Assembly: GCF_022846255.1 (NCBI RefSeq)
Contig: NZ_AP025682.1
Source of the DNA: Escherichia coli
GTDB lineage: Bacteria; Pseudomonadota; Gammaproteobacteria; Enterobacterales; Enterobacteriaceae
Length of the DNA stretch: 64,000 bases
Reading direction: 5' to 3' (one strand)
How positions within the stretch are numbered: position 1 is the first letter of the stretch; each line of letters starts with the position of its first letter. Shown here in pieces: positions 1 to 64,000 of the stretch. The notes beneath the pieces were generated by a model. That model was not told the DNA's origin and made no database searches. It was given only the letters and a program-made list of their open reading frames with translations. A program made the position numbers and the translations under genes.

Positions 1-644
1 ATTTTATGGTGCTGCTGGAGCCAGAGATTATCCTCAATGCGCCGCAAGAATATCTGCTGGCGGGGATCGGTGACACGCTGGCGAAATGGTATGAAGCGGT
101 GGTGCTGGCTCCGCAACCAGAAACGTTGCCACTAACCGTGCGGCTGGGAATCAATAATGCGCAGGCCATTCGCGACGTCTTGTTAAACAGTAGCGAACAG
201 GCGCTTGCCGATCAGCAAAATCAGCAATTAACGCAATCATTTTGCGATGTGGTGGATGCCATTATTGCTGGTGGTGGAATGGTCGGTGGTCTGGGCGATC
301 GTTTTACGCGTGTGGCGGCGGCTCATGCCGTGCATAACGGTCTGACCGTGCTGCCGCAAACCGAGAAGTTTCTCCACGGCACCAAAGTCGCCTACGGCAT
401 TCTGGTGCAAAGCGCCTTGCTGGGTCAGGATGATGTGCTGGCGCAATTAACTGGAGCGTATCAGCGTTTTCATCTGCCGACTACGCTGGCGGAGCTGGAA
501 GTGGATATCAATAATCAGGCGGAGATCGACAAAGTGATTGCCCACACCTTGCGCCCGGTGGAGTCCATTCATTACCTGCCAGTCACGCTGACACCAGATA
601 CGTTGCGTGCAGCGTTCGAAAAAGTGGAATCGTTTAAAGCCTGA
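1..644 (+). CDS. ybdH: 3' portion of a glycerol dehydrogenase-like iron-containing alcohol dehydrogenase (YbdH/HcxA); the 5' end lies outside the window
   Basis: ORF 6..644 runs in frame from the window edge; the translation resembles the Fe-ADH / glycerol dehydrogenase family; position next to ybdD-cstA matches K-12 synteny. Confidence 0.85.
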   Translation, partial: FMVLLEPEIILNAPQEYLLAGIGDTLAKWYEAVVLAPQPETLPLTVRLGINNAQAIRDVLLNSSEQALADQQNQQLTQSFCDVVDAIIAGGGMVGGLGDRFTRVAAAHAVHNGLTVLPQTEKFLHGTKVAYGILVQSALLGQDDVLAQLTGAYQRFHLPTTLAELEVDINNQAEIDKVIAHTLRPVESIHYLPVTLTPDTLRAAFEKVESFKA

Positions 645-653
645 CGTGCAAAT

Positions 654-851
654 TTAGCAGCAGCGCGCGCCGCCTTTTCCACCGTAGCGCGCGTCCTGCC
701 GCTCACGGAAAAACTCTTCGTAGGTCATCGGCGTTTGATCGGGATGATTAACCCGCATATGTTCGACATAGTTGTCGTAATCAGGCATACCAATCATCAG
801 CTTCGCCGCCTGACCTAAATATTTTCCGGCTTTTGCCAGTGAATCAAACAT
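654..851 (-). CDS. ybdD: Small DUF466 protein YbdD, downstream partner of cstA
   Basis: 65-66 aa [61 protein letters not shown]; lies just downstream of cstA on the same strand. Confidence 0.85.
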
Positions 852-882
852 CAATACCTCCGGTAAACAGGTTGCTGAGAGA

Positions 883-985
883 GTGCCGGATGCGGCGTGA
901 GCGCTTTATCCAGCCTACAAATGCTATCAACGCGCTCGGTCAGTCCCCTCGCCCCACCGGGGAGAGGGTTAGGGTGAGGGGGAAC
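883..985. repeat. REP-like palindromic unit (gccggatgcggcgtgagcgctttatccagcctaca) followed by a GC-rich box C-like element (cccctcgccccaccggggagagggttagggtgaggggg)
   Basis: Direct reading: canonical REP motif gccggatgcggcgtga...ttatcc...cctac plus a G/C-rich imperfect palindrome, in the cstA-ybdD intergenic spacer. Confidence 0.6.
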
Positions 986-1032
986 CCTCGGCACTATGCC
1001 AACATTCGCCAACATCCCCCCTCACTCTGACT

Positions 1033-3138
1033 TTAGTGTGCGCCTTTTGCCTGCGCCACGATCTCCTCGACATTTTCCGGCATTGGCTCATACGGCGTTT
1101 CTTTCGCCGTTGGCTTCGGATCTTTCAATGCCGCCAGTGCCGTCTTAATCGAGAACAGCGCCAGAACCACCACGACCACCATAAAGAAGATGGTTAACCC
1201 GGCATCCAGACGGTTGTTGAACACCAGTTGCGCCAGCTGTGACTCAGTATACTGCGACGGAATATTGCCGCTGTCGATCATTGCCTGGAACTTATTAGCA
1301 ATGGCCAGGAAGCCGACTTTCGCATCCGGGCTAAACGCTTTCTGCCAGCCTGCAGTCAGGGTACAAATCAGCAGCCAGGCCGTTGGTACCAGCGCCACCC
1401 AGGCGTAACGTTGACGTTTCATTTTGAACAGCACCACGGCACAGAGCATCAGCGCCATCCCTGCCAGCATCTGGTTGGCAATACCAAACAGCGGCCACAA
1501 GGTATTAATACCGCCCAGCGGATCGACCACGCCCTGATGCAGGAAGTAGCCCCACGCCAGCACACACAGCGCCGTTGCCAGCAGGTTCGCTGGCAGTGAA
1601 TCGGTCCGCTTCAGGCCAGGAGAAACCACGCCCAGCAGATCCTGCAACATAAAGCGTGCAGCACGCGTACCTGCATCCACCGCTGTCAGAATAAACAGTG
1701 CTTCAAACAGAATAGCGAAGTGATACCAGAACGCCACATCCATCATGCCGCCCAGCGCGCCGTGCAGAATGTAGGCCATCCCCACCGCCAGCGTCGGCGC
1801 ACCGCCCGCACGGGAAATGATCGACTGTTCACCCACTTCGCTGGCAATCTGGTTGAGCGTATCTGGTGTAATGCTAAAGCCCCAGCTACTCACCACCTGC
1901 GCGGCAGAAGCGACCACATCCGCCGTCCCTGCCGGAGCCAGCACCGCCATTGGGCTGTTCATGGCAAAATACACGCCCGGATCGATGATACAGGCAGAAA
2001 CCAGCGCCATAATCGCCACGAAGGATTCCATCAACATCCCACCGTAGCCGATAAAGCACGCCTGCCCTTCGTTCGCCAGCATCTTCGGCGTGGTGCCGGA
2101 AGAGATCAGCGCATGGAAGCCAGACACCGCACCACAGGCGATGGTGATAAACAGGAACGGGAACAGGTTACCGGTCCATACCGGTCCAGTGCCATCGACA
2201 AATTTGGTCAGCGCAGGCATGGTCAGCGTCGGGCGCATAATCAAAATGCCTACCGCCAGACCGACGATAGTCCCGATTTTCAGGAAGGTAGAGAGGTAGT
2301 CACGCGGGGCCAGCAGCAACCACACCGGCAGCACCGCCGCCACAAAACCGTAGCCCACCAGCATCCAGGTCAGCTGCACGCCGGTAAAGTCAAAGTACGG
2401 TGCCCAGGTCGGACTTTCTGCCACCCAGCCGCCAGAAATAATGGCGAAAATCAGGAATACCAGACCGATGACCGACACTTCACCAATACGCCCCGGACGC
2501 AGATAACGCAGGTAGATCCCCATGAACAGCGCCAGCGGAATGGTGAAAGCAACGGTATACGTTCCCCACGGGCTATGAGTCAGGGCTTTCACCACGATCA
2601 TCGCCAGCACGGCAAGGATAATGACCATGATCATAAAGCAGGCCACCAGCGCAATCACCCCGGCGGTTGGCCCCATCTCTTCTTTGACCAGCTCACCCAG
2701 CGAGCGACCGTCACGACGCGTAGAAACAAACAGCACCATGAAATCCTGCACCGCACCGGCGAGAACCACCCCGGCGAGCAGCCAGATCATCCCCGGCAGG
2801 TAGCCCATTTGCGCCGCCAGCACCGGCCCCACCAGCGGCCCTGCTCCGGCAATGGCCGCAAAATGGTGACCGAACAGCACTTTCTTGTCCGTCGGCACAT
2901 AGTCCAGCCCGTCGTTATGGCGCACCGCTGGCGTCATACGCGTCGGGTCAACCGCCAGCACATTTTTGGCGATATACAGACCATAAAAACGGTAAGCGAT
3001 CAGATAGATACAGACCGACGCCACCACAATCCACAGCGCGTTGATCTGTTCCCCACGATTTAAAGCAATGTATCCCAGAGCAAATGCTCCCATTACAGAG
3101 AGCACTGTCCAGACGAGGTATTTCCCTGATTTGTTCAT
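1033..3138 (-). CDS. cstA: Carbon starvation protein A, peptide/pyruvate transporter
   Basis: 701 aa polytopic membrane protein MNKSGKYLVWTVLSVMGAFALGYIALNRGEQINALWIV...; the length matches CstA. Confidence 0.95.
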   Translation of the reverse strand: MNKSGKYLVWTVLSVMGAFALGYIALNRGEQINALWIVVASVCIYLIAYRFYGLYIAKNVLAVDPTRMTPAVRHNDGLDYVPTDKKVLFGHHFAAIAGAGPLVGPVLAAQMGYLPGMIWLLAGVVLAGAVQDFMVLFVSTRRDGRSLGELVKEEMGPTAGVIALVACFMIMVIILAVLAMIVVKALTHSPWGTYTVAFTIPLALFMGIYLRYLRPGRIGEVSVIGLVFLIFAIISGGWVAESPTWAPYFDFTGVQLTWMLVGYGFVAAVLPVWLLLAPRDYLSTFLKIGTIVGLAVGILIMRPTLTMPALTKFVDGTGPVWTGNLFPFLFITIACGAVSGFHALISSGTTPKMLANEGQACFIGYGGMLMESFVAIMALVSACIIDPGVYFAMNSPMAVLAPAGTADVVASAAQVVSSWGFSITPDTLNQIASEVGEQSIISRAGGAPTLAVGMAYILHGALGGMMDVAFWYHFAILFEALFILTAVDAGTRAARFMLQDLLGVVSPGLKRTDSLPANLLATALCVLAWGYFLHQGVVDPLGGINTLWPLFGIANQMLAGMALMLCAVVLFKMKRQRYAWVALVPTAWLLICTLTAGWQKAFSPDAKVGFLAIANKFQAMIDSGNIPSQYTESQLAQLVFNNRLDAGLTIFFMVVVVVLALFSIKTALAALKDPKPTAKETPYEPMPENVEEIVAQAKGAH

Positions 3139-3318
3139 AGTTGTTATCCGTGTGCGTGTCCATAGAGATGTTACATTTTGTTTCTATAACATCTTTGTAC
3201 GATTTAACAACACGGCAACCATGTAAATCGGAGTTGAAACCAATATTTAACTTAACAATGTTAACTCGATCACTCCGTTAACCGAGTTTTCCTGCAATCT
3301 CATATAATTCTGTCGGGT

Positions 3319-4480
<1,162 letters not shown>

Positions 4481-4481
<1 letters not shown>

Positions 4482-5338
4482 TATTTCACCTCGCGGGAGA
4501 GTAGCTTCCACCAGGCGTCGATGGTCGGGTTTTTCGCCAGCATGACAAAGTCGATATCGCCATGCACTTTGCGCCAGCGCGCCGCCAGCGCCATCATGCG
4601 CACCGAATCCAGACCGTAGTCGATCAGGTTGTCGTCATCGAAGGGTTCATCGGACTCGTCCAGCAACGGCAGGATCACCTCACGCAGCGCCGCTTTGCTG
4701 GCGGGGATAGGTGCTGGCAGCAATTCTTCGGTCATCACCACCCGACCAGAACGTCCGGCCACATATTTCAGCGACATCAAATGCTCGTCACGGCTGAAAT
4801 CGGCCAGCGCATCCGCCACCATAAACGGTTTAATATCGCGCATAAACGCGTCCGTTGCGGTGGTCATACAGCCAATGTGGGCATATACCCCGGTAATAAT
4901 CAGCTGGTTACGTCCACTCTCTTTGAGCATTTGCTCCAGCGGGGAACGATGAAACGCGCTATAGCGCCACTTCACCAGCACCGTGTCGTCGGCATCTGGC
5001 GTCAGGCGATCCACCACCTTTTGCTGTTCCGGCGAACGGGTCAGGCCAGGCCCCCACATATCATTCAACAGCGCCCGATCTTCATCGCTCTGCTCTTTCG
5101 GCTGGGCGGTGTAATAAACCGGGATATTGTGCTGTTTGCAGTAGTCGCGTAGTGCCGCAATATTCGCGATCACCTGCTCCATCATCGGGCAGTTCTCACC
5201 CCAGAAGCTGACAAAATAGTCCTGCATATCATGGATTAACAACGCGGCACGTTGCGGTTCAAAGGCCCAGTCGACTTTATTCTGCGGAATATCGTGAGAC
5301 TCCGGCAGTGCGTAAGCCTGTAATTTTGGAATAGCCAT
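4481..5338 (-). CDS. entB: Isochorismatase / aryl carrier protein EntB
   Basis: 285 aa, MAIPKLQAYALPESHDIPQNKVDWAFEPQRAALLIHDMQDYF...; isochorismatase N-domain with C-terminal carrier-protein region. Confidence 0.95.
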
Positions 5339-5351
5339 CGTGTTCTCTCCT

Positions 5352-6962
5352 TCAGGCTGATGTGCGTGACGCCAGCCACTGACGTAATTGTTTTTTATCG
5401 ACTTTCCCGACCGCCGTCAGCGGAAGTGAATCCACACACTCCACGCGATCCGGTAATTTAAATTCGGCAATACCCTGTTCACGCAGGAAACGACGCACCT
5501 GCACCGCGCGCAGCGGCTCTTTTACCACCAGATAAGCACAGCTTTTTTCGCCCATCAGCTCATCTTCCATGCTCACCAGTGCGGCGTAGATCACCGCCGG
5601 ATGGCGCAGCAGCAGGTTTTCGATCTCTTCGGCAGCGATCTTCTCGCCGCCACGGTTGATCTGATCTTTCTCGCGTCCCTGCACAGTGATGTAACCCTCT
5701 GGATCAATAGAGATCAGATCGCCGGAACAGTAAAAACCGTTGGCATCAAAGGCGCTGGCATTGTGCTGCGGGCTTTTGTAATAGCCACGGAAGGTGTACG
5801 GCCCGCGCGTCATCAGGCGTCCAACTTCCCCTTGCGGCAGTGGATTTCCTTCGGCATCGGCAACCCATACTTCATCGTCCGGGCACATTGGGTAACCCTG
5901 GGTATGGATAATTTTCTCCGCACTATCATCAAGACGGGTGTAGTTCACCAGCCCTTCCGCCATGCCAAACACCTGCTGCAACTGACAGCCAATCTCAGCG
6001 GGAATACGCGCCGCAAGCGTGGCAGAAAGACGGGCGCCGCCGACCTGTAACAGTTTCAGCGAGGCAAGCTGCGCCCGGCTTTCGCCTTCAGCCAGTGCCT
6101 GCAACCACAGGCTGACTGCTGGCGGCACCAGCGCGGTGACGTTCACCTGATGTTTTTCAATCAATGGGAAGCAAAGCGTAGCGCTGGGGTCGGCAGCCAG
6201 AACGACAGTGCCGCCAGCGAGAAATACCCCCAACGATCCCGGTGAACTCATGGCGTAGTTATGAGCCGCCGGGATCGCGCACAGGTAGCGCGTCTGTTGT
6301 GTGAACTGACAAATCTCGACGCTACGACGCACGCTGTAGTAGTAGTCGTTATGAGTGCGCGGGATCAGTTTCGGAGTGCCGGTGGTGCCGCCGGAAAGCT
6401 GGAAATAGGCCACTTCATCAGCAGGAGATGGCGTGGCAGTAAAATCCTCAGCCGGATGGTTAATCGCATCCTGCAAGTTATGCTCACCGCTGTCGTTGAG
6501 CAGCTGCACCACGCGAATCGAAGAATGCTCTGCAACAAATGTGTTGAGGAAATCATCCCCGCTAAATAGCGCATGTTGGCGATCGGCAATCAGTAACGCC
6601 GGTTCAATCTGGCTGGCATAGGCGTTCAGTTCACTACGCTGATGGCTGAACAGCGCCAGCACCGGCGCAACGCCCAGTTTCAGCAGCGCGAAAAAGGTAA
6701 TGTAAAGTTCAGCGACGTTACCCAGTTGTACCAGCGCGGTTTCACCAGGTTTAATGCCCTGACGGCGCAAACTACAGGCGAGGTTATCCGCCGCCTGATT
6801 CAGCTCCCGGTAACTCAACTGCCGCTCGCCGTCGATAACCGCGATGCTGTCACTCGTAGCGTGGCGAGTCAGAATGTCGGTCAGTGGCAAATCCTGCCAG
6901 TAGCCTTTTTCCCGATAGCGACGGGCAAACTCTTCCGGCCAGCGGGTGAATGGAATGCTCAT
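5352..6962 (-). CDS. entE: 2,3-dihydroxybenzoate-AMP ligase
   Basis: 536 aa adenylate-forming enzyme, [35 protein letters not shown]...; contains the [12 protein letters not shown]-binding motif. Confidence 0.95.
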
Positions 6963-6971
6963 CCTCGCTCC

Positions 6972-8147
6972 TTAATGCAATCCAAAAACGTTCAACATGG
7001 TAGAAAGTTTGACGCCCGTTTCGCGCCACTCACCCAACGGTGAGGACGCAGGCACAATCCCCGCTCCGGCAAACAGACGCACCTGATTTTCCCGCAGCTT
7101 CGCGCAGCGGATGGTCACCACCCATTCACCGTTACCTTCGCTGTCACACCAACCCACAATGCCGCCAAACAGTTCGCGGTCGAACGGCTCCAGTTCAGCA
7201 ATAACCTGAGTCGCGGCCTGATGCGGGAAACCGCTCAGCGCGGGGGTCGGATGCAGCAGACAAGCCAAAGTCAGTGCGTTTTCTTGCGAATTCGCTTTAC
7301 CTTCAAAGGGAGTTGCGAGATGCCACAGCGTCGGCGTGGTAATCAATTGTGGAGAGGAGGGAACGTGTAACTCACTACTGCGTTTGCGCAGTACCTCTTT
7401 CATCGCCTGAGTCACCAGTTCATGTTCATGGCGATCTTTTTCTGACGCCAGCAGACGATTACCCGCTTCGCGATCGAGCACTTCATCCGGCTGACGACGC
7501 GCGGAACCGGCTAACGGAATGGAGCTAAAACGCTCGCCGTCTTTACGTAGCAGCAGTTCCGGGCTGGCCCCCAGCAGAACGCCACCATCAGCCAGCGGGA
7601 CATGGAAGTTGTAACTAACCGGGTTTTGCGCAATCAACCGTTCCAGCAATACGCCACTATCAATGGCGGCGTCAGTGGTGATATCAATCAACCGTGACAA
7701 CACCACTTTGTCGACCTGCGGCGTGGCGGTAAGTGCGGCGGCGCGAGCAACCATCTGTTCAAACGTGGTTTGTTCCGGAATTGCCTGGCGTTCCACCACG
7801 TTCAGCGACTGGCTGCGGGTAAAACGGCGGGCTGAAGATTGTTTTTCCTGGCGGGAGAACGACTGCCAGGACTCGGGAATATACAGCGATGAAGGCTGAC
7901 GTGGATCGAAGGGAATCGCCCCGACCATCACCGGATTTTTGATGCCCTGCGCTTTGGCATCGGCAAACAACGCGGCGAGTTTTTGCTGGAAGGGACTGTC
8001 GGGCGAATCCCCGTTCACAGCCGGTTCATCGAAGCGGGCGAAACATCCTGACGTCGTAAAACTGCGGTACGGCGACATAAAGAAAAAGCGATTGGGCGCA
8101 AGTGTTGCCATGGTCTGCTGTACTTCCTCAGCCAGTGACGTATCCAT
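6972..8147 (-). CDS. entC: Isochorismate synthase
   Basis: [34 protein letters not shown]...; the track ORF begins 4 codons upstream (MEDD); chorismate-utilising enzyme family. Confidence 0.93.
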
Positions 8148-8176
8148 ATCATCCTCCACAAAATGATAAAGGCTTT

Positions 8177-8195
8177 AATAATGATTATCATTTAT
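8177..8195. promoter_or_regulatory. Fur box in the divergent entC / fepB promoter region
   Basis: aataatgattatcatttat closely matches the Fur consensus GATAATGATAATCATTATC; sits between divergent iron-regulated operons. Confidence 0.75.
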
Positions 8196-8335
8196 ATTTT
8201 CGGTCGCTAACCTAAAAGCAAACGCGCACTATGTCAACTCTTGAGGTAACGCAATCTGCAACTCGGGGTTGCATCTGGTTGTGGTTACAATGAAAATGAG
8301 AAGCATTAACTTCATTAATAACAGGAAGCTGATTT

Positions 8336-9292
8336 GTGAGACTCGTCCCGCTCTACCGCAACGCCCTTCTATTAACAGGACTTTTGCTTTCAGGAATAGC
8401 CGTAGTTCAGGCCGCCGACTGGCCGCGTCAGATTACTGACAGCCGGGGCACTCATACCCTGGAAAGCCAGCCGCAGCGTATTGTTTCCACCAGCGTCACC
8501 CTGACTGGCTCACTGCTGGCGATTGATGCTCCGGTGATCGCCAGCGGCGCGACCACGCCGAATAACCGCGTCGCGGATGACCAGGGCTTTTTACGCCAGT
8601 GGAGCAAGGTGGCGAAAGAACGCAAACTGCAACGGCTCTATATCGGCGAACCGAGCGCCGAAGCCGTTGCCGCGCAAATGCCGGATTTGATTTTAATTAG
8701 CGCAACCGGCGGGGATTCGGCGCTGGCGCTGTATGATCAGCTTTCCACCATCGCCCCGACATTAATCATCAATTACGACGACAAAAGCTGGCAGGCGCTG
8801 TTAACGCAACTTGGCGAAATTACCGGGCATGAGAAACAAGCGGCAGAGCGGATTGCACAGTTTGATAAGCAACTGGCGGCGGCGAAAGAGCAAATCAAAT
8901 TACCGCCGCAGCCGGTCACTGCCATTGTCTATACCGCCGCTGCACACAGTGCCAATCTCTGGACGCCGGAATCAGCACAAGGGCAGATGCTGGAACAACT
9001 CGGCTTTACGTTGGCGAAATTGCCCGCAGGGTTAAACGCCAGCCAAAGCCAGGGCAAACGCCATGACATCATTCAGCTTGGTGGAGAAAATCTGGCTGCA
9101 GGGTTAAATGGCGAGTCACTATTCCTGTTCGCCGGTGATCAGAAAGACGCCGATGCTATTTATGCTAATCCGCTGCTCGCGCACCTGCCTGCAGTACAAA
9201 ACAAGCAGGTTTATGCGCTGGGAACCGAGACGTTCCGTCTGGATTACTACAGCGCCATGCAAGTGCTGGATAGACTTAAGGCGCTGTTTTAA
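8336..9292 (+). CDS. fepB: Periplasmic ferric-enterobactin binding protein
   Basis: 318 aa, [58 protein letters not shown]...; signal peptide; siderophore-binding fold. Confidence 0.95.
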
Positions 9293-9295
9293 GCA

Positions 9296-10546
9296 TTAAC
9301 TGTCGGACGCTGTCACCTGCGGCGGCGTCTGGCGAAAACGTCGCAACTCCACCAGCACCAGCAACAACAACACGCCGATAATCAACAAACCAAAACCGCT
9401 CGCGCTTGCGGAAGCAACCGGTGTCATCATCGCGCCCAAACCGCCCAGCAGCGCCGCGCCTATGGCATCGCCCGTCACGTTTTGTGCCGTCCACAAACCG
9501 TTAATCCGCCCTAACATCGCTTCCGGGGTTTGCGTTTGCAGCATTGTATATTGCAGCAACGAACTAACCGCGCTCAGCCAGCCGAACAGCGCCAGACAAA
9601 CCACGCCTAAAATCCACATCGGCATCAGGCCAAACAAACCAATGGCGAGGAACGATCCCAGCGTGGAAAGCAGCATCAATAACCCTGGTCGCGCGCTATG
9701 TGCCAGCTTACCGCTGGTTAACGCGCCAATAGCCGCGCCGAGCGGGATCGCCGCATAGAGAAAACCAATCTGTGCCGCCGACATCTGCCAGTTGTCAGCC
9801 AGCGCCGGATACAGGACCCGCACCGCGCTCGCCATCGTCAATAAACCACCCAGCAACGCAATCCCTCCCACCAGCGGGCTGGCGAGTAGAAAACGAAATC
9901 CTGCCAGTAATGATTTCAACGGATGCTCACGCGGCTGCGGCGGTGGTGGCAACGCCGGAAGGCTTAACAACGGTAGCAAGGTAATAAACGTGCCCGCCGC
10001 CGCCAGCCCGTAGTTCCAGGCTACGCCGCCGGTCGCCAGCAGTAAACCGCCAATCATGGGCGAAATCACCGATCCCAGACGCACAGTCAACATGGTGATC
10101 GCCCCGGCCTGCATTAGGTTTTCACGCCCTACCAGTGCAGGTGTCGCCGCCAGTAGCGCCGTAACGCCAAGTGATGCGAAAAAACCATCCCATAAACCAA
10201 GTAAATAGATTGCCAGCAAAGACGGCTCCGGCAGCAGCGCATTCAGGCACAGTCCAATGAAGCCAATGCCACAGGTGCCACGCGCCAGCAAAATCACTTT
10301 TTTACGCTCATAGCGATCCGCCAGCACACCGCCGACCATCAGGCCAACAAACATCGCGCCGCCGGTCAGCGTCACCGAAAGCCCCACCTGCCAGGTAGAA
10401 TGCGTCATCATCTGGATCTGCACCGGCACCGCGACGCCGAGCAAACCCAGAGAAACAATTGAGATAAAACGAGCGAGGAATACTGCGCGAAACGCCGGGT
10501 GCGTTTTCAACAGGCTGAGGTTAAGCAGCCAGGATTGTTTATTCAT
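9296..10546 (-). CDS. entS: Enterobactin exporter (MFS)
   Basis: 416 aa MFS transporter, [34 protein letters not shown]...; divergent from fepD. Confidence 0.93.
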
Positions 10547-10619
10547 TACAATGCCTTGCCATCAAATATTTTAAATACCTATTCTTAGGCTGCACATGCT
10601 AACATATCCAAATAAGATC

Positions 10620-10644
10620 GATAACGATAATTAATTTCATTATC
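10620..10644. promoter_or_regulatory. Fur box in the divergent entS / fepD promoter region
   Basis: gataacgataattaatttcattatc is a Fur-consensus-like AT-rich hexamer array; it abuts the first ATG of the fepD track ORF. Confidence 0.7.
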
Positions 10645-10656
10645 ATGGAAGTTCGT

Positions 10657-11661
10657 ATGTCTGGTTCTGTTGCCGTGACACGCGCCATTGCCGTGCCCGG
10701 ATTGCTGTTATTACTGATTATCGCGACGGCATTAAGCCTACTCATTGGGGCAAAATCACTCCCCGCTTCCGTAGTGCTGGAGGCGCTCTCCGGCACCTGC
10801 CAGAGCGCCGACTGCACCATCGTGCTCGACGCACGACTGCCGCGCACCCTTGCCGGTTTACTGGCAGGCGGTGCGCTTGGCCTTGCCGGGGCGTTAATGC
10901 AAACCCTCACCCGAAACCCGCTTGCCGATCCTGGTTTGCTTGGCGTGAACGCCGGTGCCAGTTTTGCCATTGTGCTGGGCGCGGCGCTGTTTGGTTACTC
11001 TTCCGCGCAGGAACAACTGGCGATGGCCTTCGCCGGGGCGCTGGTGGCCTCGTTGATTGTTGCCTTTACCGGCAGCCAGGGCGGCGGGCAGTTAAGTCCG
11101 GTGCGTTTAACCCTGGCAGGCGTGGCGCTGGCGGCGGTGCTGGAAGGGCTGACCAGCGGCATCGCCCTGCTTAATCCCGACGTCTACGATCAACTGCGTT
11201 TCTGGCAAGCCGGTTCGCTGGATATTCGCAATCTACATACCTTAAAAGTGGTGCTGATCCCGGTGCTTACCGCTGGAGCAACTGCGCTATTACTGAGCCG
11301 CGCGCTGAACAGTTTAAGCCTTGGCAGTGACACCGCGACGGCACTGGGCAGTCGCGTAGCGCGCACACAGTTGATTGGTCTGCTGGCAATTACCGTGCTT
11401 TGTGGTAGTGCGACGGCGGTAGTTGGCCCGATTGCCTTTATTGGCCTGATGATGCCGCACATGGCGCGCTGGCTGGTAGGTGCCGATCATCGCTGGTCGC
11501 TGCCCGTCACGCTACTCGCTACCCCTGCCCTGCTGCTGTTTGCCGATATCATTGGGCGGGTGATTGTTCCCGGCGAACTGCGCGTTTCTGTAGTCAGTGC
11601 CTTTATTGGCGCACCAGTGCTGATCTTCCTCGTACGACGTAAAACGCGAGGTGGCGCATGA
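10657..11661 (+). CDS. fepD: Ferric-enterobactin ABC transporter permease
   Basis: MSGSVAVTRAIAVPGLLLLLIIATALSLLIGAKSLPASVV...; FecCD-family permease; start chosen 4 codons inside the track ORF because the upstream ATG lies within the Fur box; gives 334 aa. Confidence 0.9.
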   Translation: MSGSVAVTRAIAVPGLLLLLIIATALSLLIGAKSLPASVVLEALSGTCQSADCTIVLDARLPRTLAGLLAGGALGLAGALMQTLTRNPLADPGLLGVNAGASFAIVLGAALFGYSSAQEQLAMAFAGALVASLIVAFTGSQGGGQLSPVRLTLAGVALAAVLEGLTSGIALLNPDVYDQLRFWQAGSLDIRNLHTLKVVLIPVLTAGATALLLSRALNSLSLGSDTATALGSRVARTQLIGLLAITVLCGSATAVVGPIAFIGLMMPHMARWLVGADHRWSLPVTLLATPALLLFADIIGRVIVPGELRVSVVSAFIGAPVLIFLVRRKTRGGA

Positions 11662-12650
11662 TTTACGTCTCTCGCCGATTAATTATCACCTGTCTGCTGT
11701 TGCTAATAGCTTGTGTGATGGCAGGCGTGTGGGGATTACGTAGCGGTGCCGTCACGCTGGAAACTTCGCAGGTATTCGCCGCGTTGATGGGCGACACGCC
11801 GCGCAGTATGACGATGGTGGTCACCGAATGGCGTTTACCACGCGTGCTGATGGCGCTGTTGATTGGCGCGGCGCTGGGCGTCAGCGGCGCGATTTTTCAG
11901 TCGCTGATGCGTAACCCGCTCGGCAGCCCTGACGTAATGGGCTTTAACACCGGGGCGTGGAGCGGCGTGCTGGTGGCGATGGTGCTGTTTGGTCAGGACC
12001 TGACGGCTATCGCGCTGGCAGCAATGGTGGGCGGCATTGTCACTTCGCTGTTGGTCTGGCTGCTCGCCTGGCGTAACGGTATCGACACCTTTCGGTTGAT
12101 TATTATCGGTATCGGTGTTCGCGCCATGCTGGTGGCCTTTAATACCTGGCTGTTGCTGAAAGCGTCTTTAGAAACGGCGCTAACAGCGGGTTTGTGGAAT
12201 GCCGGATCGCTCAATGGCCTGACGTGGGCAAAAACCTCGCCTTCCGCACCCATCATTATATTAATGTTAATTGCCGCCGCCTTGCTGGTGCGGCGAATGC
12301 GCTTGCTGGAAATGGGCGATGATACCGCATGTGCGCTGGGCGTCAGCGTCGAACGTTCGCGACTGTTAATGATGCTGGTCGCCGTAGTGCTTACCGCAGC
12401 TGCCACTGCCCTGGCGGGGCCAATTTCCTTTATTGCTTTAGTCGCGCCACACATTGCCCGCCGCATCAGTGGCACCGCTCGCTGGGGGCTGACCCAGGCG
12501 GCGCTGTGCGGGGCGTTGTTACTGCTGGTGGCCGATCTCTGCGCCCAACAACTGTTTATGCCGTATCAACTTCCGGTTGGCGTCGTTACCGTCAGCCTCG
12601 GCGGTATTTACCTTATCGTCTTGTTAATTCAGGAGTCTCGCAAAAAATGA
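11658..12650 (+). CDS. fepG: Ferric-enterobactin ABC transporter permease
   Basis: 330 aa FecCD-family permease, MIYVSRRLIITCLLLLIACVMAGVWGLRSGAVTLETSQ...; start overlaps the fepD stop. Confidence 0.93.
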   Translation: MIYVSRRLIITCLLLLIACVMAGVWGLRSGAVTLETSQVFAALMGDTPRSMTMVVTEWRLPRVLMALLIGAALGVSGAIFQSLMRNPLGSPDVMGFNTGAWSGVLVAMVLFGQDLTAIALAAMVGGIVTSLLVWLLAWRNGIDTFRLIIIGIGVRAMLVAFNTWLLLKASLETALTAGLWNAGSLNGLTWAKTSPSAPIIILMLIAAALLVRRMRLLEMGDDTACALGVSVERSRLLMMLVAVVLTAAATALAGPISFIALVAPHIARRISGTARWGLTQAALCGALLLLVADLCAQQLFMPYQLPVGVVTVSLGGIYLIVLLIQESRKK

Positions 12651-13462
12651 CCGAATCAGTAGCCCGTTTGCGCGGCGAACAGTTAACCCTCGGATATGGC
12701 AAATATACCGTTGCGGAAAATCTGACTGTAGAAATACCTGATGGTCACTTCACGGCAATTATCGGGCCAAATGGCTGCGGTAAATCCACGTTACTGCGTA
12801 CCTTAAGCCGCCTGATGACGCCTGCTCACGGGCATGTCTGGCTGGATGGCGAGCACATTCAACATTACGCCAGTAAAGAGGTTGCACGCCGGATTGGTCT
12901 GTTGGCGCAAAATGCTACCACACCGGGCGATATCACTGTGCAGGAGCTGGTGGCGCGTGGGCGTTACCCGCATCAACCGCTGTTTACCCGCTGGCGCAAA
13001 GAAGATGAAGACGCGGTAACAAAAGCGATGCAGGCCACGGGAATAACTCATCTGGCGGATCAAAGCGTGGACACCCTTTCTGGCGGACAACGCCAGCGAG
13101 CGTGGATCGCGATGGTGCTGGCCCAGGAAACGGCAATTATGCTGCTCGATGAACCCACGACCTGGCTGGATATCAGTCATCAGATTGATTTGCTGGAACT
13201 GTTAAGCGAACTGAACCGCGAGAAAGGCTATACCCTGGCGGCGGTGCTGCACGATCTTAATCAGGCCTGTCGTTACGCCAGCCATTTGATTGCATTGCGG
13301 GAAGGGAAAATTGTTGCTCAGGGAGCACCGAAGGAGATTGTCACTGCTGAACTGATCGAGCGCATTTATGGTCTGCGCTGCATGATTATTGACGATCCGG
13401 TTGCCGGAACGCCGCTCGTGGTGCCGCTCGGACGAACGGCACCTTCAACCGCAAAGATTTAA
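12647..13462 (+). CDS. fepC: Ferric-enterobactin ABC transporter ATPase
   Basis: MTESVARLRGEQLTLGYGKYTVAENLTVEIPDGHFTAIIGPNGCGKSTLLRTL...; Walker A GPNGCGKST, signature LSGGQRQR; the ATG at 12647 overlaps the fepG TGA; the track ORF 12329..13462 is an out-of-context extension. Confidence 0.93.
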   Translation: MTESVARLRGEQLTLGYGKYTVAENLTVEIPDGHFTAIIGPNGCGKSTLLRTLSRLMTPAHGHVWLDGEHIQHYASKEVARRIGLLAQNATTPGDITVQELVARGRYPHQPLFTRWRKEDEDAVTKAMQATGITHLADQSVDTLSGGQRQRAWIAMVLAQETAIMLLDEPTTWLDISHQIDLLELLSELNREKGYTLAAVLHDLNQACRYASHLIALREGKIVAQGAPKEIVTAELIERIYGLRCMIIDDPVAGTPLVVPLGRTAPSTAKI

Positions 13463-14592
13463 ACTAAGTGGTCTGCCATCATGGCATCCTGTTTTCTGGA
13501 TGCCATCGCATGACGCAACAGCACACCACCACAAGCCACCATCCCGCCGATCAACGCGGAAAGGATCACAATAATAGCCTTACCCGGACCATCTTTTTTC
13601 ACTGGCAATGACGGTCTTAACTGATATTTAAACGGCGTAAAATTCACATCGTTGATATTTGCTTTTGTTAACTGCTCAACAAGATACTGGCGATTACGTA
13701 ATTCGCCGTTCAGTTCCGCAACGTCAGTAACCGCTTTTTCAATTTCCAGTTTGCGTTCAATACCGTCTGCGCCGAGAGAAATAGAGAAATCGGGGTCATC
13801 TTTAACGGCCTGACCATTACTGTATACGGGCTTTTTAATTCCTGCCGCGTTGGCAATGTCGAGTGAATAATTGAGGCGCTGAATGTTTGCATCAAGTTGA
13901 TTTTTCATTTTAATGCGGTCCTGAGCCAGTTTTGCTTTTTCAAACTGGGTTTTGATCTCCAGTTTATTACGGACGTTTTCTATCGACTCTTTCACCACCA
14001 ACACAGAGATATAATCGATATACCCGCTCAAAACGGTCTGCGCCTCTTCACTGGTTGGCGCGGTAAAACTTAGCGTCCAGGAGGTATACAGTGACGGTTC
14101 ATCTTTTTTCTTACTGGCATTGTCATCAACCGCTTTCATTTTTTCGCTCAATGCGACAATTGCGCGATGCAAATCCAGTTCGTCGATTTTCGCCTCTTTT
14201 AATTGGTCCATTACATAAGGTGATGAGCGCAGGTACTCTTCTAGTAAGCTAACAGACTGAAACTTCTTGATAAACAGGTTAAATGCACCGCCACGGTCGA
14301 TATTAACATCGAGATCAAGAACGCGGAGTTTGGTAAAGGTTTTCTCCAGGTCCTGCCACTGAATGGCTTCGGCGGGAGTAATGACGGCTGAGCTGGTCCA
14401 TTTTTGCGGCAGGATGAAAGAGATCAGCAAGCCTGCGCAGGCAAACGCAAAAACGACCGCCATGATCGTTTTTTTGGCCCGCCATAAAACTTCAATTAGA
14501 CTAAGTAAATCAATTTCATTATTACTGGGCGACGCCAGAGGATACTCGGGAAAATGAGCTTCACTTCCCTGTTTAATATTCAGTGATGACAT
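13459..14592 (-). CDS. fepE: Polysaccharide co-polymerase (Wzz family) FepE
   Basis: MSSLNIKQGSEAHFPEYPLASPSNNEIDLLSLIEVLWRAKKTIMAVV...; two transmembrane segments flanking a coiled periplasmic domain; start trimmed to give 377 aa. Confidence 0.9.
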   Translation of the reverse strand: MSSLNIKQGSEAHFPEYPLASPSNNEIDLLSLIEVLWRAKKTIMAVVFAFACAGLLISFILPQKWTSSAVITPAEAIQWQDLEKTFTKLRVLDLDVNIDRGGAFNLFIKKFQSVSLLEEYLRSSPYVMDQLKEAKIDELDLHRAIVALSEKMKAVDDNASKKKDEPSLYTSWTLSFTAPTSEEAQTVLSGYIDYISVLVVKESIENVRNKLEIKTQFEKAKLAQDRIKMKNQLDANIQRLNYSLDIANAAGIKKPVYSNGQAVKDDPDFSISLGADGIERKLEIEKAVTDVAELNGELRNRQYLVEQLTKANINDVNFTPFKYQLRPSLPVKKDGPGKAIIVILSALIGGMVACGGVLLRHAMASRKQDAMMADHLV

Positions 14593-14759
14593 GGGGTATA
14601 ACCTGAAAATGAGTCCAATAAGAGTAAATCTCCACGGCCCCCACTCTACCAGTTGGTGAGATTTATCCGAAGCTGAAGTTTGTAAATTACTCCCACTGAA
14701 TGCAACATTCACTCTATTTCAGAGAAATACCCACCAAATTTATAAATTAAACAAATGAT

Positions 14760-14792
14760 AAACCCATAATTATTTTCTGTAATTATGGGTTT
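14760..14792 (-). terminator. Perfect 13-bp inverted repeat with a 7-nt loop just downstream of the entF stop; candidate terminator or attenuator between entF and fepE
   Basis: Direct reading: aaacccataatta-ttttctg-taattatgggttt; on the minus strand it is followed by a T-rich stretch. Confidence 0.4.
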
Positions 14793-14807
14793 ATAGATAA
14801 TATAAAT

Positions 14808-17800
14808 TTACTTATTTAGCGTCGCACGAATAATCGGCCCAATTTTTTCAAACGCCACCGGAGAGATAATATCCACATGCGCACAATCCTGACGATAGAT
14901 ATCCAGCCCAGCAATCCACGGTGCCCAGGCCTGTTCAGGAGTCATACCTTCCTGAAGCGTGCGTTCGGCAACAAATAGCGTCGCTTTACCATCAAACGGT
15001 ACGCTATGAGCTGTCGTCAGCAGGCGCACAGCATCAGCGTAGTTGCCTTCAATGGTGGTAAACAACTCCGTTGAAGTACTTCCCTGCTGTGCCGCCAGGA
15101 AGGCTTCGCGCTCGCGGTTAATCTCCGCCAGCACTTCCGGGTCCAGACCATTGGCTTCTTTTTCCTGCCAGTTTTGCGTTTCTGGCGGCCAGGTATCCAG
15201 CAAGCCAAGAAATGCCACCTGTTCGCCACGGGCACGCAGTCGCGCCGCAATGCCCTGCGCCAGCGTACCGCCCAGCGAATAACCCAGCAGGTAATATGGG
15301 CCGTGCGGTTGTTGTTCAAGTAACGTTGCCAGATGCGCTTCGCAGACTTCATCCAGATTTGCTGACGTCTGCATGGGGCCATGAGGGCGCGGCGACTGAA
15401 TGCCGATAATCGACCATTGTGGATCGAGATAACGCGAGAGCACGCTGAACTGCCAGGCAAAACCGGATGCCGGATGGAAACAAAACAGCGTCGGACCATT
15501 ACCTTCACGCAACGGCAGAATGGTTTCGAATCCCATGCGCTGGGTGCTGTCTTCTTCACCATCAATAATCGTTGCCAGTTTGGCGACAGTTGACGCGACC
15601 ATCACCTGCCCCGGCGTCACCTGACGAGCAAACTGTCGACTTAACTGCGCTGCCAGTTTCATTGCCAGTAGCGAATGACCGCCAAGCGCAAAGAAATCAG
15701 CATCGGCATCCTGCACGTCACAACCCAGCAACGACGAGAATGCCGCGGCGATAATCGTTTCACTGCCCGCTTTCGGCGCACGCCCCGGCGCTTGTGCCTT
15801 CAGTTCAGGCAACGGTAAGGCTTTGCGATCCAGCTTGCCGTTGGCGCTAAGTGGTAACTGTGGAAGTTGCAGCAGAACCACCGGTACCATATGTGGTGGC
15901 AATGTTTCACGAAGCTGCGCCTGTAATGCGCTGGTATCCAACGGCAGACCTGATTGCGACACCAGATAGCCCACCAACTGACGCGCATCACCACCAGTGG
16001 CTGCCGCCTGGTTAATCACACAGGCGTGGGTAACGGCTTGTTCGACATCCGGCAGCGCCTGCATCACGCGATCAATTTCGCCCAGTTCGATACGCTGCCC
16101 GCGAATTTTTAGCTGATCGTCACTGCGCCCGAGGTACTCCACCGCGCCGTTATCCAGCCAGCGGGCCACATCGCCGGTACGGTACATCCGTTCACCTGGG
16201 GCAAAAGGATCGGCAATAAAGCGGCTGGCGGTCAGATCGGGTCGTCCAAGATACCCCTGCGCCAGTTGAATACCGGTGAGATAGAGATCTCCCGCCACAC
16301 CCGGCGGCACCGGATGCATCATCGCATCGAGAATGCGCAGGCCCGTATTCCACACCGGATAACCGATCGGCACACTGCTGCCGCGCACCTCTGCCAGTTC
16401 CTCGCCAAAAGCCGGATACCAACTGACATCTACCGCCGCTTCCGTCGGGCCATATAGATTATGCAACGGCGCGCCGGTTAACTGTTGCCATTCGCGGCAT
16501 AAATCAGCCGGTAAGGCTTCACCACTACAGAAAACCTGTTTCAACGTCGCGCAACTCTGGCGAGCGGTTTGCGGCGTCAGCGATGCAACAAATGCCGCCA
16601 GCATCGACGGCACAAAGTGCGTGGTCGTTACGCCATAATCAGCAAAAAAATGCTGCATAGCGAGCGGGTCGCGGTGCGCTTCCGGTTCAGCCATCACCAG
16701 TTTCGCCCCGGCAATAAACGGCCAGAAAAACTCCCACACCGAGACATCAAAACTGCACGGCGTTTTTTGGGCAACGACATCTTCGCCTGTAAGCGGGTAA
16801 TGGTTTTGCATCCAAAGCAGGCGATTAACGATAGCCGTCTGCCCGACCATTACCCCTTTTGGTCTGCCGGTGGAACCGGAGGTGAAGATGATATAAGCCG
16901 TGTGGTGCGGTTGTGAAAGCTGCAGCGGCGCACTGCCCTGTGGGGTAAGCGGGGCGTTATAGCAAAGGCTGGTTAAATTAGGGATATCGCTAAAGCGCGG
17001 CAGTTGATCGTCAGTGGTGATTAACAGCGACGGACGCGCATCTTCCAGCATCATTTTCAGGCGATCGTCCGGATAGCCGGTATCCAACGGTAGCCAGGCC
17101 GCACCAGCTTCAACTATCGCATGTAGCGCCAGGGTCAAAAAGACCGAGCGCGGTAGAGCCACCGCCACGCTGTCGCCCGGTTTAACGCCGCGCTCACGCA
17201 GCAGATTCGCCAGCGCCACCACCTGCTCGCGCATTTCCCGATAGCTGAACTGGTAACGCGCATCTGCCAGCGCCGGAGCATCCGGTGTTTTTGCCGCTTG
17301 TTCTGCCACCAGCGCGCTCAGCGTGGTTTCTGGAATCTCAACCTGAGTGGCGTTGATCTGCGCCAGCTGCGCATACTCGCCTGGCAGCATAATATCGACA
17401 TCGCCGCACAACAGCGACGGATCCGCGGCGAACTGCGCAATCAGCATTTTCAGGCGTTCAGCGTGTTGAATTAACGTTGGCTCATCGTAACGCTGTTTAT
17501 TGGCGAGGATCTCAATACTCAAATCACCGTGTTCATCCGGGAACAGGGCCAGTTCAAGGTCATTAACCGGACCGGTTGCCAGGGTATGGGTTTGCGCCTG
17601 AACACCAGGAATATCCAGTTGGTAATCAAATACCTTGATATTGAGTACCGGACCGAACAGCGGTTCCTCTCCCGCCGCGCGCCCGCTGTCACGGACAATT
17701 TGTTCGGCATCGTAACGTTGATGGCGACGCATTTTTTTCAGTTGAGCCGCCAGTCGGGTTGCCAGTTCTGGTAGCGTTTCTTGCGCCGCAATGTGAATAC

Positions 17801-18689
17801 CCAACGGCAAAACGTTGAGCACGGGTCCGGTAGCCGTCAGCGCCGCCGAGCCCAGTCGACGCATAAAGATAAATCCGGCAGCGTAGTCCATGCGGTTGCA
17901 CAATCGCCCCAGCCACAAGGCTGCCAACGCAAGTGCTAAATCGGTACGCTGCACACCTGAAAGTTGCGTAGCCAGCTGGCGGAATTCCCCGTTGGTAAAT
18001 TCCAGTTTCAGGCGCAAAATATCTGCCGAAGCGCTGCGCCCCGGTAAAGGTGCCGGAGAAAGTGACGCGGGCGGTGGTAGTTGACGACGCTGTTCCGCCC
18101 AGAATGCCGCATCACGCTGCCAGGCTTCACTTTCGCGGTACTGCTGATACTCTTCCACTACATCAGCGAAAGGCGTAAACGGCGAAGCAGGCGTTGGTTC
18201 GCCACGCAGCAATGCGCAGTAAATGTTGGCGATCTGGCGTGTAATGGCCGGGAAACTGAAGCCATCGACCAGCAAATGGTGATAACGCTGATACCAGTAC
18301 CAGCGGTTATCCGCCACCTGTATCAGTTGATGAAAGACCAGTGGTTTACCACTATCGACGCGCAGATCTTGTTGCAAATCCGCCTGCATTAATGCCCGCG
18401 CAGTACCGTGCGGATCAATGTTGGTTCGCAGGTCGATAATTTCTGGCAGTTCGAACGTCTGCGCATCATCGACCCACTGCCAGACTTCGCCGTTATCTTC
18501 CGTAAAACGCATCCGCAACGTATCTGCTTGCGCTAGTCCGGCAACCACCGCGCGGGCCAGTAGTGGCGCATCAACCTCTCCGGTTAACTCAACGTAATGC
18601 GCCACGCTCCAGGCGGAGGGTAAATCCGACAGTTTTTCTGCCATCCAGATGCCGGGCTGTGCGGCGACCAAAGGTAAATGCTGGCTCAT
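14808..18689 (-). CDS. entF: Enterobactin non-ribosomal peptide synthetase (C-A-PCP-TE, serine-activating)
   Basis: MSQHLPLVAAQPGIWMAEKLSDLPSAWSVAHYVELTGEVD...; condensation, adenylation (SGSTGRPKG), carrier and thioesterase regions; start trimmed to give 1293 aa and overlap the ybdZ stop. Confidence 0.95.
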   Translation of the reverse strand: MSQHLPLVAAQPGIWMAEKLSDLPSAWSVAHYVELTGEVDAPLLARAVVAGLAQADTLRMRFTEDNGEVWQWVDDAQTFELPEIIDLRTNIDPHGTARALMQADLQQDLRVDSGKPLVFHQLIQVADNRWYWYQRYHHLLVDGFSFPAITRQIANIYCALLRGEPTPASPFTPFADVVEEYQQYRESEAWQRDAAFWAEQRRQLPPPASLSPAPLPGRSASADILRLKLEFTNGEFRQLATQLSGVQRTDLALALAALWLGRLCNRMDYAAGFIFMRRLGSAALTATGPVLNVLPLGIHIAAQETLPELATRLAAQLKKMRRHQRYDAEQIVRDSGRAAGEEPLFGPVLNIKVFDYQLDIPGVQAQTHTLATGPVNDLELALFPDEHGDLSIEILANKQRYDEPTLIQHAERLKMLIAQFAADPSLLCGDVDIMLPGEYAQLAQINATQVEIPETTLSALVAEQAAKTPDAPALADARYQFSYREMREQVVALANLLRERGVKPGDSVAVALPRSVFLTLALHAIVEAGAAWLPLDTGYPDDRLKMMLEDARPSLLITTDDQLPRFSDIPNLTSLCYNAPLTPQGSAPLQLSQPHHTAYIIFTSGSTGRPKGVMVGQTAIVNRLLWMQNHYPLTGEDVVAQKTPCSFDVSVWEFFWPFIAGAKLVMAEPEAHRDPLAMQHFFADYGVTTTHFVPSMLAAFVASLTPQTARQSCATLKQVFCSGEALPADLCREWQQLTGAPLHNLYGPTEAAVDVSWYPAFGEELAEVRGSSVPIGYPVWNTGLRILDAMMHPVPPGVAGDLYLTGIQLAQGYLGRPDLTASRFIADPFAPGERMYRTGDVARWLDNGAVEYLGRSDDQLKIRGQRIELGEIDRVMQALPDVEQAVTHACVINQAAATGGDARQLVGYLVSQSGLPLDTSALQAQLRETLPPHMVPVVLLQLPQLPLSANGKLDRKALPLPELKAQAPGRAPKAGSETIIAAAFSSLLGCDVQDADADFFALGGHSLLAMKLAAQLSRQFARQVTPGQVMVASTVAKLATIIDGEEDSTQRMGFETILPLREGNGPTLFCFHPASGFAWQFSVLSRYLDPQWSIIGIQSPRPHGPMQTSANLDEVCEAHLATLLEQQPHGPYYLLGYSLGGTLAQGIAARLRARGEQVAFLGLLDTWPPETQNWQEKEANGLDPEVLAEINREREAFLAAQQGSTSTELFTTIEGNYADAVRLLTTAHSVPFDGKATLFVAERTLQEGMTPEQAWAPWIAGLDIYRQDCAHVDIISPVAFEKIGPIIRATLNK

Positions 18690-18904
18690 TGTGCCTCCTG
18701 CAACTGGGTGAAATTCGCCGGTGTCAGAGTACGCCAGTGGGCTTCCAGCCACTGCAGGCAGGACGCCTGTGACTGCGGCTGACACACAACGTCCCAGCCT
18801 GCCGGTAAGGCGCATTGTTGCGGCCACAGACTGAATTGCCCCTGCGCATTGCGCAAAATGTAAAACGCTCCCTGTGGATCATCGAAGGGATTACTGAATG
18901 CCAT
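18686..18904 (-). CDS. ybdZ: MbtH-like protein
   Basis: 72 aa, MAFSNPFDDPQGAFYILRNAQGQFSLWPQQCALPAGWDVVCQPQSQASCLQWLEAHWRTLTP; MbtH signature; immediately upstream of and overlapping entF. Confidence 0.9.
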   Translation of the reverse strand: MAFSNPFDDPQGAFYILRNAQGQFSLWPQQCALPAGWDVVCQPQSQASCLQWLEAHWRTLTPANFTQLQEAQ

Positions 18905-18906
18905 AT

Positions 18907-20109
18907 TCAACTCCTGTCATGGAAAAGTGGTTGCCAGAGGTCGATTAGCCCCTGCATCAAGCCACCGCGCCAACAAAGCGCATCATGTCCGCCGTCAACC
19001 TGACGCCAGAAAATGGATTCTTTTAGGGGGTGTAATTGCGCATACAGCGCCTGATTGGCCTGCATGATCATCGGCTCGCGAACACCCGCTTCCAGCACAA
19101 TGCGCAGACCTTCGGCGCTAACTTCACCAGTTTTTAGCTGTTCAAGTAACACGCCCTCTTGGTGCCCGCCCCGATGCGGCCACCAGTACGAACCTGACTG
19201 GCTTAATACACAGCCAAAGCGTTCAGGCCAGTGCAGTCCGGCATACAGCGCGGAAAGCCCACCAAAACTCTGTCCGGCAACCACGGTGCGATCGGCGCGA
19301 TCGCTAAAAGGGGCAATAGTTTTCACCAGGGGTAATAACTCTTGCTGTACTGCCAGCCAGAAATCCGCATTACACGGCAGTTCGTGGGCGCGGTGCGCGG
19401 TGTCGATAGCGTCGATCAACACATACACGGCGGGCGGAAGTTGCCGACGATGGGTCAGCGAAGTCAGCGCAGGCCAGACGGGCATACTCTGCGCCCAAAA
19501 TTCGCCATCAAGCAAAACTGCCAGCGGGCGTTCTTCTGCTGTTGCATCGCCGGTGGTAAAAATCCATACACGGCGTGAATTTTTCAACCGTTCACTTTTC
19601 CAGATAATTTCTTTGGCAGGCGTTTCTGGCGCTTGCGGACAATCCCATCCCGGTTGCAGAGACGCTTGCGGCATTTCGAGTGCAGAAACAGCGTGCCCGC
19701 GCCCGCCTTTCCAGCTTTGTGGATTCAGCGGATCGGCTATCGCCTGGGGTAATAGTTTTCGCCAGCCTTCGCGTAATTCGAGGCGATCGGGGGATGGTGC
19801 AGAAAAAATGTCATCGCGTTCAGTAGGAATAAAGCAGTAGCTGCCGCGCCAGTTGGCATTGAGTTGTGTCGTCCACTGCCAAACATCGGTTCCTGCAATT
19901 CGCTGCATCGACCGGGGCTGGCTGTTCTGATGGTGATCGGTCACGCCAGTGATATAGACCCATACGCGCTTTATCGTCGAGTATTCTTCAGAACCCTGGG
20001 GATCACGCCACCAGAAAGTGACCTCAAACATTTCGTCATTCAGACGTTGCCATTCCGGGCCATGTTTCGACTGCCACCAGCTCTCACTTCCTACTTTTAA
20101 CGCCGTCAC
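18907..20109 (-). CDS. fes: Enterochelin (ferric-enterobactin) esterase
   Basis: 400 aa, MTALKVGSESWWQSKHGPEWQRLNDEMFEVTFWWRDPQG...; esterase fold with GQSFGG serine motif; first gene of fes-ybdZ-entF. Confidence 0.92.
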   Translation of the reverse strand: MTALKVGSESWWQSKHGPEWQRLNDEMFEVTFWWRDPQGSEEYSTIKRVWVYITGVTDHHQNSQPRSMQRIAGTDVWQWTTQLNANWRGSYCFIPTERDDIFSAPSPDRLELREGWRKLLPQAIADPLNPQSWKGGRGHAVSALEMPQASLQPGWDCPQAPETPAKEIIWKSERLKNSRRVWIFTTGDATAEERPLAVLLDGEFWAQSMPVWPALTSLTHRRQLPPAVYVLIDAIDTAHRAHELPCNADFWLAVQQELLPLVKTIAPFSDRADRTVVAGQSFGGLSALYAGLHWPERFGCVLSQSGSYWWPHRGGHQEGVLLEQLKTGEVSAEGLRIVLEAGVREPMIMQANQALYAQLHPLKESIFWRQVDGGHDALCWRGGLMQGLIDLWQPLFHDRS

Positions 20110-20160
20110 ACCATAACCCCATGTTTACTGTGCAATTTTTTATTGATTGCAGAAATATAT

Positions 20161-20195
20161 TGATAATATTATTGATAACTATTTGCATTTGCAAT
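20161..20195. promoter_or_regulatory. Overlapping Fur boxes in the divergent fes / fepA promoter region
   Basis: tgataatattattgataactatttgcatttgcaat contains tandem GATAAT-like hexamers characteristic of Fur operators. Confidence 0.7.
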
Positions 20196-20351
20196 AGCGT
20201 AATGGCGCGCCGTGGGAAGCGCGGACATTAATTAATCAGCTGCACTGCGTGTCTTTCAGGATCAAAGGTTTTCGCGGTAGCGGGATGCGTCGTGTTGATG
20301 ACGACCATGCCCGACAGTTGCAATTCGTGGCAAAAATGCAGGAATAAAACA

Positions 20352-22592
20352 ATGAACAAGAAGATTCATTCCCTGGCCTTGTTGGTCAATCTGGGGATTT
20401 ATGGGGTAGCACAGGCACAAGAGCCGACCGATACTCCTGTTTCACATGACGATACTATTGTTGTTACCGCCGCCGAGCAGAACTTGCAGGCGCCCGGCGT
20501 TTCGACCATCACCGCAGATGAAATCCGCAAAAACCCGGTTGCCCGCGATGTATCGGAGATTATCCGTACCATGCCTGGCGTTAACCTGACCGGTAACTCC
20601 ACCAGTGGTCAGCGTGGTAATAACCGACAGATTGATATTCGCGGCATGGGTCCGGAAAACACGCTGATTTTGATTGACGGCAAGCCGGTCAGCAGCCGTA
20701 ACTCTGTGCGTCAGGGCTGGCGTGGCGAGCGCGATACCCGTGGTGATACCTCCTGGGTGCCGCCTGAAATGATTGAACGTATTGAAGTTCTACGTGGTCC
20801 GGCAGCTGCGCGTTATGGCAACGGCGCGGCGGGCGGCGTGGTTAACATCATTACCAAAAAAGGCAGCGGTGAGTGGCACGGCTCCTGGGATGCTTATTTC
20901 AATGCGCCAGAACATAAAGAGGAAGGTGCCACCAAACGCACCAACTTCAGCCTGACCGGTCCGCTGGGCGACGAATTCAGCTTCCGCTTGTATGGCAACC
21001 TCGACAAAACCCAGGCTGACGCGTGGGATATCAACCAGGGCCATCAGTCCGCGCGTGCCGGAACGTATGCCACGACGTTACCAGCCGGGCGCGAAGGGGT
21101 GATCAACAAAGATATTAATGGCGTGGTGCGCTGGGACTTCGCGCCTCTGCAGTCACTCGAACTGGAAGCGGGCTACAGCCGCCAGGGTAACCTGTATGCG
21201 GGTGATACGCAGAACACCAACTCTGACGCTTACACTCGATCGAAATATGGCGATGAAACCAACCGCCTGTATCGCCAGAACTACTCGCTGACCTGGAACG
21301 GTGGCTGGGATAACGGCGTGACCACCAGCAACTGGGTGCAGTACGAACACACCCGTAACTCGCGTATTCCGGAAGGTCTGGCGGGCGGTACCGAAGGGAA
21401 ATTTAACGAAAAAGCGACGCAGGATTTTGTAGATATCGATCTTGATGACGTGATGCTGCACAGCGAAGTTAACCTGCCGATTGATTTCCTCGTAAACCAA
21501 ACGCTGACGCTGGGTACAGAGTGGAATCAGCAACGGATGAAGGACTTAAGTTCCAACACCCAGGCGCTGACCGGAACGAATACCGGCGGTGCTATTGATG
21601 GTGTGAGTGCCACCGACCGTAGCCCGTATTCAAAAGCAGAAATTTTCTCGCTATTTGCCGAAAACAATATGGAGCTGACTGACAGCACCATCGTAACGCC
21701 GGGGCTGCGTTTCGATCATCACAGTATTGTCGGCAATAACTGGAGTCCGGCTCTAAACATATCGCAAGGTTTAGGCGATGACTTCACGCTGAAAATGGGC
21801 ATTGCCCGTGCTTATAAAGCGCCGAGTCTGTACCAGACTAACCCAAACTACATTCTCTACAGTAAAGGTCAGGGCTGCTATGCCAGCGCGGGCGGCTGCT
21901 ATCTGCAAGGTAATGATGACCTGAAAGCGGAAACCAGCATCAACAAGGAGATTGGTCTGGAGTTCAAACGCGACGGCTGGCTGGCGGGCGTGACCTGGTT
22001 CCGTAACGATTATCGCAATAAGATTGAAGCGGGCTATGTGGCTGTAGGGCAAAACGCAGTCGGCACCGATCTCTATCAGTGGGATAACGTACCGAAAGCG
22101 GTGGTTGAAGGTCTGGAAGGATCGTTAAACGTACCGGTTAGCGAAACGGTGATGTGGACCAATAACATCACTTATATGCTGAAGAGTGAAAACAAAACCA
22201 CGGGCGACCGTTTGTCGATCATCCCGGAATATACGTTGAACTCAACGCTGAGCTGGCAGGCACGGGAAGATTTGTCGATGCAAACGACCTTCACCTGGTA
22301 CGGCAAGCAGCAGCCGAAGAAGTACAACTACAAAGGTCAGCCAGCGGTTGGACCGGAAACCAAAGAAATCAGTCCGTACAGCATTGTTGGCCTGAGCGCG
22401 ACCTGGGATGTGACCAAGAATGTCAGTCTGACCGGCGGCGTGGACAACCTGTTCGACAAACGTTTGTGGCGTGCGGGTAATGCCCAGACCACGGGCGATC
22501 TGGCAGGAGCCAACTATATCGCAGGTGCCGGGGCGTATACCTATAACGAGCCGGGACGTACGTGGTATATGAGCATTAATACTCACTTCTGA
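20352..22592 (+). CDS. fepA: TonB-dependent outer-membrane ferric-enterobactin receptor
   Basis: MNKKIHSLALLVNLGIYGVAQAQEPTDTPVSHDDTIVVTAAEQNLQAPGVSTITADEIRK... with TonB box DTIVVTA and C-terminal YMSINTHF; start trimmed 20 codons to give 746 aa. Confidence 0.95.
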   Translation: MNKKIHSLALLVNLGIYGVAQAQEPTDTPVSHDDTIVVTAAEQNLQAPGVSTITADEIRKNPVARDVSEIIRTMPGVNLTGNSTSGQRGNNRQIDIRGMGPENTLILIDGKPVSSRNSVRQGWRGERDTRGDTSWVPPEMIERIEVLRGPAAARYGNGAAGGVVNIITKKGSGEWHGSWDAYFNAPEHKEEGATKRTNFSLTGPLGDEFSFRLYGNLDKTQADAWDINQGHQSARAGTYATTLPAGREGVINKDINGVVRWDFAPLQSLELEAGYSRQGNLYAGDTQNTNSDAYTRSKYGDETNRLYRQNYSLTWNGGWDNGVTTSNWVQYEHTRNSRIPEGLAGGTEGKFNEKATQDFVDIDLDDVMLHSEVNLPIDFLVNQTLTLGTEWNQQRMKDLSSNTQALTGTNTGGAIDGVSATDRSPYSKAEIFSLFAENNMELTDSTIVTPGLRFDHHSIVGNNWSPALNISQGLGDDFTLKMGIARAYKAPSLYQTNPNYILYSKGQGCYASAGGCYLQGNDDLKAETSINKEIGLEFKRDGWLAGVTWFRNDYRNKIEAGYVAVGQNAVGTDLYQWDNVPKAVVEGLEGSLNVPVSETVMWTNNITYMLKSENKTTGDRLSIIPEYTLNSTLSWQAREDLSMQTTFTWYGKQQPKKYNYKGQPAVGPETKEISPYSIVGLSATWDVTKNVSLTGGVDNLFDKRLWRAGNAQTTGDLAGANYIAGAGAYTYNEPGRTWYMSINTHF

Positions 22593-22625
22593 AGCTAACG
22601 TCAGATTGTTGACAAAGTGCGCGTA

Positions 22626-22720
22626 GTTCATGCCGGATGCGGCGTGAACGCCTTATCCGGCCTACAAAAAATCTTGCCAATTCAATATATTGCAGGACCA
22701 CGTAGGCCTGATAAGCGTAG
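22626..22720. repeat. BIME: two inverted REP units
   Basis: gccggatgcggcgtgaacgccttatccggcctaca ... gtaggcctgataagcgtagcgcatcaggca, classic REP palindromes in opposite orientation downstream of fepA. Confidence 0.7.
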
Positions 22721-22758
22721 CGCATCAGGCAGTTTTGCGTTTGTCATCATTCTCTAAT

Positions 22759-23427
22759 ATGGTTGACATGAAAACTACGCATACCTCCCTCCCCTTTGCA
22801 GGACATACGCTGCATTTTGTTGAGTTTGATCCGGCGAGTTTTCGCGAGCAGGATTTACTCTGGCTGCCGCACTACGCACAACTTCAACACGCTGGACGTA
22901 AACGTAAAACAGAGCATTTAGCCGGGCGGATCGCTGCAGTTTATGCGCTGCGGGAATATGGCTATAAATGTGTGCCCGCAATCGGCGAGCTACGCCAACC
23001 TGTGTGGCCTGCGGAGGTATACGGCAGCATTAGTCACTGTGGGACTACGGCATTAGCCGTGGTTTCCCGTCAACCGATTGGCATTGATATTGAAGAGATT
23101 TTCTCTGCACAAACCGCAAGAGAATTGACAGACAACATTATTACACCAGCAGAACACGAGCGACTCGCAGAATGCGGTTTAACCTTTTCTCTGGCGCTGA
23201 CACTGGCATTTTCCGCCAAAGAGAGCGCATTTAAGGCAAGTGAAATCCAAACTGATGCAGGTTTTCTGGACTATCAAATTGGAAATTGTCAGCATCAACA
23301 GATGAATATAAGCGGGCCGAATGGCGACCATATCGTGCAGTGGTTAGTAAGGGGTAATAATGTTATTACCTTGTGCCTGGTAGATAAACACCCGCACACT
23401 GCAGCATGCGGGTTATCTGGCGGGTAA
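22759..23427 (+). CDS. entD: 4'-phosphopantetheinyl transferase for EntB/EntF
   Basis: MKTTHTSLPFAGHTLHFVEFDPASFREQDLLWLPHYAQLQHAGRKRKTEHLAGRIAAVYALREYGYKC...; PPTase motifs; start taken at MVDMKTT; C-terminal ~45 aa differ from the K-12 allele as I recall it. Confidence 0.85.
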   Translation: MVDMKTTHTSLPFAGHTLHFVEFDPASFREQDLLWLPHYAQLQHAGRKRKTEHLAGRIAAVYALREYGYKCVPAIGELRQPVWPAEVYGSISHCGTTALAVVSRQPIGIDIEEIFSAQTARELTDNIITPAEHERLAECGLTFSLALTLAFSAKESAFKASEIQTDAGFLDYQIGNCQHQQMNISGPNGDHIVQWLVRGNNVITLCLVDKHPHTAACGLSGG

Positions 23428-23428
23428 T

Positions 23429-24364
23429 TCAAAGCATTTCCCGTGCCTGAGCTGCAATTCCGGCAGCATCAAATCCATGATGCTGACGCAACCACCCACG
23501 ATCCGCCGCTGCGGCATATTCTCCATCCATAATGCCTGCGCGTTTTAATTTGATCCCCGTTCCGGCCTCTGCCAACACTTCCGCGACCAGGCTACCAAGG
23601 CCGCCATTGACGTTATGCTCTTCAACCGTCATCACTGCTTTGCATCCTTTTAACGCTGCCAGCAATGCTTTGGTGTCGCATGGGCGAATCGACGGTACGC
23701 TGACAACTGTAGCCGCGATACCAGACTGCGCTAAAAGTTCTGCGGCATCGACCACTTCATGAACGGTAGAGCCTGTGGCTACCAGCGCCAGTTCGCTGCC
23801 CTCGCGCAAAGTCACCACGGCACCTGGTACAAATCGGTAGTCCTCATCGTGGATTTCCGGCAGGGCTTTACCGTCCATACGGATATAAACAGGCCCCTGA
23901 TAGCGAAGAGCATAATCAATCACCTGACGGCACTCCCGAGGTGAAGACGGGGCAAAGATTTGAATATTGCCGAAACCACGCATAACCGCAATGTCATCAA
24001 TCGCATGATGCGTGCTCGCCAGCGGTCCATAACTCGCCCCGGCATTCAGACCAAACAATTTTACGTTGGTAAAGTTGTAGCAGACATCAACCTTGATTTG
24101 CTCGTTAGCGCGAGCGATAAGAAATGGCGCGGCATTGCAGGTAACAGCCACCTTGCCGCCCAGCGCCAGCCCGGCAGCGGCACCAACCATGCTCTGTTCG
24201 GCAATACCCACATTCACCAGTCGGTCAGGAAATTGCTTAATAAAGGGAGCAATTTTTGCCGTAGACGTTGAATCAGCCACTACAGGCACCAAATCGATCC
24301 CCTCATTTACGGCATCGATAAATGCCTGAACCATCACATTTGCCAGATGTTCACTGTTACGCAT
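23429..24364 (-). CDS. Transketolase C-terminal (pyrimidine-binding) subunit of a split transketolase
   Basis: 311 aa, MRNSEHLANVMVQAFIDAVNEGIDLVPVVADSTSTAKIAPFIKQFPDRLVNVGIAEQSMVGAAAGLALGGK...; overlaps the N-subunit gene by 8 bp. Confidence 0.85.
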   Translation of the reverse strand: MRNSEHLANVMVQAFIDAVNEGIDLVPVVADSTSTAKIAPFIKQFPDRLVNVGIAEQSMVGAAAGLALGGKVAVTCNAAPFLIARANEQIKVDVCYNFTNVKLFGLNAGASYGPLASTHHAIDDIAVMRGFGNIQIFAPSSPRECRQVIDYALRYQGPVYIRMDGKALPEIHDEDYRFVPGAVVTLREGSELALVATGSTVHEVVDAAELLAQSGIAATVVSVPSIRPCDTKALLAALKGCKAVMTVEEHNVNGGLGSLVAEVLAEAGTGIKLKRAGIMDGEYAAAADRGWLRQHHGFDAAGIAAQAREML

Positions 24365-25187
24365 CTTTGAGTTCCTTCAGTGCCTGTTCAATTTCATCGC
24401 CTTTCGGCACCCGGTGATGCCATTCCGCACGCCCTTGTATAAAGGAAATGCCTGCCCCTTTAGTGGTGTGGGCAATCACCACATTCGGTTTGCCTTCCTG
24501 TTTAAGCCCTTCAAGCGTCGCGACAACCGAAGCCATATCATTGCCCTGACATTCGGTAACCTGCATACCGAATGCCAGCCATTTCTCTGCCAGAGGATCG
24601 GTGTTCATGATTTCGCGCGTTGGCCCGGCTAATTGCAGATTATTTTTGTCATTAATAATGACCAGGTTATCAAGCCCGTAATGCGCCGCCGCCAGTGCAG
24701 CTTCCCAGTTACTGCCCTCAGCCAGCTCACCATCGCCAGTAATTAAGAAGATACGACGACGGCTTTGACTTTTTTTCGCCGCCAGCGCAAGTCCTACAGC
24801 CACAGGGAAACCATGTCCCAGTGCTCCGGTATTCAGTTCAATACCTGGCGTTTTTTGCCGAACCGGATGGCCGGGTAAGTGTGAATTTGGCTGCTGATAA
24901 GTGGAAAGCCATTCCAGTGGGAAGAATCCTGCTTCCGCCAGCACGCAGTAGTAACATCCAACAGCATGGCCTTTTGACTGAATGTATATATCCCGGTCAT
25001 CGTCGTGAAGGCGATCCGGGGCGACATTGAGAATACGAAAATAGAGTGCGGTCAGTAATTCAACCTGAGAGAGATCGGCCCCAGTGTGTCCACCTGCCGG
25101 GCTATTGGCATTTAAGCGCACGATATGGCAGCGTACCGCCCGCGCTTTACGCTCAAGGGTCTGGATATCATAGCTATAGGGATTCAT
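24357..25187 (-). CDS. Transketolase N-terminal (thiamine-diphosphate binding) subunit
   Basis: 276 aa with TPP-binding GDGELAEGSNWEAALAAAHYGLDNLVIINDKN motif; first gene of a two-gene unit divergent from the regulator. Confidence 0.85.
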   Translation of the reverse strand: MNPYSYDIQTLERKARAVRCHIVRLNANSPAGGHTGADLSQVELLTALYFRILNVAPDRLHDDDRDIYIQSKGHAVGCYYCVLAEAGFFPLEWLSTYQQPNSHLPGHPVRQKTPGIELNTGALGHGFPVAVGLALAAKKSQSRRRIFLITGDGELAEGSNWEAALAAAHYGLDNLVIINDKNNLQLAGPTREIMNTDPLAEKWLAFGMQVTECQGNDMASVVATLEGLKQEGKPNVVIAHTTKGAGISFIQGRAEWHHRVPKGDEIEQALKELKDA

Positions 25188-25367
25188 TTAATACCTCTGA
25201 ATTTATTTTCAACATGGAATATTTATTCCACCGGGGACTAAAAAAACCAGAAATCCCAGGGCGTTGCGCGGCAAGACTTACGCTGCTGCATCATACTCAG
25301 GAACATTCTGCCTCCTTACACCGTCAGTTACGTGTCCGGGTAATCATCAGTTGACCTGATATCATCT

Positions 25368-25381
25368 TGAATATATATTCA
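25368..25381. promoter_or_regulatory. Palindrome TGAATATATATTCA in the transketolase / regulator divergent promoter region; candidate operator
   Basis: Direct reading; the same 12-bp core GAATATATATTC recurs at 26729..26740 upstream of the kinase-transporter operon. Confidence 0.45.
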
Positions 25382-25549
25382 ATAATGATTCTTTATTCAA
25401 TTATGCCGCCTGTTTTTTATTTTTGTCCATCGCTGATTTTAAGGATTGGTTAAAGTTAGAACTCCATCACACTTAACTGTCTTCTTTTTTCGCGTATGAT
25501 AAAAGCCTCTAAGATAAGGGCGGTACGTTAATGATTTACGGGGAAATAT

Positions 25550-26500
25550 ATGGCTAAGCAGGATGAACAGCGGCTACTGGTGAAGATCGCCACTCTTTAC
25601 TATCTTGAGGGGCGAAAACAGTCTGACATCGCCCAACTTCTCTCGCTTTCTCAGTCATTTATCTCCAGAGCGCTAACCCGTTGCCAGAAAGAAGGCGTGG
25701 TTAAAATCAGCGTTGTCCAGCCGTCAAATATCTTTCTCAATCTGGAAAAAGGCATTGAAGAGCGTTACGGCATTAAACAAGCGATTGTTGTCGATACCGA
25801 AGATGATGCCACTGACCATACCATTAAACGTGCTATCGGCTCTGCCGCCGCGCACTATCTGGAAACGCGTTTAAGACCAAAAGATTTCATTGGCGTCTCT
25901 TCCTGGAGTTCTACGATTCGCGCGATGGTCGATGAAGTTCACGCCCAAAACTTAAAAGCCAGCGGCGTTATTCAGCTGCTGGGCGGCGTGGGGCCAAACG
26001 GCAATGTGCAGGCAACTATTTTGACACAGACCCTGGCCCAGCATCTGAATTGCGAAGCCTGGTTGCTTCCTTCTCAAAGCATTGAAGGTTCGGTAGAAGA
26101 GAAAAAACGCCTGGTGGCAAGCCAGGATGTGGCTGACGTTATCGCCAGATTTGACGACGTCGATATCGCCATTGTCGGCATCGGTATCCTTGAACCCTCG
26201 CAGTTGCTAAAAACCTCGGGCAACTATTATCACGAGGATATGTTACAGGTACTGGCGGATCGCGGTGCTGTGGGCGATATCTGCCTGCACTACTACGATA
26301 AACATGGTCAGCCCGTGTTGCAGGACGATGAAGATCCAGTGATTGGTATGGCACTGGATAAAATCAAAAAATGCCCGAATGTGGTGGCACTGGCGGGCGG
26401 CAAAGACAAAGTTGCCGCCATCAAAGGCGCCATGCAGGGTGGTTATATTGATGTTTTGATCACTGATTTCCCCACCGCCAGAATGCTGATTGCGGATTAA
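25550..26500 (+). CDS. SorC/DeoR-family sugar-binding transcriptional regulator
   Basis: 316 aa; N-terminal HTH (QSDIAQLLSLSQSFISRALTRCQKEGVV) and C-terminal sugar-phosphate-binding domain typical of SorC/DeoR/EryD regulators. Confidence 0.85.
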   Translation: MAKQDEQRLLVKIATLYYLEGRKQSDIAQLLSLSQSFISRALTRCQKEGVVKISVVQPSNIFLNLEKGIEERYGIKQAIVVDTEDDATDHTIKRAIGSAAAHYLETRLRPKDFIGVSSWSSTIRAMVDEVHAQNLKASGVIQLLGGVGPNGNVQATILTQTLAQHLNCEAWLLPSQSIEGSVEEKKRLVASQDVADVIARFDDVDIAIVGIGILEPSQLLKTSGNYYHEDMLQVLADRGAVGDICLHYYDKHGQPVLQDDEDPVIGMALDKIKKCPNVVALAGGKDKVAAIKGAMQGGYIDVLITDFPTARMLIAD

Positions 26501-26523
26501 TCCTCTCCTCCCTTTCTTCTGCC

Positions 26524-26552
26524 CGCCTTTGCGAAAAAATCTTCTCGCAAAG
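26524..26552 (+). terminator. Hairpin downstream of the regulator gene; candidate intrinsic terminator
   Basis: cctttgcgaaaaaatcttctcgcaaagg forms a 9-bp stem; the 3' flank is not strongly T-rich, so strength is uncertain. Confidence 0.35.
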
Positions 26553-26646
26553 GCGCTTGCTTAAAAATCCTTTAATATCAATAAACTGAAATGATTCAAC
26601 AATCCTGTTTCTCGAGGCTTTCTCACCCTGTCACCACGCTTCTAAG

Positions 26647-26662
26647 TGTGATAGCCAGCACA
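26647..26662. promoter_or_regulatory. CRP-like site TGTGA-N6-GCACA upstream of the kinase-transporter operon
   Basis: tgtgatagccagcaca; 4/5 + 5/5 match to the CRP half-sites TGTGA/TCACA; about 190 bp upstream of the kinase start. Confidence 0.35.
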
Positions 26663-26728
26663 TTTGATGATTTTTTCTCTAGCTCAGGAAGAATAATCTG
26701 GCTAAGGTATAAATAAATAATCAGCATC

Positions 26729-26740
26729 GAATATATATTC
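26729..26740. promoter_or_regulatory. Second copy of the GAATATATATTC palindrome; candidate operator of the kinase-transporter-dehydrogenase operon
   Basis: Direct reading; identical 12-bp core to 25369..25380. Confidence 0.45.
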
Positions 26741-26850
26741 ACGCCTTAACACAAAATGTCACAGCAGGGCCTGATGAAGTAATAACGTGACCATGAGGAA
26801 CGCCTCATCTCCTTCCACGCCAGGATGCAATGTGACTCAGGAGACTACCT

Positions 26851-28371
26851 ATGTTTGCAGGAAATAAAGAGTTCGTTGTTGCGTTGGATGAGGGTACCAC
26901 CAATGTAAAAGCCATCGCACTTGATGGTTTCGGTAACGTGGTGGCGAAGTTTTCTCAACCACTGGCTATTCAGACGCCACGTGAAGGCTGGGTTGAGCAA
27001 TCCGGGGAAGCGTTAATCTCTGCCTCGCTTGATGTTATTGCCCAGGCCATCAACCACGTGGGGGCAGAAAATGTAGCGGCTCTGGCTATCAGTAATCAGC
27101 GTGAAACGGCTATCGGCTGGTATCGTCAGAGTGGAAAACCACTCAATGCGGCGATTACCTGGCAATGCACGCGCAGTGCAGAGTTTTGTGAAACACTTCG
27201 TCGCGAGGGCAAAGAGCAGCAAATTAAAACGACTACAGGCCTGCCTATCGCCCCGCTATTTTCCGCGTCCAAGATGCGTTGGCTACTGGAATCTACACCT
27301 GAGGGTGTGCAACTTGCCGACCAGGGTGAAATTTGTCTCGGCACCATTGATGCCTGGTTGCTATGGAACTTGACTGCTGGCGATTCATTTTGCTGCGACT
27401 ACTCTAACGCCGCGCGAACTCAATTACTTAACCTGAAAACAGGCGAGTGGGATGAGGAAATGCTGGCGTTGTTTCACATCCCACGCGCTGCATTGCCAGA
27501 AATTAAACCTTCCAGTGGCCTGTTCGGTTATACCCGAGGACTTAAAACAATTCCGGATGGTATTCCCGTCATGGCGATGGTGGGCGATTCTCACGCCGCT
27601 CTTTTTGGTCATGCGTTGGGAGAAGCGGGATGTGTGAAGGCGACCTATGGGACCGGTTCTTCCGTCATGGCCCCCGTCAACTCTGCTCAGTGTGATATCG
27701 CCACACTTGCCACAACCATTGCCTGGCATGATGGCGAAAATATTATTTACGGTCTGGAAGGAAATATCCCCCACACCGGCGATGCCGTGGCATGGATGGC
27801 TGACAGCACCGGTTTAAGTGAACTGACAGACGCGGAGCTGGCCCACGAACTGAATACCCTGCCAGCCTCAGTGGATTCGACTATGGGTGTTTATTTTGTT
27901 CCTGCTCTCACTGGCCTGGGCGCGCCATGGTGGGATGACAGCGCTCGCGGCGTGGTGTGTGGCTTAAGCCGTGGCGTAAAGCGCGCGCATTTGATTCGTG
28001 CCGCAATGGAATCAATCACTTATCAAATTGCAGATGTAGTGGAGGCAATGCAACAGCATGATGATTTTCACTTATCGGCGTTAATGGTGGATGGCGGCCC
28101 GACCAAAAATGACTGGTTGATGCAATATCAGGCGGATCTGCTGGGTTGCCCGGTGATGCGCAGTGATGTGCCAGAGCTTTCAGCCATTGGTGCGGGCCTG
28201 CTCGCCCGCAAAGCGCTTATCCCCGGTACCGTTGCAGATTTAAAAGCGTTATTAACTGAACACAGTGAATTTAAACCGGACATGGCGCGTCATCAGCGAC
28301 TGCAAAAGAGATGGCAGGAGTGGCGTCATGCGGTAAACAGAACATTATGGAAACCGGCATCGTCAATTTGA
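26851..28371 (+). CDS. FGGY-family carbohydrate kinase (xylulokinase / glycerol kinase-like)
   Basis: 506 aa, MFAGNKEFVVALDEGTTNVKAIALDGFGNVVAKF...; FGGY N- and C-terminal domain signatures. Confidence 0.85.
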   Translation: MFAGNKEFVVALDEGTTNVKAIALDGFGNVVAKFSQPLAIQTPREGWVEQSGEALISASLDVIAQAINHVGAENVAALAISNQRETAIGWYRQSGKPLNAAITWQCTRSAEFCETLRREGKEQQIKTTTGLPIAPLFSASKMRWLLESTPEGVQLADQGEICLGTIDAWLLWNLTAGDSFCCDYSNAARTQLLNLKTGEWDEEMLALFHIPRAALPEIKPSSGLFGYTRGLKTIPDGIPVMAMVGDSHAALFGHALGEAGCVKATYGTGSSVMAPVNSAQCDIATLATTIAWHDGENIIYGLEGNIPHTGDAVAWMADSTGLSELTDAELAHELNTLPASVDSTMGVYFVPALTGLGAPWWDDSARGVVCGLSRGVKRAHLIRAAMESITYQIADVVEAMQQHDDFHLSALMVDGGPTKNDWLMQYQADLLGCPVMRSDVPELSAIGAGLLARKALIPGTVADLKALLTEHSEFKPDMARHQRLQKRWQEWRHAVNRTLWKPASSI

Positions 28372-28474
28372 CGAACAAGACTAACCAACGGAAGGAGAAT
28401 ACCGGCCCATAAATAATTCAGGCTTTACGTTGTTTCACCGTACCCGACAATAACAACACAGAGAGAACATTGTC

Positions 28475-29410
28475 ATGAAATTACGTTTAACACTGTTAAC
28501 CGCTGCGACCCTGACTGCTCTTTCTTTTTCTGCTCATGCGGTAGAAAAAGGAACCATTATGATTATGGTCAATTCACTGGATAATCCTTATTACGCCTCG
28601 GAAGCGAAAGGTGCCAGTGAAAAAGCCCAGCAACTGGGATATAAAACGACCATTCTTTCTCATGGTGAAGATGTCAAAAAACAGAATGAACTGATCGATA
28701 CTGCAATTGGTAAAAAAGTTCAGGGCATTATTTTAGATAATGCCGACTCCACTGCCAGTGTTGCAGCCATTGAAAAAGCAAAAAAAGCAGGTATTCCCGT
28801 TATATTAATTAATCGCGAAATACCTGTGGATGATGTTGCACTGGTGCAAATTACCCATAATAACTTCCAGGCTGGCTCGGAAGTTGCCAACGTATTTGTC
28901 GAGAAAATGGGAGAGAAAGGAAAATATGCCGAACTCACCTGTAATCTTGCTGATAATAATTGCGTAACTCGCTCGAAATCTTTCCATCAGGTCATTGACC
29001 AGTTCCCTGAAATGGTCAGCGTGGCGAAGCAAGATGCCAAAGGCACGTTAATTGATGGCAAACGGATAATGGACAGTATTCTGCAAGCCCATCCCGATGT
29101 AAAAGGGGTGATTTGTGGTAATGGTCCGGTTGCACTGGGAGCTATCGCAGCACTGAAAGCAGCCAATCGCAATGACGTTATTGTTGTCGGCATTGATGGC
29201 AGTAACGATGAGCGCGATGCCGTGAAAGCCGAATCATTGCAGGCTACCGTGATGTTACAAGCGCAAGCCATTGCCGCGCAGGGGGTTACCGATTTGGATA
29301 ATTACCTGCAAAAAGGAGTTAAACCAGCCAAACAGCGGGTGATGTTCCGCGGCATTCTGATAACCAAAGATAACGCAGATAAAGTCCAGGATTTCAATAT
29401 CAAATCCTGA
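28475..29410 (+). CDS. Periplasmic sugar-binding protein of an ABC transporter (RbsB-like)
   Basis: 311 aa with signal peptide MKLRLTLLTAATLTALSFSAHA; periplasmic binding protein type I fold. Confidence 0.85.
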   Translation: MKLRLTLLTAATLTALSFSAHAVEKGTIMIMVNSLDNPYYASEAKGASEKAQQLGYKTTILSHGEDVKKQNELIDTAIGKKVQGIILDNADSTASVAAIEKAKKAGIPVILINREIPVDDVALVQITHNNFQAGSEVANVFVEKMGEKGKYAELTCNLADNNCVTRSKSFHQVIDQFPEMVSVAKQDAKGTLIDGKRIMDSILQAHPDVKGVICGNGPVALGAIAALKAANRNDVIVVGIDGSNDERDAVKAESLQATVMLQAQAIAAQGVTDLDNYLQKGVKPAKQRVMFRGILITKDNADKVQDFNIKS

Positions 29411-29456
29411 TCCCAGGTCGTTGCGCCCTCACAATGAGGGCGCAGAGGAGAATATT

Positions 29457-30077
29457 ATGGATAAAAAAGTCTGGCTGGCGCTGGCAATTCTGAGCCTGGG
29501 TGGATGTCGCATCGTCTCGCAGCAGGAACTTGCCGATCTCAAATCCCCGCCTAATCCTCATATGGCAAATATCGATCAGACCTGGCAGAAAAATATCGTG
29601 CCGCAGGTGGTAGAAAATGCACGTCCGGTTGCGGAGTTAATGGCGGCGCTACAGGCAGAAAAAGATGTCGATGCTGCCTGTAAAACGCTGGGCTATCGTT
29701 CTCAGGAAGAAAACCCGTGTATTTTCTACGTTAAGGTCGAAGGTGGCATCACCAATATTGATGCGAAATCCCGTAGCGGAAAAATGACCATCACAGATAT
29801 CAGCGGCACAAATATTGTCGTGCAGACGGGGCCAACTCTTCGCGGCACGCTTCTGCGAGATGCATATAAAGGTGCAAGCTATGAGCATTTTAACGATCAG
29901 GTTTTATTTGGTGAATATGGTCGTGCTATCAATGAGCAAGCCATCAATATGATTCAGTCGGCAAAGCTTAAAACCGGGGAAACGGTTCAGGTTTATGGCG
30001 TATTTTCTGCATGGGATATTCCGCAAACTATCCCGGATATAACGCCTGCGAAAATAGCCAGGGCGGGAGGCGAGTAA
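29457..30077 (+). CDS. DUF2291-like predicted lipoprotein embedded in the ABC transporter operon
   Basis: MDKKVWLALAILSLGGC... with a lipobox LSLGGC; start chosen at the internal Met with the signal peptide rather than the track start at 29421. Confidence 0.65.
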   Translation: MDKKVWLALAILSLGGCRIVSQQELADLKSPPNPHMANIDQTWQKNIVPQVVENARPVAELMAALQAEKDVDAACKTLGYRSQEENPCIFYVKVEGGITNIDAKSRSGKMTITDISGTNIVVQTGPTLRGTLLRDAYKGASYEHFNDQVLFGEYGRAINEQAINMIQSAKLKTGETVQVYGVFSAWDIPQTIPDITPAKIARAGGE

Positions 30078-30078
30078 T

Positions 30079-31623
30079 ATGTTGCCGCAAGAAATTGACA
30101 CCCCCCAGACTGATGAATCACCTGTAATCATAGAAACGCATGACTTATCGCGTATTTATCCGGGTGTGGTGGCGTTAGATAACGTGAATTACCGTGTCTA
30201 TCGCAATAGAGTGAATGTGCTTATTGGTGAAAACGGTGCGGGTAAATCCACAATGATGAAAATGCTGGCGGGGGTTGAAACACCTTCCTCAGGCAAGATC
30301 ATTCTTGATGGTAAAGAAGTTACCCTAAATTCTACCCATCAGGCCGAAAAACATGGAATTAGTATCATTTTTCAGGAACTGAATTTATTCCCGAATATGA
30401 ATGTCATAGATAACATTTTCATGGCGAATGAATTTTTTCAGAAAGGGAAGATTAACGAAAAATATCAGTATGAATTAGCCAAATCTTTATTAGAGAGACT
30501 GGAGTTGGACGTTGATCCCTATACCCAACTGGGAGAACTTGGTATTGGTCATCAGCAACTGGTGGAGATTGCCCGTGCCCTTTCTAAAGATACCCGGGTA
30601 CTGATTATGGATGAACCGACCTCGGCCCTCAGCCAGTCGGAAGTCAAAGTACTTTTCAATGTGATCGCACAACTGAAGCGCCGTGGTGTCACCATCATTT
30701 ATATCTCCCACCGTCTGGAAGAGTTGATGGAGATTGGCGATTTCATCACCATTTTCCGTGATGGTCGCTTTATTAGTGAACGCGCAGTGAGCGATGCCAG
30801 TATTCCGTGGATCATCGCACAAATGGTCGGTGATAAGAAAAAACATTTTGATTATCAACCAGCTACACAAGGTGACACTGTACTGGCGGTACTGGGGTTA
30901 ACGGCGCTGCATCCCAGCGGTGGTTACAAACTCAATGATGTGACATTCAACCTGCGTAAAGGCGAAGTTATCGGCATTTACGGCTTGCTGGGCGCAGGAC
31001 GTACTGAGCTATTTAAAGGACTGGTGGGCCTGATGCCCTGTCAGAGTGGGAAGATCCTGCTTAATGGTGAAACCATCGACAAATGCCATTTCCAGGCGCG
31101 GCTCAAAAAGGGGCTGGCGTTGGTGCCAGAAGATCGCCAGGGCGAAGGCGTCGTTCAGATGATGTCGATTCAGTCCAATATGACGCTATCCGATTTCAGC
31201 CTGCAAGGTTTTCGCCGTGCCTGGAAATGGCTGAATCCGCAAAAAGAGAGCGCCAGTGTGAAAGAGATGATCCAGCAACTGGCGATCAAAGTCAGTGATG
31301 CCGAACTCCCTATTACCTCACTCAGCGGCGGTAACCAGCAAAAAGTGGTACTTGGCAAAGCGTTGATGACCCAGCCACAGGTGGTGTTTCTTGATGAACC
31401 CACACGCGGCATTGATGTTGGCGCAAAAACCGACGTCTATCAGCTGGTGGGAAAAATGGCACAACAGGGGCTGGCAGTCATGTTCTCTTCTTCAGAACTC
31501 GATGAAGTCATGGCACTGGCAGATCGCATTCTGGTGATGGCTGATGGCCGTATTACCGCTGATCTACCCCGGGGCGAAGTCACCCGAGAGAAACTGATCG
31601 CGGCTTCAACACCTCAAGATTAA
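30079..31623 (+). CDS. Sugar ABC transporter ATPase with duplicated ATP-binding domains (RbsA-like)
   Basis: 514 aa; Walker A GENGAGKST in the first half, a second nucleotide-binding domain, signature LSGGNQQK. Confidence 0.9.
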   Translation: MLPQEIDTPQTDESPVIIETHDLSRIYPGVVALDNVNYRVYRNRVNVLIGENGAGKSTMMKMLAGVETPSSGKIILDGKEVTLNSTHQAEKHGISIIFQELNLFPNMNVIDNIFMANEFFQKGKINEKYQYELAKSLLERLELDVDPYTQLGELGIGHQQLVEIARALSKDTRVLIMDEPTSALSQSEVKVLFNVIAQLKRRGVTIIYISHRLEELMEIGDFITIFRDGRFISERAVSDASIPWIIAQMVGDKKKHFDYQPATQGDTVLAVLGLTALHPSGGYKLNDVTFNLRKGEVIGIYGLLGAGRTELFKGLVGLMPCQSGKILLNGETIDKCHFQARLKKGLALVPEDRQGEGVVQMMSIQSNMTLSDFSLQGFRRAWKWLNPQKESASVKEMIQQLAIKVSDAELPITSLSGGNQQKVVLGKALMTQPQVVFLDEPTRGIDVGAKTDVYQLVGKMAQQGLAVMFSSSELDEVMALADRILVMADGRITADLPRGEVTREKLIAASTPQD

Positions 31624-31640
31624 TCAGGCTGGAATTTCTT

Positions 31641-32708
31641 ATGAATCAGAAATATATGATCTATATGTACCTGTTGAAAGCCAGAACGTTTATCGCTCTG
31701 CTGTTAGTGATCGCCTTCTTTAGCGTGATGGTGCCTAACTTCCTGACGGCCTCTAACCTGCTGATTATGACTCAACACGTTGCGATTACCGGGCTGCTGG
31801 CAATCGGAATGACGCTGGTGATCCTGACAGGCGGCATCGATCTTTCCGTCGGCGCGGTAGCGGGGATCTGCGGAATGGTTGCCGGGGCTCTGCTAACAAA
31901 CGGCCTGCCATTGTGGAGCGGCGATATTATTTTCTTCAACGTACCGGAAGTGATCCTCTGCGTGGCGGTATTTGGCATTTTAGTGGGACTGGTGAATGGT
32001 GCGGTAATCACCCGCTTTGGTGTCGCGCCCTTTATCTGCACCCTCGGTATGATGTACGTCGCCCGTGGCTCTGCCCTGCTGTTTAATGATGGCAGCACTT
32101 ACCCCAATCTCAACGGCATGGAGGCACTGGGCAACACGGGTTTCGCCACCCTTGGTTCTGGCACGTTTTTAGGCGTTTATTTGCCAATCTGGCTGATGAT
32201 TGGCTTTTTGATTTTAGGCTACTGGATCACGACTAAAACGCCGCTCGGTCGTTATATCTATGCCATTGGTGGCAATGAATCTGCCGCGCGACTGGCAGGC
32301 GTACCCATCGTAAAAGTCAAAGTGTTCGTCTATGCGTTCTCCGGATTATGCGCCGCATTTGTCGGTTTGATTGTTGCCTCGCAGCTGCAAACCGCTCACC
32401 CAATGACCGGCAATATGTTCGAAATGGATGCTATCGGTGCCACGGTTCTTGGTGGAACTGCGCTGGCAGGTGGTCGGGGACGTGTCTCTGGCTCGATTAT
32501 CGGTGCCTTTGTCATTGTCTTCCTCGCCGATGGCATGGTGATGATGGGGGTCAGTGATTTCTGGCAAATGGTCATTAAAGGCCTCGTTATCGTCACCGCC
32601 GTGGTAGTCGATCAGTTCCAGCAAAAATTGCAAAACAAAGTCATTTTGATGCGTCGCCATGAAGAAAAGATGGCCGCCGCACCTGCCGTAAAACCGCTTT
32701 CCAGTTAA
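31641..32708 (+). CDS. Sugar ABC transporter permease (RbsC-like)
   Basis: 355 aa polytopic membrane protein of the monosaccharide ABC permease family. Confidence 0.85.
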   Translation: MNQKYMIYMYLLKARTFIALLLVIAFFSVMVPNFLTASNLLIMTQHVAITGLLAIGMTLVILTGGIDLSVGAVAGICGMVAGALLTNGLPLWSGDIIFFNVPEVILCVAVFGILVGLVNGAVITRFGVAPFICTLGMMYVARGSALLFNDGSTYPNLNGMEALGNTGFATLGSGTFLGVYLPIWLMIGFLILGYWITTKTPLGRYIYAIGGNESAARLAGVPIVKVKVFVYAFSGLCAAFVGLIVASQLQTAHPMTGNMFEMDAIGATVLGGTALAGGRGRVSGSIIGAFVIVFLADGMVMMGVSDFWQMVIKGLVIVTAVVVDQFQQKLQNKVILMRRHEEKMAAAPAVKPLSS

Positions 32709-32761
32709 TTAACATCATTCCGCCGGGCATTAAATTGCCCGGCTTATACAGGGGAAAAAAT

Positions 32762-33559
32762 ATGCAACGTAATTTTCAGGGTAAGACTGTAGTTATTACC
32801 GGGGCATGCCGGGGAATTGGGGCCGGGATCGCTGAACGCTTCGCCCGCGATGGCGCAAATCTGGTGATGGTTTCTAACGCTGCACGCGTGCATGAAACTG
32901 CTGAGCAACTGCGCCAATGTTATCAGGCTGACATTTTGTCATTAGAAGTCGATGTGACAGATGAAGCGCAAGTACAGGCACTCTATGAACAAGCGGCTGC
33001 ACGTTTTGGCAGCATCGATGTTTCCATTCAGAATGCAGGCATTATCACCATCGATTATTTTGATCGAATGCCGGCTGCTGATTTCGAAAAAGTGCTGGCG
33101 GTGAACACTACGGCAGTCTGGCTCTGCTGCCGGGAAGCAGCCAAATATATGGTGAAACAAAATCACGGCTGCCTGATCAACACCTCTTCTGGCCAGGGAC
33201 GTCAGGGGTTTATCTATACCCCACACTATGCAGCCAGCAAAATGGGTGTGATCGGCATTACGCAAAGCCTGGCGCACGAGTTAGCGCAGTGGAATATCAC
33301 TGTTAACGCCTTCTGCCCTGGTATTATCGAAAGCGAAATGTGGGACTACAACGACCGCGTATGGGGAGAAATTCTCAGTACCGATGACAAGCGTTATGGC
33401 AAAGGCGAGCTTATGGCGGAATGGGTGGAAGGTATTCCGATGAAGCGTGCCGGTAAACCTGAAGATGTTGCCGGACTGGTTGCCTTCCTCGCCTCTGACG
33501 ATGCGCGTTATCTCACCGGTCAAACCATCAACATCGACGGCGGCCTGATTATGTCGTAA
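32762..33559 (+). CDS. Short-chain dehydrogenase/reductase (polyol / sugar dehydrogenase-like)
   Basis: MQRNFQGKTVVITGACRGIGAGIAERFA...; TGxxxGIG Rossmann motif and catalytic YxxxK; ATG at 32762 preferred over the upstream TTG-initiated track start. Confidence 0.8.
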   Translation: MQRNFQGKTVVITGACRGIGAGIAERFARDGANLVMVSNAARVHETAEQLRQCYQADILSLEVDVTDEAQVQALYEQAAARFGSIDVSIQNAGIITIDYFDRMPAADFEKVLAVNTTAVWLCCREAAKYMVKQNHGCLINTSSGQGRQGFIYTPHYAASKMGVIGITQSLAHELAQWNITVNAFCPGIIESEMWDYNDRVWGEILSTDDKRYGKGELMAEWVEGIPMKRAGKPEDVAGLVAFLASDDARYLTGQTINIDGGLIMS

Positions 33560-33591
33560 TGCCCCTGCGGGCTACTAAGAGAGATATCAAA

Positions 33592-34377
33592 ATGATCGCA
33601 AAAGATTTTGCTCAACAATTGTTTGATCTCCACGATCGCGTCGCCTTTGTCACTGGCGCAGGTAGCGGTATCGGACAAATGATCGCTCTGGCTTTAGCCA
33701 GCGCAGGCGCACGAGTGGTGTGTTTTGATCTACGGGAAGATGGCGGACTCAAAGAGACGGTTAATCATATCGAAGCACTTGGCGGACAAGCCTTGTATTA
33801 CACGGGCGATGTTCGGGAATTGAGAGATCTTCGCGCAGCAGTCGCTCTGGCAAAAACACATTTTGGTCGTCTGGATATTGCCGTAAACGCCGCTGGAATC
33901 GCTAACGCAAACCCGGCGCTGGAGATGGAAAGCGAGCAATGGCAACGCGTTATCGATATCAACCTGACTGGTGTGTGGAATTCCTGTAAGGCGGAAGCCG
34001 AGTTAATGGTAGAGAACGGAGGCGGCTCGATTATAAATATTGCGTCAATGTCCGGGATTATCGTCAATCGCGGTCTGGAACAGGCTCACTACAACAGCTC
34101 CAAAGCAGGCGTGATTCATTTATCTAAAAGTCTTGCGATGGAATGGGTGAGTAAAGGGATCCGTGTGAACTCAATCAGTCCAGGATATACCGCAACACCA
34201 ATGAATACCCGACCTGAAATGGTGCATCAGACTCGGGAGTTTGAAATCCAGACGCCGATTCAGCGGATGGCGAAAGTGGAAGAGATGGCGGGTCCAGCGC
34301 TGTTCCTTGCCAGCGATGCGGCGTCGTTCTGCACTGGTGTTGATCTGGTGGTCGATGGTGGTTTTGTCTGCTGGTAA
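33592..34377 (+). CDS. Second short-chain dehydrogenase/reductase
   Basis: MIAKDFAQQLFDLHDRVAFVTGAGSGIGQMIALALA...; SDR motifs; start at 33592 preferred for its upstream gagag Shine-Dalgarno, with 33559 as alternative. Confidence 0.8.
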   Translation: MIAKDFAQQLFDLHDRVAFVTGAGSGIGQMIALALASAGARVVCFDLREDGGLKETVNHIEALGGQALYYTGDVRELRDLRAAVALAKTHFGRLDIAVNAAGIANANPALEMESEQWQRVIDINLTGVWNSCKAEAELMVENGGGSIINIASMSGIIVNRGLEQAHYNSSKAGVIHLSKSLAMEWVSKGIRVNSISPGYTATPMNTRPEMVHQTREFEIQTPIQRMAKVEEMAGPALFLASDAASFCTGVDLVVDGGFVCW

Positions 34378-34486
34378 AAATGGTTTCGCCCGCAGCCATC
34401 ACTGACCGCGGGCGAAAGTGTAAAGCAGGTGCCTTACCACCCTGACCTGACAACCGGATATGCGGGGATTGCTCCCCGCACAACGG

Positions 34487-34639
34487 CTACTTCTTCGGTT
34501 CGTAAGCGAGAACAACCTTAAACTCAATATTACGTTCCTTTACGGTAAACTCACACAGCGAGTCTCCGACCAGAAGCGTAAATCCCAGCACCGTTAAACA
34601 CAGCACTATGACTGCCACAAGGGCATATTTCGTCAGCAT
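34487..34639 (-). CDS. hokE: Hok-family small membrane toxin, copy 1 (variant with V at the position where copy 2 has A)
   Basis: [50 protein letters not shown], 50 aa; Hok family signature; overlapped by mok-like ORF 34551..34739. Confidence 0.8.
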
Positions 34640-34739
34640 GTTTATATTGCCTCCATGCGAAGAAGGGACTACCATCCAAATTGTTCAGGTTTGGGTAGGT
34701 AGCCCCAAGGTTGATAGAAATATCGTCCTGGGGCTTCAT
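34551..34739 (-). CDS. mokE: mok-like overlapping reading frame, copy 1
   Basis: 62-aa ORF overlapping the hok start in a different frame, as in hok/mok/sok loci. Confidence 0.5.
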
Positions 34740-34990
34740 CTTTCCAGACCTCAGAGTAAACCTGAAACCGGAAAGCTTCAGGCACCCGCAGTTATCTTAC
34801 CCTTCCTTAGCAAAATAGCTGTTTATTTATACAGTGAGTCCTGTTTAGGACTTTTCACCTGTATTATCGCCCATGCCAGTAAAACGAAATCGCCCGCAGC
34901 CATCTCTGACTGCGGGCGAAAGTGTAAAGCAGGTGCCTTACCATCCTGACCTGACAACCGGATATGCGGGGATTACTCCCCGCACAACGG

Positions 34991-35143
34991 CTACTTCTTC
35001 GGTTCGTAAGCGAGAACAGCCTTAAACTCAATATTACGTTCCTTTACGGTAAACTCACACAGCGAGTCTCCGACCAGAAGCGTAAATCCCAGCACCGTTA
35101 AACACAGCACTATGACTGCCACAAGGGCATATTTCGTCAGCAT
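34991..35143 (-). CDS. hokE: Hok-family small membrane toxin, copy 2
   Basis: [50 protein letters not shown], 50 aa; the copy adjacent to ybdK. Confidence 0.85.
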
Positions 35144-35243
35144 GTTTATATTGCCTCCATGCGAAGAAGGGACTACCATCCAAATTGTTCAGGTTTGGGT
35201 AGGTAGCCCCAGGGTTGATAGAAATATCGTCCTGGGGCTTCAT
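35055..35243 (-). CDS. mokE: mok-like overlapping reading frame, copy 2
   Basis: 62-aa ORF overlapping the hok start in a different frame. Confidence 0.5.
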
Positions 35244-35579
35244 CTTTCCAGACCTCAGAGTAAACCTGAAACCGGAAAGCTTCAGGCACCCGCAGTTATC
35301 TTACCCTTCCTTAGCAAAATAGCTGTTTATTTATACAGTGAGTCCTGTTTCGGACTTCTCATTTAATCAACTGAAGCTGAACCCGTTTTTTTCTGCATGC
35401 CTCAATCGTCAAAATTCTTCGCCGCCAGCCAGCTCTGCCATAACTTGTCACATTGCAAAAGTAGCCAAATTGCTTCAGTCACAATCAGTTCTCCATCACC
35501 AAAAAAAGAAACATTCCAGAACTTCCGCATCTCACCCAGCCGCTCCCACTTCTATACTGAATAGAAAACGCCAACATAA

Positions 35580-36707
<1,128 letters not shown>

Positions 36708-36772
36708 GTCGGGAATTGCCTTACAGAAGAATATCCCTGACAATGGTGTTTTAACTTACATTTAACAATGTT

Positions 36773-37021
36773 ATGAAACACCCTTTAGAAACCTTGACCA
36801 CCGCAGCAGGCATTTTGCTGATGGCTTTCCTCTCTTGCCTGCTGCTGCCCGCCCCCGCACTGGGGCTGACGCTGGCACAAAAACTGGTGACCACGTTCCA
36901 TCTGATGGATCTTAGCCAGCTTTACACGTTATTGTTTTGTCTGTGGTTTTTAGTGCTGGGCGCTATTGAGTATTTTGTTCTACGCTTTATCTGGCGACGC
37001 TGGTTCTCGCTGGCGGATTAA
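36773..37021 (+). CDS. ybdJ: Small inner-membrane protein YbdJ
   Basis: 82 aa with two predicted transmembrane helices; K-12 synteny. Confidence 0.85.
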
Positions 37022-37085
37022 ACGTCGATTATCGCCGAACTTCGCGGCATACTTTGCTTATTCTCCTTCGCCTAAAGGAACATTT

Positions 37086-37469
37086 ATGGATAAGCAATCA
37101 CTGCACGAAACGGCGAAACGCCTGGCTCTTGAGTTACCCTTTGTCGAGCTTTGCTGGCCTTTTGGCCCGGAGTTCGATGTTTTTAAAATTGGCGGCAAGA
37201 TTTTTATGCTGTCGTCGGAGCTGCGCGGCGTCCCCTTTATCAATCTGAAGTCCGATCCACAAAAATCCCTGCTAAATCAGCAAATATACCCAAGCATCAA
37301 GCCAGGGTATCACATGAATAAAAAGCACTGGATTTCGGTGTATCCCGGCGAGGAAATCTCCGAAGCGTTACTTCGCGATCTGATCAACGATTCGTGGAAT
37401 CTGGTGGTTGATGGTCTGGCTAAACGCGATCAAAAACGACTGCGTCCTGACTCAACCGTAAATCAATAG
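37086..37469 (+). CDS. ybdF: Small conserved protein YbdF (DUF419)
   Basis: [44 protein letters not shown]...; start trimmed from the track ORF 36966..37469. Confidence 0.85.
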
Positions 37470-37547
37470 CGCATTTTTCTCGCTTACCATTTCATCTCGA
37501 TCCTTGTAATCTGCTGGCACGCAAAATTACTTTCACATGGAGTCTTT

Positions 37548-38201
37548 ATGGATATCATTTCTGTCGCCTTAAAGCGTCATTCCACTAAGGCATTTGATGC
37601 CAGCAAAAAACTTACCCCGGAACAGGCCGAGCAGATCAAAACTCTACTGCAATACAGCCCATCCAGCACCAACTCCCAGCCGTGGCATTTTATTGTTGCC
37701 AGCACGGAAGAAGGTAAAGCGCGTGTTGCCAAATCCGCTGCCGATAATTACGTGTTCAACGAGCGTAAAATGCTTGATGCCTCGCACGTCGTGGTGTTCT
37801 GTGCAAAAACCGCGATGGACGATGCCTGGCTAAAGCTGGTTGTTGACCAGGAAGATGCCGATGGCCGCTTTGCCACGCCGGAAGCGAAAGCCGCGAACGA
37901 TAAAGGTCGCAAGTTCTTCGCCGATATGCACCGTAAAGATCTGCATGATGATGCAGAGTGGATGGCAAAACAGGTTTATCTCAACGTCGGTAACTTCCTG
38001 CTGGGCGTGGCGGCGCTGGGTCTGGACGCGGTGCCCATCGAAGGTTTTGACGCCGCCATCCTCGATGAAGAATTTGGTCTGAAAGAGAAAGGCTACACCA
38101 GTCTGGTGGTTGTTCCGGTGGGTCATCACAGCGTTGAAGATTTTAACGCTACGCTGCCGAAATCTCGTCTGCCGCAAAACATTACCTTAACCGAAGTGTA
38201 A
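37548..38201 (+). CDS. nfsB: Oxygen-insensitive NAD(P)H nitroreductase
   Basis: 217 aa, [53 protein letters not shown]...; nitroreductase family. Confidence 0.95.
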
Positions 38202-38260
38202 TTCTCCCTTGCCGGGCATCTGCCCGGCTATTTCCCCTCAGATTCTCCTGATTTGCATAA

Positions 38261-39556
<1,296 letters not shown>

Positions 39557-39609
39557 TTAAAAAAACCGCTCTCATCGAATGGATGAGAGCGGCTTTCAGA
39601 TTGTTGACA

Positions 39610-39695
<86 letters not shown>

Positions 39696-39713
39696 AATCA
39701 GCCTCACATCAGC

Positions 39714-41096
39714 TTAATTCACTTTCCTACGCAATGTTTTAAACGCCACAAACAGGAACACAATCCACACCGGCAGCAGAATCGCTGACAGGCGCATATC
39801 ATCCATCGTGCACATCAGCAGCAAAATCATGCCGAGGAAGGCGATGCAAAGATAGTTGCCGAACGGATAGAGCAGCGCCTTAAATTGTGTTTCACGCCCC
39901 TGACGTCGCATCGCCGCGCGAAAACGCAGATGCGCCAGGCAGATCATAATCCAGTTCAACAGCAGCGTTGCTACCACCAGCGCCATCAGCAGACCAAACG
40001 CTTTTTGCGGCAGCAGATAGTTGATTAACACCACCAGCGAAGTGATCGCTCCGGAAAGCATCAGCGAGTTAATCGGCACGCCGCGACGGCTGACGCGAGT
40101 CAAAAACTTTGGCGCATTACCCTGCACAGAAAGGCCAAACAGCATGCGGCTGTTAGAGTAAACCCCGCTGTTATACACCGACAGCGATGCCACCAGAATG
40201 ACGAAGTTCAGCGCAGAAGCCACCACGTTGCTGTCGAGATTATGGAAAATCATCACAAACGGGCTACTGTTGGATTTCACTTCCACCCACGGGTAGAGCG
40301 CCAGTAAAACCACCAGTGAACCGATATAAAACAGCAGGATGCGATACACCACCTGATTCACTGCTTTAGGGATGCTTTTTTCCGGATCGCGCGCTTCAGC
40401 CGCAGTAATCCCAATCAGCTCCAGACCGCCGAAGGAGAACATAATTACCGCCAGCGACAAAATCAGTCCATTCCAGCCGGTGGCAAAGAAACCGCCATAG
40501 CGCCAGAGGTTATCGATACTGGCTTTCTCACCGCCGTGCCCAGAAAACAGCAGCCACAGACCAAAGCCGATCATACCGATGATCGCCAGCACTTTAATCA
40601 GCGCAAACCAGAACTCGGTTTCGCCATATAAGCGCACGTTCACCAGGTTAACGGCGTTGATGATAATAAAGAAGGCGGCAGCCCAAATCCACGTTGGAAC
40701 ATCCGGGAACCAGTACTGCATATAGATGCCCGCAGCGGTCAGCTCTGCCATTCCCACCAGCACGAACATTACCCAGTAGTTCCAGCCAGAGAGGAAGCCC
40801 GCAAACGGTCCCCAGTATTTATAGGCAAAGTGGGCAAATGAACCGGATACCGGCTCTTCGACCACCATCTCGCCGAGCTGGCGCATAATCAGGAAAGCGA
40901 TGATCCCGGCGACGCCGTAGCCCAGCAATACAGCCGGACCCGCCATCTGAATCGCCGGGCCAATGCCAAGAAACAGACCAGTACCAATTGCGCCACCCAG
41001 CGCAATCAGTTGAATATGACGGTTATGTAATCCGCGATGAAGCGTCGGCTCTTGATTCGACGCAGTATCTTCCGATACGGTTGACGCGTTTTTCAC
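39714..41096 (-). CDS. pheP: Phenylalanine-specific amino-acid permease (APC family)
   Basis: ...KNASTVSEDTASNQEPTLHRGLHNRHIQLIALGGAIGTGLFLGIG...; the codon matching the known PheP N-terminus is a Val in the track translation, so the start (possibly GTG near 41096) is uncertain. Confidence 0.9.
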   Translation of the reverse strand: MKNASTVSEDTASNQEPTLHRGLHNRHIQLIALGGAIGTGLFLGIGPAIQMAGPAVLLGYGVAGIIAFLIMRQLGEMVVEEPVSGSFAHFAYKYWGPFAGFLSGWNYWVMFVLVGMAELTAAGIYMQYWFPDVPTWIWAAAFFIIINAVNLVNVRLYGETEFWFALIKVLAIIGMIGFGLWLLFSGHGGEKASIDNLWRYGGFFATGWNGLILSLAVIMFSFGGLELIGITAAEARDPEKSIPKAVNQVVYRILLFYIGSLVVLLALYPWVEVKSNSSPFVMIFHNLDSNVVASALNFVILVASLSVYNSGVYSNSRMLFGLSVQGNAPKFLTRVSRRGVPINSLMLSGAITSLVVLINYLLPQKAFGLLMALVVATLLLNWIMICLAHLRFRAAMRRQGRETQFKALLYPFGNYLCIAFLGMILLLMCTMDDMRLSAILLPVWIVFLFVAFKTLRRKVN

Positions 41097-41197
41097 GCCT
41101 TTCCCCTGTGTGTCTTTTTTGTTGAGGGGCACCTTTTAACATTTAGTGCCCATCGTCGCAAGACACAATCCACACGGTTAAACGGGGTATCCTGCTT

Positions 41198-44100
41198 TTA
41201 TTTCCGTACCCGATGTCGGTGCAGCCACATCAGCTTATACGCCGCCGGGATAATAAACAGCGACAGCAAAGGCGCGGTGATCATGCCGCCAATCATCGGC
41301 GCGGCAATCCGGCTCATCACCTCTGACCCTGCTCCTGTTCCCCACAGAATCGGCAGCAGACCAGCGATAATCACCGCCACCGTCATCGCTTTTGGGCGCA
41401 CGCGCAGTACCGCGCCGTGATATAACGCCTCATCCAGCTTCTGCTCGCTGAATGTTTGCGGATTATTCAACGACGGCTCGGCCTCTATGGCGTGACGTAA
41501 ATACATCAGCATCACCACGCCAAATTCGGCGGCGACCCCGGCAAGGGCAATAAAACCGGTGCCCGTCGCCACGGAAAGATGAAAGCCCATCCACCACAGC
41601 AACCAGATGCCGCCCACCAGCGCAAACGGTACGCTGCTGATAATCAGCAACGCTTCGCCCACCCGACGGAACGCCAGATACAACAGCACGAAGATGATCA
41701 TCAGCGTCATCGGCACCATCAGTTTCAGCTTATGGTTGGCGCGCTCCAGTAGCTCGAACTGCCCGGAGAATGCCACGCTAGTGCCCGGTTTTAACTGCAC
41801 TTTTTCAGCTATCGCTTTTTGCAGATCGTGAACCACCGACACCATGTCACGATCGCGGGCATCGATATAAATCCAGCTCGTCGGGCGCGCATTCTCGGTT
41901 TTCAGCATCGACGGTCCGGTAGAGACTTTAACGTCGGCCACGTCCGCCAGAGTGATTTGCTGCTTCATCGGCGTGAGGATCGGCAACTGGCGCAGTGCCT
42001 GCGGGCTATCGCGCCAGCTTTGCGGATAACGCAGATTAATTGGATAACGAGCAATCCCTTCCACCGTTTCGCCAACCATCGCCCCGCCCACCGCAGAAGT
42101 CACAAACAACTGCACATCCGCCACCGTCATACCGTAACGCGCGGCTTTTTCACGGTTAATCTCAACGTTGATATAGCGCCCACCTTCCAGACGCTCAGCA
42201 AGCGCAGAAGCCACGCCTGGCACCGTTCGCGCCACTTCTTCAATTTGCTCCGCCATCGTGTCGATATCCGCCAGCACAGTGCCGGAAACTTTAATGCCGA
42301 TAGGGCTTTTAATGCCAGTCGAGAGCATATCGATACGGTTACGAATTGGCGGCACCCACAGATTCGCCAGCCCCGGCAGACGCACGGTGTTATCCAGTTC
42401 CTCAATGATTTTGTCCATCGTCATGCCAGGCCGCCACTGATCCTGCGGCTTAAGCTGGATAGTCGTTTCTACCATCTCCAGTGGAGCAGAATCGGTGGCG
42501 GTTTCCGCTTTCCCGGTTTTGCCAAATACCCGCGCCACTTCAGGTACGCTCATAATCAGCTTGTCGGTTTTTTGCAGCATACTCGCCGCCTCCGCTGCGG
42601 AAATCCCCGGCAGCGTCGATGGCATATACAACAAGTCGCCTTCATTGATCTGCGGTAAAAATTCCCCGCCCACTTTATTGAGCGGCCAGAGAACCGTCAG
42701 CACCGAAAGCGCTGCCACCAACAGCGTGGTTTTCGGCCAGTGCAGTACTTTCAGCAACAGCGGATGATAAACACGAATCAAAAAGCGATTGAGCGGGTTA
42801 CTGCTTTCTGGCGGAATTTTGCCACGGATCCAGTAGCCCATCAGGATCGGGATCACTACAATCGCCAGTAGCGCCGCGCCCGCCATCGCATAGGTTTTGG
42901 TGAACGCCAGCGGGCCAAACAGACGACCTTCCTGCCCTTCCAGGGTGAAGATCGGGATAAACGACAGCGTGATAATCAGCAGACTGATAAACAGCGCCGG
43001 CCCCACTTCAACAGATGCATCGGTGATCACCTGCCAGCGCGTTTTATTATCCAGCGTGGCGTCAGGATGCTGGTGCTGCCACTCTTCCAGCCGTTTATGC
43101 GCATTCTCGATCATGACGATAGCGGCATCGACCATCGCCCCGACGGCAATCGCAATGCCACCCAACGACATAATATTGGCGTTCAGTCCCTGAAAGTGCA
43201 TGACAATAAAAGCAATACACAACCCCAGCGGCAACGAAATAATCGCCACCAGCGCCGAGCGCACATGCCAGAGAAACAGCGCACAGACTACCGCCACCAC
43301 AATAAACTCTTCCAGCAACTTGCCGCTGAGGTTGTCAATGGCGCGGTCAATGAGCTGGCTGCGATCGTATGTTGTAACTATCTCCACGCCTTCCGGCAGA
43401 CTGCTTTTCAGCGTTTCCAGTTTGTCCTTCACGGCGGCGATTACTTCTCGGGCGTTTTTGCCGGAGCGCAGGATCACCACCCCGCCCGCCACTTCGCCTT
43501 CGCCGTTCAGTTCGGCAATGCCCCGGCGCATCTCCGGGCCAATCTGGACCTTCGCAACATCACGCAGATAAACGGGCACGCCATTTTCACTGGCTTTTAA
43601 AACGATGTGATTAAAGTCGTCGAGCGTTTGCAGATAGCCGCTGGCTCGCACCATATATTCCGCTTCCGCCAGTTCGATCGACGAACCACCCGCTTCCTGG
43701 TTTGAAGCATCCAGCGCGCTTTTTACTTCGGCGAGACTGATGCCATATTGCGCCAGGCGCTGAGGATCGATAACCACCTGATACTCTTTCACCACACCGC
43801 CTACCGACGCCACTTCCGCAACGTCAGGAATGGTTTTCAGCTCATATTTGAGAAACCAGTCCTGCAATGAGCGTAAATCGGCAAGATCGTGCTTACCGCT
43901 GCGATCCACCAGTGCATATTCATAGATCCAGCCAACACCCGTGGCATCTGGCCCCAGCTCGGCGCTGACTCCCGCAGGCAGCTTACCCTGTACCTGGTTG
44001 AGGTACTCCAGCACCCGCGAGCGCGCCCAGTACGGATCGGTGCCATCTTCGAAAATGACATACACATAAGAGTCGCCAAACTGCGAGAAACCGCGCACAG

Positions 44101-44341
44101 TCTTCGCGCCAGGCACCGACAACATGGTGGTGGTTAGCGGATAAGTCACCTGATTTTCAACGATTTGCGGTGCCTGACCGGGATAGCTGGTTTTAATAAT
44201 CACCTGCACATCAGAGAGATCCGGCAGTGCATCCACTGGCGTGTTAATGATGGTCCAGGTGCCCCAGATACTCAGAAACAACGCGCCCATCAGCACCAGA
44301 AAACGGTTCGCCACCGAGCGACGAATAATCCATTCAATCAT
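41198..44341 (-). CDS. cusA: RND inner-membrane Cu(I)/Ag(I) efflux pump
   Basis: 1047 aa, [59 protein letters not shown]...; heavy-metal efflux RND family. Confidence 0.95.
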
Positions 44342-44352
44342 TGGTTATTCCC

Positions 44353-45576
44353 TCAATGCGCATGGGTAGCACTTTCAGAGCGCATCCGCTCCAGTGCGCC
44401 AGAAATATTGGCTTCGGAATCAATCAGGAACAGGCCGCTGGAAACCACCTTTTCACCTTCCGCCAGACCAGAGCGTAATGCGGTGACGCCTTGCGATGCC
44501 TGGAAAACGGCAACGCGTTTCGGTACAAAGCGCCCGTCGGCATCAACGGTAATCACCCGCTGTTCGCTGCCGGTATCAATCAGCGCTTGTGACGGAATGA
44601 GCAGCATCGGTTCGCTGGCGGTGTTGAGTTGCAACCAGGCGTTCATTCCCGGCTTTAGCGCCTCGTCGGTGTTGTCGACTTCCAGGCGCAGCTGCAGCGT
44701 GCGGGTTGCGGCATCCACGCCGGGTAGCAGCGTCCATTTGCGGATGGTGAGTGTTTTATCAGGTCGTGCCGGAACGGTGAGCGTAAACTGCGAGGCATCT
44801 TTCACCAGCCAGGCGATGGACTCCGGGATCGCGGCAGTGATCCACACCGGGTCCATACCCTGAATTTTCGCGACCACGTTATCTTTGGCGATATTCATTC
44901 CCGCGCGCAGATCAAACGCGGTGATCACGCCATCAATGGGCGATTTGAGCGTAAAGCGAGTCTGGATTTTTTGCGTGGCGATCAGGCGGCGAATATCCGC
45001 CTCCGGCATTCCCGCCAGTCGCAGTCGCTCAAGAATGCCTTCAGTCTGGGTCGCCGTACCGCCGGTTTCGCGCAGCAGTAAATACTCACTCTGCGCTTCC
45101 ACCCAGTCGGGAATGGTCAGGTCGAGAAGCGGCGCGCCCTTTTGCACTTTATCGCCCACGGTAAGCGGATACACCTTGTCGATAAACCCGGCGGCGCGGG
45201 CCTGCACAATGGCATACTGATACTCGTTGTAACTGACATTCGCCGGGAAACTCTGGGAAAAAGTCAGCGGCCCGCGCGTGACGGTCGCCGTTTTCACCCC
45301 CAGATTCTGCGTCTGAGTCGGGTCAATGCGCACACCAGACGCAGAACTCTCTTCATCGGCATATTTCGGCACCAGATCCATATCCATAAACGGCGATTTC
45401 CCTGGTTTATCGAACCGCGTATTGGGATACATCGGGTCGTACCAGAATAAGACTTTACGTTCTGCGGTCGACGTTTTTTCTGCGGGCGGTTCCTCCTTTG
45501 CAAACCAGGTAAAACCTGCCGCAGAAATAATACCGCCCGCGATCATGCTGCCGATAATAAGCGCGATTTTTTTCAT
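44353..45576 (-). CDS. cusB: Membrane fusion (periplasmic adaptor) protein of the Cus system
   Basis: 407 aa, MKKIALIIGSMIAGGIISAAGFTWFAKEEPPAEK... Confidence 0.95.
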   Translation of the reverse strand: MKKIALIIGSMIAGGIISAAGFTWFAKEEPPAEKTSTAERKVLFWYDPMYPNTRFDKPGKSPFMDMDLVPKYADEESSASGVRIDPTQTQNLGVKTATVTRGPLTFSQSFPANVSYNEYQYAIVQARAAGFIDKVYPLTVGDKVQKGAPLLDLTIPDWVEAQSEYLLLRETGGTATQTEGILERLRLAGMPEADIRRLIATQKIQTRFTLKSPIDGVITAFDLRAGMNIAKDNVVAKIQGMDPVWITAAIPESIAWLVKDASQFTLTVPARPDKTLTIRKWTLLPGVDAATRTLQLRLEVDNTDEALKPGMNAWLQLNTASEPMLLIPSQALIDTGSEQRVITVDADGRFVPKRVAVFQASQGVTALRSGLAEGEKVVSSGLFLIDSEANISGALERMRSESATHAH

Positions 45577-45591
45577 CTCATTAAACCTGGG

Positions 45592-45924
45592 TTACTGGCT
45601 GACTTTAATATCCTGTAATAAAGAAAGGCTGCCCTGCTGGACAAAATTAAACGCCACTTTGTCGCCGGTTTTAATTTCGCTCATTTTCGTCTGCGGGGTG
45701 ATGGTAAAGCGCATAGTCATCTCCGGCCAGTTCACGGCAGCAATCGGATCGTGATGGATGGTGATTTTTTTGCTTTCCAGATCAACACCTTTTACCACCC
45801 CAGTGGCGCTAATAACCTGTGGTTGTGCTTCGCTCATGGTTTCATGATGATGTTCGTTAGCCTGGGCATTAAAGCCAATAACGGTAAACAGACTAAACAT
45901 TGCGACTTGCAGTGCTTTTTTCAT
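45592..45924 (-). CDS. cusF: Periplasmic Cu(I)/Ag(I) metallochaperone
   Basis: 110 aa with signal peptide; MKKALQVAMFSLFTVIGFNAQANEHHHETMSEAQPQVISATGVVKGVDLESKKITIHHDPIAAVNWPEMTMRF. Confidence 0.95.
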   Translation of the reverse strand: MKKALQVAMFSLFTVIGFNAQANEHHHETMSEAQPQVISATGVVKGVDLESKKITIHHDPIAAVNWPEMTMRFTITPQTKMSEIKTGDKVAFNFVQQGSLSLLQDIKVSQ

Positions 45925-45947
45925 TTATTCTCTCCTGGAGTTAAAAA

Positions 45948-47330
45948 TTATTGCTGCCAACCGCCCCCTAAGGCGGTATATAAAGAAATTTCGTTAACCT
46001 GACGGGCATAATTCAGGTCAAGTAAAGTTTGTCGGGTTGCAAATAAAGAACGCTCGGCATCCAGCACTTCCAGATAACTTACCGCGCCGTGCTGATATAA
46101 TGCCCGCGCCCGTTGCAAAGTAATTTGCAGCGACGCAAGATAACGCTGCTGGGCGCTGATTTGATCGTTCAGGCTTTGACGTAATGCCAGCGCATCTGCC
46201 ACTTCTTTAAAGGCGTTCTGGATTTTCTGTTCATAATTCACCACCGACTGCTGCTGGCGAATTTCGGCGATATCCAGATTGGCCTGGTTGCGTCCAGCAT
46301 TAAAAATGGGGATCTCAATTTTAGGAATAAAATTCCACATCCCGCTGCTGGCATTAAATAATGACGACAGATCGCTGCTGGCGGTTGATATTCCGCTGGT
46401 CAGGCTGATAGACGGGAAAAATGCCGCACGCGCAGCACCAATATTGGCATTAGCCGCCATTAACGCGTGTTCAGCTTCCATAATATCAGGGCGCTGCAAT
46501 AAGATTTGCGACGACAAGCCCGCCGGTAATTTAACGCTTTGCAGGCTGTCGCTGTTTACTGTCTGCGCTTGCGGCAGCTTGCCGTAGCTTCCCAATAACA
46601 GTTGCAATGCATTATTTGCCTGCGCCAGTTCCCCCTGACGTTTAGCGATGTCGCTGCGGGTACTTTCTATCACCCCGCGAGCCTGTTCCAGCGCCAGAAC
46701 ATTGCTGCTACCGGTCAACAGTTGTTTTTCGACAAACGCATATGACTGCTGATAATTACGCAGCGTTTCTTCGGCTATTTGCAATTGCGCATACGCCAGT
46801 TGCTGATTGAAATAGCTTTGCGCGACATTAGAAACCAGCAAAATATGCACCGCGCGCTGAGCTTCCTCAGTGGCTAAATAATTTTGGCGCTCGGCTTCGC
46901 TCATGTTCTTTAAGCGCCCGAAAAAATCGAGATCAAAGCTGGCGTTAAGGCCAGTCGAGAACTCCCGCGTCGTGGCTGAATCGCCTTTAAGATTGCCGCT
47001 CCAGCTGCCGCTGCCCTCGCCATTGAGCTGTGGGTAGCGGTCGGCATCGGTCAGACGATATTGCGCCCGCGCTTCCTGCACTTTCAGCGCCGCCATGCGC
47101 AAATCCCGGTTATTCACCAACGCCTCGCTAATCAGCGTCTTCACCTGATTATCAACAAAAAAGGTGCGCCAGCCTGCGTTCTGGTAGTTATCTGCTGCGT
47201 TAACCAGGCCGTTCTGGCTGAGTGAGAACTGCTGAGGAACGGGCATTGCCGGACGCTGATAATCCGGTGCCAGTGAACAACCGGTTAGCGCAAGGGCCAC
47301 ACAAAATGGCAGAAGTTTACAAGGAGACAT
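45948..47330 (-). CDS. cusC: Outer-membrane factor lipoprotein of the Cus efflux system
   Basis: 460 aa, lipobox LTGCS near the N-terminus; TolC-like OMF family. Confidence 0.95.
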   Translation of the reverse strand: MSPCKLLPFCVALALTGCSLAPDYQRPAMPVPQQFSLSQNGLVNAADNYQNAGWRTFFVDNQVKTLISEALVNNRDLRMAALKVQEARAQYRLTDADRYPQLNGEGSGSWSGNLKGDSATTREFSTGLNASFDLDFFGRLKNMSEAERQNYLATEEAQRAVHILLVSNVAQSYFNQQLAYAQLQIAEETLRNYQQSYAFVEKQLLTGSSNVLALEQARGVIESTRSDIAKRQGELAQANNALQLLLGSYGKLPQAQTVNSDSLQSVKLPAGLSSQILLQRPDIMEAEHALMAANANIGAARAAFFPSISLTSGISTASSDLSSLFNASSGMWNFIPKIEIPIFNAGRNQANLDIAEIRQQQSVVNYEQKIQNAFKEVADALALRQSLNDQISAQQRYLASLQITLQRARALYQHGAVSYLEVLDAERSLFATRQTLLDLNYARQVNEISLYTALGGGWQQ

Positions 47331-47399
47331 AGGCTCATAATTTCTGGTGATTTTATGCTGCCAACTTTACTCGCCAGGCTCTGATTTTCCGGTGACAGG

Positions 47400-47421
47400 A
47401 AAATGACAAAATTGTCATTTT
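47400..47421. promoter_or_regulatory. CusR box (palindrome AAAATGACAAAATTGTCATTTT) in the cusC / cusR divergent promoter
   Basis: Direct reading of a perfect inverted repeat matching the known CusR operator between cusC and cusR. Confidence 0.8.
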
Positions 47422-47486
47422 GCCAATAAGCGATTGCCATCTGATCCCGCTACTCTAGAATTGCCCGGGCAACATGCGGAGGAAAT

Positions 47487-48170
47487 ATGAAACTGTTGAT
47501 TGTCGAAGATGAAAAGAAAACCGGAGAATACTTGACCAAAGGGTTAACCGAAGCCGGTTTTGTGGTCGATTTGGCCGACAACGGGCTGAATGGCTACCAT
47601 CTGGCGATGACCGGTGATTATGATCTGATAATCCTCGATATTATGCTGCCGGACGTGAACGGCTGGGATATCGTGCGCATGTTGCGTTCCGCCAATAAGG
47701 GGATGCCGATTCTGTTGCTTACCGCGCTTGGCACCATTGAACATCGCGTCAAGGGGCTGGAGTTGGGGGCGGATGACTATCTGGTGAAGCCGTTCGCTTT
47801 TGCTGAACTGCTGGCGCGGGTGCGCACTCTACTGCGGCGCGGGGCGGCGGTGATTATCGAAAGTCAGTTTCAGGTTGCCGATCTGATGGTCGATCTCGTC
47901 AGCCGCAAAGTCACCCGCAGCGGCACGCGCATCACTCTGACCAGTAAAGAATTTACTCTGCTGGAGTTTTTCCTCCGCCATCAGGGCGAAGTGCTGCCCC
48001 GCTCGCTTATCGCCTCGCAGGTATGGGACATGAATTTTGACAGCGATACCAACGCCATTGATGTGGCGGTGAAGCGGCTGCGCGGCAAAATCGACAACGA
48101 CTTTGAGCCAAAGTTGATTCAGACCGTGCGCGGCGTGGGTTACATGCTAGAGGTGCCGGATGGTCAGTAA
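47487..48170 (+). CDS. cusR: OmpR-family response regulator of the copper/silver-sensing two-component system
   Basis: 227 aa, [63 protein letters not shown]... Confidence 0.95.
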
Positions 48171-49602
48171 GCCATTTCAGCGCCCGTTTTCGCTGGCAAC
48201 CCGCCTGACCTTTTTTATCAGCCTCGCCACCATCGCGGCGTTTTTCGCCTTTGCATGGATCATGATCCACTCGGTAAAAGTGCATTTTGCCGAGCAGGAT
48301 ATTAATGATTTAAAGGAGATTAGCGCCACCCTTGAACGGGTACTTAATCACCCTGACGAAACGCAAGCCCGACGCTTAATGACGCTGGAAGATATCGTCA
48401 GTGGTTATTCCAATGTGTTGATCTCCCTGGCAAATAGCCACGGTAAAACGGTGTATCACTCCCCAGGTGCGCCGGATATCCGCGAGTTTACGCGTGACGC
48501 CATACCCGATAAAGACGCGCAGGCTGGCGAGGTGTATCTCCTTTCCGGCCCGACGATGATGATGCCAGGGCACGGTCACGGGCATATGGAACACAGCAAC
48601 TGGCGGATGATTAACTTGCCGGTTGGCCCGCTGGTTGACGGCAAACCGATTTATACGCTCTACATCGCGCTTTCGATCGATTTTCATCTTCATTACATCA
48701 ATGATTTGATGAATAAACTTATTATGACCGCATCGGTAATCAGCATCCTGATCGTCTTTATCGTGCTGTTGGCGGTATATAAAGGTCATGCGCCGATCCG
48801 CAGCGTCAGCCGTCAAATCCAGAATATCACCTCGAAAGATCTCGACGTTCGCCTTGACCCGCAGACCGTGCCCATTGAGCTGGAACAGCTGGTACTGTCG
48901 TTCAACCATATGATCGAGCGTATTGAGGATGTCTTTACCCGCCAGTCCAATTTCTCAGCGGATATAGCCCACGAAATTCGCACACCTATTACTAATCTCA
49001 TTACGCAAACGGAAATCGCCCTCAGCCAGTCGCGCAGCCAGAAGGAGCTGGAAGATGTGCTCTACTCTAATCTCGAAGAGCTGACGCGAATGGCGAAAAT
49101 GGTCAGCGATATGCTGTTTCTTGCTCAGGCCGATAACAACCAGCTAATCCCCGAAAAGAAAATGCTCAACCTGGCGGATGAAGTCGGCAAAGTGTTCGAT
49201 TTTTTCGAGGCGTTAGCAGAAGATCGCTGCGTGGAGCTGCGGTTTGTTGGCGACGAGTGTCAGGTTGCGGGCGATCCGCTGATGCTGCGTCGGGCGTTAA
49301 GCAACCTGCTTTCTAATGCCCTGCGTTATACGCCAACCGGAGAGACAATTGTCGTGCGCTGCCAGACGGTCGATCACCTGGTGCAAGTTACCGTCGAAAA
49401 CCCCGGTACGCCCATTGCGCCCGAACACTTACCGCGATTGTTTGACCGTTTCTACCGCATTGATCCTTCCCGCCAGCGAAAAGGCGAAGGTAGCGGCATT
49501 GGTCTGGCGATAGTGAAATCGATTGTTGTCGCGCATAAAGGCACTGTTACAGTAACGTCAGATGCACGGGGGACAAGGTTTGTTATCATATTACCCGCTT
49601 AA
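48160..49602 (+). CDS. cusS: Sensor histidine kinase of the copper/silver-sensing two-component system
   Basis: 480 aa; two transmembrane segments, HAMP, H-box [12 protein letters not shown] and ATPase domain; start overlaps the cusR 3' end. Confidence 0.95.
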
Positions 49603-49751
49603 TCCTTCAGCAAACGGCAACTTTTATAACCAGTGTAAAAATAACATGCCGCAATAGTAATACCTATTAATGATAAAAAGCTGTCACAATTCATAAAAAA
49701 CCTTAATATACGCCACCCTAAACATAACCAGCGTTAATGTAAGGTTTTTGT

Positions 49752-51989
49752 GTGGACTGGCTTCTTGATGTTTTTGCTACCTGGCTCTACGGCTTAAAAG
49801 TAATCGCGATAACGTTAGCGGTCATTATGTTCATCAGCGGGCTGGACGATTTTTTTATTGATGTCGTCTACTGGGTACGCCGCATTAAACGCAAGTTGAG
49901 TGTTTATCGCCGCTACCCGCGAATGAGTTACCGCGAACTGTATAAACCAGATGAAAAACCGTTAGCGATTATGGTTCCGGCGTGGAATGAAACGGGCGTC
50001 ATCGGCAATATGGCCGAGCTGGCGGCGACCACGCTCGACTACGAAAACTATCATATCTTTGTTGGCACCTACCCCAACGACCCCGATACTCAGCGTGATG
50101 TTGACGAAGTGTGCGCTCGCTTCCCGAACGTGCATAAGGTAGTCTGCGCGCGTCCTGGCCCCACCAGCAAAGCCGACTGTCTGAACAACGTGCTGGACGC
50201 CATCACCCAATTTGAACGTAGCGCCAATTTCGCTTTTGCTGGTTTTATTCTGCATGACGCCGAAGATGTGATTTCACCGATGGAATTGCGTCTGTTCAAC
50301 TATCTGGTCGAGCGTAAAGATCTGATTCAGATCCCAGTGTATCCGTTCGAACGCGAATGGACGCACTTCACCAGCATGACCTACATTGATGAGTTTTCAG
50401 AACTGCATGGCAAAGATGTTCCGGTGCGTGAAGCCCTCGCCGGACAGGTGCCCAGCGCAGGCGTCGGCACCTGTTTCAGCCGCCGCGCCGTGACCGCACT
50501 GTTAGCTGACGGTGACGGTATTGCTTTCGACGTGCAGAGTCTGACTGAAGATTACGACATTGGCTTCCGCCTGAAAGAGAAAGGTATGACGGAAATTTTT
50601 GTCCGTTTTCCGGTGGTGGACGAAGCCAAAGAACGCGAGCAGCGTAAATTTTTACAGCATGCGCGGACGTCAAACATGATCTGCGTGCGCGAATATTTCC
50701 CCGATACCTTTTCGACTGCGGTTCGGCAAAAATCTCGCTGGATCATCGGCATTGTTTTCCAGGGCTTTAAAACCCACAAATGGACCTCCAGCCTGACGCT
50801 GAACTACTTTCTCTGGCGCGACCGCAAAGGGGCAATCAGTAACTTTGTCAGCTTCCTCGCGATGCTGGTGATGATCCAGCTTTTGCTGTTGCTGGCGTAT
50901 GAAAGTTTGTGGCCCGATGCCTGGCATTTCCTTTCTATTTTCAGCGGCAGCGCATGGTTAATGACTCTGCTGTGGCTAAACTTTGGCTTGATGATTAACC
51001 GCATCGTGCAGCGGGTGATTTTCGTTACTGGCTACTACGGCCTGACGCAGGGGCTGCTATCTGTCCTGCGTCTTTTCTGGGGCAACCTGATTAACTTCAT
51101 GGCCAACTGGCGCGCGTTAAAACAGGTACTTCAACACGGCGATCCACGTCGCGTCGCGTGGGATAAAACAACGCATGACTTCCCCAGCGTGACTGGCGAT
51201 ACCCGCTCGTTGCGTCCGTTAGGTCAAATCCTGCTGGAAAATCAGGTCATCACTGAAGAACAACTCGATACAGCACTGCGTAATCGCGTCGAAGGTCTAC
51301 GCCTGGGCGGTTCAATGCTGATGCAGGGGCTGATTAGCGCCGAGCAACTGGCACAGGCGCTGGCAGAGCAAAACGGCGTGGCGTGGGAATCCATCGATGC
51401 CTGGCAGATCCCTTCCTCGCTGATTGCCGAAATGCCGGCCTCCGTGGCGTTGCATTATGCGGTACTGCCGCTGCGTCTGGACAATGATGAGTTAATTGTC
51501 GGCAGTGAAGATGGTATTGACCCGGTTTCGCTGGCGGCCCTGACGCGTAAAGTCGGACGCAAAGTGCGTTACGTCATTGTTCTGCGGGGACAAATTGTCA
51601 CCGGATTACGCCACTGGTATGCACGCCGACGCGGTCACGATCCGCGGGCAATGTTGTACAATGCAGTTCAGCATCAGTGGCTCACGGAACAGCAGGCCGG
51701 TGAAATCTGGCGGCAATATGTGCCGCATCAGTTCCTGTTCGCAGAAATACTGACCACGCTCGGTCATATTAATCGTTCAGCAATTAACGTGTTGTTATTG
51801 CGCCATGAACGCAGTTCTCTGCCGCTCGGCAAGTTTTTGGTCACCGAAGGCGTTATCAGCCAGGAAACGTTGGATCGCGTCCTGACAATTCAACGCGAAT
51901 TACAAGTTTCGATGCAATCACTATTACTCAAAGCAGGTTTAAACACTGAACAGGTTGCACAACTGGAGTCCGAAAATGAAGGAGAATAA
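49752..51989 (+). CDS. nfrB: Inner-membrane GT2 glycosyltransferase with C-terminal c-di-GMP-binding domain (phage N4 adsorption protein B)
   Basis: 745 aa beginning V/MDWLLDVFATWLYGLKVIAITLAVIMF (likely GTG start); GT2 domain plus C-terminal MshEN-like region. Confidence 0.9.
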   Translation: MDWLLDVFATWLYGLKVIAITLAVIMFISGLDDFFIDVVYWVRRIKRKLSVYRRYPRMSYRELYKPDEKPLAIMVPAWNETGVIGNMAELAATTLDYENYHIFVGTYPNDPDTQRDVDEVCARFPNVHKVVCARPGPTSKADCLNNVLDAITQFERSANFAFAGFILHDAEDVISPMELRLFNYLVERKDLIQIPVYPFEREWTHFTSMTYIDEFSELHGKDVPVREALAGQVPSAGVGTCFSRRAVTALLADGDGIAFDVQSLTEDYDIGFRLKEKGMTEIFVRFPVVDEAKEREQRKFLQHARTSNMICVREYFPDTFSTAVRQKSRWIIGIVFQGFKTHKWTSSLTLNYFLWRDRKGAISNFVSFLAMLVMIQLLLLLAYESLWPDAWHFLSIFSGSAWLMTLLWLNFGLMINRIVQRVIFVTGYYGLTQGLLSVLRLFWGNLINFMANWRALKQVLQHGDPRRVAWDKTTHDFPSVTGDTRSLRPLGQILLENQVITEEQLDTALRNRVEGLRLGGSMLMQGLISAEQLAQALAEQNGVAWESIDAWQIPSSLIAEMPASVALHYAVLPLRLDNDELIVGSEDGIDPVSLAALTRKVGRKVRYVIVLRGQIVTGLRHWYARRRGHDPRAMLYNAVQHQWLTEQQAGEIWRQYVPHQFLFAEILTTLGHINRSAINVLLLRHERSSLPLGKFLVTEGVISQETLDRVLTIQRELQVSMQSLLLKAGLNTEQVAQLESENEGE

Positions 51990-54948
51990 CCTTAATCGCG
52001 TCATCGGATGGTCTGGTTTACTGCTGACATCTTTATTGAGTACCAGCGCACTCGCAGACAATATCGGCACCAGCGCAGAAGAGCTGGGGCTGAGCGATTA
52101 TCGCCATTTTGTTATTTATCCCCGTCTCGATAAGGCGCTGAAGGCACAGAAAAATAACGACGAAGCAACCGCCATCCGCGAATTTGAATATATACACCAG
52201 CAGGTGCCGGATAATATTCCGCTGACTTTATACCTTGCGGAAGCCTATCGCCATTTTGGTCATGATGACCGGGCGCGGCTGTTGCTTGAGGATCAACTGA
52301 AACGTCACCCTGGAGATGATCGGCTTGAGCGCAGTCTGGCGGCTATTCCTGTTGAAGTGAAAAGCGTTACGACTGTTGAAGAACTGCTTGCCCAGCAAAA
52401 AGCGTGCGATGCTGCGCCGACCCTGCGTTGTCGCAGTGAAGTCGGGCAGAATGCCCTGCGGCTGGCACAATTACCTGTCGCCAGAGCGCAACTGAACGAT
52501 GCGACGTTTGCTGCATCGCCGGAAGGAAAAACGCTGCGAACCGATCTGCTGCAACGCGCAATCTACCTGAAACAATGGTCCCAGGCAGATACGCTATACA
52601 ATGAAGCACGCCAGCAGAACACATTAAGCGCGGCAGAACGCCGTCAGTGGTTTGACGTGCTTCTTGCCGGGCAGCTGGACGATCGGATCCTGGCGCTGCA
52701 ATCACAGGGGATCTTCACCGATCCTCAGTCATATATTACTTACGCGACCGCGCTGGCTTATCGTGGCGAAAAAGCACGCCTCCAGCATTATCTCATTGAA
52801 AATAAGCCGCTGTTTACCACGGACGCACAAGAGAAAAGTTGGCTCTATCTGTTATCTAAATACAGCGCCAACCCCGTTCAGGCGTTGGCGAATTATACGG
52901 TACAGTTTGCCGACAACCGCCAGTATGTTGTTGGCGCGACGCTACCGGTGCTGTTAAAAGAAGGTCAGTACGGCGCAGCGCAAAAACTGCTCGCCACCCT
53001 CCCCGCCAATGAAATGCTTGAGGAGCGTTATACCGTTAGCGTAGCGACCCATAACAAGGCTGAAGCTCTGCGTCTGGCACGATTGCTGTATCAGCAAGAA
53101 CCGGCAAATCTTACCCGCCTGGATCAACTGACCTGGCAACTGATGCAGAACGAACAGTCACGCGAAGCTGCCGATTTATTGCTGCAACGCTATCCTTTCC
53201 AGGGCGATGCGCGTGTCAGCCAGACTTTAATGGCGCGACTGGCGTCTCTGCTGGAAAGTCATCCTTACCTGGCAACGCCGGCGAAGGTGGCGATTTTATC
53301 GAAACCCTTACCGCTGGCGGAGCAACGTCAGTGGCAAAGTCAGTTGCCGGGTATTGCAGATAATTGCCCGGCAATAGTTCGCTTGCTGGGCGATATGTCG
53401 CCTTCCTACGATGCCGCCGCCTGGAACCGTCTGGCAAAGTGTTATCGGGACACGCTACCCGGTGTGGCGTTGTATGCATGGCTTCAGGCCGAACAACGAC
53501 AACCGAACGCCTGGCAACATCGTGCGGTAGCCTATCAGGCGTATCAGGTTGAGGACTACGCCACCGCACTGGCGGCATGGCAGAAAATCAGTCTTCACGA
53601 CATGAGCAATGAGGATCTGCTTGCTGCTGCCAATACCGCCCAGGCGGCAGGAAATGGTGCGGCTCGCGATCGCTGGCTTCAGCAGGCAGAACAACGTGGG
53701 CTGGGAAACAATGCCCTCTACTGGTGGCTGCATGCGCAACGTTACATTCATGGTCAGCCGGAACTCGCACTGAACGATCTCACGCGCTCAATCAATATTG
53801 CGCCTTCTGCCAACGCTTACGTTGCGCGGGCAACAATTTATCGCCAACGTCATAATATCCCGGCGGCGGTGAGTGATTTGCGCGCCGCGCTGGAACTGGA
53901 ACCGAATAATAGCAACACCCAGGCAGCGCTTGGTTACGCCTTGTGGGATAGCGGTGATATCGCACAGTCGCGGGAAATGCTCGAACAGGCGCATAAAGGG
54001 CTACCGGACGATCCGGCACTTATCCGACAACTGGCCTACGTGAACCAGCGTCTGGATGACATGCCTGCGACGCAGCACTACGCCCGGCTGGTGATTGATG
54101 ACATTGATAATCAGGCGCTGATAACCCCACTGACCCCAGAGCAAAATCAGCAACGCTTCAATTTCCGCCGTCTGCATGAGGAGGTCGGTCGCCGCTGGAC
54201 GTTCAGTTTCGATTCTTCTATCGGCTTGCGTTCCGGCGCAATGAGTACCGCTAACAATAATGTCGGCGGCGCAGCGCCAGGGAAAAGCTATCGTAGCTAC
54301 GGGCAACTGGAAGCCGAGTATCGCATCGGACGCAATATGCTGCTGGAAGGCGACCTGCTCTCGGTTTACAGCCGTGTATTTGCCGATACCGGAGAAAACG
54401 GGGTGATGATGCCGGTGAAAAATCCGATGTCCGGCACCGGTCTGCGCTGGAAGCCGCTGCGCGATCAGATCTTTTTCCTCACCGTCGAACAGCAGTTGCC
54501 GCTGAACGGCCAAAATGGTGCATCCGATACCATGCTGCGCGCCAGCGCCTCATTCTTTAATGGCGGCAAATACAGCGACGAATGGCACCCGAACGGTTCA
54601 GGCTGGTTTGCCCAAAACCTGTACCTCGATGCAGCGCAATATATCCGCCAGGATATTCAGGCGTGGACGGCAGATTATCGCGTCAGCTGGCATCAGAAGG
54701 TAGCTAACGGACAGACTATTGAGCCTTACGCTCACGTTCAGGACAACGGCTATCGTGATAAAGGCACTCAGGGCGCGCAGCTTGGCGGTGTCGGGGTCCG
54801 CTGGAATATCTGGACCGGCGAGACGCACTACGACGCCTGGCCGCACAAAGTCAGTCTCGGCGTCGAGTATCAACATACCTTTAAGGCGATTAATCAACGT
54901 AACGGAGAGCGCAACAATGCGTTTCTCACCATTGGAGTGCACTGGTAA
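51976..54948 (+). CDS. nfrA: Outer-membrane TPR-containing protein (phage N4 adsorption protein A)
   Basis: MKENNLNRVIGWSGLLLTSLLSTSALADNIG... with signal peptide; start trimmed to give 990 aa; overlaps the nfrB 3' end by 14 bp. Confidence 0.9.
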   Translation: MKENNLNRVIGWSGLLLTSLLSTSALADNIGTSAEELGLSDYRHFVIYPRLDKALKAQKNNDEATAIREFEYIHQQVPDNIPLTLYLAEAYRHFGHDDRARLLLEDQLKRHPGDDRLERSLAAIPVEVKSVTTVEELLAQQKACDAAPTLRCRSEVGQNALRLAQLPVARAQLNDATFAASPEGKTLRTDLLQRAIYLKQWSQADTLYNEARQQNTLSAAERRQWFDVLLAGQLDDRILALQSQGIFTDPQSYITYATALAYRGEKARLQHYLIENKPLFTTDAQEKSWLYLLSKYSANPVQALANYTVQFADNRQYVVGATLPVLLKEGQYGAAQKLLATLPANEMLEERYTVSVATHNKAEALRLARLLYQQEPANLTRLDQLTWQLMQNEQSREAADLLLQRYPFQGDARVSQTLMARLASLLESHPYLATPAKVAILSKPLPLAEQRQWQSQLPGIADNCPAIVRLLGDMSPSYDAAAWNRLAKCYRDTLPGVALYAWLQAEQRQPNAWQHRAVAYQAYQVEDYATALAAWQKISLHDMSNEDLLAAANTAQAAGNGAARDRWLQQAEQRGLGNNALYWWLHAQRYIHGQPELALNDLTRSINIAPSANAYVARATIYRQRHNIPAAVSDLRAALELEPNNSNTQAALGYALWDSGDIAQSREMLEQAHKGLPDDPALIRQLAYVNQRLDDMPATQHYARLVIDDIDNQALITPLTPEQNQQRFNFRRLHEEVGRRWTFSFDSSIGLRSGAMSTANNNVGGAAPGKSYRSYGQLEAEYRIGRNMLLEGDLLSVYSRVFADTGENGVMMPVKNPMSGTGLRWKPLRDQIFFLTVEQQLPLNGQNGASDTMLRASASFFNGGKYSDEWHPNGSGWFAQNLYLDAAQYIRQDIQAWTADYRVSWHQKVANGQTIEPYAHVQDNGYRDKGTQGAQLGGVGVRWNIWTGETHYDAWPHKVSLGVEYQHTFKAINQRNGERNNAFLTIGVHW

Positions 54949-55839
54949 ATGCGTAAGTTCATTTTCGTATTGCTGACACTGCTTTTGGTCAGCCCTTTTT
55001 CCTTTGCGATGAAAGGTATTATCTGGCAACCACAAAACCGTGATAGTCAGGTTACCGATACCCAGTGGCAGGGGCTGATGAGTCAGTTACGTTTGCAAGG
55101 CTTCGATACCCTGGTTTTGCAATGGACTCGTTACGGCGATGCATTCACCCAGCCAGAACAGCGCGCGTTATTGTTTAAGCGTGCCGCAGCTGCGCAACAG
55201 GCTGGCCTGAAGCTGATTGTCGGGCTGAATGCCGATCCGGAATTTTTTATGCACCAGAAACAGTCGTCTGCAGCGCTGGAAAGCTATCTTAACCGCCTGC
55301 TGGCTGCCGATCTCCAGCAAGCCAGATTATGGAGCGCCGTACCTGGCGTAACGCCGGATGGCTGGTACATCAGCGCGGAAATTGACGACCTGAACTGGCG
55401 CAGCGAAGCCGCCCGTCAGCCTTTGCTAACATGGTTAAACAACGCGCAGCGGTTGATTAGCGATGTTTCAGCAAAACCGGTTTATATCAGTAGTTTTTTC
55501 GCCGGAAACATGTCGCCCGATGGCTATCGCCAACTGCTGGAACACGTTAAAGCAACCGGCGTTAATGTCTGGGTACAGGATGGCAGCGGCGTGGATAAAC
55601 TGACCGCTGAACAGCGTGAACGTTATCTACAGGCCAGCGCCGATTGCCAAAGCTCCGCCCCAGCAAGCGGCATTGTTTATGAACTGTTTGTCGCCGGCAA
55701 AGGCAAAACCTTTACAGCGAAACCGAAACCGGACGCAGAAATTGCCTCGCTGTTAGCGAAACGTTCCTCTTGCGGTAAAGACACGCTCTATTTCTCTCTG
55801 CGCTATTTGCCCGTCGCGCACGGCATTCTCGAGTATTAA
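54949..55839 (+). CDS. ybcH: Periplasmic protein YbcH, third gene of the nfrBA-ybcH operon
   Basis: 296 aa with signal peptide MRKFIFVLLTLLLVSPFSFA; start abuts the nfrA stop. Confidence 0.88.
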   Translation: MRKFIFVLLTLLLVSPFSFAMKGIIWQPQNRDSQVTDTQWQGLMSQLRLQGFDTLVLQWTRYGDAFTQPEQRALLFKRAAAAQQAGLKLIVGLNADPEFFMHQKQSSAALESYLNRLLAADLQQARLWSAVPGVTPDGWYISAEIDDLNWRSEAARQPLLTWLNNAQRLISDVSAKPVYISSFFAGNMSPDGYRQLLEHVKATGVNVWVQDGSGVDKLTAEQRERYLQASADCQSSAPASGIVYELFVAGKGKTFTAKPKPDAEIASLLAKRSSCGKDTLYFSLRYLPVAHGILEY

Positions 55840-56021
55840 ATCTCCTCCAGGTAAGTCGGGTACGACCTGGCTTACCTCTTTCGCTCTCGTCAAAATTCCA
55901 TCAAGATTAATTGCTAAAAAGCGTGCTAAAGAAAGAAGATCGTTATCGGCGAACGGGCCGATCACTCATGCAGGAAGCATAGATCCTTTGAGCGGAGTTT
56001 CTGATATCTGAGGAGTGCGAA

Positions 56022-56783
56022 ATGCAATTGAGCAGCAGTGAACCTTGCGTGGTGATCCTGACCGAAAAAGAGGTAGAGGTAAGCGTCAATAACCATGCTA
56101 CGTTTACCCTTCCGAAAAACTACCTGGCCGCCTTCGCGTGCAACAATAACGTCATTGAACTCTCAACGTTAAATCACGTATTAATCACCCACATCAACCG
56201 TAACATCATCAACGATTATCTGTTGTTTTTAAATAAGAACTTAACCTGTATAAAGCCCTGGTCGCGGCTGGCAACTCCGGTTATCGCTTGTCATAGCCGT
56301 ACACCGGAAGTGTTCCGGCTAGCCGCCAACCACAGCAAGCAGCAACCCAGCAAACCCTGCGAAGCGGAGTTGACGCGCGCATTGCTTTTTACCGTATTGT
56401 CTAACTTTCTTGAGCAATCGCGGTTTATTGCCCTACTGATGTATATCTTACGCAGCAGCGTCCGCGACAGCGTCTGCCGCATTATTCAAAGCGATATTCA
56501 GCATTACTGGAATCTGCGAATTGTCGCCAGTTCGCTATGTTTAAGCCCCAGCCTGCTCAAAAAGAAATTAAAAAACGAAAATACCAGCTATAGCCAGATT
56601 GTCACAGAGTGTCGTATGCGTTACGCCGTACAGATGTTATTGATGGATAACAAAAATATCACTCAGGTGGCGCAATTATGTGGCTATAGCAGCACGTCGT
56701 ACTTTATCTCTGTTTTTAAGGCGTTTTACGGCCTGACACCGTTGAATTATCTCGCCAAACAGCGACAAAAAGTGATGTGGTGA
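56022..56783 (+). CDS. envY: AraC-family transcriptional regulator (envelope porin regulator EnvY)
   Basis: 253 aa; C-terminal AraC HTH (NITQVAQLCGYSSTSYFISVFKAFYGLTPLNYL); position next to ybcH as in K-12. Confidence 0.8.
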   Translation: MQLSSSEPCVVILTEKEVEVSVNNHATFTLPKNYLAAFACNNNVIELSTLNHVLITHINRNIINDYLLFLNKNLTCIKPWSRLATPVIACHSRTPEVFRLAANHSKQQPSKPCEAELTRALLFTVLSNFLEQSRFIALLMYILRSSVRDSVCRIIQSDIQHYWNLRIVASSLCLSPSLLKKKLKNENTSYSQIVTECRMRYAVQMLLMDNKNITQVAQLCGYSSTSYFISVFKAFYGLTPLNYLAKQRQKVMW

Positions 56784-56827
56784 AGAGCAAAGCGGAACGG
56801 ATAAGACGGGATTAAATGAAGAAGAAA

Positions 56828-56904
56828 TGGCGCGCCCTGCAGGATTCGAACCTGCGGCCCACGACTTAGAAGGTCGTTGCTCTATCCAACTGAGCTAAGG
56901 GCGC
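56828..56904 (-). tRNA. argU: tRNA-Arg (UCU), argU
   Basis: The reverse complement reads GCGCCCTTAGCTCAGTTGGATAGAGCAACGACCTTCTAAGTCGTGGGCCGCAGGTTCGAATCCTGCAGGGCGCGCCA: cloverleaf with TCT anticodon and CCA end. Confidence 0.95.
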
Positions 56905-57145
56905 GTTGATACCGCAATGCGGTGTAATCGCGTGAATTATACGGTCAACCCTTGCTGAGTCAATGGCTTTTGATCTGGTTGCTGAACAAGTGAACGACCG
57001 CGTCTGATTTTCTGATTTATTTCGTTATAGCGGCAAACAAACGCACACCGCTGCGCGTCTGAATCAAGAAAACCCGTATTTTCATGTATCAAGTACAATT
57101 TACCGCCCTAACGGAAAATTGTCCGATCCAATGAGACTGGTAACT

Positions 57146-57778
57146 ATGAAACCAACGTCGGTGATCATTATGGATACTCATCCTATCATCAGAATGTCTA
57201 TTGAAGTTCTGTTGCAAAAAAACAGTGAATTGCAGATTGTCCTGAAAACGGATGATTACCGCATAACCATCGATTATCTCCGAACCCGTCCTGTTGATTT
57301 AATCATTATGGATATAGACTTGCCCGGTACAGACGGTTTTACCTTCCTGAAAAGGATCAAACAAATTCAGAGTACAGTGAAAGTATTATTTTTATCATCG
57401 AAATCAGAATGCTTTTATGCTGGCAGAGCGATACAAGCTGGTGCTAACGGTTTTGTCAGTAAATGCAATGATCAGAATGATATTTTTCATGCCGTTCAGA
57501 TGATCCTCTCCGGATACACTTTTTTTCCCAGCGAAACGCTCAACTATATAAAAAGCAATAAATGTAGTATGAATAGTTCAACGGTCACTGTGCTATCTAA
57601 TCGTGAAGTAACCATATTACGTTATCTGGTTAGCGGATTATCTAATAAAGAAATTGCCGATAAGTTATTACTTAGCAATAAAACAGTTAGTGCACATAAA
57701 TCTAATATTTATGGCAAGCTAGGTTTGCATTCAATTGTAGAGCTTATCGACTACGCCAAATTATATGAATTAATATAA
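57146..57778 (+). CDS. fimZ: LuxR/FixJ-family response regulator controlling fimbrial expression
   Basis: MKPTSVIIMDTHPIIRMSIEVLLQKNSELQIVLKTDDYRITIDYLRTRPVDLIIMDIDLPGTDGF...; C-terminal LuxR HTH; start trimmed to give 210 aa. Confidence 0.92.
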   Translation: MKPTSVIIMDTHPIIRMSIEVLLQKNSELQIVLKTDDYRITIDYLRTRPVDLIIMDIDLPGTDGFTFLKRIKQIQSTVKVLFLSSKSECFYAGRAIQAGANGFVSKCNDQNDIFHAVQMILSGYTFFPSETLNYIKSNKCSMNSSTVTVLSNREVTILRYLVSGLSNKEIADKLLLSNKTVSAHKSNIYGKLGLHSIVELIDYAKLYELI

Positions 57779-57780
57779 TA

Positions 57781-58296
57781 TTAATTATAATTGATCATAA
57801 ATATCGCATCCGCTTTCGCCACACCAGGCTGAACACCGCTGGCTAACGCTCGATAATTGGCAAAAAAGTTTAGTGTGACATTGCCATTTGCATCAACTTC
57901 CTCAGTCGAGCTCGCCTCCCCCAGTGCGAGCCGGGAGCGATCGCTATTACGTAATTCGATGGCGACGGTTTGTGCCATTGCGGGATCATCCAGAGCCAGC
58001 AGGTTGGCATCAGATGCCGGCGTTCCCGTAAATAAAATCGCAACTGAACCCGGAGGACATCCCTCCAGCCGCAGGCTAAAAGGGACGAGTGCCGTGGTAT
58101 CGCCAGCGCTCAGTAATTGTGTCGTAGGCCATCTGCCTAAATCTACCGTCTTATCCTTATCCGCTGTGTTTACGGTACAGGAGAAATCAACAACGTTACC
58201 GTGCAAATTGATATTAATCGTTCCTAAAGGGTCAACTGCCCATCCACTGGAACTCCACAGTAGCCCGCAGAAACAGCTAAAGAGTACTCTTCTCAT
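57781..58296 (-). CDS. sfmF: Fimbrial minor subunit (FimF-like)
   Basis: MRRVLFSCFCGLLWSSSGWAVDPLGTININLHGNVVDFSCTVNTADKDKTVDLG...; fimbrial subunit fold; start trimmed from the track ORF. Confidence 0.88.
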   Translation of the reverse strand: MRRVLFSCFCGLLWSSSGWAVDPLGTININLHGNVVDFSCTVNTADKDKTVDLGRWPTTQLLSAGDTTALVPFSLRLEGCPPGSVAILFTGTPASDANLLALDDPAMAQTVAIELRNSDRSRLALGEASSTEEVDANGNVTLNFFANYRALASGVQPGVAKADAIFMINYN

Positions 58297-58306
58297 TCTC
58301 CGTACC

Positions 58307-59314
58307 TCATTGATAATCGACGCGTAAATACCCCAGCGCGCTAAACGGCCCTTCGGTCGGTTTTTGACCGGTAATACTGATAGGCCAGGCGCGAAGTGTG
58401 ACATTGGCTGCCGCAGCTGCATCCAGACGGAAAGGAATAACGCTATTGAGATCATTAGGCGTGATCGGCGTATCGTTCTGATCGGCCACAATAAAACCTA
58501 AATCCTGATTGTCCGACACCATCGCCTGACCAGAAACGGCGCTGGCTTCCAGACGCATTGTTAAATAAGCCTGCGCAGCAACATTCGTACATTTGATCGC
58601 AATGCTCTTGGTTTGCGGCATGACACCAGCTGGTCGATTCCCCGGCCCTGCCGCACTAAATAACGATGCGCCGATATCACCAAAATCAAATTCAACAATT
58701 TGCCCGGCATTTAATTCGCAGTTTTGCGGTACTTCAACCCGGCCACCAAAACTAATGGTATAAACAGGTGTAACCAACGGATCGTTAGGCGTTGATGTCA
58801 CATACACGGTAAACATCACCTGTCTGGGGATCTCCACCATGTTAATAAAGGGACGAATAACCTTTAAACGAAATATCAAATGAGAATCCATCACCCCGAA
58901 CGGAAGGTTTTGCGAAACGTTAGGATCTGTTCCCATACGAATATAATTTTGCGGAGGGAATTGAATATCCATCACGCTATCAACCAGACTCATCGCACCT
59001 AATAGATAATCATTTAATTGCATATATTTATAATTATCGATAGTTTCCTGAACAATAAAGTTGGTGACATAACTACGGTATGTATAATTCACCAGCGTGC
59101 CGGGTGGACAAATTGCTGATACACCTACCCAGCCGGATTTTTCCGGTAAAACAACAATCTGCCCTGGCTGGTTATTGGGGCTATTAAAGACATTTGAGAG
59201 ATCATAGTGTTCATCTTCTGCTACGCCAGTACTATTTGCACAAACAGTAGCCCAGGATATGTTTGTTAACCACAAACATGCCATCGCCAATAATAATCTG
59301 CAGATTATCTTCAT
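58307..59314 (-). CDS. sfmH: Fimbrial tip adhesin-like subunit (FimH-like)
   Basis: ~327-335 aa with signal peptide and two-domain adhesin/pilin organisation; exact start uncertain. Confidence 0.88.
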   Translation of the reverse strand: MKIICRLLLAMACLWLTNISWATVCANSTGVAEDEHYDLSNVFNSPNNQPGQIVVLPEKSGWVGVSAICPPGTLVNYTYRSYVTNFIVQETIDNYKYMQLNDYLLGAMSLVDSVMDIQFPPQNYIRMGTDPNVSQNLPFGVMDSHLIFRLKVIRPFINMVEIPRQVMFTVYVTSTPNDPLVTPVYTISFGGRVEVPQNCELNAGQIVEFDFGDIGASLFSAAGPGNRPAGVMPQTKSIAIKCTNVAAQAYLTMRLEASAVSGQAMVSDNQDLGFIVADQNDTPITPNDLNSVIPFRLDAAAAANVTLRAWPISITGQKPTEGPFSALGYLRVDYQ

Positions 59315-59326
59315 TGATAATTTCCT

Positions 59327-61936
59327 TTATGAGCCAGGATGTGTGCAAACTGCCGAAATAACAGTGACGGCTTGCTGTAAGCTTTGCTTCGGCAATACAT
59401 AGTGCGCAATGCAGCGTGAGTTCGCGCCGTCTCCCCACTGAACCAGTAATTCACCAGACAATGGCGCACCGCTTAAATAAACTTGCCCGTCATCACCCAC
59501 CATACTGGTTATTCCGGTACTGTTTTCCCGTACCAGTGATCCAAACGGCACCGGTTTTCCGCCCTGGGTAACGGTAATGAGCGCCCGCACGCCTATGCGG
59601 GTATCAAAATTGGCACGAACCAACGCGCCTTGCGTCGGCACAACGCTGCTAATATTTTTTTCAACATCGATGGAATTCCCCATCGTATTGGTATCAAGCG
59701 CGATACGGTTATACCGATAAACCGTGGCATACGGCATCACCGCATAGCCGCGCCAATCGGTTATAATTCCAGTTTGATTTTCAATGCGTACACCGCCTGC
59801 GCCTGGCGCTTTAATCAAAACATTGGTATCCCCTAAAGGCTGGCTCAGCGTTATACCATTTTCATGCCCGACCACACCGCCAGACAGCTGCCAGTTAACG
59901 TCATGTTGATCGCGGTCGTAGTTATACCCGACCCCCAGCGTACCGTAAGCGGCCTGCCAGTTTGCCGTGGCGCTGCCCGTATACCCATTATTCGAGGTAT
60001 CGCCCTGGCTTACGTGATAACTCAGGTTGTGGCCTTCCAGTAAGGTCCCACCAACGCCTGCCAGCCAGCTATTTTGCCCGTTGCTGTTACGGTTGGCGTT
60101 AAAGGAGGCATAAGCGCGGTCGAGCGCATTTTCCCGGGTGTAGCGACGTTTGGTCAGAACATTGAAAGGCACTGAAACATTAAGTCCGACAATACGTTCG
60201 TTATCGGGGATCCCTACAGATTCATTCCACGAAAATGAGAGTGAATAACTGATGTCAACCCAGCTGCTGGTATACCCCACCTGATACCAGGTATCTGAAT
60301 CCGAAGTATTCCAGTATTTTTGATGGGTACCAGAAATATAAAGCGAGCCAAAGTCATTAAGTGATTGTGAAATATTTAACTGCAAACGGTCTTTACGACT
60401 AAAGCGTAAATTGTGGTAATTCACGATTATCGGTTCATCGCGATGCTCACCGTCATAATCGTAATCATATTCGTACCCCTCCATTCGACGATACGCAACA
60501 TCATCAAGGGTATAAAAACCTTGTGTCGAATAGCGGTAACCCATTAACTGAAAATTGGTGCCGAAAGTGTTCATTGATTTCGCATAGAGGAAGCGAATGG
60601 AATCCCCCTCATGACGACTGTCGTCGGCTAACTGACTGCGCGCATGCGTTACATCCAGCGACACTGCGCCCCAGTTCCCGAGGTTGCGCCCCAGCCCTAA
60701 CAAAAAGGCGGTGTAATTTGCAGATAATTGCGTCCCGCCGTAGGCAGTAAATTCCTGTGGTAAACCGCCGAGTGCCGTGCCCTGAAAAAAGAAAGGCGAC
60801 GATTGCTGACTATTACCGCTACGAAAATCGCCCGCCGTCAGCTCAAATTTGAAACGCCCTTCGCGTTGTAAAATTGGCACTGTTGAATACGGAATCGTGT
60901 AATTCTGCTGATTACCATCACGCTCGTCGATGGTGACGTCCAGATCGCCATTTGAAGATGTCGGGTGCAAATCTGTAATTTCAAAAGCGCCGGGGGAAAC
61001 ATAGCTTTGATAGATAATAAAACCATTTTGCCGAATCGTTAGCTGGGCCGCCGTACGGGCAATCCCACGTACCGTTGGAGCAAATCCCTGCTGGCTATCA
61101 GGATACATATTATCGGAAGAATAAAGCCGTACACCTCGAAATCCAACGCCATCGAAAATATCACTCCCTGTATTACCGTCTCCCATTACCAGTTCACTTT
61201 TCAGCGGAATAATGGCGCGCTGTACCCAGGTGCCAATATTATTCCACTGTTCTGAATGATATCCATTTCCGCGAAAATAGTTCCAGGAACCATTGTTGCG
61301 TAAACGCCACGGGCCAATATTAATCCCGCTGAGTTCACTAAAAAAATAGCTATCGTTACCATTACCTCTGTTACCGGTGAAATTATAATTCAGGAGTAAA
61401 GCAGGAATACCTTCATCCCACTCTTCAGGCGGAATATAACCGTGAGCGCTACTCAACAACGCTATCTGAGGAATAGTGATGTTCAGGCGCATCGCTGCAA
61501 AATCAAAGTTAATTGTGGCATCAGGTACAGCTTTCAGTAAATTGATGCATTTATTATTTTGCTGCTGGGCTAACTCGGGGAATGCACTGCTATTAAGGCC
61601 AATTCGTTCAAGGAGTGCCTGGTTAAAACAAGGCATTAACCCACCTGATTTATCACCTGTATTTACTGTCGTCGATTCAAATACGATATCCTGTGAACCA
61701 ATGAACTCATCATTACGCCAGAGATCCACCCGATACACACCCGCAGGTTGATGATTACCTCTCTCAAAGCGCGATAAATCAGCAACGGATGTGCCATTCT
61801 CTAATAAAAATGCCGGGTTGAAATAACTTTCCGCATAGCTTAAAAAGGAGGGTAAAATGGCAAGAGATGAATAACAAATTCCGGCCAGACACCAAGTATA
61901 CCTCTGCGGAATATCCGTAGTAGTGGGTATTTTCAT
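59327..61936 (-). CDS. sfmD: Outer-membrane fimbrial usher
   Basis: 869 aa usher family (PapC/FimD-like). Confidence 0.93.
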
Positions 61937-61966
61937 AATTAGCTCTGATATTGTCAGATGATTCGG

Positions 61967-62659
61967 TTAGTTTAAGTTCACTTCTCTGACCGGGGTTACT
62001 GAACCATAATCATTAACGGTCTGAAATTTCAGCTTTCCCTGCACTCCTGAGGGTAAGGGAATTTGTGAATTAACTCTGGGTGCAGCCATAGCATTCCCCA
62101 GTTTTTGGCTGCCCACTTGCAAGTTAACCAGGGTGACATAAAAAGGTGATGGATTATGAACATTGATATAGTTACCGGATCGCGAAAACTTGAGTGTGTC
62201 CGGCGCTTCTGCGGGTAATTCTTGTAATTGAATTGGACGGAGAAATAATTTCATGCGCGATAAAATCGCCAGTTGCAAAACATTCCTGCCGTTCAATGCA
62301 TTTTTATCTACCGAAGGGATCGTCTTAACATTCATCCAGAACAGAGACTCACGATCTGCCGCCAGCGGTGGACCGGTGTAAATAATACGCAAAGTATTTT
62401 CGCTTTTGGGTTCACTAACAAACAGTGGCGGTGTAATGATGAATGACTTTTCTTTTACACCGCTGCTGTTTTCAATCCACGAATTGACCAGAAAGCGCTC
62501 ATTGGTATGGCTATTTCTAATCCATACCGCAGTCTGTTTAGCATCAGCGGGATAAATAATACGCGTGGCACCTAATGCGATCCCTCCGGCAGCATGGGCG
62601 CTGGCCGAAATGATTAAATAAAATATAATGAGCATCAATAACTTTATTTTAGTCATCAT
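61967..62659 (-). CDS. sfmC: Periplasmic fimbrial chaperone (PapD/FimC-like)
   Basis: 230 aa, [65 protein letters not shown]... Confidence 0.93.
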
Positions 62660-62878
62660 AGTTAATACGCCTTGTGTATTCCTGACGGCAAAAATAAGGA
62701 GTATAAAGAAATGATTGCTTTGGTTTCTTACAACACATCATTCCCTTTTCATTTAATAAAGCGGCATGATACAAAGTGAGCGTGATTTCGATTTACATTG
62801 CCACCATACCGCTTCAGACAACCGGTACATTACTTTGTTATAAGACGTGATATATAATTCAAAACAACGTGGTTTTGA

Positions 62879-63421
62879 TTATTCGTATCTCATAATAAAA
62901 GTCGCGTCAGCATTTGCTTGCCCTGCTGATGCACTTGTACCGGTACCTTTATAACGTGCAGAAAAATGAAGAACGTTGGTCCCGGGGATCAAGTTCTGGT
63001 TGGTTGAGAAGCTATTCCCATCAGGTTTGAGAATTGCGGATGTATTATCAAGTATTTCAATACCGACACCCGTTGCTGTTGTTGTATTAGTACTGGATGC
63101 AATGGCCAATAAATTATCATTGATTGCATCCGCCTGACCAGAAAATGCAACGGCAGCATTAGCGGCAACGACAGGATCGCAGTCGTTCAACTGTATAGTG
63201 AATGGAATTAATGCAGAGGTATTACCAACAGCATTGAAAATATCGGTACGATATTGACCGAGTGTGACAACCTGGTCTGCCGAGTCAGTATTCACTGAAC
63301 AGGCAGCATTCACCAGTTCGCCTTCAAAGTGAATTGTACCGCCATCTACAACGGCAGCATAACTACCCGTAGCGGCGAATAGTGCGGCAGCCAGCGCAGA
63401 CGAAATAAATCTTAATTTCAT
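62879..63421 (-). CDS. sfmA: Type 1-like fimbrial major subunit
   Basis: [57 protein letters not shown]...; start trimmed to give 180 aa. Confidence 0.9.
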
Positions 63422-63892
63422 ATATATTCCTTCAATCTCATTTATCGACTCCACATCCGTATATAACCGATTACTTTATTTAAGACACTGATAGTAGTAA
63501 AATTCCTTTTTATCCTCTAAGAATGTCTTAATTGAAAATATGCACTCTATTCTAAAAAATAGAGAGCCTCGTTAGATGAATATTTCCGCGCAAAATATAT
63601 TCAACACAAATATAGACCTGAAGCGGTAAATTACCAGGCTGAAAATTCTTTTTATATTGTCAGGTATTTCTTAAATTATCTTAATCCTTAGACAAGGAAA
63701 TAAATCAGTTCCAGATTTACAACGTCATCATGGACGAAAAATGAAGCTTTCAATCTCAGCGACGGTGCGCCTCACCTTCGCAAGAGGTCGCTTCACGCGA
63801 TAAATCTGAAACGAAACCTGACAGCGCGCCCCGCTTCTGACAAAATAGGCGCATCCCCTTCGACCTACGTAACAGATGGAATCCTCTCTCTG

Positions 63893-64000
63893 ATGGCAGC
63901 AAAGATTATTGACGGTAAAACGATTGCGCAGCAGGTGCGCTCTGAAGTTGCTCAAAAAGTTCAGGCGCGTATTGCAGCCGGACTGCGGGCACCAGGACTG
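63893..64000 (+). CDS. folD: 5' portion of bifunctional methylenetetrahydrofolate dehydrogenase/cyclohydrolase; continues beyond the window
   Basis: ATG at 63893 followed by [36 protein letters not shown]; K-12 synteny next to sfmA. Confidence 0.85.

Follow-up and report, generated by a model that had tools for sequence, protein, structure and literature searches.

The window analysed here is a stretch of 64,000 nucleotides from the Escherichia coli contig NZ_AP025682.1 (assembly GCF_022846255.1), and it contains, next to entD, a gene island relative to E. coli K-12. Two adjacent genes on the minus strand, aptA and aptB, encode the two parts of a transketolase, and diverge from a gene for a SorC-family regulator that is followed by a kinase, transport and oxidoreductase operon (table 1). 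The preliminary description had read aptA and aptB as separate open reading frames of 276 and 311 aa, overlapping by 8 bp, without stating their strand; the reading-frame listing and the Pfam assignments both bear this out.

Table 1. Features of the aptAB island, in coordinates of the window.
Feature	Coordinates	Strand	Description
Island relative to E. coli K-12	23280..34384		~11.1 kb; its left junction falls within entD and its right junction ahead of the hokE/sokE module (blastn against the K-12 locus)
aptB	23429..24364	minus	936 bp, 311 aa, ATG start; transketolase C-terminal subunit (Pyr and C-terminal domains)
aptA/aptB overlap	24357..24364	minus	8 bp, coding-strand sequence ATGCGTAA; the start of aptB falls within the stop of aptA
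aptA	24357..25187	minus	831 bp, 276 aa, ATG start; transketolase N-terminal subunit (PP/ThDP-binding domain)
Operator-like pair 1	25198..25229		14-bp palindromes, consensus TGAATATATATTCA, 18-bp spacing; 11 nt 5′ of the aptA ATG
Operator-like pair 2	25368..25399		Between the diverging aptA and regulator genes, overlapping promoter-like hexamers of both strands
SorC-family transcriptional regulator	25550..26500	plus	Sugar-bind domain, PF04198 (E = 5e-62); divergent from aptAB
Operator-like pair 3	26710..26741		110 nt 5′ of the kinase/transport/SDR operon
FGGY-family kinase (aplK, apulose kinase, in PMC13001218)	26851..28371	plus	Glycerol-kinase-like, under the GlpK cutoff
ABC sugar importer	28475..32708	plus	RbsB-like binding protein 28475–29410; DUF2291 protein 29421–30077; ATPase 30079–31623; permease 31641–32708
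SDR oxidoreductase 1	32735..33559	plus	RefSeq start equivalent to 32762
SDR oxidoreductase 2	33559..34377	plus	RefSeq start equivalent to 33592; NF004774, 507 bits (cutoff 360)

The domain content of the two proteins is that of a transketolase divided in two. AptA matches Transketolase_N (PF00456, E = 4.9e-39), while AptB matches Transket_pyr (PF02779, E = 1.3e-23) followed by Transketolase_C (PF02780, E = 2.6e-26), and these matches lie far beyond chance. Scores against the NCBIfam transketolase equivalogs all fall far under the cutoffs, for example 241 bits (AptA) and 185 bits (AptB) against a threshold of 488. An identity as DXS was considered and rejected: the transketolase model outscores the dxs model for AptA (241 versus 49 bits) and for AptB (185 versus 142 bits), and the nearest solved structures are transketolases. 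As had been proposed, the arrangement differs from that of the one-chain TktA and TktB, since two polypeptides together make up 587 aa compared with 663 aa for E. coli TktA. Alignment to TktA places the end of AptA at about residue 280 and the start of AptB at about residue 351, so that the linker of approximately 70 aa found in single-chain transketolases is missing from the pair.

The two genes are tightly joined. The aptB ATG lies within the final codons of aptA (...AAA GAT GCG TAA), and a Shine–Dalgarno-like AAGGA is found about 9 nt 5′ of the overlap ATGCGTAA. This overlap suggests translational coupling, which would probably yield AptA and AptB in equal amounts.

The preliminary description had called for an alignment to TktA as a check on the catalytic residues, and every cofactor-binding and catalytic position is found to be kept. 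AptA H34, H74, H107, G121, D152, N182 and H258 correspond to TktA H26, H66, H100, G114, D155, N185 and H261; these include the ThDP/Mg2+ motif GDG...N, with AptA D152-G153 and N182 at TktA D155-G156 and N185. On the second chain, AptB E56 aligns with TktA E411, the cofactor-activating glutamate, which is invariant in 122/122 representatives, and AptB H119 aligns with the catalytic histidine H473, present in 119 of the 122. AptA contributes the diphosphate- and Mg-binding PP domain, and AptB the pyrimidine-binding domain (with Glu56 and His119) together with the C-terminal domain; the active site is formed between the two chains.

The substrate-binding positions are another matter. In canonical transketolases, R358, H461, D469 and R520 (E. 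coli TktA numbering) bind the sugar phosphate and the acceptor C2-OH. In a MAFFT alignment limited to three sequences, with TktA set against concatenated AptA and AptB, sections of the C-terminal half were misplaced (S385 and R358 are examples); residue calls for AptB were therefore made from a 126-sequence alignment and cross-checked against a HMMER alignment to 6YAJ. The larger alignment places A8, N107, L115 and G165 of AptB at these four positions, and the independent HMMER alignment confirms three of the four replacements. Among 122 related split C-subunits, the R358 equivalent is an arginine in 97, and all four residues are kept in 18. AptB has therefore lost four canonical substrate-binding residues, a point that weighs against the reaction proposed below for AptAB. 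Neither a single chain of 620–680 aa nor this set of four residues, the hallmarks of TktA and TktB, is found in the pair.

Adjacent open reading frames that lie in different frames and overlap briefly are also the pattern left by a 1-bp indel, and the pair could in principle be a frameshifted or decaying copy of one full-length transketolase gene, produced by a sequencing error or present as a pseudogene. All 630 complete E. coli genomes with the region, however, have it annotated as two genes, and an identical junction, AAAGATGNGTAA, is found in Salmonella and Pectobacterium, where the orthologues share 71–84% protein identity and synonymous divergence is saturated. Homologues in the Enterobacterales are mostly 276 aa long, and in more distant split transketolase pairs the genes overlap too, by 4 bp. 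Neither gene has internal stops, pN is 0.10–0.20 against a saturated pS of 0.66–0.78, no remnant of the ~70-aa linker is present, and the other frames across the junction reach stops at once. An active split transketolase of the same architecture has, moreover, already been solved. Strong purifying selection acts on both aptA and aptB, and the comparative data refute the frameshift or pseudogene explanation, to which we give virtually no chance of being right. Both of the outcomes that had been named in advance as fatal to a functional split enzyme, a frameshift error and missing catalytic residues, are contradicted by the conservation of layout and junction across the 630 E. coli genomes, Salmonella and Pectobacterium, by the retention of every ThDP/Mg and catalytic residue, and by a pN far under pS.

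The island corresponds to a cluster that is already in the literature. In a 2026 paper in J Bacteriol (PMC13001218), a D-apiose degradation cluster with genes named aplK, aptA and aptB is placed downstream of the enterobactin genes and entD, and is described as typical of E. coli ST131 and ST14/ST1193. The split gene pair is therefore known and named, and the observation, though right, has a published precedent. That paper also reports that D-apiose as the only carbon source sustained cluster-positive E. coli (ST131, ST1193) and E. fergusonii but not K-12, evidence that is correlative in that it compares cluster-positive strains with K-12. E. coli SE15 carries the nearest described version: ECSF_RS02710 (aptA in PMC13001218) has 98.9% nucleotide identity and three amino-acid differences, and ECSF_RS02715 (aptB there) has 98.8% nucleotide identity and one amino-acid difference. 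The SE15 cluster shares the locus abutting entD, the gene order, the gene lengths and the 8-bp overlap, and differs only allelically; the whole island gene set is 97.1–99.4% identical in nucleotides to ECSF_RS02670–02715, the kinase gene being 99.2% identical to ECSF_RS02700.

Within the species, the aptAB region occurs in 630 of 5,426 complete genomes (11.6%), while 5,425 of them have a full-length tktA. Since the near-universal tktA exists alongside the island, the split enzyme must be accessory and not housekeeping. Across the complete E. coli genomes, whole-island identity reaches at most 98.9%, and the lineage of the window is not exactly represented in that collection; an origin in E. 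fergusonii, considered for that reason, was rejected because the core genes flanking the island are 99.7% identical to E. coli. The earlier suggestion that the enzyme serves a dedicated island pathway is supported both by this coexistence with tktA and by the match to the published D-apiose catabolic cluster (PMC13001218).

Comparison with related clusters reveals that the genes around aptAB have unequal affinities. The regulator is 70% identical to its Pectobacterium counterpart and 87% to that of Salmonella. The FGGY kinase shares 44% identity with the Pectobacterium cluster kinase and 71% with the kinase of the Salmonella variant, and apulose kinase itself is listed as EC 2.7.1.233 with UniProt entry Q6D5T8 in one preprint. 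Importer proteins are 26–54% identical to those of Pectobacterium (45% for the binding protein). SDR2 is 87% identical to the sole SDR of the Salmonella variant, no orthologue of SDR1 was found in the Pectobacterium or Salmonella clusters compared, and the family matches of both SDRs are generic. The D-apiose isomerase gene apsI is absent from the E. coli island, which has the two SDRs instead. The cluster is thus a mosaic, with the kinase and one SDR nearer to the Salmonella variant than to Pectobacterium.

The island contains three pairs of palindromic, operator-like motifs (table 1). Salmonella and Pectobacterium have a palindrome pair at the matching place, 11–14 nt 5′ of aptA, and the paired motif is conserved in the three genera. 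It is probable that the divergent SorC-family regulator would control expression through these paired TGAATATATATTCA sites as candidate operators.

Taken together, the evidence makes it very likely that aptA and aptB encode the subunits of a heterotetrameric (α2β2), ThDP-dependent split transketolase belonging to the D-apiose island downstream of entD in phylogroup B2 (ST131, ST14/ST1193). By analogy with the enzyme of Carboxydothermus hydrogenoformans, for which this has been established, the AptA/AptB heterotetramer would need both chains. In the proposed pathway, the ABC transporter would import D-apiose, which would be converted to apulose, in E. coli probably through apiitol by the action of the two SDRs, given that the island has no isomerase ApsI. 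The FGGY kinase would then phosphorylate apulose, and AptAB would move the C1–C2 glycolaldehyde unit from apulose-4-phosphate to glyceraldehyde-3-phosphate, to yield xylulose-5-phosphate and dihydroxyacetone phosphate (DHAP). An SDR bypass has already been put forward, as a proposal, in the accessible text of PMC13001218, in which we found no mention of the active-site signature, the mosaic origin or the TGAATATATATTCA operator pairs.

With a kinase 44% and a binding protein 45% identical to those of Pectobacterium, and with the isomerase missing, the steps that feed AptAB differ between the two genera. A joint reading, to which we attach about even confidence, is that the E. coli and Salmonella clusters constitute a biochemically distinct, isomerase-free variant of the apiose system: SDR1 would reduce D-apiose to apiitol, SDR2 would oxidise apiitol to apulose, and the 44%-identical kinase would supply an AptAB devoid of all four substrate-binding residues. 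The loss of R358, H461, D469 and R520 would mean that AptAB accommodates a branched, phosphorylated substrate as no solved transketolase does, Lys166 being one candidate for a replacement of these residues. The Salmonella version, with an MFS transporter and SDR2 only, could be a system for apiitol or another polyol.

Two other functions have to be weighed. The pair might be a general-purpose third transketolase that backs up TktA and TktB in the pentose phosphate pathway and is not tied to one substrate. A back-up transketolase-like role is reportedly known for the split TktC of Salmonella Typhimurium, a review mentions tktC of that organism as regulated like tktB, and AptAB keeps all ThDP-binding and catalytic residues; split transketolases can also have broad activity in vitro (PMC7661550). 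A general role is nevertheless very improbable, as AptB has no equivalents of R358, H461, D469 and R520, the genes are confined to 11.6% of E. coli genomes while tktA is universal, and in three genera they always lie inside a regulated cluster for sugar uptake, a kinase and an oxidoreductase or isomerase, with a candidate operator beside aptA.

The second possibility concerns the substrate: the main natural substrate of the island might be a related polyol or ketose, such as apiitol or some other sugar alcohol, branched or short-chain; AptAB would in that case cleave the ketose phosphate derived from it, and growth on apiose would be a side activity. The 71% (kinase) and 87% (SDR2) identities link the island to a Salmonella cluster with an MFS transporter, one SDR and no isomerase, a layout that fits a route from polyol to ketose to ketose phosphate, and the low identity to Pectobacterium of the kinase and binding protein (44–45%) and the generic family matches of the SDRs point the same way. 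Against this stand the use of D-apiose as sole carbon source by cluster-positive E. coli and E. fergusonii (PMC13001218) and the 71–79% identity of AptA and AptB to the Pectobacterium pair, with the AptB active-site signature unchanged, evidence in favour of a shared transketolase substrate. We regard a different main substrate as quite improbable, and were it apiitol the AptAB reaction would be unchanged, so that this alternative touches the upstream steps more than the transketolase.

The island and its probable split transketolase matter for several reasons. ST131 and ST14/ST1193, both pandemic ExPEC clones, have the island as a lineage marker, and the plant cell-wall sugar that it makes available to them in the gut bears on nutrient-niche explanations of their success (PMC13001218). 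AptAB is a clear case of a split, substrate-specialised transketolase in a mesophile, and its occurrence there contradicts PMC7661550, according to which only full-length enzymes are found in mesophiles. The ketone product (DHAP) and an active site without the canonical phosphate-binding residues make it worth considering for structural work and for biocatalysis.

Split transketolases dedicated to a single catabolic pathway are known elsewhere. SqwGH, the 6-deoxy-6-sulfofructose transketolase of the sulfo-TK pathway (PMC11659671), is likewise encoded by split genes and, as AptAB would, passes a C2 ketol unit of an unusual ketose to glyceraldehyde-3-phosphate, forming xylulose-5-phosphate; the substrate and organisms differ, and the comparison is drawn from the published description. 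Among solved structures, the nearest is the split transketolase of C. hydrogenoformans (6YAK/6YAJ), which has a PP chain and a Pyr/C-terminal chain and lacks the linker, as do AptA and AptB (AptA against the 6YAK N-chain, E = 5e-74; AptB against the 6YAJ/6YAK C-chain, E = 1.5e-56). That enzyme is an active α2β2 assembly in which either subunit alone is inactive and the ~70-aa PP–Pyr linker is missing, and it is the sole transketolase of its host, whereas AptAB is accessory (PMC7661550). Its C-chain keeps the His, Asp and Arg equivalent to TktA H461, D469 and R520, where AptB has Asn107, Leu115 and Gly165.

E. coli TktA and TktB (EC 2.2.1.1) have in common with AptAB the ThDP/Mg motif, the catalytic histidines and the activating glutamate. 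TktA is, by contrast, a single 663-aa chain with the linker, encoded by a core gene, and its R358, H461, D469 and R520 are not kept in AptB; identity is about 30% to AptA and about 23% to AptB, as measured against Salmonella TktA.

The Salmonella cluster variant, which adjoins tktA, comprises an MFS transporter, one SDR, an FGGY kinase and a SorC regulator, and has no isomerase. Its transketolase homologues had been suspected of being the published split TktC; their neighbourhood is that of a variant of the D-apiose-type cluster. Among the close homologues and the Pectobacterium clusters, the curated name 'apulose-4-phosphate transketolase' does not occur, 'transketolase' being the only name given, and a literature search for 'apulose' with 'transketolase' returned no match.

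EC 2.2.1.13 denotes the conversion of apulose-4-phosphate and glyceraldehyde-3-phosphate to xylulose-5-phosphate and DHAP. The apulose-4-phosphate transketolase AptA/AptB of Pectobacterium was reportedly described by Carter et al. in 2018 (Nat Chem Biol 14:696, as cited in PMC13001218). The pair of P. carotovorum consists of proteins of 276 and ~314 aa with the same overlapping junction, and AptA and AptB are 78.5% and 71% identical to it. The Pectobacterium cluster likewise contains an FGGY kinase, an ABC transporter with a DUF2291 protein, a SorC-type regulator and the same operator motif 5′ of aptA. The two systems differ in that the Pectobacterium cluster includes an isomerase of the AP_endonuc_2 type (apsI) but no SDR, while the E. 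coli island has two SDRs and no isomerase; that the kinase and transporter proteins are only 26–54% identical between them; and that aptAB is co-oriented with, and downstream of, the transporter genes in Pectobacterium, whereas in E. coli it is divergent from the rest of the cluster.

The transketolase of this island is encoded by two minus-strand open reading frames (ORFs), termed aptA (N-terminal subunit) and aptB (C-terminal subunit), and the ORF listing reproduces exactly the coordinates, lengths and overlap given in the preliminary description. On the coding strand aptA ends in AAA GAT GCG TAA and the aptB ATG lies inside this junction (ATGCGTAA), with a Shine-Dalgarno-like AAGGA ~9 nt 5′ of the aptB start. 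Each ORF covers only half of the NCBIfam transketolase models and scores far under the full-length cutoffs, as expected of half-proteins.

Relative to K-12, the island comprises ~11.1 kb. Besides the split transketolase it carries genes for a SorC-family regulator in divergent orientation, an FGGY kinase, two SDR oxidoreductases and an ABC importer composed of an RbsB-like binding protein, a DUF2291 protein, an ATPase and a permease. The locus has been reported as a D-apiose degradation cluster (J Bacteriol 2026, PMC13001218). Its authors place the cluster downstream of the enterobactin genes and found it in every complete ST131-complex and ST14-complex genome that they screened, in a small number of further B2 sequence types and in roughly one quarter of E. 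fergusonii genomes; strains with the cluster grew on D-apiose as sole carbon source and K-12 did not. The same paper names the kinase of E. coli SE15 aplK (ECSF_RS02700) and its transketolase genes aptA and aptB (ECSF_RS02710, ECSF_RS02715), and describes the Escherichia cluster as having two putative oxidoreductases in place of the isomerase apsI. The SE15 locus and the window are collinear for nine of nine genes at 97.1–99.4% nucleotide identity; aptA is 98.9% identical with three amino-acid differences and aptB 98.8% with one. This collinearity and near-identity identify the window pair as the aptA/aptB already named and published for the D-apiose island of E. coli.

Identity to SE15 is uneven, which hints at recombination inside the island: the ATPase, permease and SDR2 genes (within 30079-34377) are 97.1–97.3% identical and the other island genes 98.6–99.4%. 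Whole-island identity to any complete E. coli genome is at most 98.9%. The ABC ATPase gene, intact in the window, is annotated as frameshifted in isolate AF16 (L001 20780-22325), and two other strains have an IS150 insertion inside the island, so that it may no longer be functional in some carriers. On the left, the island junction falls within entD, where K-12 homology ends at 23279, and therefore the last ~49 EntD codons differ from K-12. The entD stop (ending at 23427) and the convergent aptB stop (starting at 23429) are 1 nt apart, and a terminator-like hairpin for aptB lies within the entD coding sequence. At the right boundary the hokE/sokE module is duplicated in tandem, at a site where K-12 has a single copy and IS186.

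Coordinates of the split transketolase genes, island edges and paired palindromes (window unless stated)
Feature	Coordinates	Strand	Remark
aptA	24357..25187	minus	276 aa; Pfam Transketolase_N E=4.9e-39
aptB	23429..24364	minus	311 aa; Pfam Transket_pyr 1.3e-23, Transketolase_C 2.6e-26
aptA/aptB overlap	24357-24364		8 bp
Island	23280-34384		
SorC-family regulator	25550..26500	plus	
FGGY kinase	26851..28371	plus	
SDR1	32735..33559	plus	
SDR2	33559..34377	plus	
Rfam ES036 (CssrF) sRNA match	22668-22709		in the intergenic region between fepA and entD; 42.2 bits (gathering score 37.6)
Terminator-like hairpin	23390-23413	minus	
Right island boundary	34385-35300		
Rfam sok matches	34631-34787, 35135-35291		
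Duplicated short K-12 entD-proximal segment	34385-34476, 34890-34980		
Palindrome pair 1	25198-25229		11 nt upstream of aptA ATG
Palindrome pair 2	25368-25399		divergent promoter region
Palindrome pair 3	26710-26741		upstream of kinase operon
Salmonella (L005) palindrome pairs	3728-3759, 8142-8173, 9794-9825, 9959-9990		spacing as in window
Pectobacterium (L002) palindrome pairs	5521-5552, 9956-9987		spacing as in window

[quoted passage not shown] The alignment to full-length TktA proposed in the preliminary description places the split between TktA residues ~280, where AptA stops, and ~351, where AptB starts (587 aa in total versus 663 aa). Equivalents of the catalytic residues are present: AptA H34, H74, H107, G121, D152, N182 and H258 correspond to TktA H26, H66, H100, G114, D155, N185 and H261, and AptB E56 and H119 to TktA E411 and H473.

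AptB was also aligned, with its Salmonella and Pectobacterium orthologs, to TktA and 122 representative split-transketolase C-subunits, and these three proteins depart from TktA at five positions. TktA R358 is Ala8 in AptB (Arg in 97 of the 122 representatives), H461 is Asn107 (variable; Gly 38, His 28), D469 is Leu115 (Leu 51, Asp 21), G470 is Ala116 (Gly in 118) and R520 is Gly165 (Arg 58, Lys 23); the complete canonical R-H-D-R set is retained in 18 representatives. A separate HMMER alignment to 6YAJ matches the signature at three of the positions. In canonical transketolases the lost residues bind the substrate phosphate and the acceptor C2-OH. Given this five-position signature, AptB is by alignment without these canonical binding residues, which fits an altered specificity.

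The comparative evidence excludes a frameshifted pseudogene of a single transketolase gene. Among 5,426 complete E. coli genomes, 630 have the 2.1-kb aptAB region, which is invariably chromosomal and adjoins entD, and is annotated as two genes in every E. coli case among the matches listed. The 8-bp overlap and AAAGATGNGTAA junction are common to the P. carotovorum, S. enterica and window pairs, and homologs, mostly 276 aa and 77–90% identical, are found in Citrobacter, Salmonella, Pantoea, Pectobacterium, Yersinia and Serratia. Against the Salmonella and Pectobacterium orthologs, pN is 0.10–0.20 while synonymous sites are saturated (pS 0.66–0.78), with dN/dS of 0.03–0.10 where estimable. The layout is thus conserved across genera, and the catalytic residues are kept.

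AptAB is unlikely to be a general back-up transketolase: AptB has lost substrate-binding residues, the genes sit in a regulated catabolic setting in three genera, and their distribution is accessory. A full-length tktA is found in 5,425 of 5,426 E. coli genomes, making AptAB an accessory, pathway-dedicated enzyme and supporting the earlier proposal of a dedicated island role rather than housekeeping. AptAB (EC 2.2.1.13) reportedly takes the C1-C2 glycolaldehyde unit from apulose-4-phosphate and passes it to glyceraldehyde-3-phosphate, yielding xylulose-5-phosphate and dihydroxyacetone phosphate (Carter et al. 2018). Window AptA and AptB are 78.5% and 71% identical to the Pectobacterium pair, with an identical active-site signature; from these likenesses and the published growth phenotype we infer that window AptAB would likewise convert apulose-4-phosphate and glyceraldehyde-3-phosphate to xylulose-5-phosphate and dihydroxyacetone phosphate. 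For the steps upstream of AptAB, a primary substrate other than D-apiose, such as a polyol, is possible, and would probably leave the AptAB reaction unchanged.

A 14-bp palindrome with the consensus TGAATATATATTCA occurs in pairs, spaced 18 bp start to start, at three places in the window, all in island intergenic regions; elsewhere in the 64 kb there are just three matches, each with three mismatches. The number of matches observed at the Salmonella and Pectobacterium loci was reached in 0 of 100 shuffles of either, and in all three sequences one pair lies 11–14 nt upstream of the aptA start codon. The SorC-family regulator probably uses these paired palindromes as its operator.

Comparison with other clusters, gene by gene, indicates that the island is a mosaic. 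AptA, AptB and the regulator are 70–79% identical to those of Pectobacterium, whereas identity is far lower for the kinase (44%), binding protein (45%), DUF2291 protein (26%), ATPase (47%) and permease (54%). In the Salmonella variant, which adjoins tktA, the aptAB pair and the regulator are accompanied by an FGGY kinase, a single SDR and an MFS transporter. This variant is nearer to the window throughout (AptA 84%, AptB 81%, regulator 87%, kinase 71%, SDR2 87%), which leaves AptA, AptB, regulator, kinase and SDR2 as the conserved core. SDR1 has no counterpart in the Salmonella or Pectobacterium cluster. This core is compatible with SDR2 as a predicted apiitol-to-apulose dehydrogenase and SDR1 as a predicted added apiose reductase. 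More distant metagenomic split pairs (L007 7153-10447, L008 735-8942 and a JGI contig) are 40–56% identical to AptB, their genes adjacent with 4-bp overlaps. The L007 and L008 pairs belong to sugar clusters that include isomerases (Fucose_iso_C) and ABC transporters; L007 additionally has an FGGY kinase and an SDR, and L008 a DUF2291 protein. These pairs suggest that many further substrate-specialised split transketolases exist, as yet uncharacterised. As far as the accessible text of the published account of the D-apiose locus extends, the AptB active-site signature, the mosaic cluster and the operator-like motif are additions to it.

Follow-up and report, generated by a model that had tools for sequence, protein, structure and literature searches.

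Predicted bipartite operators for the SorC/DeoR-type regulator of the Escherichia coli D-apiose island

Two identical 12-bp palindromes that flank a SorC/DeoR-subfamily regulator gene (25550–26500, plus strand) in a 64,000-nucleotide stretch of Escherichia coli DNA, hereafter called the window, are very probably binding sites of the regulator that the surrounding island encodes for itself. We place at about 0.8 the probability that this regulator controls a D-apiose catabolic island through three 32-bp operators, in two of which the palindromes form the high-affinity half. The initial annotation had read the palindromes as a dedicated operator of the local SorC-type regulator, with one copy at each of two promoters. 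The features of the DNA reported below support a dedicated operator, but its unit is a 32-bp pair of 14-mers rather than a lone 12-mer; likewise, both copies do lie in the two promoter regions named, but there are three predicted operators, and the transketolase genes would be under their control as well.

An exact pattern search of the 64-kb window located GAATATATATTC at 25369–25380 and at 26729–26740, in agreement with the initial annotation, and found no third copy on either strand, so that its remark on the absence of the motif from other intergenic regions holds for the whole window. Markov models of order 1–4, for which the window minus the two masked intergenic regions served as training sequence, predict 0.003–0.006 copies per 64 kb and 0.2–0.5 copies per 5 Mb, and none of 100 dinucleotide-preserving shuffles contained a copy. 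The extension described for copy 1 is also present: it reads TGAATATATATTCA and can be lengthened to TTGAATATATATTCAA, that is, TTGAA-TATATA-TTCAA, while copy 2 with its flanks reads CGAATATATATTCA. Measured to the start codons, copy 1 is 175 bp upstream of the regulator gene (ATG at 25550) and 187 bp upstream of the divergent transketolase gene (ATG at 25187); for copy 2, the distance to the kinase ATG (26851) downstream of it is 116 bp. At first sight, the immediate flanks of the two copies seem unrelated. A repeat search aligned 25368–25397 with 26712–26741 as 30-nt inverted copies (87%), and the repeated unit is therefore larger than the 12-mer. With two mismatches allowed, GAATATATATTC also matches at 25199 and 25217, within the intergenic region that holds copy 1.

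Each palindrome is the strong half of a 32-bp bipartite predicted operator, consisting of two 14-mers (tGAAT-wwww-ATTCa) that start 18 bp apart and are separated by a 4-bp linker, one half being near-perfect and the other degenerate. O2 (25368–25399; TGAATATATATTCA-ataa-TGATTCTTTATTCA), with its strong half at 25368–25381 and its weak half at 25386–25399, has 19/20 core matches and sits between the predicted divergent promoters of aptA and the regulator gene. O3 (26710–26741; TAAATAAATAATCA-gcat-CGAATATATATTCA), in which the weak half (26710–26723) precedes the strong half (26728–26741), is an inverted copy of O2 and lies upstream of aplK. The remaining site, O1 (25198–25229; TGAATTTATTTTCA-acat-GGAATATTTATTCC), was overlooked in the initial annotation and abuts the aptA ribosome-binding site. 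Pairs were scored on the ten outermost positions of TGAATnnnnATTCA, the linker being set at 4 bp and the centre required to be A/T-rich; exactly three 14-N4-14 pairs were detected in the window, against 0.04 in block shuffles. Exact TGAA-N6-TTCA occurs at only two sites in the 64 kb, both within the aptA–regulator spacer, and the repeat search independently recovered an 18-nt unit recurring at spacings of 170 and 18 bp.

The genes around these sites form a D-apiose catabolic cluster of approximately 11 kb between entD and hokE, as recognised from a close relative's annotation and NCBIfam scans; the segment 23400–29500 is carried by 630 of the 5,426 complete genomes of E. coli, in every case chromosomally. 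Following entD, the order is a split transketolase, the regulator gene, an FGGY kinase, an ABC transporter with a DUF2291 protein, two SDRs and hokE. The two transketolase parts, aptB (23429–24364) and aptA (24357–25187), are encoded on the minus strand and have been named apulose-4-phosphate transketolase (PMC13001218); the kinase gene aplK (26851–28371), the transporter genes (SBP, DUF2291, ATPase and permease; 28475–32708) and the two SDR oxidoreductase genes (32735–33559 and 33559–34377) are on the plus strand. With aptA/aptB and aplK within 10 genes and downstream of entD, the arrangement is that of a PWY-8089-type cluster as defined in PMC13001218, where the D-apiose catabolic cluster is cited from Carter et al. 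2018. The same study treats this very island, in which an ABC transporter accompanies the genes that it names aptA, aptB and aplK and two oxidoreductases stand in for apsI, as a hallmark of ST131 and STc14, and demonstrates growth of E. coli carriers on apiose experimentally (PMC13001218). The words regulator, promoter and SorC do not occur in that paper, whose coverage leaves out the control region, and the literature searched held nothing else relevant to an apiose regulator or operator.

The regulator is a protein of 316 aa with a short N-terminal HTH and a PF04198 sugar-binding domain (Pfam Sugar-bind, residues 63–314, E = 6.3e-62); the structures 2r5f, 2w48, 8r7y and 4l5i all align with the protein. 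Its best NCBIfam model is Bacillus-type DeoR, at 201 bits and hence below the cut-off of 420, and LsrR comes next. It aligns over its full length with SorC, DeoR and LsrR structures, and residues 3–55 give a gapless alignment with the DNA-binding domain of DeoR (7bhy, E = 1e-4) and with SorC (2w48); CggR structures, in contrast, align only from residue 64 onwards. As judged from these alignments, the HTH is of the short (~55 aa) DeoR type and not of the ~100-aa winged-helix CggR type. From E. coli to Pseudomonas, at overall identities as low as 57%, the recognition helix LSQSF(I/V)SR does not vary. Arg40 is the equivalent of DeoR Arg39, the residue in contact with the G of TTGAA (PMC11229326), and is invariant in 15 + 8 orthologues; Gln35 takes the place of DeoR Arg34 and is likewise invariant. 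The literature searched contained no binding or expression data for this regulator.

A comparison with DeoR of B. subtilis argues for the assignment of the operators to this protein. The DeoR operator of dra-nupC-pdp, ATTGAACAAAATTTCAAT-TACC-AATTTACATATGTTCAA, combines a TTGAA-N6-TTCAA palindrome with a degenerate half, and the DeoR tetramer needs both half-operators to bind (PMC11229326). Identity is distant (119 bits vs 8r7y), but the domain plan of a short HTH followed by PF04198 is the same, and the half-site TGAA-N6-TTCA is shared (DeoR OL ATTGAACAAAATTTCAAT vs TTGAATATATATTCAA here), so that the geometry of the palindromes is that of the solved DeoR half-operator (PMC11229326), in support of a dedicated operator. 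The combination of a strong and a weak half is likewise found in DeoR and CggR operators, the DeoR operator overlaps its promoter, as those of the island would, and the Arg that reads the G in DeoR (R39) probably has its counterpart in R40. The inducer of DeoR is a phosphosugar of the regulated pathway, as would be the case here. There are also clear differences: the central spacer is strongly A/T (ATAT), unlike that of DeoR; R34 of DeoR is replaced by Gln; DeoR has one operator and one transcription unit, whereas three operators and three units are predicted in the island; and the substrate is deoxyribose there and a branched pentose here. Counted on the published sequences, the half-operators are 22–23 bp apart, centre to centre, for DeoR and 20 bp apart for CggR, compared with 18 bp here. 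The solved DeoR structure is therefore not a template that can be transferred as it stands to the complex predicted here; since the CggR value shows that spacing varies within the family, membership of the regulator is unaffected, and only a claim of identical geometry is weakened.

E. coli LsrR offers a second parallel, in that this SorC-family repressor is encoded beside an FGGY kinase and a ribose-type ABC transporter, as here (PMC5137460). Two boxes in a region of divergent promoters mediate repression by LsrR of its operon and of its own gene, the product of the kinase releases LsrR, and CRP sites are present in that region as well (PMC5137460), all of which resembles the control that we propose for the apiose island. 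The LsrR boxes, however, differ in sequence (AACAAT ... AAGATTTAA), LsrR structures score only 102 bits against this regulator, and the regulator gene of the apiose island is a separate unit between the two regulated operons.

We then followed the sites across related loci. An ortholog scan that used the regulator orthologue alignment as query and one genome per species yielded 80 loci, in the first group of which (L002–L031) the E. coli gene order is retained and the regulator is 83–99% identical, while loci of the second group (L032–L081), which include Pectobacterium and a Vibrio, are rearranged, carry a different binding protein and have regulators 70–74% identical. Motif searches were run on the window, on one E. 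coli locus of 30 kb and on related loci totalling 1.07 Mb. The comparison of orthologous islands, which the initial annotation had suggested as a check, revealed a conserved footprint: in a MAFFT alignment of 19 loci (genera or strains), O1, O2 and O3 stand out as nearly invariant blocks amid drifting intergenic DNA, and the right half of O1 is fully invariant. Among 138 strong 14-mers in 1.13 Mb, a partner with at least 7/10 core matches was found at +18 in 61% and at −18 in 39%. Sorted by linker length, 211 pairs have 4 bp, against at most 23 at any other length from 0 to 11 bp; the bases of the linker are unconserved, and the centre of the sites is A/T. The 18-bp spacing of half-sites is constant in all lineages.

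Nearly all of these pairs (207/211) lie at most 420 bp upstream of the start of an aptA, regulator, kinase, binding-protein or permease gene; at least one pair is present in 84 of 87 loci, the remaining three being truncated, and every one of the 109 copies of the 12-mer in the 1.07 Mb belongs to a pair. Neither the remainder of the window nor the non-apiose portion of the 1.07 Mb contains the motif, and it accompanies the regulator across Enterobacterales, Vibrio, Salmonella and Pseudomonas, both of which strengthen the case for a dedicated operator. Chance, or the remnant of a local duplication, would be conceivable for sequences this short and AT-rich; however, the expected count per window given above is far below two, the sites are conserved in about 80 species, and the surroundings of the two copies share no similarity past the 30-nt operator, and we regard the probability of such an origin as negligible.

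The pathway was defined in Pectobacterium, and the same operator pairs are present there as well as in Vibrio. The closest solved structure, 2r5f, pointed to Pseudomonas, and in three loci of that genus, with regulators 57–59% identical, aptA and the transporter genes have just one control region between them, which holds two 14-N4-14 pairs despite the GC-rich genome; those of one locus (L085) read TGAATATTTATTCA-cacc-TGAAAATATATTTA and CGAATTAACAGTCA-ggca-TGCATATATATTCA. In the Salmonella version of the cluster, an MFS transporter replaces the ABC system, and pairs are located upstream of the kinase, SDR and aptA genes. The motif therefore follows the regulator and the cluster across gene orders, transporter types and genome compositions. 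We found no cluster that has an AptA-like transketolase and lacks the SorC regulator, the Salmonella variant having both regulator and operators. Every motif-bearing locus also contains the whole cluster, so that, formally, the co-occurrence would fit some other factor linked to the cluster as well as it fits this regulator.

A rival candidate for binding the sites is the arginine repressor ArgR. The core of the E. coli ARG-box consensus is TGAAT-wwww-ATTCA, the 14-mer core of the sites is identical to it, and copy 1 (CTTGAATATATATTCAAT) fits the consensus perfectly as a sequence match; ARG boxes, moreover, are tandem pairs overlapping promoters, and ArgR of this type is present in all Enterobacterales and Vibrio. 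Canonical ArgR sites, however, consist of two 18-bp boxes with 3 bp between them and thus have a 21-bp period (PMC6640053), whereas the partners described here are always 18 bp apart: none of the 138 strong sites in 1.13 Mb (0%) has a partner at ±21, and 5 pairs at 21 bp compare with 211 at 18 bp. The operators are also present in Pseudomonas, where ArgR is of the AraC/XylS type (PMC10963909). Furthermore, there are no arginine genes nearby, the sites are attached to sugar genes only, and the motif tracks the apiose cluster, all of which makes binding by ArgR very improbable. A Fur box, an idea taken from the neighbouring ent genes, was tried on AATAATGATTCTTTATTCA and rejected: about 10/19 positions match by eye, and orthologues keep TGAyTC, not ATAAT.

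A different reading would treat the AT-rich blocks as promoter elements (−10 or UP) or as targets of an H-NS-type nucleoid protein that silences an acquired island. The two intergenic regions indeed have GC contents of 38% and 42%, vs 52% for the whole window, the palindrome contains TATATT/TATATA, which scores as a −10 element, and CGAATATATATT resembles published H-NS nucleation motifs, a likeness that favours silencing. Left unexplained by this reading are the symmetric G and C at fixed positions, the strict 18-bp pairing and the recurrence upstream of four gene types; the motif also persists in GC-rich Pseudomonas, and among 384 palindromes of matched composition it is by far the most frequent, with 111 copies, compared with 16 for the runner-up and a median of 0. 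We consider this reading very improbable.

The positions of the operators were compared with promoters predicted by consensus scanning. A promoter-like site for aptA (25400–25429, minus strand; TGGACA-18-CATAAT) has a −10 hexamer that abuts the weak half of O2, and O2 would therefore span roughly the first 30 nucleotides (+1 to +30) of the aptA mRNA. The alignment of 19 loci shows conservation of the two hexamers, and in Salmonella the sequence reads TAGACA-18-CATAAT, with the operator immediately after it. On the plus strand, a putative regulator promoter (25351–25379; TTGACC-17-TATATT), whose GTTGAC is conserved in the alignment, has its −10 inside palindrome copy 1, and a second candidate (25473–25500; TTAACT-16-TATGAT) coincides with a conserved block. 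The region upstream of aplK is without a good −35 hexamer in the consensus scan. It contains a CRP-like site, TGTGATAGCCAGCACA (26647–26662), which matches at 9/10 core positions, is conserved in the alignment, is the only one in the window with at most one mismatch, and lies about 60 bp upstream of the probable aplK start; the invariant block GGCTAAGGTA comes after it. If TAAGGT were the −10 of aplK, the CRP site would be centred near −61 and O3 would extend from about −6 to +26.

Taken together with the DeoR and LsrR systems, this layout suggests how the island may be controlled. A strong half paired with a weak half is what a dimer of dimers would require, by analogy with B. subtilis DeoR and CggR, and the pairing of the sites, together with an FGGY kinase in the predicted regulon, fits a tetramer that responds to a phosphosugar. 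O2 would cover the aptA promoter's start as well as the −10 element of the divergent regulator promoter, O3 the start region of a CRP-assisted promoter for aplK, the transporter and the SDRs, and O1 would sit on the DNA of the aptA ribosome-binding site. Without substrate, the tetramer would thus block aptBA, the aplK operon and its own gene. Release may be brought about by a phosphorylated intermediate from the neighbouring kinase AplK, most likely apulose-4-phosphate, a suggestion based on the analogy with LsrR/phospho-AI-2, DeoR/dR5P and CggR/FBP (PMC5137460, PMC11229326), and CRP would add catabolite control on top. Control of this predicted kind is ordinary, and the literature searched held no description of it for this gene cluster.

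The regulator might instead bind these sites mainly as an activator or in a dual role. SorC of K. pneumoniae is both an activator and a repressor; the existence of such dual regulators in the family, the predicted nature of the promoter positions and the location of O1 far downstream of the predicted aptA promoter all leave room for activation. Against it, O2 and O3 are situated on the predicted −10/+1 or immediately beyond it and not upstream of a −35, the position of an activator is already offered by the CRP-like site, and DeoR, CggR and LsrR all repress until a phosphosugar releases them (PMC11229326, PMC5137460). We consider activation as the main role, or a dual role, unlikely, and repression by the regulator is the reading that we carry forward.

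More tentatively, the sites may embody a distinct operator geometry for SorC/DeoR tetramers, in which 14-bp palindromes are set 18 bp apart (~1.7 helical turns) and the A/T centre of the strong half doubles as a −10 element; we regard this reading as possible rather than probable. Were the −10 overlap real, repressor and RNA polymerase would compete for the same bases at three promoters, and a distinct geometry would yield a switch that is compact, orthogonal and inducible by apiose, and on which the adaptation of SorC tetramers to different phasing of half-operators could be tested. As a natural variant, the 18-bp phasing would be of use in structural studies of SorC-family tetramers. Two pandemic ExPEC clones, ST131 and ST1193/STc14, have the island as a core feature and can grow on the plant sugar D-apiose by means of it (PMC13001218), and the operators, predicted repressor and CRP site make the timing of expression in the gut, the inducer and cross-regulation in strains with two cluster types open to experiment. 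In addition, the 32-bp operator could serve as a regulon probe for about 100 genera, and is a candidate apiose-responsive expression switch or biosensor.

Several smaller features of the control regions were also noted. DNA looping between O1 and O2 was considered and set aside, there being no evidence for phasing and the distance varying from 115 to 175 bp among genera. Folding of the aptA leader (25185–25395, minus strand) gave no support for RNA structure (z = −0.83); a conserved short reading frame of 22 codons in the same leader, at 25238–25306, might constitute a second layer of control. Finally, a hairpin formed by CGCCTTTGCGAAAA and TTCTCGCAAAGGCG (26524–26555, plus strand) follows the regulator stop codon, and its stem is preserved through base changes in other genera; it is probably a terminator that separates the regulator gene from the aplK operon.

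Within the window, a single CRP-like site with at most one mismatch (TGTGATAGCCAGCACA, 26647–26662) is found, which lies upstream of both the predicted operator O3 (26710–26741) and aplK, and which is kept across genera. A weaker CRP-like site, TTAGAACTCCATCACA (25456–25471), is located upstream of the second regulator promoter, a promoter-like site on the plus strand; taken jointly, the two sites suggest catabolite control of the apiose island.

Directly past the stop codon of the SorC/DeoR-type regulator gene, the sequences CGCCTTTGCGAAAA and TTCTCGCAAAGGCG form a hairpin (26524–26555), whose stem is maintained in other genera despite base changes, as seen in the intergenic alignment. This hairpin is a probable terminator; having no clean T-run, it escaped detection in the terminator scan.

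On the other side of the regulator gene, the leader of aptA contains, in the interval between operators O2 and O1, a 22-codon reading frame on the minus strand (25238–25306), encoding MFLSMMQQRKSCRATPWDFWFF up to its stop codon and preceded by a GGAGG Shine-Dalgarno sequence. The length of this frame and its ends (MFLS... and ...WFF-stop) are the same in 20 of the 29 loci sharing the E. coli gene order, with the frame being shifted or missing in the rest, and only five codons are present in Salmonella. At the nucleotide level, conservation is seen at both ends of the frame, GGAGGCAGAATGTTCCTGAGT and CTGGTTTTTTTAGTCCC, while the middle varies. The frame could encode a leader peptide, or its conserved ends could represent two DNA or RNA elements.

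Inside O2 itself, an overlapping pseudo-site (TCAATAATGATTCT, 25381–25394) arises where the two operator halves join, matching 8 of the 10 outer core positions of the 14-mer and lying 11 bp from the strong, near-perfect half. Such overlapping pseudo-sites are present at 43% of strong sites across loci, and are probably a by-product of two real operator halves.

Four operator pairs in rearranged Kluyvera and Citrobacter loci (L033, 12405–12670, and L065, 8488–8862) do not precede any homologue of an E. coli island gene; they may point to extra members of the regulon there, such as apsI or a further transporter. Both cluster types occur under the species name Citrobacter amalonaticus, with the strains of loci L006 and L007 carrying the E. 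coli-like cluster with two SDRs, whereas that of L045 carries the rearranged cluster, whose binding protein differs. Between the two types, the regulators are ~74% identical and the operator motif is common to both, making cross-regulation possible if one cell holds both clusters. Lastly, in one complete E. coli genome (NZ_OZ040716.1), the match to 23400–29500 of the window is broken into two pieces, and an IS903B (IS5-like) insertion was observed within the apiose cluster region.

Follow-up and report, generated by a model that had tools for sequence, protein, structure and literature searches.

The window, by which we mean the whole stretch of 64,000 nucleotides of Escherichia coli DNA that was analysed, carries an island between entD and hokE/ybdK. 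This island was found in 630 of 5,426 complete E. coli genomes, always as a single copy and always on the chromosome. Its coding features are as follows.

23429..25187, minus strand: aptA (24357-25187) and aptB (23429-24364), a split transketolase, recognised as transketolase N- and C-terminal halves
25550..26500, plus strand: SorC/DeoR-type "sugar-binding transcriptional regulator" of 316 aa (NCBIfam, RefSeq annotation)
26851..34377, plus strand: operon presumably driven by the kinase-side promoter (from ORFs and family matches; coordinates of the last gene transferred from the related genome L001)
26851-28371, plus strand: aplK, an FGGY kinase of 506 aa
28475-29410, plus strand: ribose-type binding protein, followed by a DUF2291 protein
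30079-31623, plus strand: ABC ATPase
31641-32708, plus strand: permease
after the permease to about 34377, plus strand: two SDR oxidoreductases

The ten genes of the island correspond to ECSF_RS02670-02715 of E. coli SE15, in the same order and likewise next to entD, and the protein accessions are identical in SE15 and in L001. The gene set of the kinase/transporter/oxidoreductase operon is that of ECSF_RS02670-02700, while aptA and aptB, which are divergent from the regulator gene, are ECSF_RS02710 and ECSF_RS02715. The SE15 cluster serves as the reference D-apiose degradation cluster, with aplK encoding the kinase and aptA/aptB the split transketolase (PMC13001218, J Bacteriol 2026). That study defines the cluster as aplK together with both transketolase genes, aptA and aptB, within ten genes and adjacent to entD (PMC13001218), and both the gene order and the gene products of the window's island are those of this definition. 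The cluster was described as specific to ST131, STc14 and some E. fergusonii, whose carriers grow on D-apiose as sole carbon source (PMC13001218). The sugar-utilisation operon which a preliminary description of this DNA had postulated can thus be named as part of the D-apiose cluster, with growth on apiose shown in the same study, and the aplK operon is a catabolic operon for a secondary carbon source.

The closest solved relatives of the binding protein are 5ibq and 4ry0 (E = 2e-79), which we take to be the Rhizobium etli protein of the apiose study. D-apiose is a plant sugar, and its degradation pathway was reportedly described by Carter et al. in 2018. The regulator gave below-cut-off NCBIfam matches to B. 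subtilis-type DeoR (2.4e-59) and to LsrR (136 bits, against a cut-off of 486). Our literature search found no paper linking apiose genes with CRP and none on the regulation of the island; CRP, "regulator" and glucose are not mentioned in PMC13001218. In one E. coli genome (NZ_OZ040716.1), an IS903B element (IS5-like) is inserted within the stretch of regulator, kinase and binding protein genes, an insertion by which the cluster may have been inactivated or its regulation changed.

The regulator gene (25550-26500) and the kinase gene (26851-28371) are separated by a non-coding gap of 350 bp, in which the following features were recognised or predicted.

26524..26555, plus strand: hairpin after the regulator stop codon, with 14-nt arms that are 93% complementary
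26644..26665, no strand assigned: predicted CRP site 1, AAGTGTGATAGCCAGCACATTT, with the core 16-mer at 26647-26662 and its centre at 26654.5
26666..26679, plus strand: A/T-rich conserved stretch, GATGATTTTTTCTC, with a mean majority fraction of 0.79 versus 0.49 in the upstream flank
26680..26685, plus strand: putative -35-like hexamer TAGCTC, weak (2/6 to TTGACA), TAGCYC among orthologs
26703..26708, plus strand: putative -10-like hexamer TAAGGT (3/6 match), TAnnnT conserved
26709..26742, plus strand: tandem palindromic operator of the kinase side, ATAAATAAATAATCA-GCAT-CGAATATATATTCAC, 42.5 bits, 18/34 columns invariant
26743..26850, plus strand: rest of the predicted aplK 5' leader, the whole leader comprising about 135 nt from about 26715, with the Shine-Dalgarno sequence GGAG at 26840-26843

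The core 16-mer reads TGTGATAGCCAGCACA (tgtgatagccagcaca) and agrees with TGTGA-N6-TCACA at nine of ten half-site positions, as the preliminary description had stated. Its remark that the match is imperfect comes down to a single base, G instead of T at 26658, which validated sites (glpT/glpA, tdc) carry too. The operator which it had placed about 80 bp away was likewise recovered: a perfect palindrome, GAATATATATTC, is located at 26729-26740, 80 bp from CRP site 1 from centre to centre. As CRP site 1 lies 196 bp from the kinase ATG, a long leader must be assumed for the kinase operon.

Counting matches to the bare consensus was uninformative. With up to one mismatch allowed, the pattern is not rarer in the 64-kb window than expected by chance (one match versus 1.3 expected), and at least one match occurred in 81 of 100 shuffles of the window. 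The bare count was therefore replaced by a matrix built from published sites, a symmetric 22-bp CRP matrix derived from 118 non-redundant E. coli sites that are in RegulonDB and were recovered by genomic SELEX (Shimada et al. 2011, Table S4; PMC3105977). With this matrix, AAGTGTGATAGCCAGCACATTT scored 17.1 bits and was the top match among all of the roughly 64,000 positions of the window. This value exceeds those of 86% of the validated sites (102/118) and is about equal to the 17.3 bits of the lac P1 CRP site in the same matrix; good A/T flanks together with T26652 and A26657 raise it. The preliminary description had proposed such matrix scoring as a check, and the score proved to be high rather than low. 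The two best CRP matches in the whole window, of 17.1 and 14.0 bits, are found in the two control regions of the island.

A match arising by chance and having no regulatory role has to be weighed against these figures. It would be in keeping with the single pattern match against 1.3 expected and with about 1.8 matches of at least 17.1 bits expected per 5-Mb genome. The probability per position of reaching 17.1 bits is 3.7e-7, however, which corresponds to 0.023 matches per 64 kb, and only 4 of 200 simulated windows attained this score. For a 350-bp intergenic region the chance expectation is 1.3e-4 to 4.7e-4, that is, P < 5e-4 for this gap, the one place where such a site makes sense. A chance match is also hard to reconcile with the distribution of the site among related bacteria.

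A scan of species with one genome each yielded 75 loci with relatives of the kinase, about 27 of which share the layout aptBA <- -> regulator, gap, kinase. These same-layout loci belong to about 11 genera (Escherichia, Citrobacter, Klebsiella, Raoultella, Serratia, Trabulsiella, Cedecea, Phytobacter, Mixta, Pantoea and Enterobacter), and in all of them the best CRP match 5' of the kinase gene is the orthologous site. Most orthologous sites scored 16-19 bits, with weaker outliers of 13.5 bits in L022 (Phytobacter) and 12.5 bits in L035. The alignment of 24 orthologous promoters showed TGTGA to be invariant (24/24) and GCACA to be 97% conserved, three of its columns being invariant and two kept in 22-23 sequences. 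Conservation drops in the central spacer columns to 12-19 of the 24 sequences (50-79%), with variants that include TAGCCA, TTGCCA, TTCTCA, TTATCA and TTTTTA, and the 44-bp flank upstream of the site is essentially unalignable (mean majority fraction 0.49, 24 sequences). A similar picture emerged at short evolutionary distance: among seven Escherichia sequences, the spacer base C/T at 26656 is the sole variable base of the 22-mer, and several substitutions occur in the 30 bp just upstream. Judged from the alignment, conserved half-sites combined with a drifting spacer and flank are the pattern expected of a CRP site. Since the site is kept across genera amid unalignable flanks, and since variation within Escherichia strikes flank and spacer and spares the half-sites, we regard a match without regulatory role as highly improbable.

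Conservation also bears on the identity of the bound protein. Within the 16-mer, the key contacts of CRP are with the G in position 4 and the C in position 13 (PMC3105977); the corresponding bases, G26650 and C26659, are invariant in all 24 orthologs. The non-consensus G26658 is conserved in 22 of 24 sequences although CRP prefers T at this position, and conservation runs about 15 bp 3' of the site, beyond the CRP footprint. The conserved G26658 and 3' flank could reflect contacts of the alpha C-terminal domain, a second constraint or a different protein. The last of these possibilities amounts to a palindrome that is merely CRP-like and bound by the island's regulator or another dimeric factor, and indeed a palindrome alone does not name its protein. 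The alignment columns, however, follow the CRP matrix in the half-sites, in T26652 and A26657, in the A/T flanks and in the free centre. Furthermore, the motif assigned to the local regulator, a tandem of TGAATA-N4-ATTCA, is distinct and occurs at three places in the window, none of which is CRP site 1. FNR recognises TTGAT-N4-ATCAA, and the Sxy-dependent CRP-S sites read TGCGA-N6-TCGCA with C at position 6, whereas the site described here has GTGA and not TTGA, and TGTGA and not TGCGA. A binder other than CRP thus appears very unlikely to us. The palindrome at 26647-26662 is, with high probability on this comparative evidence, a functional CRP site. The preliminary description had read it as a sign of catabolite control, and this reading is now supported in silico by the 17.1-bit score and by a half-site footprint extending across about 11 genera.

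Downstream of CRP site 1, the A/T-rich stretch at 26666..26679 may be a contact region for the RNA polymerase alpha C-terminal domain. In the -35-like TAGCTC, T and G are invariant (24/24), and a variable spacer of 17 bp separates this box from the -10-like TAAGGT. In the latter, all 24 sequences have T1 and A2 and 23 have T6, and the middle varies in distant orthologs (TAATCT, TATCGT), a column pattern which, for this putative box, is that of a -10 hexamer. From CRP site 1 to the -10-like box the alignment is ungapped in 22 of 24 sequences. A scan with the sigma-70 consensus of the plus strand of 26500-26850 gave no promoter-like match, which fits a weak, activator-dependent promoter rather than the absence of a promoter. 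Class I CRP sites are centred near -61.5, -71.5, -82.5 or -92.5. A start near 26715, which we predict from conservation and consider somewhat likely, would place the centre of CRP site 1 at about -60.5 and thereby in a class I position; -60.5 is common to many activator sites in RegulonDB (nanA, aldB, glpFKX, ulaA, agaZ).

The tandem palindrome, TGAATAAAgAATCA-N4-TGAATATATATTCA, is common to both control regions of the island, and a third, weaker copy lies at 25197-25230 on the minus strand, 41 bp upstream of the aptA ATG. When 31 orthologous operators, none of them from the window, were used to train a matrix, only three places in the 64 kb scored positive, namely 25367-25400, 26709-26742 and 25197-25230. 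The block on the aptA side, TTGAATAAAGAATCA-TTAT-TGAATATATATTCAA at 25367-25400, is near-identical to that at 26709-26742, and the only other exact copy of GAATATATATTC in the window (25369-25380) lies inside it. The SorC-type regulator of the island (25550-26500) probably uses the tandem palindrome as its operator. A further box at about 26570-26585, about 75 bp upstream of CRP site 1, is moderately conserved; E. coli has TTTAATATCAATAAA there, and most other genera have TTATATTTCAATA. As TTATATTTCAATA resembled an inverted operator, it would have allowed a repression loop around CRP site 1; the operator matrix placed it at rank 48 in the window with -25 bits, and it was rejected as an auxiliary upstream operator.

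CRP might bind here and act otherwise than by simple class I activation, through another start or helical phase, through interplay with the SorC-type repressor via DNA bending, or by tuning. The start is a prediction, and E. coli has an alternative -10 sequence (TATAAA, 26708-26713) with which CRP would sit at about -65.5, off-phase for class I. CRP bends DNA by about 87 degrees (PMC3105977), the operator is just 80 bp away, and the sub-optimal G26658 is conserved. Other genera, however, have TATTAA and similar sequences in place of TATAAA but retain TAnnnT at 26703-26708 together with its spacing to CRP site 1, and the score of -25 bits for the putative upstream operator removed the support for a looping variant. 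We consider these other modes of CRP action unlikely. In our preferred reading, cAMP-CRP uses the palindrome as a class I activator site at the promoter from which the aplK/ABC-transporter/oxidoreductase operon is transcribed, an assignment we deem likely from score, conservation and promoter geometry. The poor matches of the -35 and -10 candidates and the need for a long leader count against it.

The leader predicted for the kinase operon contains a conserved long-range helix, in which GUCACA (26758-26763) pairs with UGUGAC (26831-26836) and CCUG (26770-26773) with CAGG (26821-26824). This helix stops 3 nt before the Shine-Dalgarno GGAG and encloses an inner hairpin at 26793-26808; in the ortholog L014 it reads GUCGCG/CGUGGC, where one pair is doubly compensated. 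Even at permissive thresholds, no Rfam family matched within 25100-26950. A mini-ORF of 8 codons within the leader (26756-26782, ATG at 26756, MSQQGLMK) is probably meaningless, as it is without a Shine-Dalgarno sequence and neither its frame nor its length is kept in Klebsiella and Raoultella. At the other end of the gap, compensatory changes such as GTCTTTGCG/CGCAAAGAC and ACCTTTACGC/GCGTAAAGGT preserve the hairpin at 26524-26555 in other genera. The tract behind it is rich in A and not in U, so that the hairpin is not a canonical intrinsic terminator; because the U-tract is absent, we can only infer a terminator role, by which the hairpin would separate the regulator gene from the kinase promoter.

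The second control region is located in the divergent aptA/regulator region and contains the following predicted elements.

25367..25400, minus strand: tandem operator of the aptAB promoter, TTGAATAAAGAATCATTATTGAATATATATTCAA, 51.9 bits
25453..25474, no strand assigned: CRP-like site 2, AAGTTAGAACTCCATCACACTT, 14.0 bits, second-best match in the window, with one good half-site

CRP-like site 2 lies 85-95 bp from the regulator ATG. Control regions of type A were scanned at 27 loci, and in 25 of them the operator palindrome is 89 bp away from this site. The predicted aptA promoter consists of TGGACA and CATAAT separated by 18 bp. The aptA side thus repeats the layout of the kinase side, a CRP-like site followed by a -10 sequence and a tandem operator, and TAAGGT and the predicted CATAAT of aptA are equidistant from their operators. 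With respect to the predicted promoters, CRP-like site 2 is at about -70.5 for aptA and at about -43.5 for the regulator gene, and by its position it could serve the aptA promoter, the regulator promoter or both.

CRP-like site 2 is kept in both cluster architectures that we encountered. In the second architecture (loci L027-L049, L053, L055 and L074-L076), found in Leclercia, Kosakonia, Phytobacter, C. braakii, Mangrovibacter and other hosts, the regulator gene is divergent from a single aptA-aptB...aplK operon. Its one control region has a counterpart of CRP-like site 2 scoring 11-16 bits in all loci but L048, with operator palindromes 94-98 bp away. In the kinase relatives of 65-79% identity (Leclercia, Kosakonia, Phytobacter and others), the kinase gene lies inside the aptA-led operon, and for this reason these loci have no equivalent of CRP site 1.

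We infer occupancy by CRP, the promoter hexamers, the transcription start, the sign of regulation and the pairing of repressor and operator, from which the following mechanism is proposed for the kinase side. In the absence of glucose, cAMP-CRP would bind TGTGA-N6-GCACA centred at 26654.5. From its position at about -60.5 it would recruit RNA polymerase via the alpha C-terminal domain to the weak promoter (TAGCTC, 17 bp, TAAGGT), with a start at about 26715. The SorC-type repressor, bound to 26709-26742 and thus spanning the edge of the -10 sequence and the start, would block transcription until an apiose-derived inducer appears. Requiring both activation by CRP and relief from the repressor, the aplK operon would be expressed when apiose is present and a preferred sugar is absent. 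One can speculate further that a three-part nucleoprotein switch operates at both promoters, in which a CRP-induced bend and a weak promoter are combined with a tandem SorC-type operator; a conserved structured leader abutting the ribosome-binding site would come next. CRP bending and a tetrameric repressor might then interact as in CytR/CRP or deoP2-like cooperativity, and the leader of about 135 nt might act as an RNA-level checkpoint for a metabolite of the apiose pathway; we consider this elaboration quite unlikely.

The D-apiose cluster is a lineage marker of pandemic ST131 and STc14 and was proposed to constitute a niche-defining gut nutrient pathway (PMC13001218). Any advantage conferred by the cluster hinges on whether and when it is expressed. 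The strong and conserved CRP site predicts a pathway that is off with preferred sugars and on under carbon limitation in the presence of apiose. For a cluster of undescribed regulation, the comparison further provides a precise operator motif for the SorC-type regulator, a second CRP-like site and a candidate promoter.

Compared with known systems, CRP site 1 is a predicted addition to the CRP regulon and not a new kind of element, the proposed control being in kind textbook catabolite control. The CRP site of lac P1 is a class I site centred at -61.5. CRP site 1 resembles it in the about equal matrix score, in one imperfect half-site, in the weak -35 sequence downstream and in a repressor operator at or just after the start; the proposed logic, inducer present and glucose absent, is likewise the same. 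In contrast to lac P1, the repressor is of the SorC/DeoR type with a tandem palindromic operator and not LacI, the predicted leader is long (about 135 nt) and structured, and the start and CRP dependence are predictions here. The core TGTGA-N6-GCACA is shared with the validated sites of glpTQ/glpABC (AAATGTGAATTGCCGCACACAT) and tdcABCDEFG (ATTTGTGAGTGGTCGCACATAT), both of which serve secondary carbon and energy metabolism. Those sites differ in position, lying at about -41.5 to -43.5 (class II) or at -90.5, whereas -60.5 is deduced here. The lsr locus resembles the island in bringing together a repressor of the SorC family, an FGGY kinase, an ABC transporter of the ribose type and CRP, the last being predicted in our case, and the CRP sites of lsrACDBFG are at -71.5 and -142.5 (RegulonDB). 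In lsr, however, the regulator and kinase genes are divergent from the transporter genes and the substrate is autoinducer-2; the regulator of the island matches LsrR weakly, and its presumed operator motif differs from that of lsr.

Follow-up and report, generated by a model that had tools for sequence, protein, structure and literature searches.

The Operon and Its Island

The window, by which we mean the whole stretch of 64,000 nucleotides that was analyzed, carries an island of genes that lies between entD and hokE/ybdK in E. coli. The island is present in 628 of 5426 complete E. coli genomes (~12%), and the 9.1 kb surrounding the gene of interest is found in E. coli chromosomes at 98.7% identity. 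The order of the island is a divergently transcribed split transketolase, a SorC-type regulator, an FGGY kinase, a sugar-binding protein, a DUF2291 protein, an ABC ATPase, a permease and two SDR oxidoreductases. The split transketolase is on the minus strand (23429–25187), with the N-terminal subunit at 24357–25187 and the C-terminal subunit at 23429–24364. It was recognized from the ORFs, from the NCBIfam models for the two transketolase halves and from the RefSeq annotation. The gene from which it diverges encodes a SorC/DeoR-type sugar-binding transcriptional regulator (25550–26500, plus strand; Pfam Sugar-bind and RefSeq annotation). The FGGY-family sugar kinase follows on the same strand (26851–28371); it matches Pfam FGGY_N and FGGY_C and scores below the glycerol-kinase cut-off.

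The transporter genes come next, all on the plus strand. They consist of a periplasmic sugar-binding protein at 28475–29410 (Pfam Peripla_BP_4), the DUF2291 (PF10054) lipoprotein gene at 29457–30077, an ATPase with two fused nucleotide-binding domains (NBDs) at 30079–31623 (two matches to Pfam ABC_tran) and a single RbsC-like permease at 31641–32708 (BPD_transp_2, by Pfam and NCBIfam). The operon ends with the two SDR oxidoreductases, also rightwards, which together occupy 32762–34377 (32762–33559 and 33559/33592–34377) and are assigned by Pfam adh_short, NCBIfam and RefSeq. NCBIfam places the ATPase among the xylose/ribose types, below the equivalog cut-offs, and none of the models for components of ribose, xylose or arabinose transport is matched at its equivalog cut-off.

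The binding-protein gene and DUF2291 are separated by 46 nt, within which lies an 11-bp GC-rich hairpin on the plus strand (29421–29445), with an RNA folding energy of -25.3 kcal/mol and a z-score of -3.75 relative to shuffled sequences. The hairpin abuts the Shine–Dalgarno sequence of DUF2291. It is probably an mRNA stabilizer or an attenuator and would determine how much binding protein is made relative to the membrane components.

The DUF2291 Gene

Read directly as an ORF, the DUF2291 gene has an ATG start, 206 codons and a TAA stop, with the Shine–Dalgarno sequence GAGGAG ~7 nt 5' of the ATG. It is flanked by the Peripla_BP_4 binding-protein gene on the 5' side and by the double-ABC_tran ATPase gene on the 3' side. 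This is where an earlier sequence-only reading of the same DNA had placed it, and the ORF map and Pfam agree on the placement. The same reading had described a protein of ~205 aa with a lipobox; the lipobox stands, as LGGC ending in Cys17, and the length needs a slight correction to 206 aa. It had also described the stop codon as overlapping the ATPase start. Here it was mistaken, since the TAA (30075–30077) and the ATPase ATG (30079–30081) are 1 base apart in a TAA-t-ATG junction. The close coupling to the ATPase gene that lay behind the supposed overlap is nevertheless real and is conserved across the loci that we fetched (described below).

The match to the Pfam DUF2291 profile covers positions 2–199 of 200 with an E-value of 3.4e-43 and 148.2 bits against a gathering score of 22.5, which settles in favor of DUF2291 the HMM search that had been proposed for DUF2291 or a similar family. 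RefSeq holds the identical protein as WP_000359101.1, "DUF2291 family protein" (100% identity, 0 aa differences). With this E-value and an identical public protein, the gene is real far beyond chance. Pfam describes PF10054 as a "predicted periplasmic lipoprotein"; DUF2291 is not among the NCBIfam models. An exhaustive profile search put the family at 513 cluster representatives (E ≤ 1e-3), a modest number.

Two other ways of reading the coding region were tried and rejected. A spurious ORF or a gene on the opposite strand is ruled out by the overwhelming homology and by the minus strand, which has no ORF of at least 80 aa beneath the DUF2291 gene. A longer, 218-aa product starting from a TTG at 29421 is also ruled out: that codon begins at the first base of the hairpin and has no ribosome-binding site, and the ATG is the start used by RefSeq and by all of the homologs.

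Lipoprotein Signal and Anchoring

The translated product begins MDKKVWLALAILSLGGC and continues RIVSQQ. The segment at 29457–29507 on the plus strand, read directly, encodes a lipoprotein signal peptide. It has a basic n-region (K3, K4) and a hydrophobic h-region and ends in the lipobox L14-G15-G16-C17. Cys17, whose codon is 29505–29507, is predicted to carry the lipid and to begin the mature protein, and the R-I-V motif directly after it is conserved. The lipobox Cys is kept in 99 of 113 representatives of the DUF2291 family. Among these 99, the +2 position is K or R in 67 and Asp in none (0/99), the +3 position is I, V or L in 89, and the +4 position is V, L or I in 79. Such conservation of a post-anchor C-[KR]-[IVL]-[VLI] stretch is unusual for the tether of a lipoprotein and suggests a defined membrane-proximal contact.

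Under the Lol +2 rule of E. coli, an Asp at +2 after the lipidated Cys keeps a lipoprotein in the inner membrane, and otherwise it is sorted to the outer membrane. The E. coli DUF2291 protein has Arg at +2 instead of the Asp associated with Lol avoidance. The rule therefore predicts outer-membrane sorting, which sits uneasily with a function at the permease. Two other observations point to the cytoplasmic membrane: some of the Cys-less homologs have a hydrophobic N-terminal stretch that, read by eye, resembles a membrane anchor, and homologs are also found in monoderm lineages (Clostridium).

Fold and Conserved Residues

An AlphaFold2 model made from an alignment of 113 sequences has a pLDDT of 95.4. 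After the signal peptide, the model has about five helices (residues 22–78) and then a barrel of five strands, with a long helix inserted between the third and the fourth, making it an OB fold. The family has a member of known structure in TM0957 of Thermotoga maritima, whose crystal structure (2F4I) has been in the PDB since 2006. The window protein shares the combination of a helical N-terminal part and an OB barrel with TM0957, at an identity of only ~13–15% in structural alignments. Structure searches returned 2F4I and generic OB folds as the only matches, and a genome scan with a TM0957 fragment returned none. In the literature searched, we found no discussion of 2F4I/TM0957 or of the DUF2291 family.

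The conserved positions are mostly polar or aromatic and consist of W43, S105-R106, Q123, T131, R134-D135, D144, N/D147-Q148 and N159. Most of them fall in a signature block that runs Q123-x-G-P-V-x-x-G-T-x-x-R134-D135 ... F-x-D-F-x-[ND]-Q148 ... A-L-N159. TM0957 lacks the G-P, the R-D and the Q, which are invariant or nearly so in the 113 other representatives. Those residues are therefore dispensable for the fold and maybe not universally needed for function. Natural proteins also exist in which three to four DUF2291 domains are arranged in tandem behind an N-terminal hydrophobic segment. In one such form (P0132), the W and the R-D are present in all three repeats and the Q in two of the three. 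The one locus recovered for the tandem forms (L007) has the tandem gene in the same operon slot as the single-domain gene.

Gene Context across Bacteria

Seventy-eight loci with a DUF2291 gene were fetched, and the counts that follow are on the first 75 of them (L001–L075). The loci came from exact look-ups of divergent representatives and from one genome scan, which contributed 66. The scan yielded mostly Rhizobiales and sphingomonads, along with Propionispora, Clostridium magnum, Propionivibrio and an Anaerolineales MAG. Wherever a fetched locus extends far enough, DUF2291 is directly followed by the gene for a double-NBD ATPase, and this in turn by one permease gene. In 72 of the 75 loci, spread over at least six phyla, the ATPase gene starts no more than 13 nt from the end of DUF2291, and in 66 of the 75 it starts at -4 to +2 nt, either as an ATGA overlap or with a 1–2-nt gap. 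Of the remaining three, one is a 1-kb contig, one is a truncated contig for which the gene caller gives a 4-nt overlap, and one (L073) has a DUF2291 ORF that is itself truncated. This spacing supports the transport-associated role that the sequence-only reading had drawn from the position of the gene. A lack of conservation in orthologous operons, which that reading had named as evidence against such a role, is clearly not what the fetched loci display, 72 of 75 being conserved.

The binding-protein gene varies in its place. It is usually directly 5' of DUF2291, and it is found 3' of the permease in sphingomonads and in Anaerolineales. The T. maritima locus runs rbsK-rbsD-binding protein-TM0957-ATPase-permease-split transketolase-FGGY kinase, and the pairing of an FGGY kinase with a split transketolase beside a DUF2291 transporter recurs from Thermotoga to E. 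coli. Across the loci, the binding proteins are 44–51% identical and the permeases 51–60% identical to those of E. coli, with nearly equal aligned lengths; for permeases from DUF2291-linked operons of other phyla a range of 56–60% was recorded. By this measure of sequence, the DUF2291-linked transporters are one orthologous clade. The DUF2291 proteins themselves are only 26–35% identical to that of E. coli, against 51–60% for the permeases, and so DUF2291 is the fastest-evolving part of the transporter.

The Probable Substrate

The best PDB match to the E. coli binding protein is R. etli RHE_PF00037 (5IBQ/4RY0), at an E-value of 2e-79 and 48% identity over the full length without gaps. The next best, well behind, is the T. 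maritima ribose-binding protein 2FN8. We take 5IBQ to be a complex with alpha-D-apiose. The title of 4RY0 is that of a ribose transporter binding protein, and the titles of 4RY0 and 2FN8 thus document ribose as a second ligand of the RHE_PF00037-type clade of binding proteins. D-apiose is a sugar of pectin and is available to gut and plant-associated bacteria.

One of the fetched loci, from Rhizobium (L021), encodes a binding protein that is ~90% identical to RHE_PF00037. Its neighbors encode a RuBisCO-like protein, a DUF1537-type kinase and two dehydrogenases, one of the PGDH_C and one of the Gfo/Idh/MocA type. The first of these proteins scores above the NCBIfam equivalog cut-off for OiaX (782 versus 700 bits), and the top match of the kinase is the 3-oxo-isoapionate kinase OiaK. 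Such enzymes belong to the oxidative pathway of D-apiose breakdown, for which two articles (PMC11747546, PMC12994016) give names and EC numbers, citing Carter et al. 2018 (Nat Chem Biol 14:696).

The neighbors of the DUF2291 transporters fall into two main patterns. The oxidative apiose set (ApnO-like, OiaK-like, RuBisCO-like and Gfo-type dehydrogenase genes) is found at 55 of the 75 loci, and a split transketolase, usually with an FGGY kinase in the manner of E. coli, is found at 14, in a 55:14 tally that is biased by the seeding of the genome scan with alpha-proteobacterial motifs. Both sets are present together at none of the 75 loci, and six have neither. Half of these six (L006–L008) are contigs of 1–6 kb. 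The others are a locus with a fucose-isomerase-like gene and an SDR (L023), a 7.5-kb contig with an FGGY kinase and an SDR (L065) and a locus with nucleoside-hydrolase-like genes and a TonB-dependent receptor (L013). A further divergent locus outside the 75 (L078) is of the transketolase type. Ribose or nucleoside genes occur at two loci, that of Thermotoga, where they are in addition to the transketolase module, and L013; these two contexts point to ribose or ribosides.

The E. coli island would fit a pathway of the transketolase type. A transketolase-dependent route is said to have been described by Carter and coworkers in 2018, in which apiose is converted to apulose and then acted upon by an apulose kinase and an apulose-4-phosphate transketolase. 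Apiose 1-reductase has long been known from Aerobacter (Klebsiella) aerogenes. In E. coli, the two SDRs are candidates for a reductase/dehydrogenase pair converting an aldose to a ketose, and they would take apiose to apiitol and then to apulose. The FGGY kinase is a candidate apulose kinase that would phosphorylate the apulose, and the split transketolase would then cleave the product. Apulose kinase is EC 2.7.1.233 (bioRxiv 10.64898/2026.02.12.705490). The name "apulose kinase" is absent among the best 120 homologs of the FGGY kinase, all of which are at least 69% identical and carry generic names only, and no apulose-specific NCBIfam model matches the window proteins. Taking together the kinship of the binding protein, the apiose genes at orthologous loci and the enzyme set of the island itself, the island between entD and hokE is most plausibly a D-apiose utilization locus. 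We are fairly confident that the E. coli system imports D-apiose.

A Proposed Role for DUF2291

The sequence-only reading left the protein with no assigned mechanism, and that still holds: the literature searched gives neither a function for DUF2291 nor a link of it to transport. From the gene context, it is very likely that DUF2291 is an accessory subunit of this clade of transporters. The fuller description that we favor, with moderate confidence, is of a lipid-anchored extracytoplasmic fourth component of a CUT2-type pentofuranose importer, the substrate being D-apiose in most cases and ribose or ribosides in a few. The importer would then consist of the binding protein, DUF2291, the double-NBD ATPase and the single permease, with DUF2291 co-translated with the last two. 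DUF2291 would be situated on the outer face of the cytoplasmic membrane beside the permease, held there by its C-[KR]-[IVL]-[VLI] stretch. A putative patch formed by the conserved polar and aromatic residues would bind either the sugar itself or the binding protein loaded with it, and in this way DUF2291 might assist substrate capture or hand-over to the permease. This specific mechanism of binding and hand-over is tentative and less likely than not. We know of no DUF2291-like component in the CUT2 importers of E. coli K-12 (rbs, ara, xyl), and on that account the core mechanism of such importers does not include DUF2291.

Other placements and activities have to be weighed against this one. 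The Arg after Cys17, together with the absence of Asp at +2 from the family, would by the Lol rule put the protein in the outer membrane. There it would be a periplasmic lipoprotein apart from the inner-membrane complex, capturing the sugar, perhaps as a borate or an oligosaccharide form, or shuttling it to the binding protein, and the conserved polar residues would suit a site for a small ligand. However, the homologs of monoderm Clostridium and the Cys-less homologs whose N-termini look hydrophobic by eye can only sit on the cytoplasmic membrane. Being translationally coupled to the genes for the ATPase and permease, DUF2291 is probably produced in stoichiometric amounts with the inner-membrane parts, and the conserved motif after the anchor suggests a specific contact near the membrane. 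We regard an outer-membrane location as improbable. The same conserved residues, in particular the invariant Arg-Asp and Gln, could instead belong to an active site. Apiose cyclizes into four furanose forms, and mutarotases of the RbsD/FucU type are encoded in other sugar operons. By analogy, DUF2291 might be a periplasmic enzyme preparing the substrate, either as an apiose anomerase or ring-form isomerase or by release of the sugar from borate esters, and its association with a furanose-specific clade of transporters would fit. Yet its sole Pfam match is DUF2291 and the fold searches brought up no mutarotase or esterase fold; no Pfam or fold similarity was found to the mutarotase families RbsD/FucU, RhaM/YiiL and GalM. 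Nor does it conserve a His, Tyr or Glu of the kind typical of sugar mutarotases. TM0957 does without the R-D-Q set altogether, and neither a membrane anchor nor strict coupling to the ATPase gene would be expected of a soluble enzyme. An enzymatic role is accordingly given very little weight.

Binding of the substrate could also be dispensed with entirely. DUF2291 might be a factor for assembly, stability or regulation, acting as a scaffold for the permease homodimer or as a gate for the binding protein, with the conserved patch serving as a protein–protein interface. Its strict co-occurrence and coupling with the transporter genes, its conserved membrane-proximal motif and its faster-evolving, peripheral character are all compatible with this, the natural forms with three to four tandem domains suggest an oligomeric scaffold, and TM0957 keeps the fold without the polar residues. 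Against it, polar or charged residues make up most of the conserved positions, unlike the hydrophobic patch typical of a stable interface, and other CUT2 importers, to our knowledge, assemble without any such factor. We judge this explanation to be unlikely too.

The lipid-anchored fourth component that we favor has a stronger form, in which DUF2291 is an obligatory sugar-binding subunit. The importer would then have a distinct architecture among ABC importers, in which a membrane-tethered OB-fold receptor, present in one or in three to four tandem copies, cooperates with a Venus-flytrap binding protein in the uptake of pentofuranoses. We think this form rather unlikely. If it were true, it would add a new type of extracytoplasmic accessory to the type I/CUT2 importers and would give a function to a DUF that has had a structure in the PDB since 2006.

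Comparison with Known Systems

As an entity, the DUF2291 gene is already known, in that the exact protein is in the databases, the DUF is curated and the structure of a family member is solved. It belongs to no family of characterized function. What appears to be unreported in the literature searched is that DUF2291 is strictly coupled to a single orthologous CUT2 clade, that this clade is linked to apiose and ribose catabolism, and that the entD-hokE island can be read as an apiose locus. DUF2291 is a part of an importer that all of the fetched loci possess; it is coupled to the ATPase gene, has a solved structure in its family and has D-apiose as the probable substrate of its system. It bears on whether CUT2 importers can use accessory receptors. 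The E. coli strains that carry the island are genetically tractable, and one function could cover the whole DUF.

The transporter resembles the CUT2 importers RbsABC, XylFGH and AraFGH in having a Peripla_BP_4 binding protein, an ATPase with two fused NBDs and a BPD_transp_2 permease. The classical K-12 systems are, as we understand them, made of three components, whereas the DUF2291 clade has a lipid-anchored extracytoplasmic fourth. The resemblance to D-apiose loci lies in the orthologous DUF2291 transporters that sit beside OiaX and OiaK-like, ApnO-like and Gfo-type dehydrogenase genes, or beside a split transketolase and an FGGY kinase. The E. coli island differs in having two SDRs and in lacking both an isomerase gene and a RuBisCO-like one. 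The TOBE domains of ABC ATPases and of ModG share with DUF2291 a generic OB fold only; they are cytoplasmic and fused to the ATPase and have no sequence relationship to DUF2291. The context first suspected for this family was that of the erythritol/polyol transporters, namely mptABCDE of S. meliloti and eryEFG of R. leguminosarum, for which the only gene mentioned upstream of eryEFG is an unnamed hypothetical one.

The Island and Its Gene Content

The entire island (window 23429-34377) very probably encodes a system for using D-apiose. Lying between entD and hokE, it comprises a split transketolase, a SorC regulator, an FGGY kinase, a four-gene transporter and two SDRs. RefSeq gives these genes only generic names. 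Of 5426 complete E. coli genomes, 628 carry the island.

Within the transporter, the spacer that separates the genes for the binding protein and the DUF2291 lipoprotein holds an 11-bp hairpin (29421-29445), which abuts the Shine-Dalgarno sequence of the DUF2291 gene. The hairpin is stable (-25 kcal/mol, z = -3.75), and its probable role is to set how much binding protein is made relative to the membrane components.

Divergence from strain MCJCHV-1 (locus L001) is patchy within this single operon. The kinase gene (26851-28371) has 31 nucleotide differences and 9 amino-acid changes, and the ATPase gene (30079-31623) has 36 and 11, while the DUF2291, permease and regulator genes have just 1 to 6 differences each and no amino-acid changes. 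Recombination may be the source of this pattern.

Immediately 3' of the island, the hokE/sok toxin-antitoxin module is duplicated in tandem (34377-35291), as a 300-nt repeat of 97% identity at a spacing of 504 nt. Rfam matches to sok fall on the minus strand at 34631-34787 and 35135-35291, and the annotation of MCJCHV-1 shows the same duplication. Two other Rfam matches in the window have no relation to the DUF2291 finding: the sRNA ES036 (CssrF; 22668-22709, plus strand), at the start of an entD-like ORF or just upstream of it, and a tRNA gene (56831-56904, minus strand).

DUF2291 in Other Loci

In three proteins from the homologue search (P0132, P0150 and P0154; 600-720 aa), three or four DUF2291 domains are arranged in tandem behind a hydrophobic N-terminal segment. 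These are a natural multivalent form of the lipoprotein. Their operon position is known from one recovered locus, L007, where the P0132 gene (916-2718) is directly followed by ATPase and permease genes.

In the Sphingomonas turrisvirgatae locus L013 (89-11118), the place of apiose genes beside the DUF2291 transporter is taken by a TonB-dependent receptor, a DeoR regulator and two genes of nucleoside-hydrolase-like (Sde182_NH-like) type. This neighbourhood suggests a riboside or ribose role for the transporter in some lineages.

Follow-up and report, generated by a model that had tools for sequence, protein, structure and literature searches.

The hok/mok/sok locus of plasmid R1 combines a toxin of the Hok/Gef family with an overlapping, out-of-frame mok frame, a cis-antisense Sok RNA of ~60–64 nt opposite the mok initiation region and a 5′/3′ fold-back of the mRNA. 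The two units described here, which lie in a 64,000-nt stretch of Escherichia coli DNA (the window), resemble R1 in their toxin, mok overlap, predicted Sok and predicted fold-back, but differ from it in being chromosomal, preceded by a LexA box and arranged in tandem.

The hokE/sokE locus of E. coli K-12 (b4415/b4835) likewise lies next to ybdK. Its LexA box is identical to those of the window, its mRNA is built in the same way, its Sok is homologous and its Hok is 98% identical (A8 in K-12, V8 in the window). However, K-12 carries a single unit in which IS186, inserted in the 3′ UTR hairpin, splits off the fold-back element and the terminator, whereas both units of the window are free of IS elements. 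The K-12 unit also belongs to a different leader class (class II, see below), being 1 nt shorter, with its mok ATG in frame with hok and five differences in the 5′ region of Sok. With its one IS186-disrupted unit, K-12 is thus a poor reference for the hokE locus, while two IS-free, complete and LexA-box-bearing units such as those of the window could be used to test the SOS-inducibility and function of chromosomal hokE.

[quoted passage not shown] The ldrABC-rdl, ibs-sib and zorO/zorP-orzO/orzP loci likewise place toxin and antisense-RNA modules head to tail in one intergenic region, albeit with toxin families other than that of the window (PMC2887945, PMC3919570). For hokE itself, Hok-2.1 and Hok-2.2 of strain NRG857c, spaced by 504 bp, have been interpreted as a homologue of hokE and the product of its duplication (PMC7232551), and 13.5% of the hok genes on Escherichia chromosomes lie in ‘Hok islets’, groups of two to six copies that arose by local duplication (bioRxiv 10.1101/2025.08.07.668861). 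The arrays of NRG857c, ST131, O157:H7 and FDAARGOS_536 match that of the window in unit, period (~502–504 bp) and position.

Anatomy and genomic setting of the array

In the window, the chromosomal hokE/mok/sokE array, a type I toxin–antitoxin locus whose copy number varies between strains, is almost certainly present as an allele with two units, both of them structurally complete. A repeat search of the window revealed a direct repeat with a start-to-start distance of 504 bp, running head to tail on the minus strand, which pairwise alignment and BLAST resolve into two 471-nt cores (units A and B) with eight substitutions and no indels between them. Tandem Repeats Finder reported no repeat, which is not counter-evidence because its period limit of 500 bp lies below the period observed. 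Unit A adjoins the stop codon of a short-chain dehydrogenase (SDR) gene belonging to a sugar-utilisation island; on the mRNA strand, the spacer between the units contains the T-tract of the unit B terminator. All features are collected in Table 1.

Table 1. Features of the tandem hokE array, with positions counted from the first nucleotide of the window.
Feature	Position	Strand	Remarks
hokE unit A	34386..34856	-	distal; complete locus, terminator to promoter region; 98.3% identical to unit B
Intrinsic terminator, unit A	34384..34417	-	15-pair stem with one G-U pair; tail CCATTTTTAC
3′ fold-back element, unit A	34427..34434	-	AGGCACCU; predicted to pair with mRNA 5′ end GGGUGCCU at 34780-34787
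hokE-A CDS	34487..34639	-	50 aa, V42 variant; intact ORF; Pfam HOK_GEF E = 3e-8
mok-A	34551..34739	-	62 codons; start lies 5′ of hok, overlap with hok out of frame
Predicted SokE-A RNA	34683..34743	+	61 nt; aligns with K-12 sokE b4835; -25.6 kcal/mol, z = -3.9
LexA (SOS) box, unit A	34817..34836	-	CACTGTATAAATAAACAGCT; ~30-50 nt upstream of putative mRNA start 34787
Inter-unit spacer, ‘beta’ type	34857..34889	.	33 nt; unique, without copy elsewhere in the region
hokE unit B	34890..35360	-	ybdK-proximal; complete locus
Intrinsic terminator, unit B	34890..34919	-	13-pair stem; tail TTTCGTTTTA
3′ fold-back element, unit B	34931..34938	-	predicted partner: mRNA 5′ end at 35284-35291
hokE-B CDS	34991..35143	-	50 aa; A42, most frequent HokE allele; identical to HOKE_ECO57 / WP_000956465.1
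mok-B	35055..35243	-	62 codons; out-of-frame overlap with hok
Predicted SokE-B RNA	35187..35247	+	61 nt; aligns with K-12 sokE b4835; perfect terminator stem; -28.7 kcal/mol, z = -3.9
LexA (SOS) box, unit B	35321..35340	-	identical to unit A box
Gene-conversion-like tract, unit B	35045..35294 (minimal), 34976..35350 (maximal)	-	9/9 central diagnostic sites distal-type

A preliminary description of this DNA had read from it a tandem duplication of the locus, with two near-identical units of ~500 bp lying head to tail, each containing an intact 50-aa Hok ORF, an overlapping mok frame, a G+C-rich terminal hairpin and, by expectation, an antisense Sok RNA on the plus strand, and with a single residue separating the two Hok proteins. 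Its coordinates and all the sequence details it listed are correct: the self-alignment that it proposed returns the two cores, both Hok ORFs and both mok frames are intact, each unit ends in the hairpin and the predicted Sok segments align with K-12 sokE. The duplication of hokE/mok/sokE as such is supported by the adjacency to ybdK, the HokE protein identity and the sokE alignment.

The gene order around the array is ent/fep, the 11-kb sugar-utilisation island, hokE, hokE, ybdK-ybdJ-ybdF-nfsB, cus and nfr. The array thus adjoins ybdK, as hokE does in K-12, and on its other flank entD lies beyond the island; this island-hokE-hokE-ybdK arrangement is found in 585 genomes. Because of the entD/ybdK synteny and the exact identity of the copy B protein to UniProt HOKE_ECO57, the locus can be assigned to hokE rather than to hokA, B, C, D, X or a plasmid-borne hok. 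Over 42 kb the window is collinear with E. coli FDAARGOS_536 (98.7% identity), and across the array the two are of equal length, base for base. When positions 33500–36000 were compared with complete genomes, none exceeded 98.3% identity.

The only difference between the two Hok proteins is V42 in A versus A42 in B, and that between the two mok frames lies at position 11, where unit A carries the P11L substitution. The V42 Hok covers the whole of Pfam PF01848 (model positions 1–42 of 42), and its exact sequence already has a precomputed match to this family; the NCBIfam HokA and Hok-subfamily models also respond to it (E = 1e-9 to 1e-13), with 36–49 bits lying under their curated cut-offs of 73 and 89. 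Overexpression of HokE is toxic in published assays (bioRxiv 10.1101/2025.08.07.668861), and by homology both alleles of the window would be expected to be toxic as well. A-to-I editing has been reported for K-12 hokE. The TACG motif at Y46, the TadA site, is conserved in the window, and local folding around the UACG yields no significant hairpin (z ~0 to 0.5), so that only the conserved motif hints at editing here.

Transcripts, antisense RNAs and LexA boxes

Read 5′ to 3′ along the minus strand, each unit consists of an upstream hairpin, the LexA box, the mRNA start, mok, hok, a 3′ UTR hairpin, the fold-back element and the terminator. The upstream hairpin is small and conserved (AGTCC-N-AAAC-AGGACT, where N is T in unit A and G in unit B), and the hairpin of the 3′ UTR has the sequence GCGGGGAG(C/T)AATCCCCGC. 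The putative mRNA starts, 34787 in unit A and 35291 in unit B, correspond to position 1 of the Rfam model RF01794, which scores 84.0 and 86.2 bits in the two units against a gathering score of 59. Since this model describes the hok-mRNA-sense strand between +1 and the start of hok, its matches support the conserved leader and Sok-target region and not the Sok strand. Further Rfam matches inside the units were below threshold (Hammerhead_1, 21.9 versus 34 bits; mir-1990, 21.2 versus 63 bits) and were dismissed as chance.

Counted from the putative start, mok begins 48 nt into the transcript and hok another 100 nt further on. The predicted 404-nt transcripts fold with −179.7 and −176.1 kcal/mol, corresponding to z-scores of −8.3 and −8.4 relative to shuffled sequences, and in the MFE as well as the centroid folds of both units the first eight bases pair with the fold-back element just upstream of the terminator. 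In these modelled structures, the 5′/3′ pairing is the fold-back inhibition characteristic of hok mRNAs.

On the opposite strand, each predicted Sok forms a stem-loop followed by a U-rich tail, UUCAUCUUU. The two RNAs are one nucleotide apart and identical in the recognition region; the change leaves the terminator stem of SokE-A with one A-C mismatch (34708 versus C34733) and a fold that is 3 kcal/mol weaker than that of SokE-B. The same change underlies P11L in mok, and in the hairpin of the hok mRNA it gives a G-U pair. With only one nucleotide between them, both predicted Sok RNAs would very probably repress both hok mRNAs. Upstream of SokE-A, two promoter-like hexamers, TTGCCT (34647–34652) and TACCAT (34670–34675), are spaced by 17 nt and agree with the consensus at 8 of 12 positions when read by eye. 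A sigma-70 consensus scan of positions 34300–35500 detected no hok or Sok promoter in unit A or unit B, and both promoters are therefore positioned only by homology and visual inspection.

By homology with R1 hok/sok and K-12 hokE/sokE, each unit would be transcribed on the minus strand from the region of the LexA box, yielding a stable mRNA of ~400 nt that is locked in an inactive state by pairing of its 5′ end with the 3′ element. Trimming of the 3′ end would then permit translation of mok and, coupled to it, of the 50-aa membrane toxin Hok, which once made would depolarise the inner membrane. The short plus-strand Sok would block translation by pairing with the leader at the mok initiation region, and the LexA box may add SOS control to this circuit. 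Given their identical Sok recognition regions, the two units would share one antitoxin pool while the dose of the toxin gene is doubled. The chromosomal hok loci examined in earlier work conferred no post-segregational killing.

The LexA boxes contain CTGT-N8-ACAG cores at 34819–34834 (unit A) and 35323–35338 (unit B), a pattern found three times in the 64 kb against 0.47 occurrences expected, and the 20-mer is identical to the sequence upstream of K-12 hokE. A search for the full 20-mer LexA consensus allowing up to three mismatches gave no match, as the boxes deviate at five positions and are found by the core pattern only. In the literature, hokE has been listed as a LexA-box or SOS gene (PMC6590174), and the K-12 box has been assigned a heterology index of 4.9 (PMC11228462). 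Reports on SOS induction of hokE are conflicting, however: in contrast to that listing, K-12 hokE was neither induced by AZT (0.47-fold) nor dependent on lexA (0.89-fold) (PMC11228462).

The LexA box was absent from the preliminary description for both units. The K-12 hokE gene of the AZT assay is, however, disrupted by IS186 in its 3′ UTR.

Copy number and history of the array

How often hokE occurs in tandem was assessed in 5,426 complete E. coli genomes. A probe spanning one unit (34487–34856) matched 8,361 places in 5,407 of them, with a median of two per genome. Counts of duplications by query coverage join non-collinear pieces of single-copy genomes and were discarded in favour of this probe and of junction probes, 55 nt long, which can match only where two units join in the probed manner. 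Centred on the spacer of the window, such a probe detected the beta junction in 102 complete genomes, FDAARGOS_536 and 101 others, always at 100% identity, while the equivalent probe for the alpha junction of ST131 detected 2,399 genomes. These two counts place inter-unit junctions in about 2,400–2,500 genomes and at least two tandem units in ~44–46% of a collection that is biased towards clinical isolates.

Annotated genomes mirror this variation, with one unit in K-12 and CFT073, two in ST131, O157:H7, A287 and FDAARGOS_536, two with IS186 in one or both in O104:H4 and GPEC1186, and three in APEC O2-211 and MFDS1019527. NCBI PGAP names every copy hokE, giving two or three genes of that name in ST131, O157:H7, O104:H4, APEC O2-211 and MFDS1019527. 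The rarity implied by the preliminary description is thus not borne out: the tandem hokE of the window is an ordinary and already known polymorphism of E. coli and, being common, annotated and published, needs no special explanation. The survey of copy number that the same description had proposed gives one to three units between strains and, together with a conversion-like mosaic in copy B, bears out its suggestion that the array is a recombination substrate.

To place the two units among their relatives, 22 units from 12 loci were aligned, yielding 68 variable columns and a mosaic tree. The arrays fall into two spacer families with little in common beyond the T-tract of the terminator, namely beta (the window, FDAARGOS_536, GPEC1186 and, as a variant, MFDS1019527) and alpha (the remaining arrays). 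In the two closest beta arrays, FDAARGOS_536 and GPEC1186, 13 sites separate distal from proximal units. Unit A is distal-type at all 13 and differs from the distal unit of FDAARGOS_536 at three positions. Unit B, by contrast, is mosaic: its four outer sites are proximal-type, its nine central ones distal-type. Apparently, a gene-conversion tract of 250–375 bp, spanning the 5′ part of hok, mok, the Sok gene and the mRNA start, was copied from A to B; just two close comparison genomes support this direction, which is therefore only inferred. The exact proximal unit of the window was found behind a beta spacer in none of the complete RefSeq genomes, the best match reaching 98.8% identity with a span 1 nt shorter.

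These data bear on how the two similar copies arose. That a single hokE locus was wrongly expanded to two, a worry raised in the preliminary description, is scarcely conceivable: repeats of this length and similarity can mislead short-read assemblers, yet the copies are set apart by eight fixed differences and a unique spacer, the identical junction recurs in 102 complete genomes and a related one in 2,399 more, and the collinearity with FDAARGOS_536 extends across the array to the base. Together with the annotated arrays and the literature precedents, the junction counts exclude both an assembly artefact and a strain-specific event for practical purposes. A recent duplication of a single-copy hokE in this strain would fit the similarity of the units, which is the highest within-array identity sampled (94.5–97.7% in the others). 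It is nevertheless very improbable, as the spacer has no match to the entD-side or island flank and only a short ‘CTCAC’/‘TTCAC’ start in common with some ybdK-side flanks, unit A has its orthologues in the distal units of FDAARGOS_536 and GPEC1186, and the four outer diagnostic sites of unit B have remained proximal-type. On these three grounds, conversion within an old array is the better explanation of the similarity of the copies. The array, which is old and common to different phylogroups, changes by unequal recombination, giving one to three copies, and by gene conversion, which in the lineage of the window apparently made the proximal regulatory core match the distal one.

Even in a genuine and old array, only one unit might work, with unit A decaying through the private substitutions A42V in Hok and P11L in mok, the A-C mismatch in Sok and the G-U pair in its terminator. 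Two of its three differences from the FDAARGOS_536 orthologue indeed lie in Hok and in the Sok/mok hairpin, the predicted SokE-A fold is the weaker one, and several chromosomal hok loci are regarded as inactive in the literature. Against decay stand the intact ORFs and RNA elements of unit A, which shows no frameshift, stop or IS element, and the G-U pair to which the Sok change leads in the hok mRNA hairpin. Moreover, the V42 protein has exact matches on 377 public contigs, where it bears the NCBI name HokE and occurs in single-copy as well as two-copy contexts, and this recurrence marks it as a circulating allele and not a lesion. We therefore regard the decay of unit A as unlikely and retain the reading of two structurally complete units.

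Leader classes and antitoxin specificity

The leaders of hokE units come in two classes. In class I, the fourth mok codon is followed by an additional C, which results in the canonical out-of-frame mok of 62 codons, whereas class II, the K-12 type, is without this C, so that the ‘mok’ ATG either is in frame with hok, giving 83 codons, or meets a stop after 17–22 codons. Five differences within the first ~20 nt of Sok further separate the classes. In six of the eight further multi-copy arrays that were compared, one or two class II units accompany a class I unit, and those of O157:H7 PA20 and MFDS1019527 contain no class I unit; both units of the window, in contrast, belong to class I.

Among the 5,426 complete genomes, a class I Sok probe matched 2,928 places in 2,871 genomes, which leaves at most about 57 genomes with two class I units, and a class II probe matched in 4,948. 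Taken together with the junction counts, these figures indicate that most arrays are heterotypic. The homotypic, apparently conversion-derived state of the window is thus uncommon and constitutes the sole non-routine element of its array.

At zor-orz, the antitoxins owe their target specificity to a small number of nucleotide differences (PMC3919570), in contrast to the predicted Sok RNAs of the window with their identical recognition region. With two leader classes and recombination between units, hokE arrays offer a small natural system for studying whether the specificity of duplicated type I antitoxins diverges. Because classes I and II differ at five of the first ~20 Sok nucleotides and in the frame of mok, one may speculate, by analogy and with considerable doubt, that normally heterotypic arrays hold two toxin/antitoxin pairs that do not cross-react, and that gene conversion turned the array of the window into a rare homotypic one. 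If this were true, both of its Soks would recognise both hok mRNAs and both units would keep the canonical mok, leaving one specificity at double dose rather than two.

Leader classes and the Rfam model

Across E. coli, hokE leaders fall into two classes, as seen in the window and in the loci sampled from other genomes (L001-L011). In class I, mok is canonical, with 62 codons, and out of frame, whereas the class II (K-12 type) leader is 1 nt shorter, which brings the mok ATG into frame into hok or leads to an early stop. The two classes further differ at five positions in the 5′ region of Sok. Most hokE arrays appear to be of mixed class, as six of the eight sampled are; in the window, both units are class I.

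As for annotation, the Rfam model RF01794 ('sok antitoxin') matches the window at 34631-34787 and 35135-35291 on the strand of the hok mRNA, its alignment spanning the mRNA start to slightly beyond the hok start codon. This is not the strand that encodes Sok, and strand assignments based on RF01794 need caution. The opposite strand also holds two ORFs antisense to hok and mok, whose counterparts elsewhere are annotated by PGAP as 'hypothetical protein' and are often frameshifted or partial. Both are probably spurious calls across Sok and the leader region.

Coordinates of features in and around the hokE units and elsewhere in the window (unit A, distal; unit B, ybdK-proximal)
Feature	Position	Strand	Sequence or score
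11-kb sugar-utilisation island, between entD and hokE unit A	about 23428-34376		
3′ UTR hairpin, both units	34462-34479; 34966-34983	minus	GCGGGGAG(C/T)AATCCCCGC
Class-distinguishing extra G	34725; 35229	plus	
Class-distinguishing stretch, Sok 5′ region	34687-34700; 35191-35204		
Conserved hairpin, 6-bp stem	34837-34852; 35341-35356	minus	AGTCCTAAACAGGACT (unit A); AGTCCGAAACAGGACT (unit B)
ORF antisense to hok and mok, 113 aa	34608-34949	plus	
ORF antisense to hok and mok, 84 aa	35112-35366	plus	
ES036 (CssrF) sRNA, fepA-entD intergenic region	22668-22709	plus	Rfam 42.2 bits vs gathering score 37.6
tRNA gene	56831-56904	minus	Rfam 72.1 bits
Third CTGT-N8-ACAG match	1683-1698	plus	CTGTCAGAATAAACAG

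Unit boundaries, spacers and the neighbouring island

Comparison of the window spacer (34857-34889) with those in the sampled loci L003, L004 and L007-L010 revealed two spacer families, alpha and beta, which have little in common except the terminator T-tract. In contrast, the units that flank them are 94-99% identical. All left boundaries, be it with a spacer, the entD flank or the island flank, break at a single shared base, where the terminator hairpin has its foot. At its upstream end, the repeated unit stops near a conserved small hairpin that directly precedes the LexA box of each unit, running 4 nt beyond it to 34856 and 35360, respectively.

Of the 5,426 complete genomes, 585 have the island. 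Its genes code for two transketolase subunits, a regulator, an FGGY kinase, a ribose-type ABC transporter, a DUF2291 protein and two SDR oxidoreductases. The hokE terminator hairpin has its stem base at 34384-34386, and the island's final stop codon (34375-34377) is 6-8 nt upstream of it.

The reported IS186 target and Y46 editing site

In both window units, the 3′ UTR hairpin takes the form GGGG-N6-CCCC, which saiSree et al. in 2001 are said to have described as the preferred target of IS186. At exactly this point, IS186 is inserted in K-12, O104:H4 and, in both units, GPEC1186, separating off the fold-back element and the terminator; both window sites are empty.

Within the coding sequence, both hok copies keep the TACG motif at Y46 (codon 46, TAC followed by G; 34502-34504 and 35006-35008). 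For K-12 hokE mRNA, A-to-I editing has been reported at this site (PMC12214031), at a level of about 40% and with a Tyr-to-Cys change as the outcome. Local folding around the motif in the window gave no significant hairpin.

Elsewhere in the window, the Rfam search matched an sRNA and a tRNA gene, and the third CTGT-N8-ACAG match could either be the core of a LexA box or have arisen by chance.

Follow-up and report, generated by a model that had tools for sequence, protein, structure and literature searches.

The locus at positions 49752-55839 raises the question of whether this Escherichia coli strain retains an intact nfrB-nfrA-ybcH gene set, known as the receptor locus of phage N4, and how far the sequence bears on phage susceptibility. 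In the window, which is the whole 64,000-nucleotide stretch of DNA analyzed here, the region is occupied by three open reading frames on one strand, nfrB, nfrA, and ybcH, which were taken from the ORF listing with their junctions read directly (Table 1). Reading of these frames revealed no frameshift or internal stop, and the product lengths of 745, 990, and 296 aa are the same as in the annotations of K-12 MG1655 and strain E7-1N7, in line with the intactness claimed by the first-pass annotation. That annotation had also described nfrA as overlapping nfrB by 14 bp and ybcH as starting at the nfrA stop, and both statements were borne out: the overlap is exactly 14 nt (51976-51989, + strand), and the second junction reads TAAATG, with the ybcH ATG on the base after the stop and a 0-nt spacer. 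Its general wording of "overlapping gene junctions" holds for nfrB/nfrA but not for nfrA/ybcH, which abut. Both junctions, each with a Shine-Dalgarno sequence inside the gene ahead of it, are consistent with joint transcription and coupled translation, and we infer that the three genes are translationally coupled.

Table 1. Features of the nfrB-nfrA-ybcH locus and its surroundings, in window coordinates
Feature	Position	Strand	Description
cusS-nfrB intergenic region	49603-49751	+	149 nt, A+T-rich; presumed operon promoter site
Shine-Dalgarno of nfrB	49741-49744	+	AAGG, 7 nt ahead of GTG
nfrB	49752-51989	+	GTG start, TAA stop 51987-51989; 745 aa
NfrB GT2 catalytic domain	49959-50897	+	aa 70-382; Pfam PF13632 E 2e-40, PF13641 E 3.5e-35
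NfrB c-di-GMP-binding MshEN region	51213-51635	+	aa 488-628; NF053729 and PF05157
Shine-Dalgarno of nfrA	51965-51968	+	GGAG, within nfrB
nfrA	51976-54948	+	ATG 51976, TAA 54946-54948; 990 aa
NfrA predicted 12-stranded transmembrane beta-barrel	54196-54945	+	aa 741-989; from predicted structure
Shine-Dalgarno ahead of ybcH	54934-54937	+	GGAG, within nfrA
ybcH	54949-55839	+	ATG 54949, TAA 55837-55839; 296 aa
YbcH N-terminal hydrophobic signal or anchor		+	aa 1-20 of the ybcH product
Stem-loop	55849-55877	+	13 bp, 9 nt past the ybcH stop; -20.8 kcal/mol, z = -3.1 against shuffles

All three proteins exceed their NCBIfam equivalog cutoffs (1332 against 1170, 1887 against 1223, and 522 against 344 bits for NfrB, NfrA, and YbcH, respectively), scores which place the identification far beyond chance, and nothing in the sequence speaks against it. 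With high confidence, the region is an intact nfrB-nfrA-ybcH operon of E. coli and encodes a three-gene synthase-dependent exopolysaccharide system. The description of the locus as the N4 receptor locus and as a c-di-GMP-controlled exopolysaccharide locus agrees with the studies of the system under the name Nfr/NGR by Junkermeier & Hengge 2021 (PMC8669469) and Sellner et al. 2021 (PMC8669472), and its earlier label of established biology is apt. The 14-nt overlap is also already in print (PMC8669469).

The K-12 operon (b0569-b0567) has the same genes, order, product lengths, 14-nt overlap, and abutting second junction, and the flanks also correspond, with cusRS upstream and envY downstream. 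Past envY, K-12 carries ompT, appY, and the DLP12 prophage, all of which are missing from this strain. Nucleotide identity to K-12 is 98.3-98.4% in nfrB and nfrA, with all functionally tested residues kept; the 35, 52, and 23 nucleotide differences in nfrB, nfrA, and ybcH lead to only 2, 12, and 5 amino acid changes (743/745, 978/990, and 291/296 residues identical). These mostly synonymous changes indicate that the three genes are under purifying selection. The two substitutions in NfrB are V415I and E577D (K-12 residue first). The exact NfrB protein occurs on at least 1000 public contigs under the same name and the exact YbcH protein also on at least 1000, while the NfrA allele, although already deposited, is found on only two. 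The cusS-nfrB spacer differs from both K-12 and E7-1N7 at three positions (49646, 49659, and 49673). A strain-specific promoter variant was considered and rejected, as many E. coli, ATCC 11775 among them, have the upstream sequence (201 nt) at 100% identity; the differences from the K-12 operon are only allelic.

The locus is present at ≥80% in one place, annotated as nfrB/nfrA/ybcH, in 5047 of the 5426 complete E. coli genomes (about 93%), its best match among them reaching 99.2% identity. The best match of the 25-kb neighborhood among complete RefSeq genomes is 98.5%, so the strain is not closely represented, and divergence of the locus as an unusual signal was rejected because its surroundings are equally or more divergent. 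Beyond E. coli, the three genes follow one another in this order, with junctions of 1-4 nt, in Pragia fontium and Rhodanobacter terrae, and in the latter an Epimerase_2 (WecB-type) gene precedes the set.

NfrB matches the c-di-GMP-activated glycosyltransferase equivalog NF008411 at 1332.4 bits over residues 7-728 of 745. The GT2 and MshEN domains, which the first-pass annotation had expected, were both recovered by domain search, as well as a c-di-GMP motif domain. A motif check located the signatures of processive GT2 synthases, including D169 in the DxD region, T265-E266-D267 (TED), and Q326-K-S-R-W330 (QxxRW), of which D169, D267, and W330 were proven essential by mutagenesis (PMC8669469). 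The other three experimentally tested residues named in that paper, L490, G491, and L537, lie in the c-di-GMP region, so that all six are retained. This region comprises the motif domain (NF053729 of NCBIfam, residues 489-540 in two stretches, 66 bits against a cutoff of 38) and the MshEN domain proper (PF05157, residues 542-628, 53 bits against 23.1), and carries two tandem 24-residue motifs, RPLGQILLENQVITEEQLDTALRN and RLGGSMLMQGLISAEQLAQALAEQ. These tandem motifs of NfrB have the form RLGxx(L/V/I)(L/V/I)xxG(L/V/I)(L/V/I)xxxxLxxxLxxQ, and a PDB sequence search with NfrB returned MshEN domains only, the c-di-GMP-binding N-terminal domains of the type IV pilus ATPases MshE/PilB/PilF aligning with residues 487-628 (E 5e-17 to 2e-5). 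The domain is N-terminal and sits on a secretion ATPase in those proteins, whereas in NfrB it is C-terminal and controls a glycosyltransferase. From its domains and motifs, NfrB is predicted to be an inner-membrane c-di-GMP-activated family-2 glycosyltransferase; the K-12 protein binds c-di-GMP with a Kd of about 1 uM and is activated by DgcJ (PMC8669469).

NfrA matches NF007302 along residues 1-990, with the NfrA_C domain (PF13283, 226 bits) at 809-977 and TPR families at 60-123 and 519-708, TPR_19 and TPR_14 being above cutoff; a PDB sequence search returned generic TPR proteins only. A signal peptide of about aa 1-27, with cleavage between ALA and D, is likely as read from the sequence without a tool. 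The C-terminal domain is predicted to form an outer-membrane beta-barrel of 12 strands, which would be smaller than the 16-stranded barrel of PgaA.

This arrangement resembles the cellulose (BcsA/B/Z/C), PNAG (PgaABCD), Pel (PelB-G), and alginate systems, which possess an inner-membrane processive GT2 synthase under c-di-GMP control like NfrB, an outer-membrane protein that, like NfrA, joins TPR repeats in the periplasm to a beta-barrel (predicted in NfrA), and a periplasmic protein of glycoside-hydrolase fold in the same operon like YbcH (fold predicted). Domain searches of the three operon genes found no inner-membrane co-polymerase partner of the BcsB, PgaD, or Alg44 type. Nfr works like this synthase-dependent class yet forms a branch of its own, one that already has a name.

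YbcH matches NF007404 over its full length at 521.6 bits and PF14488 (DUF4434) at 233.8 bits. Its predicted structure is a (beta/alpha)8 barrel of the glycoside-hydrolase type (pLDDT 92), whose best structural neighbors are all glycosidases, among them the hydrolase domain of PgaB from a further synthase-dependent system. E144 on strand beta4 and E245 at the end of beta7 are invariant in 48 homologues, down to 42% identity, and are placed as expected for acid/base and nucleophile in the 4/7 superfamily. YbcH may therefore be a periplasmic glycoside-hydrolase-type enzyme with a role like that of BcsZ or the PgaB C-terminal domain in related systems. We tentatively propose, at somewhat less than an even chance, that it is an active clan-GH-A-type periplasmic glycosidase (E144 as acid/base, E245 as nucleophile) which trims or releases poly-ManNAc NGR, and that NfrA exports the glycan via an unusually narrow 12-stranded barrel related to the KdgM/NanC oligosaccharide porins.

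In the published model YbcH is instead a "periplasmatic putative scaffold protein" (PMC8669469), and a non-catalytic scaffold or anchor is a plausible reading that stops a little short of probable. Deletion of ybcH leaves N4 infection possible and suppresses the motility phenotype only in part (PMC8669469). No sequence relative of YbcH with a solved structure or demonstrated activity was found, a PDB sequence search gave no match, and a literature search found no functional study of DUF4434 or YbcH as a hydrolase. Sequence identity to glycosidases of clan GH-A, for example the PgaB GH153 domain and GH5 mannanases, and to BT_0435 (PDB 4h41, a structural-genomics entry named "putative alpha-L-fucosidase"), which are among the closest known counterparts, is only 7-15%. 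Moreover, Ala precedes E144, whereas Asn-Glu is typical on beta4 in clan GH-A. Against a scaffold stand the predicted barrel with its glycosidase neighbors and the invariant glutamate pair, while dispensability is common for such hydrolases as well, BcsZ and PslG being typical cases.

According to previous studies (PMC8669469, PMC8669472, and PMC10118264), from which the c-di-GMP binding, the dependence on DgcJ and WecB, the dependence of N4, and the operon status are also known, the MshEN domain of inner-membrane NfrB would bind c-di-GMP made locally by the diguanylate cyclase DgcJ, which would switch on the N-terminal GT2 domain. This domain would polymerize UDP-ManNAc, the product of WecB, into NGR, a glycan that is probably poly-N-acetylmannosamine and whose chemical identity is inferred in the literature only. 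The chain would then pass the periplasm and exit via the TPR/beta-barrel protein NfrA, with YbcH presumably as an auxiliary periplasmic protein. NGR would act as the primary receptor for N4 and several other phages, N4 engaging NfrA next. The classical view, in which N4 uses the NfrA protein itself as receptor instead of a glycan and requires NfrB only because NfrA function depends on it, lives on in the database names "bacteriophage N4 adsorption protein A/B", and in published models NfrA still has a place as the secondary receptor, bound irreversibly (PMC10118264). [quoted passage not shown]

A second doubt concerns the strain rather than the receptor, namely that the intact sequence has no phenotypic relevance here, owing to a dgcJ or wecB defect, to PdeL keeping local c-di-GMP low, or to O-antigen or capsule masking the glycan. 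According to the literature, susceptibility also depends on wecB and dgcJ, and pdeL blocks it, so an intact nfr locus is necessary, not sufficient, for N4 sensitivity. None of these three genes was seen among the window ORFs and annotations examined; they lie elsewhere in the genome, and N4 susceptibility is therefore not inferable from the window. Lesions in nfrB or dgcJ occur in some E. coli, all B strains among them, and pdeL expression protects fully (PMC8669472). The state of other loci of this strain is not to be assumed either, given the 98.5% identity of its best complete RefSeq relative over 25 kb. On the other side, UTI89, which is encapsulated and O-antigen-bearing, is still infected in a manner dependent on wecB and c-di-GMP (PMC8669472), and the nfr genes here are under clear purifying selection, which makes phenotypic irrelevance rather unlikely.

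As for transcription, a sigma-70 consensus scan of the cusS-nfrB spacer gave nothing above chance, and the top match of a custom sigma-28 scan upstream of nfrB (TAAAGTTT-N10-12-GCCGATAA) reached 11/16, which is what 460-nt stretches taken at random from the window typically yield. The FliA dependence of the nfr operon reported in the literature thus has no sequence element to be tied to here, and FliA may act indirectly. Consensus scans brought out no internal promoter or terminator within the three genes and no terminator between the genes or after ybcH, and an Rfam search of 49752-55839 found no RNA family inside. The hairpin past ybcH, which the consensus scan missed because no T-run follows it, is a possible operon terminator or RNA-stabilizing hairpin with a weak U-tract.

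An intact nfrB-nfrA-ybcH locus belongs to textbook knowledge, is what E. coli carries by default, and adds nothing new to the biology. Phages using the NGR glycan, namely N4, Vequintavirinae, and phi92-like phages, require it for infection, and the locus accordingly bears on host-range prediction for this strain as well as on c-di-GMP-controlled production of a surface glycan. The modest additions made here are fold-level hypotheses, drawn from predicted structures only, for the two parts characterized least so far, in which YbcH may be a hydrolase and NfrA may have a barrel of the predicted size. If both were true, DUF4434 would gain a function, which would apply equally to the K-12 system, the allele described here having nothing special, and Nfr would represent a minimal branch of synthase-dependent secretion with a structure distinct from the others.

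The nfrB-nfrA-ybcH set was confirmed at 49752-55839, which, according to the six-frame ORF list, is filled exactly by three consecutive plus-strand ORFs, and the intactness claimed in the first-pass annotation is borne out by three open reading frames whose translations contain no internal stops. Reading of the junction sequence showed that nfrA, starting at its ATG, shares 14 nt with the end of nfrB (TAA 51987-51989), exactly the overlap that had been proposed and one already stated explicitly in the literature (PMC8669469); a GGAG is located within nfrB, 7 nt 5' of this ATG. The term "overlapping gene junctions" applies to nfrB/nfrA but not to nfrA/ybcH, which only abut (TAAATG, with the nfrA TAA at 54946-54948 and no gap before the ybcH ATG), and this is the sole imprecision in how the locus had been headed. 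In K-12 MG1655, the three genes are annotated with equal lengths, and both the 14-nt overlap and the abutting second junction recur there.

Features of the nfr locus and of the remainder of the window
Feature	Position	Strand	Details
ES036 (CssrF) sRNA match	22668-22709	+	42 bits vs gathering score 37.6 (Rfam); just 5' of entD ORF
Carbohydrate-utilisation island	23429-34377		~11 kb; between entD and hok/sok copies
sok antitoxin RNA (Rfam RF01794)	34631-34787	-	full length; 84 bits
sok antitoxin RNA (Rfam RF01794)	35135-35291	-	full length; 86 bits
nfrB	49752-51989	+	745 aa, GTG start; vs K-12, 35 nucleotide and 2 amino-acid differences
nfrA	51955-54948	+	TTG-extended ORF, real ATG 51976; 990 aa; vs K-12, 52 nucleotide and 12 amino-acid differences
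NfrA predicted barrel	54196-54945		aa 741-989
GGAG ahead of ybcH	54934-54937
ybcH	54949-55839	+	296 aa; vs K-12, 23 nucleotide and 5 amino-acid differences
Hairpin	55849-55877		13-bp, 9 nt past ybcH stop codon; -20.8 kcal/mol, z -3.1
envY	56022-56783		after ybcH
tRNA-Arg(TCT)	56828-56904	-	after envY
envY to sfm stretch	56022-59314		fimZ and sfm fimbrial genes directly after the tRNA

All three products match their NCBIfam equivalog models end to end, with scores of 1332 bits for NfrB (cutoff 1170), 1887 bits for NfrA (cutoff 1223), and 522 bits for YbcH (cutoff 344). Both domains expected of NfrB, GT2 and MshEN, were found by Pfam, at residues 70-382 (Glyco_trans_2_3, E 2e-40; Glyco_tranf_2_3, E 3.5e-35) and 542-628, respectively; a two-stretch match to an MshE-related c-di-GMP motif domain (489-540, NCBIfam) is also present, and residues 487-628 match c-di-GMP-binding domains whose structures have been solved in PilF, PilB, and MshE. 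NfrB possesses TED265-267, QKSRW326-330, and two tandem 24-residue MshEN motifs, and keeps D169, D267, W330, L490, G491, and L537, the residues mutated in PMC8669469. NfrA carries NfrA_C (809-977, 226 bits) and several TPR families, and YbcH carries DUF4434 (21-291, 234 bits; Pfam).

These results support the reading of an already known phage N4 receptor and c-di-GMP exopolysaccharide locus, in agreement with previous studies (PMC8669469, PMC8669472). The MshEN domain of NfrB has a Kd of about 1 µM for c-di-GMP, and GT and MshEN mutants of NfrB block N4; DgcJ is a specific requirement and an interaction partner of NfrB, whereas YbcH is dispensable for infection (PMC8669469). The N4 glycan receptor (NGR) is a probable ManNAc polymer needing WecB, and PdeL gives protection (PMC8669472). 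FliA activates the operon, which is expressed in the post-exponential phase (PMC8669469); consensus scans upstream of nfrB gave no σ70 or σ28 match above chance, and no canonical terminator was found 3' of ybcH.

No relatives of YbcH were found by sequence in the PDB. Its AF2 model, built from 48 homologues (pLDDT 92.1), is a (β/α)8 barrel with invariant family residues E144 (β4) and E245 (end of β7), which we take to be the acid/base and nucleophile positions of clan GH-A (4/7 superfamily). YbcH is therefore predicted to have a glycoside-hydrolase-type (β/α)8 fold. In the predicted structure of NfrA, a 12-stranded barrel resembles KdgM/NanC-type oligosaccharide porins more closely than the exporters PgaA, whose barrel has 16 strands, and PelB. 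In the literature, YbcH is described as a scaffold or auxiliary protein (PMC8669469, PMC10118264), and searches on DUF4434 and on YbcH plus hydrolase found no paper proposing hydrolase activity.

Distant YbcH homologues at 44-52% identity are present in Rhodanobacter terrae and Pragia fontium, in the order GT2-MshEN / TPR-NfrA_C / DUF4434 with junctions of 1-4 nt, which agrees with the published phylogenomic analysis (PMC8669469). In the Rhodanobacter terrae stretch L003 (2728-9900; 4-nt overlaps), the cluster is immediately preceded by a WecB-type epimerase gene and followed by HipA-type toxin-antitoxin modules and a reverse-transcriptase-like gene.

Elsewhere in the window, the island encodes a split transketolase (two ORFs), a DeoR/SorC-type regulator, a glycerol-kinase-like FGGY kinase, a ribose-type ABC transporter (binding protein, ATPase, permease), two SDR oxidoreductases, and one 218-aa ORF without assignment; K-12 has hokE/IS186 at this position instead. 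The tandem sok matches imply that a hok/sok type I toxin-antitoxin locus is duplicated. DLP12 prophage, appY, and ompT, which adjoin envY in K-12, are missing here, as they are in strain E7-1N7.

The difference counts against K-12 fit purifying selection. At least 1000 public contigs carry the exact NfrB protein, and at least 1000 the exact YbcH protein, while the exact NfrA allele occurs in two (WP_137501665.1 among them). Best identity to complete E. coli genomes is 99.2% for the locus and only 98.5% for the 25-kb neighbourhood (39001-64000; 5426 RefSeq genomes), and the 201 nt upstream of nfrB are 100% identical in many strains, a pattern that appears to be ordinary E. coli mosaicism; either the neighbourhood is mosaic or the lineage is poorly represented among complete genomes. 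The cusS gene is also notably divergent from K-12 (96.3% nt, 10 aa differences).

The window alone is not enough to infer phage susceptibility, because wecB, dgcJ, and pdeL are encoded outside it. With a 6.4-kb query, the locus was found in 5263 of the 5426 complete E. coli genomes, and intactness is the norm in the species, since 5047 (93%) carry at least 80% of it in one place. Conservation across E. coli has been reported, and the glycan is also used by other phage groups (PMC8669472).
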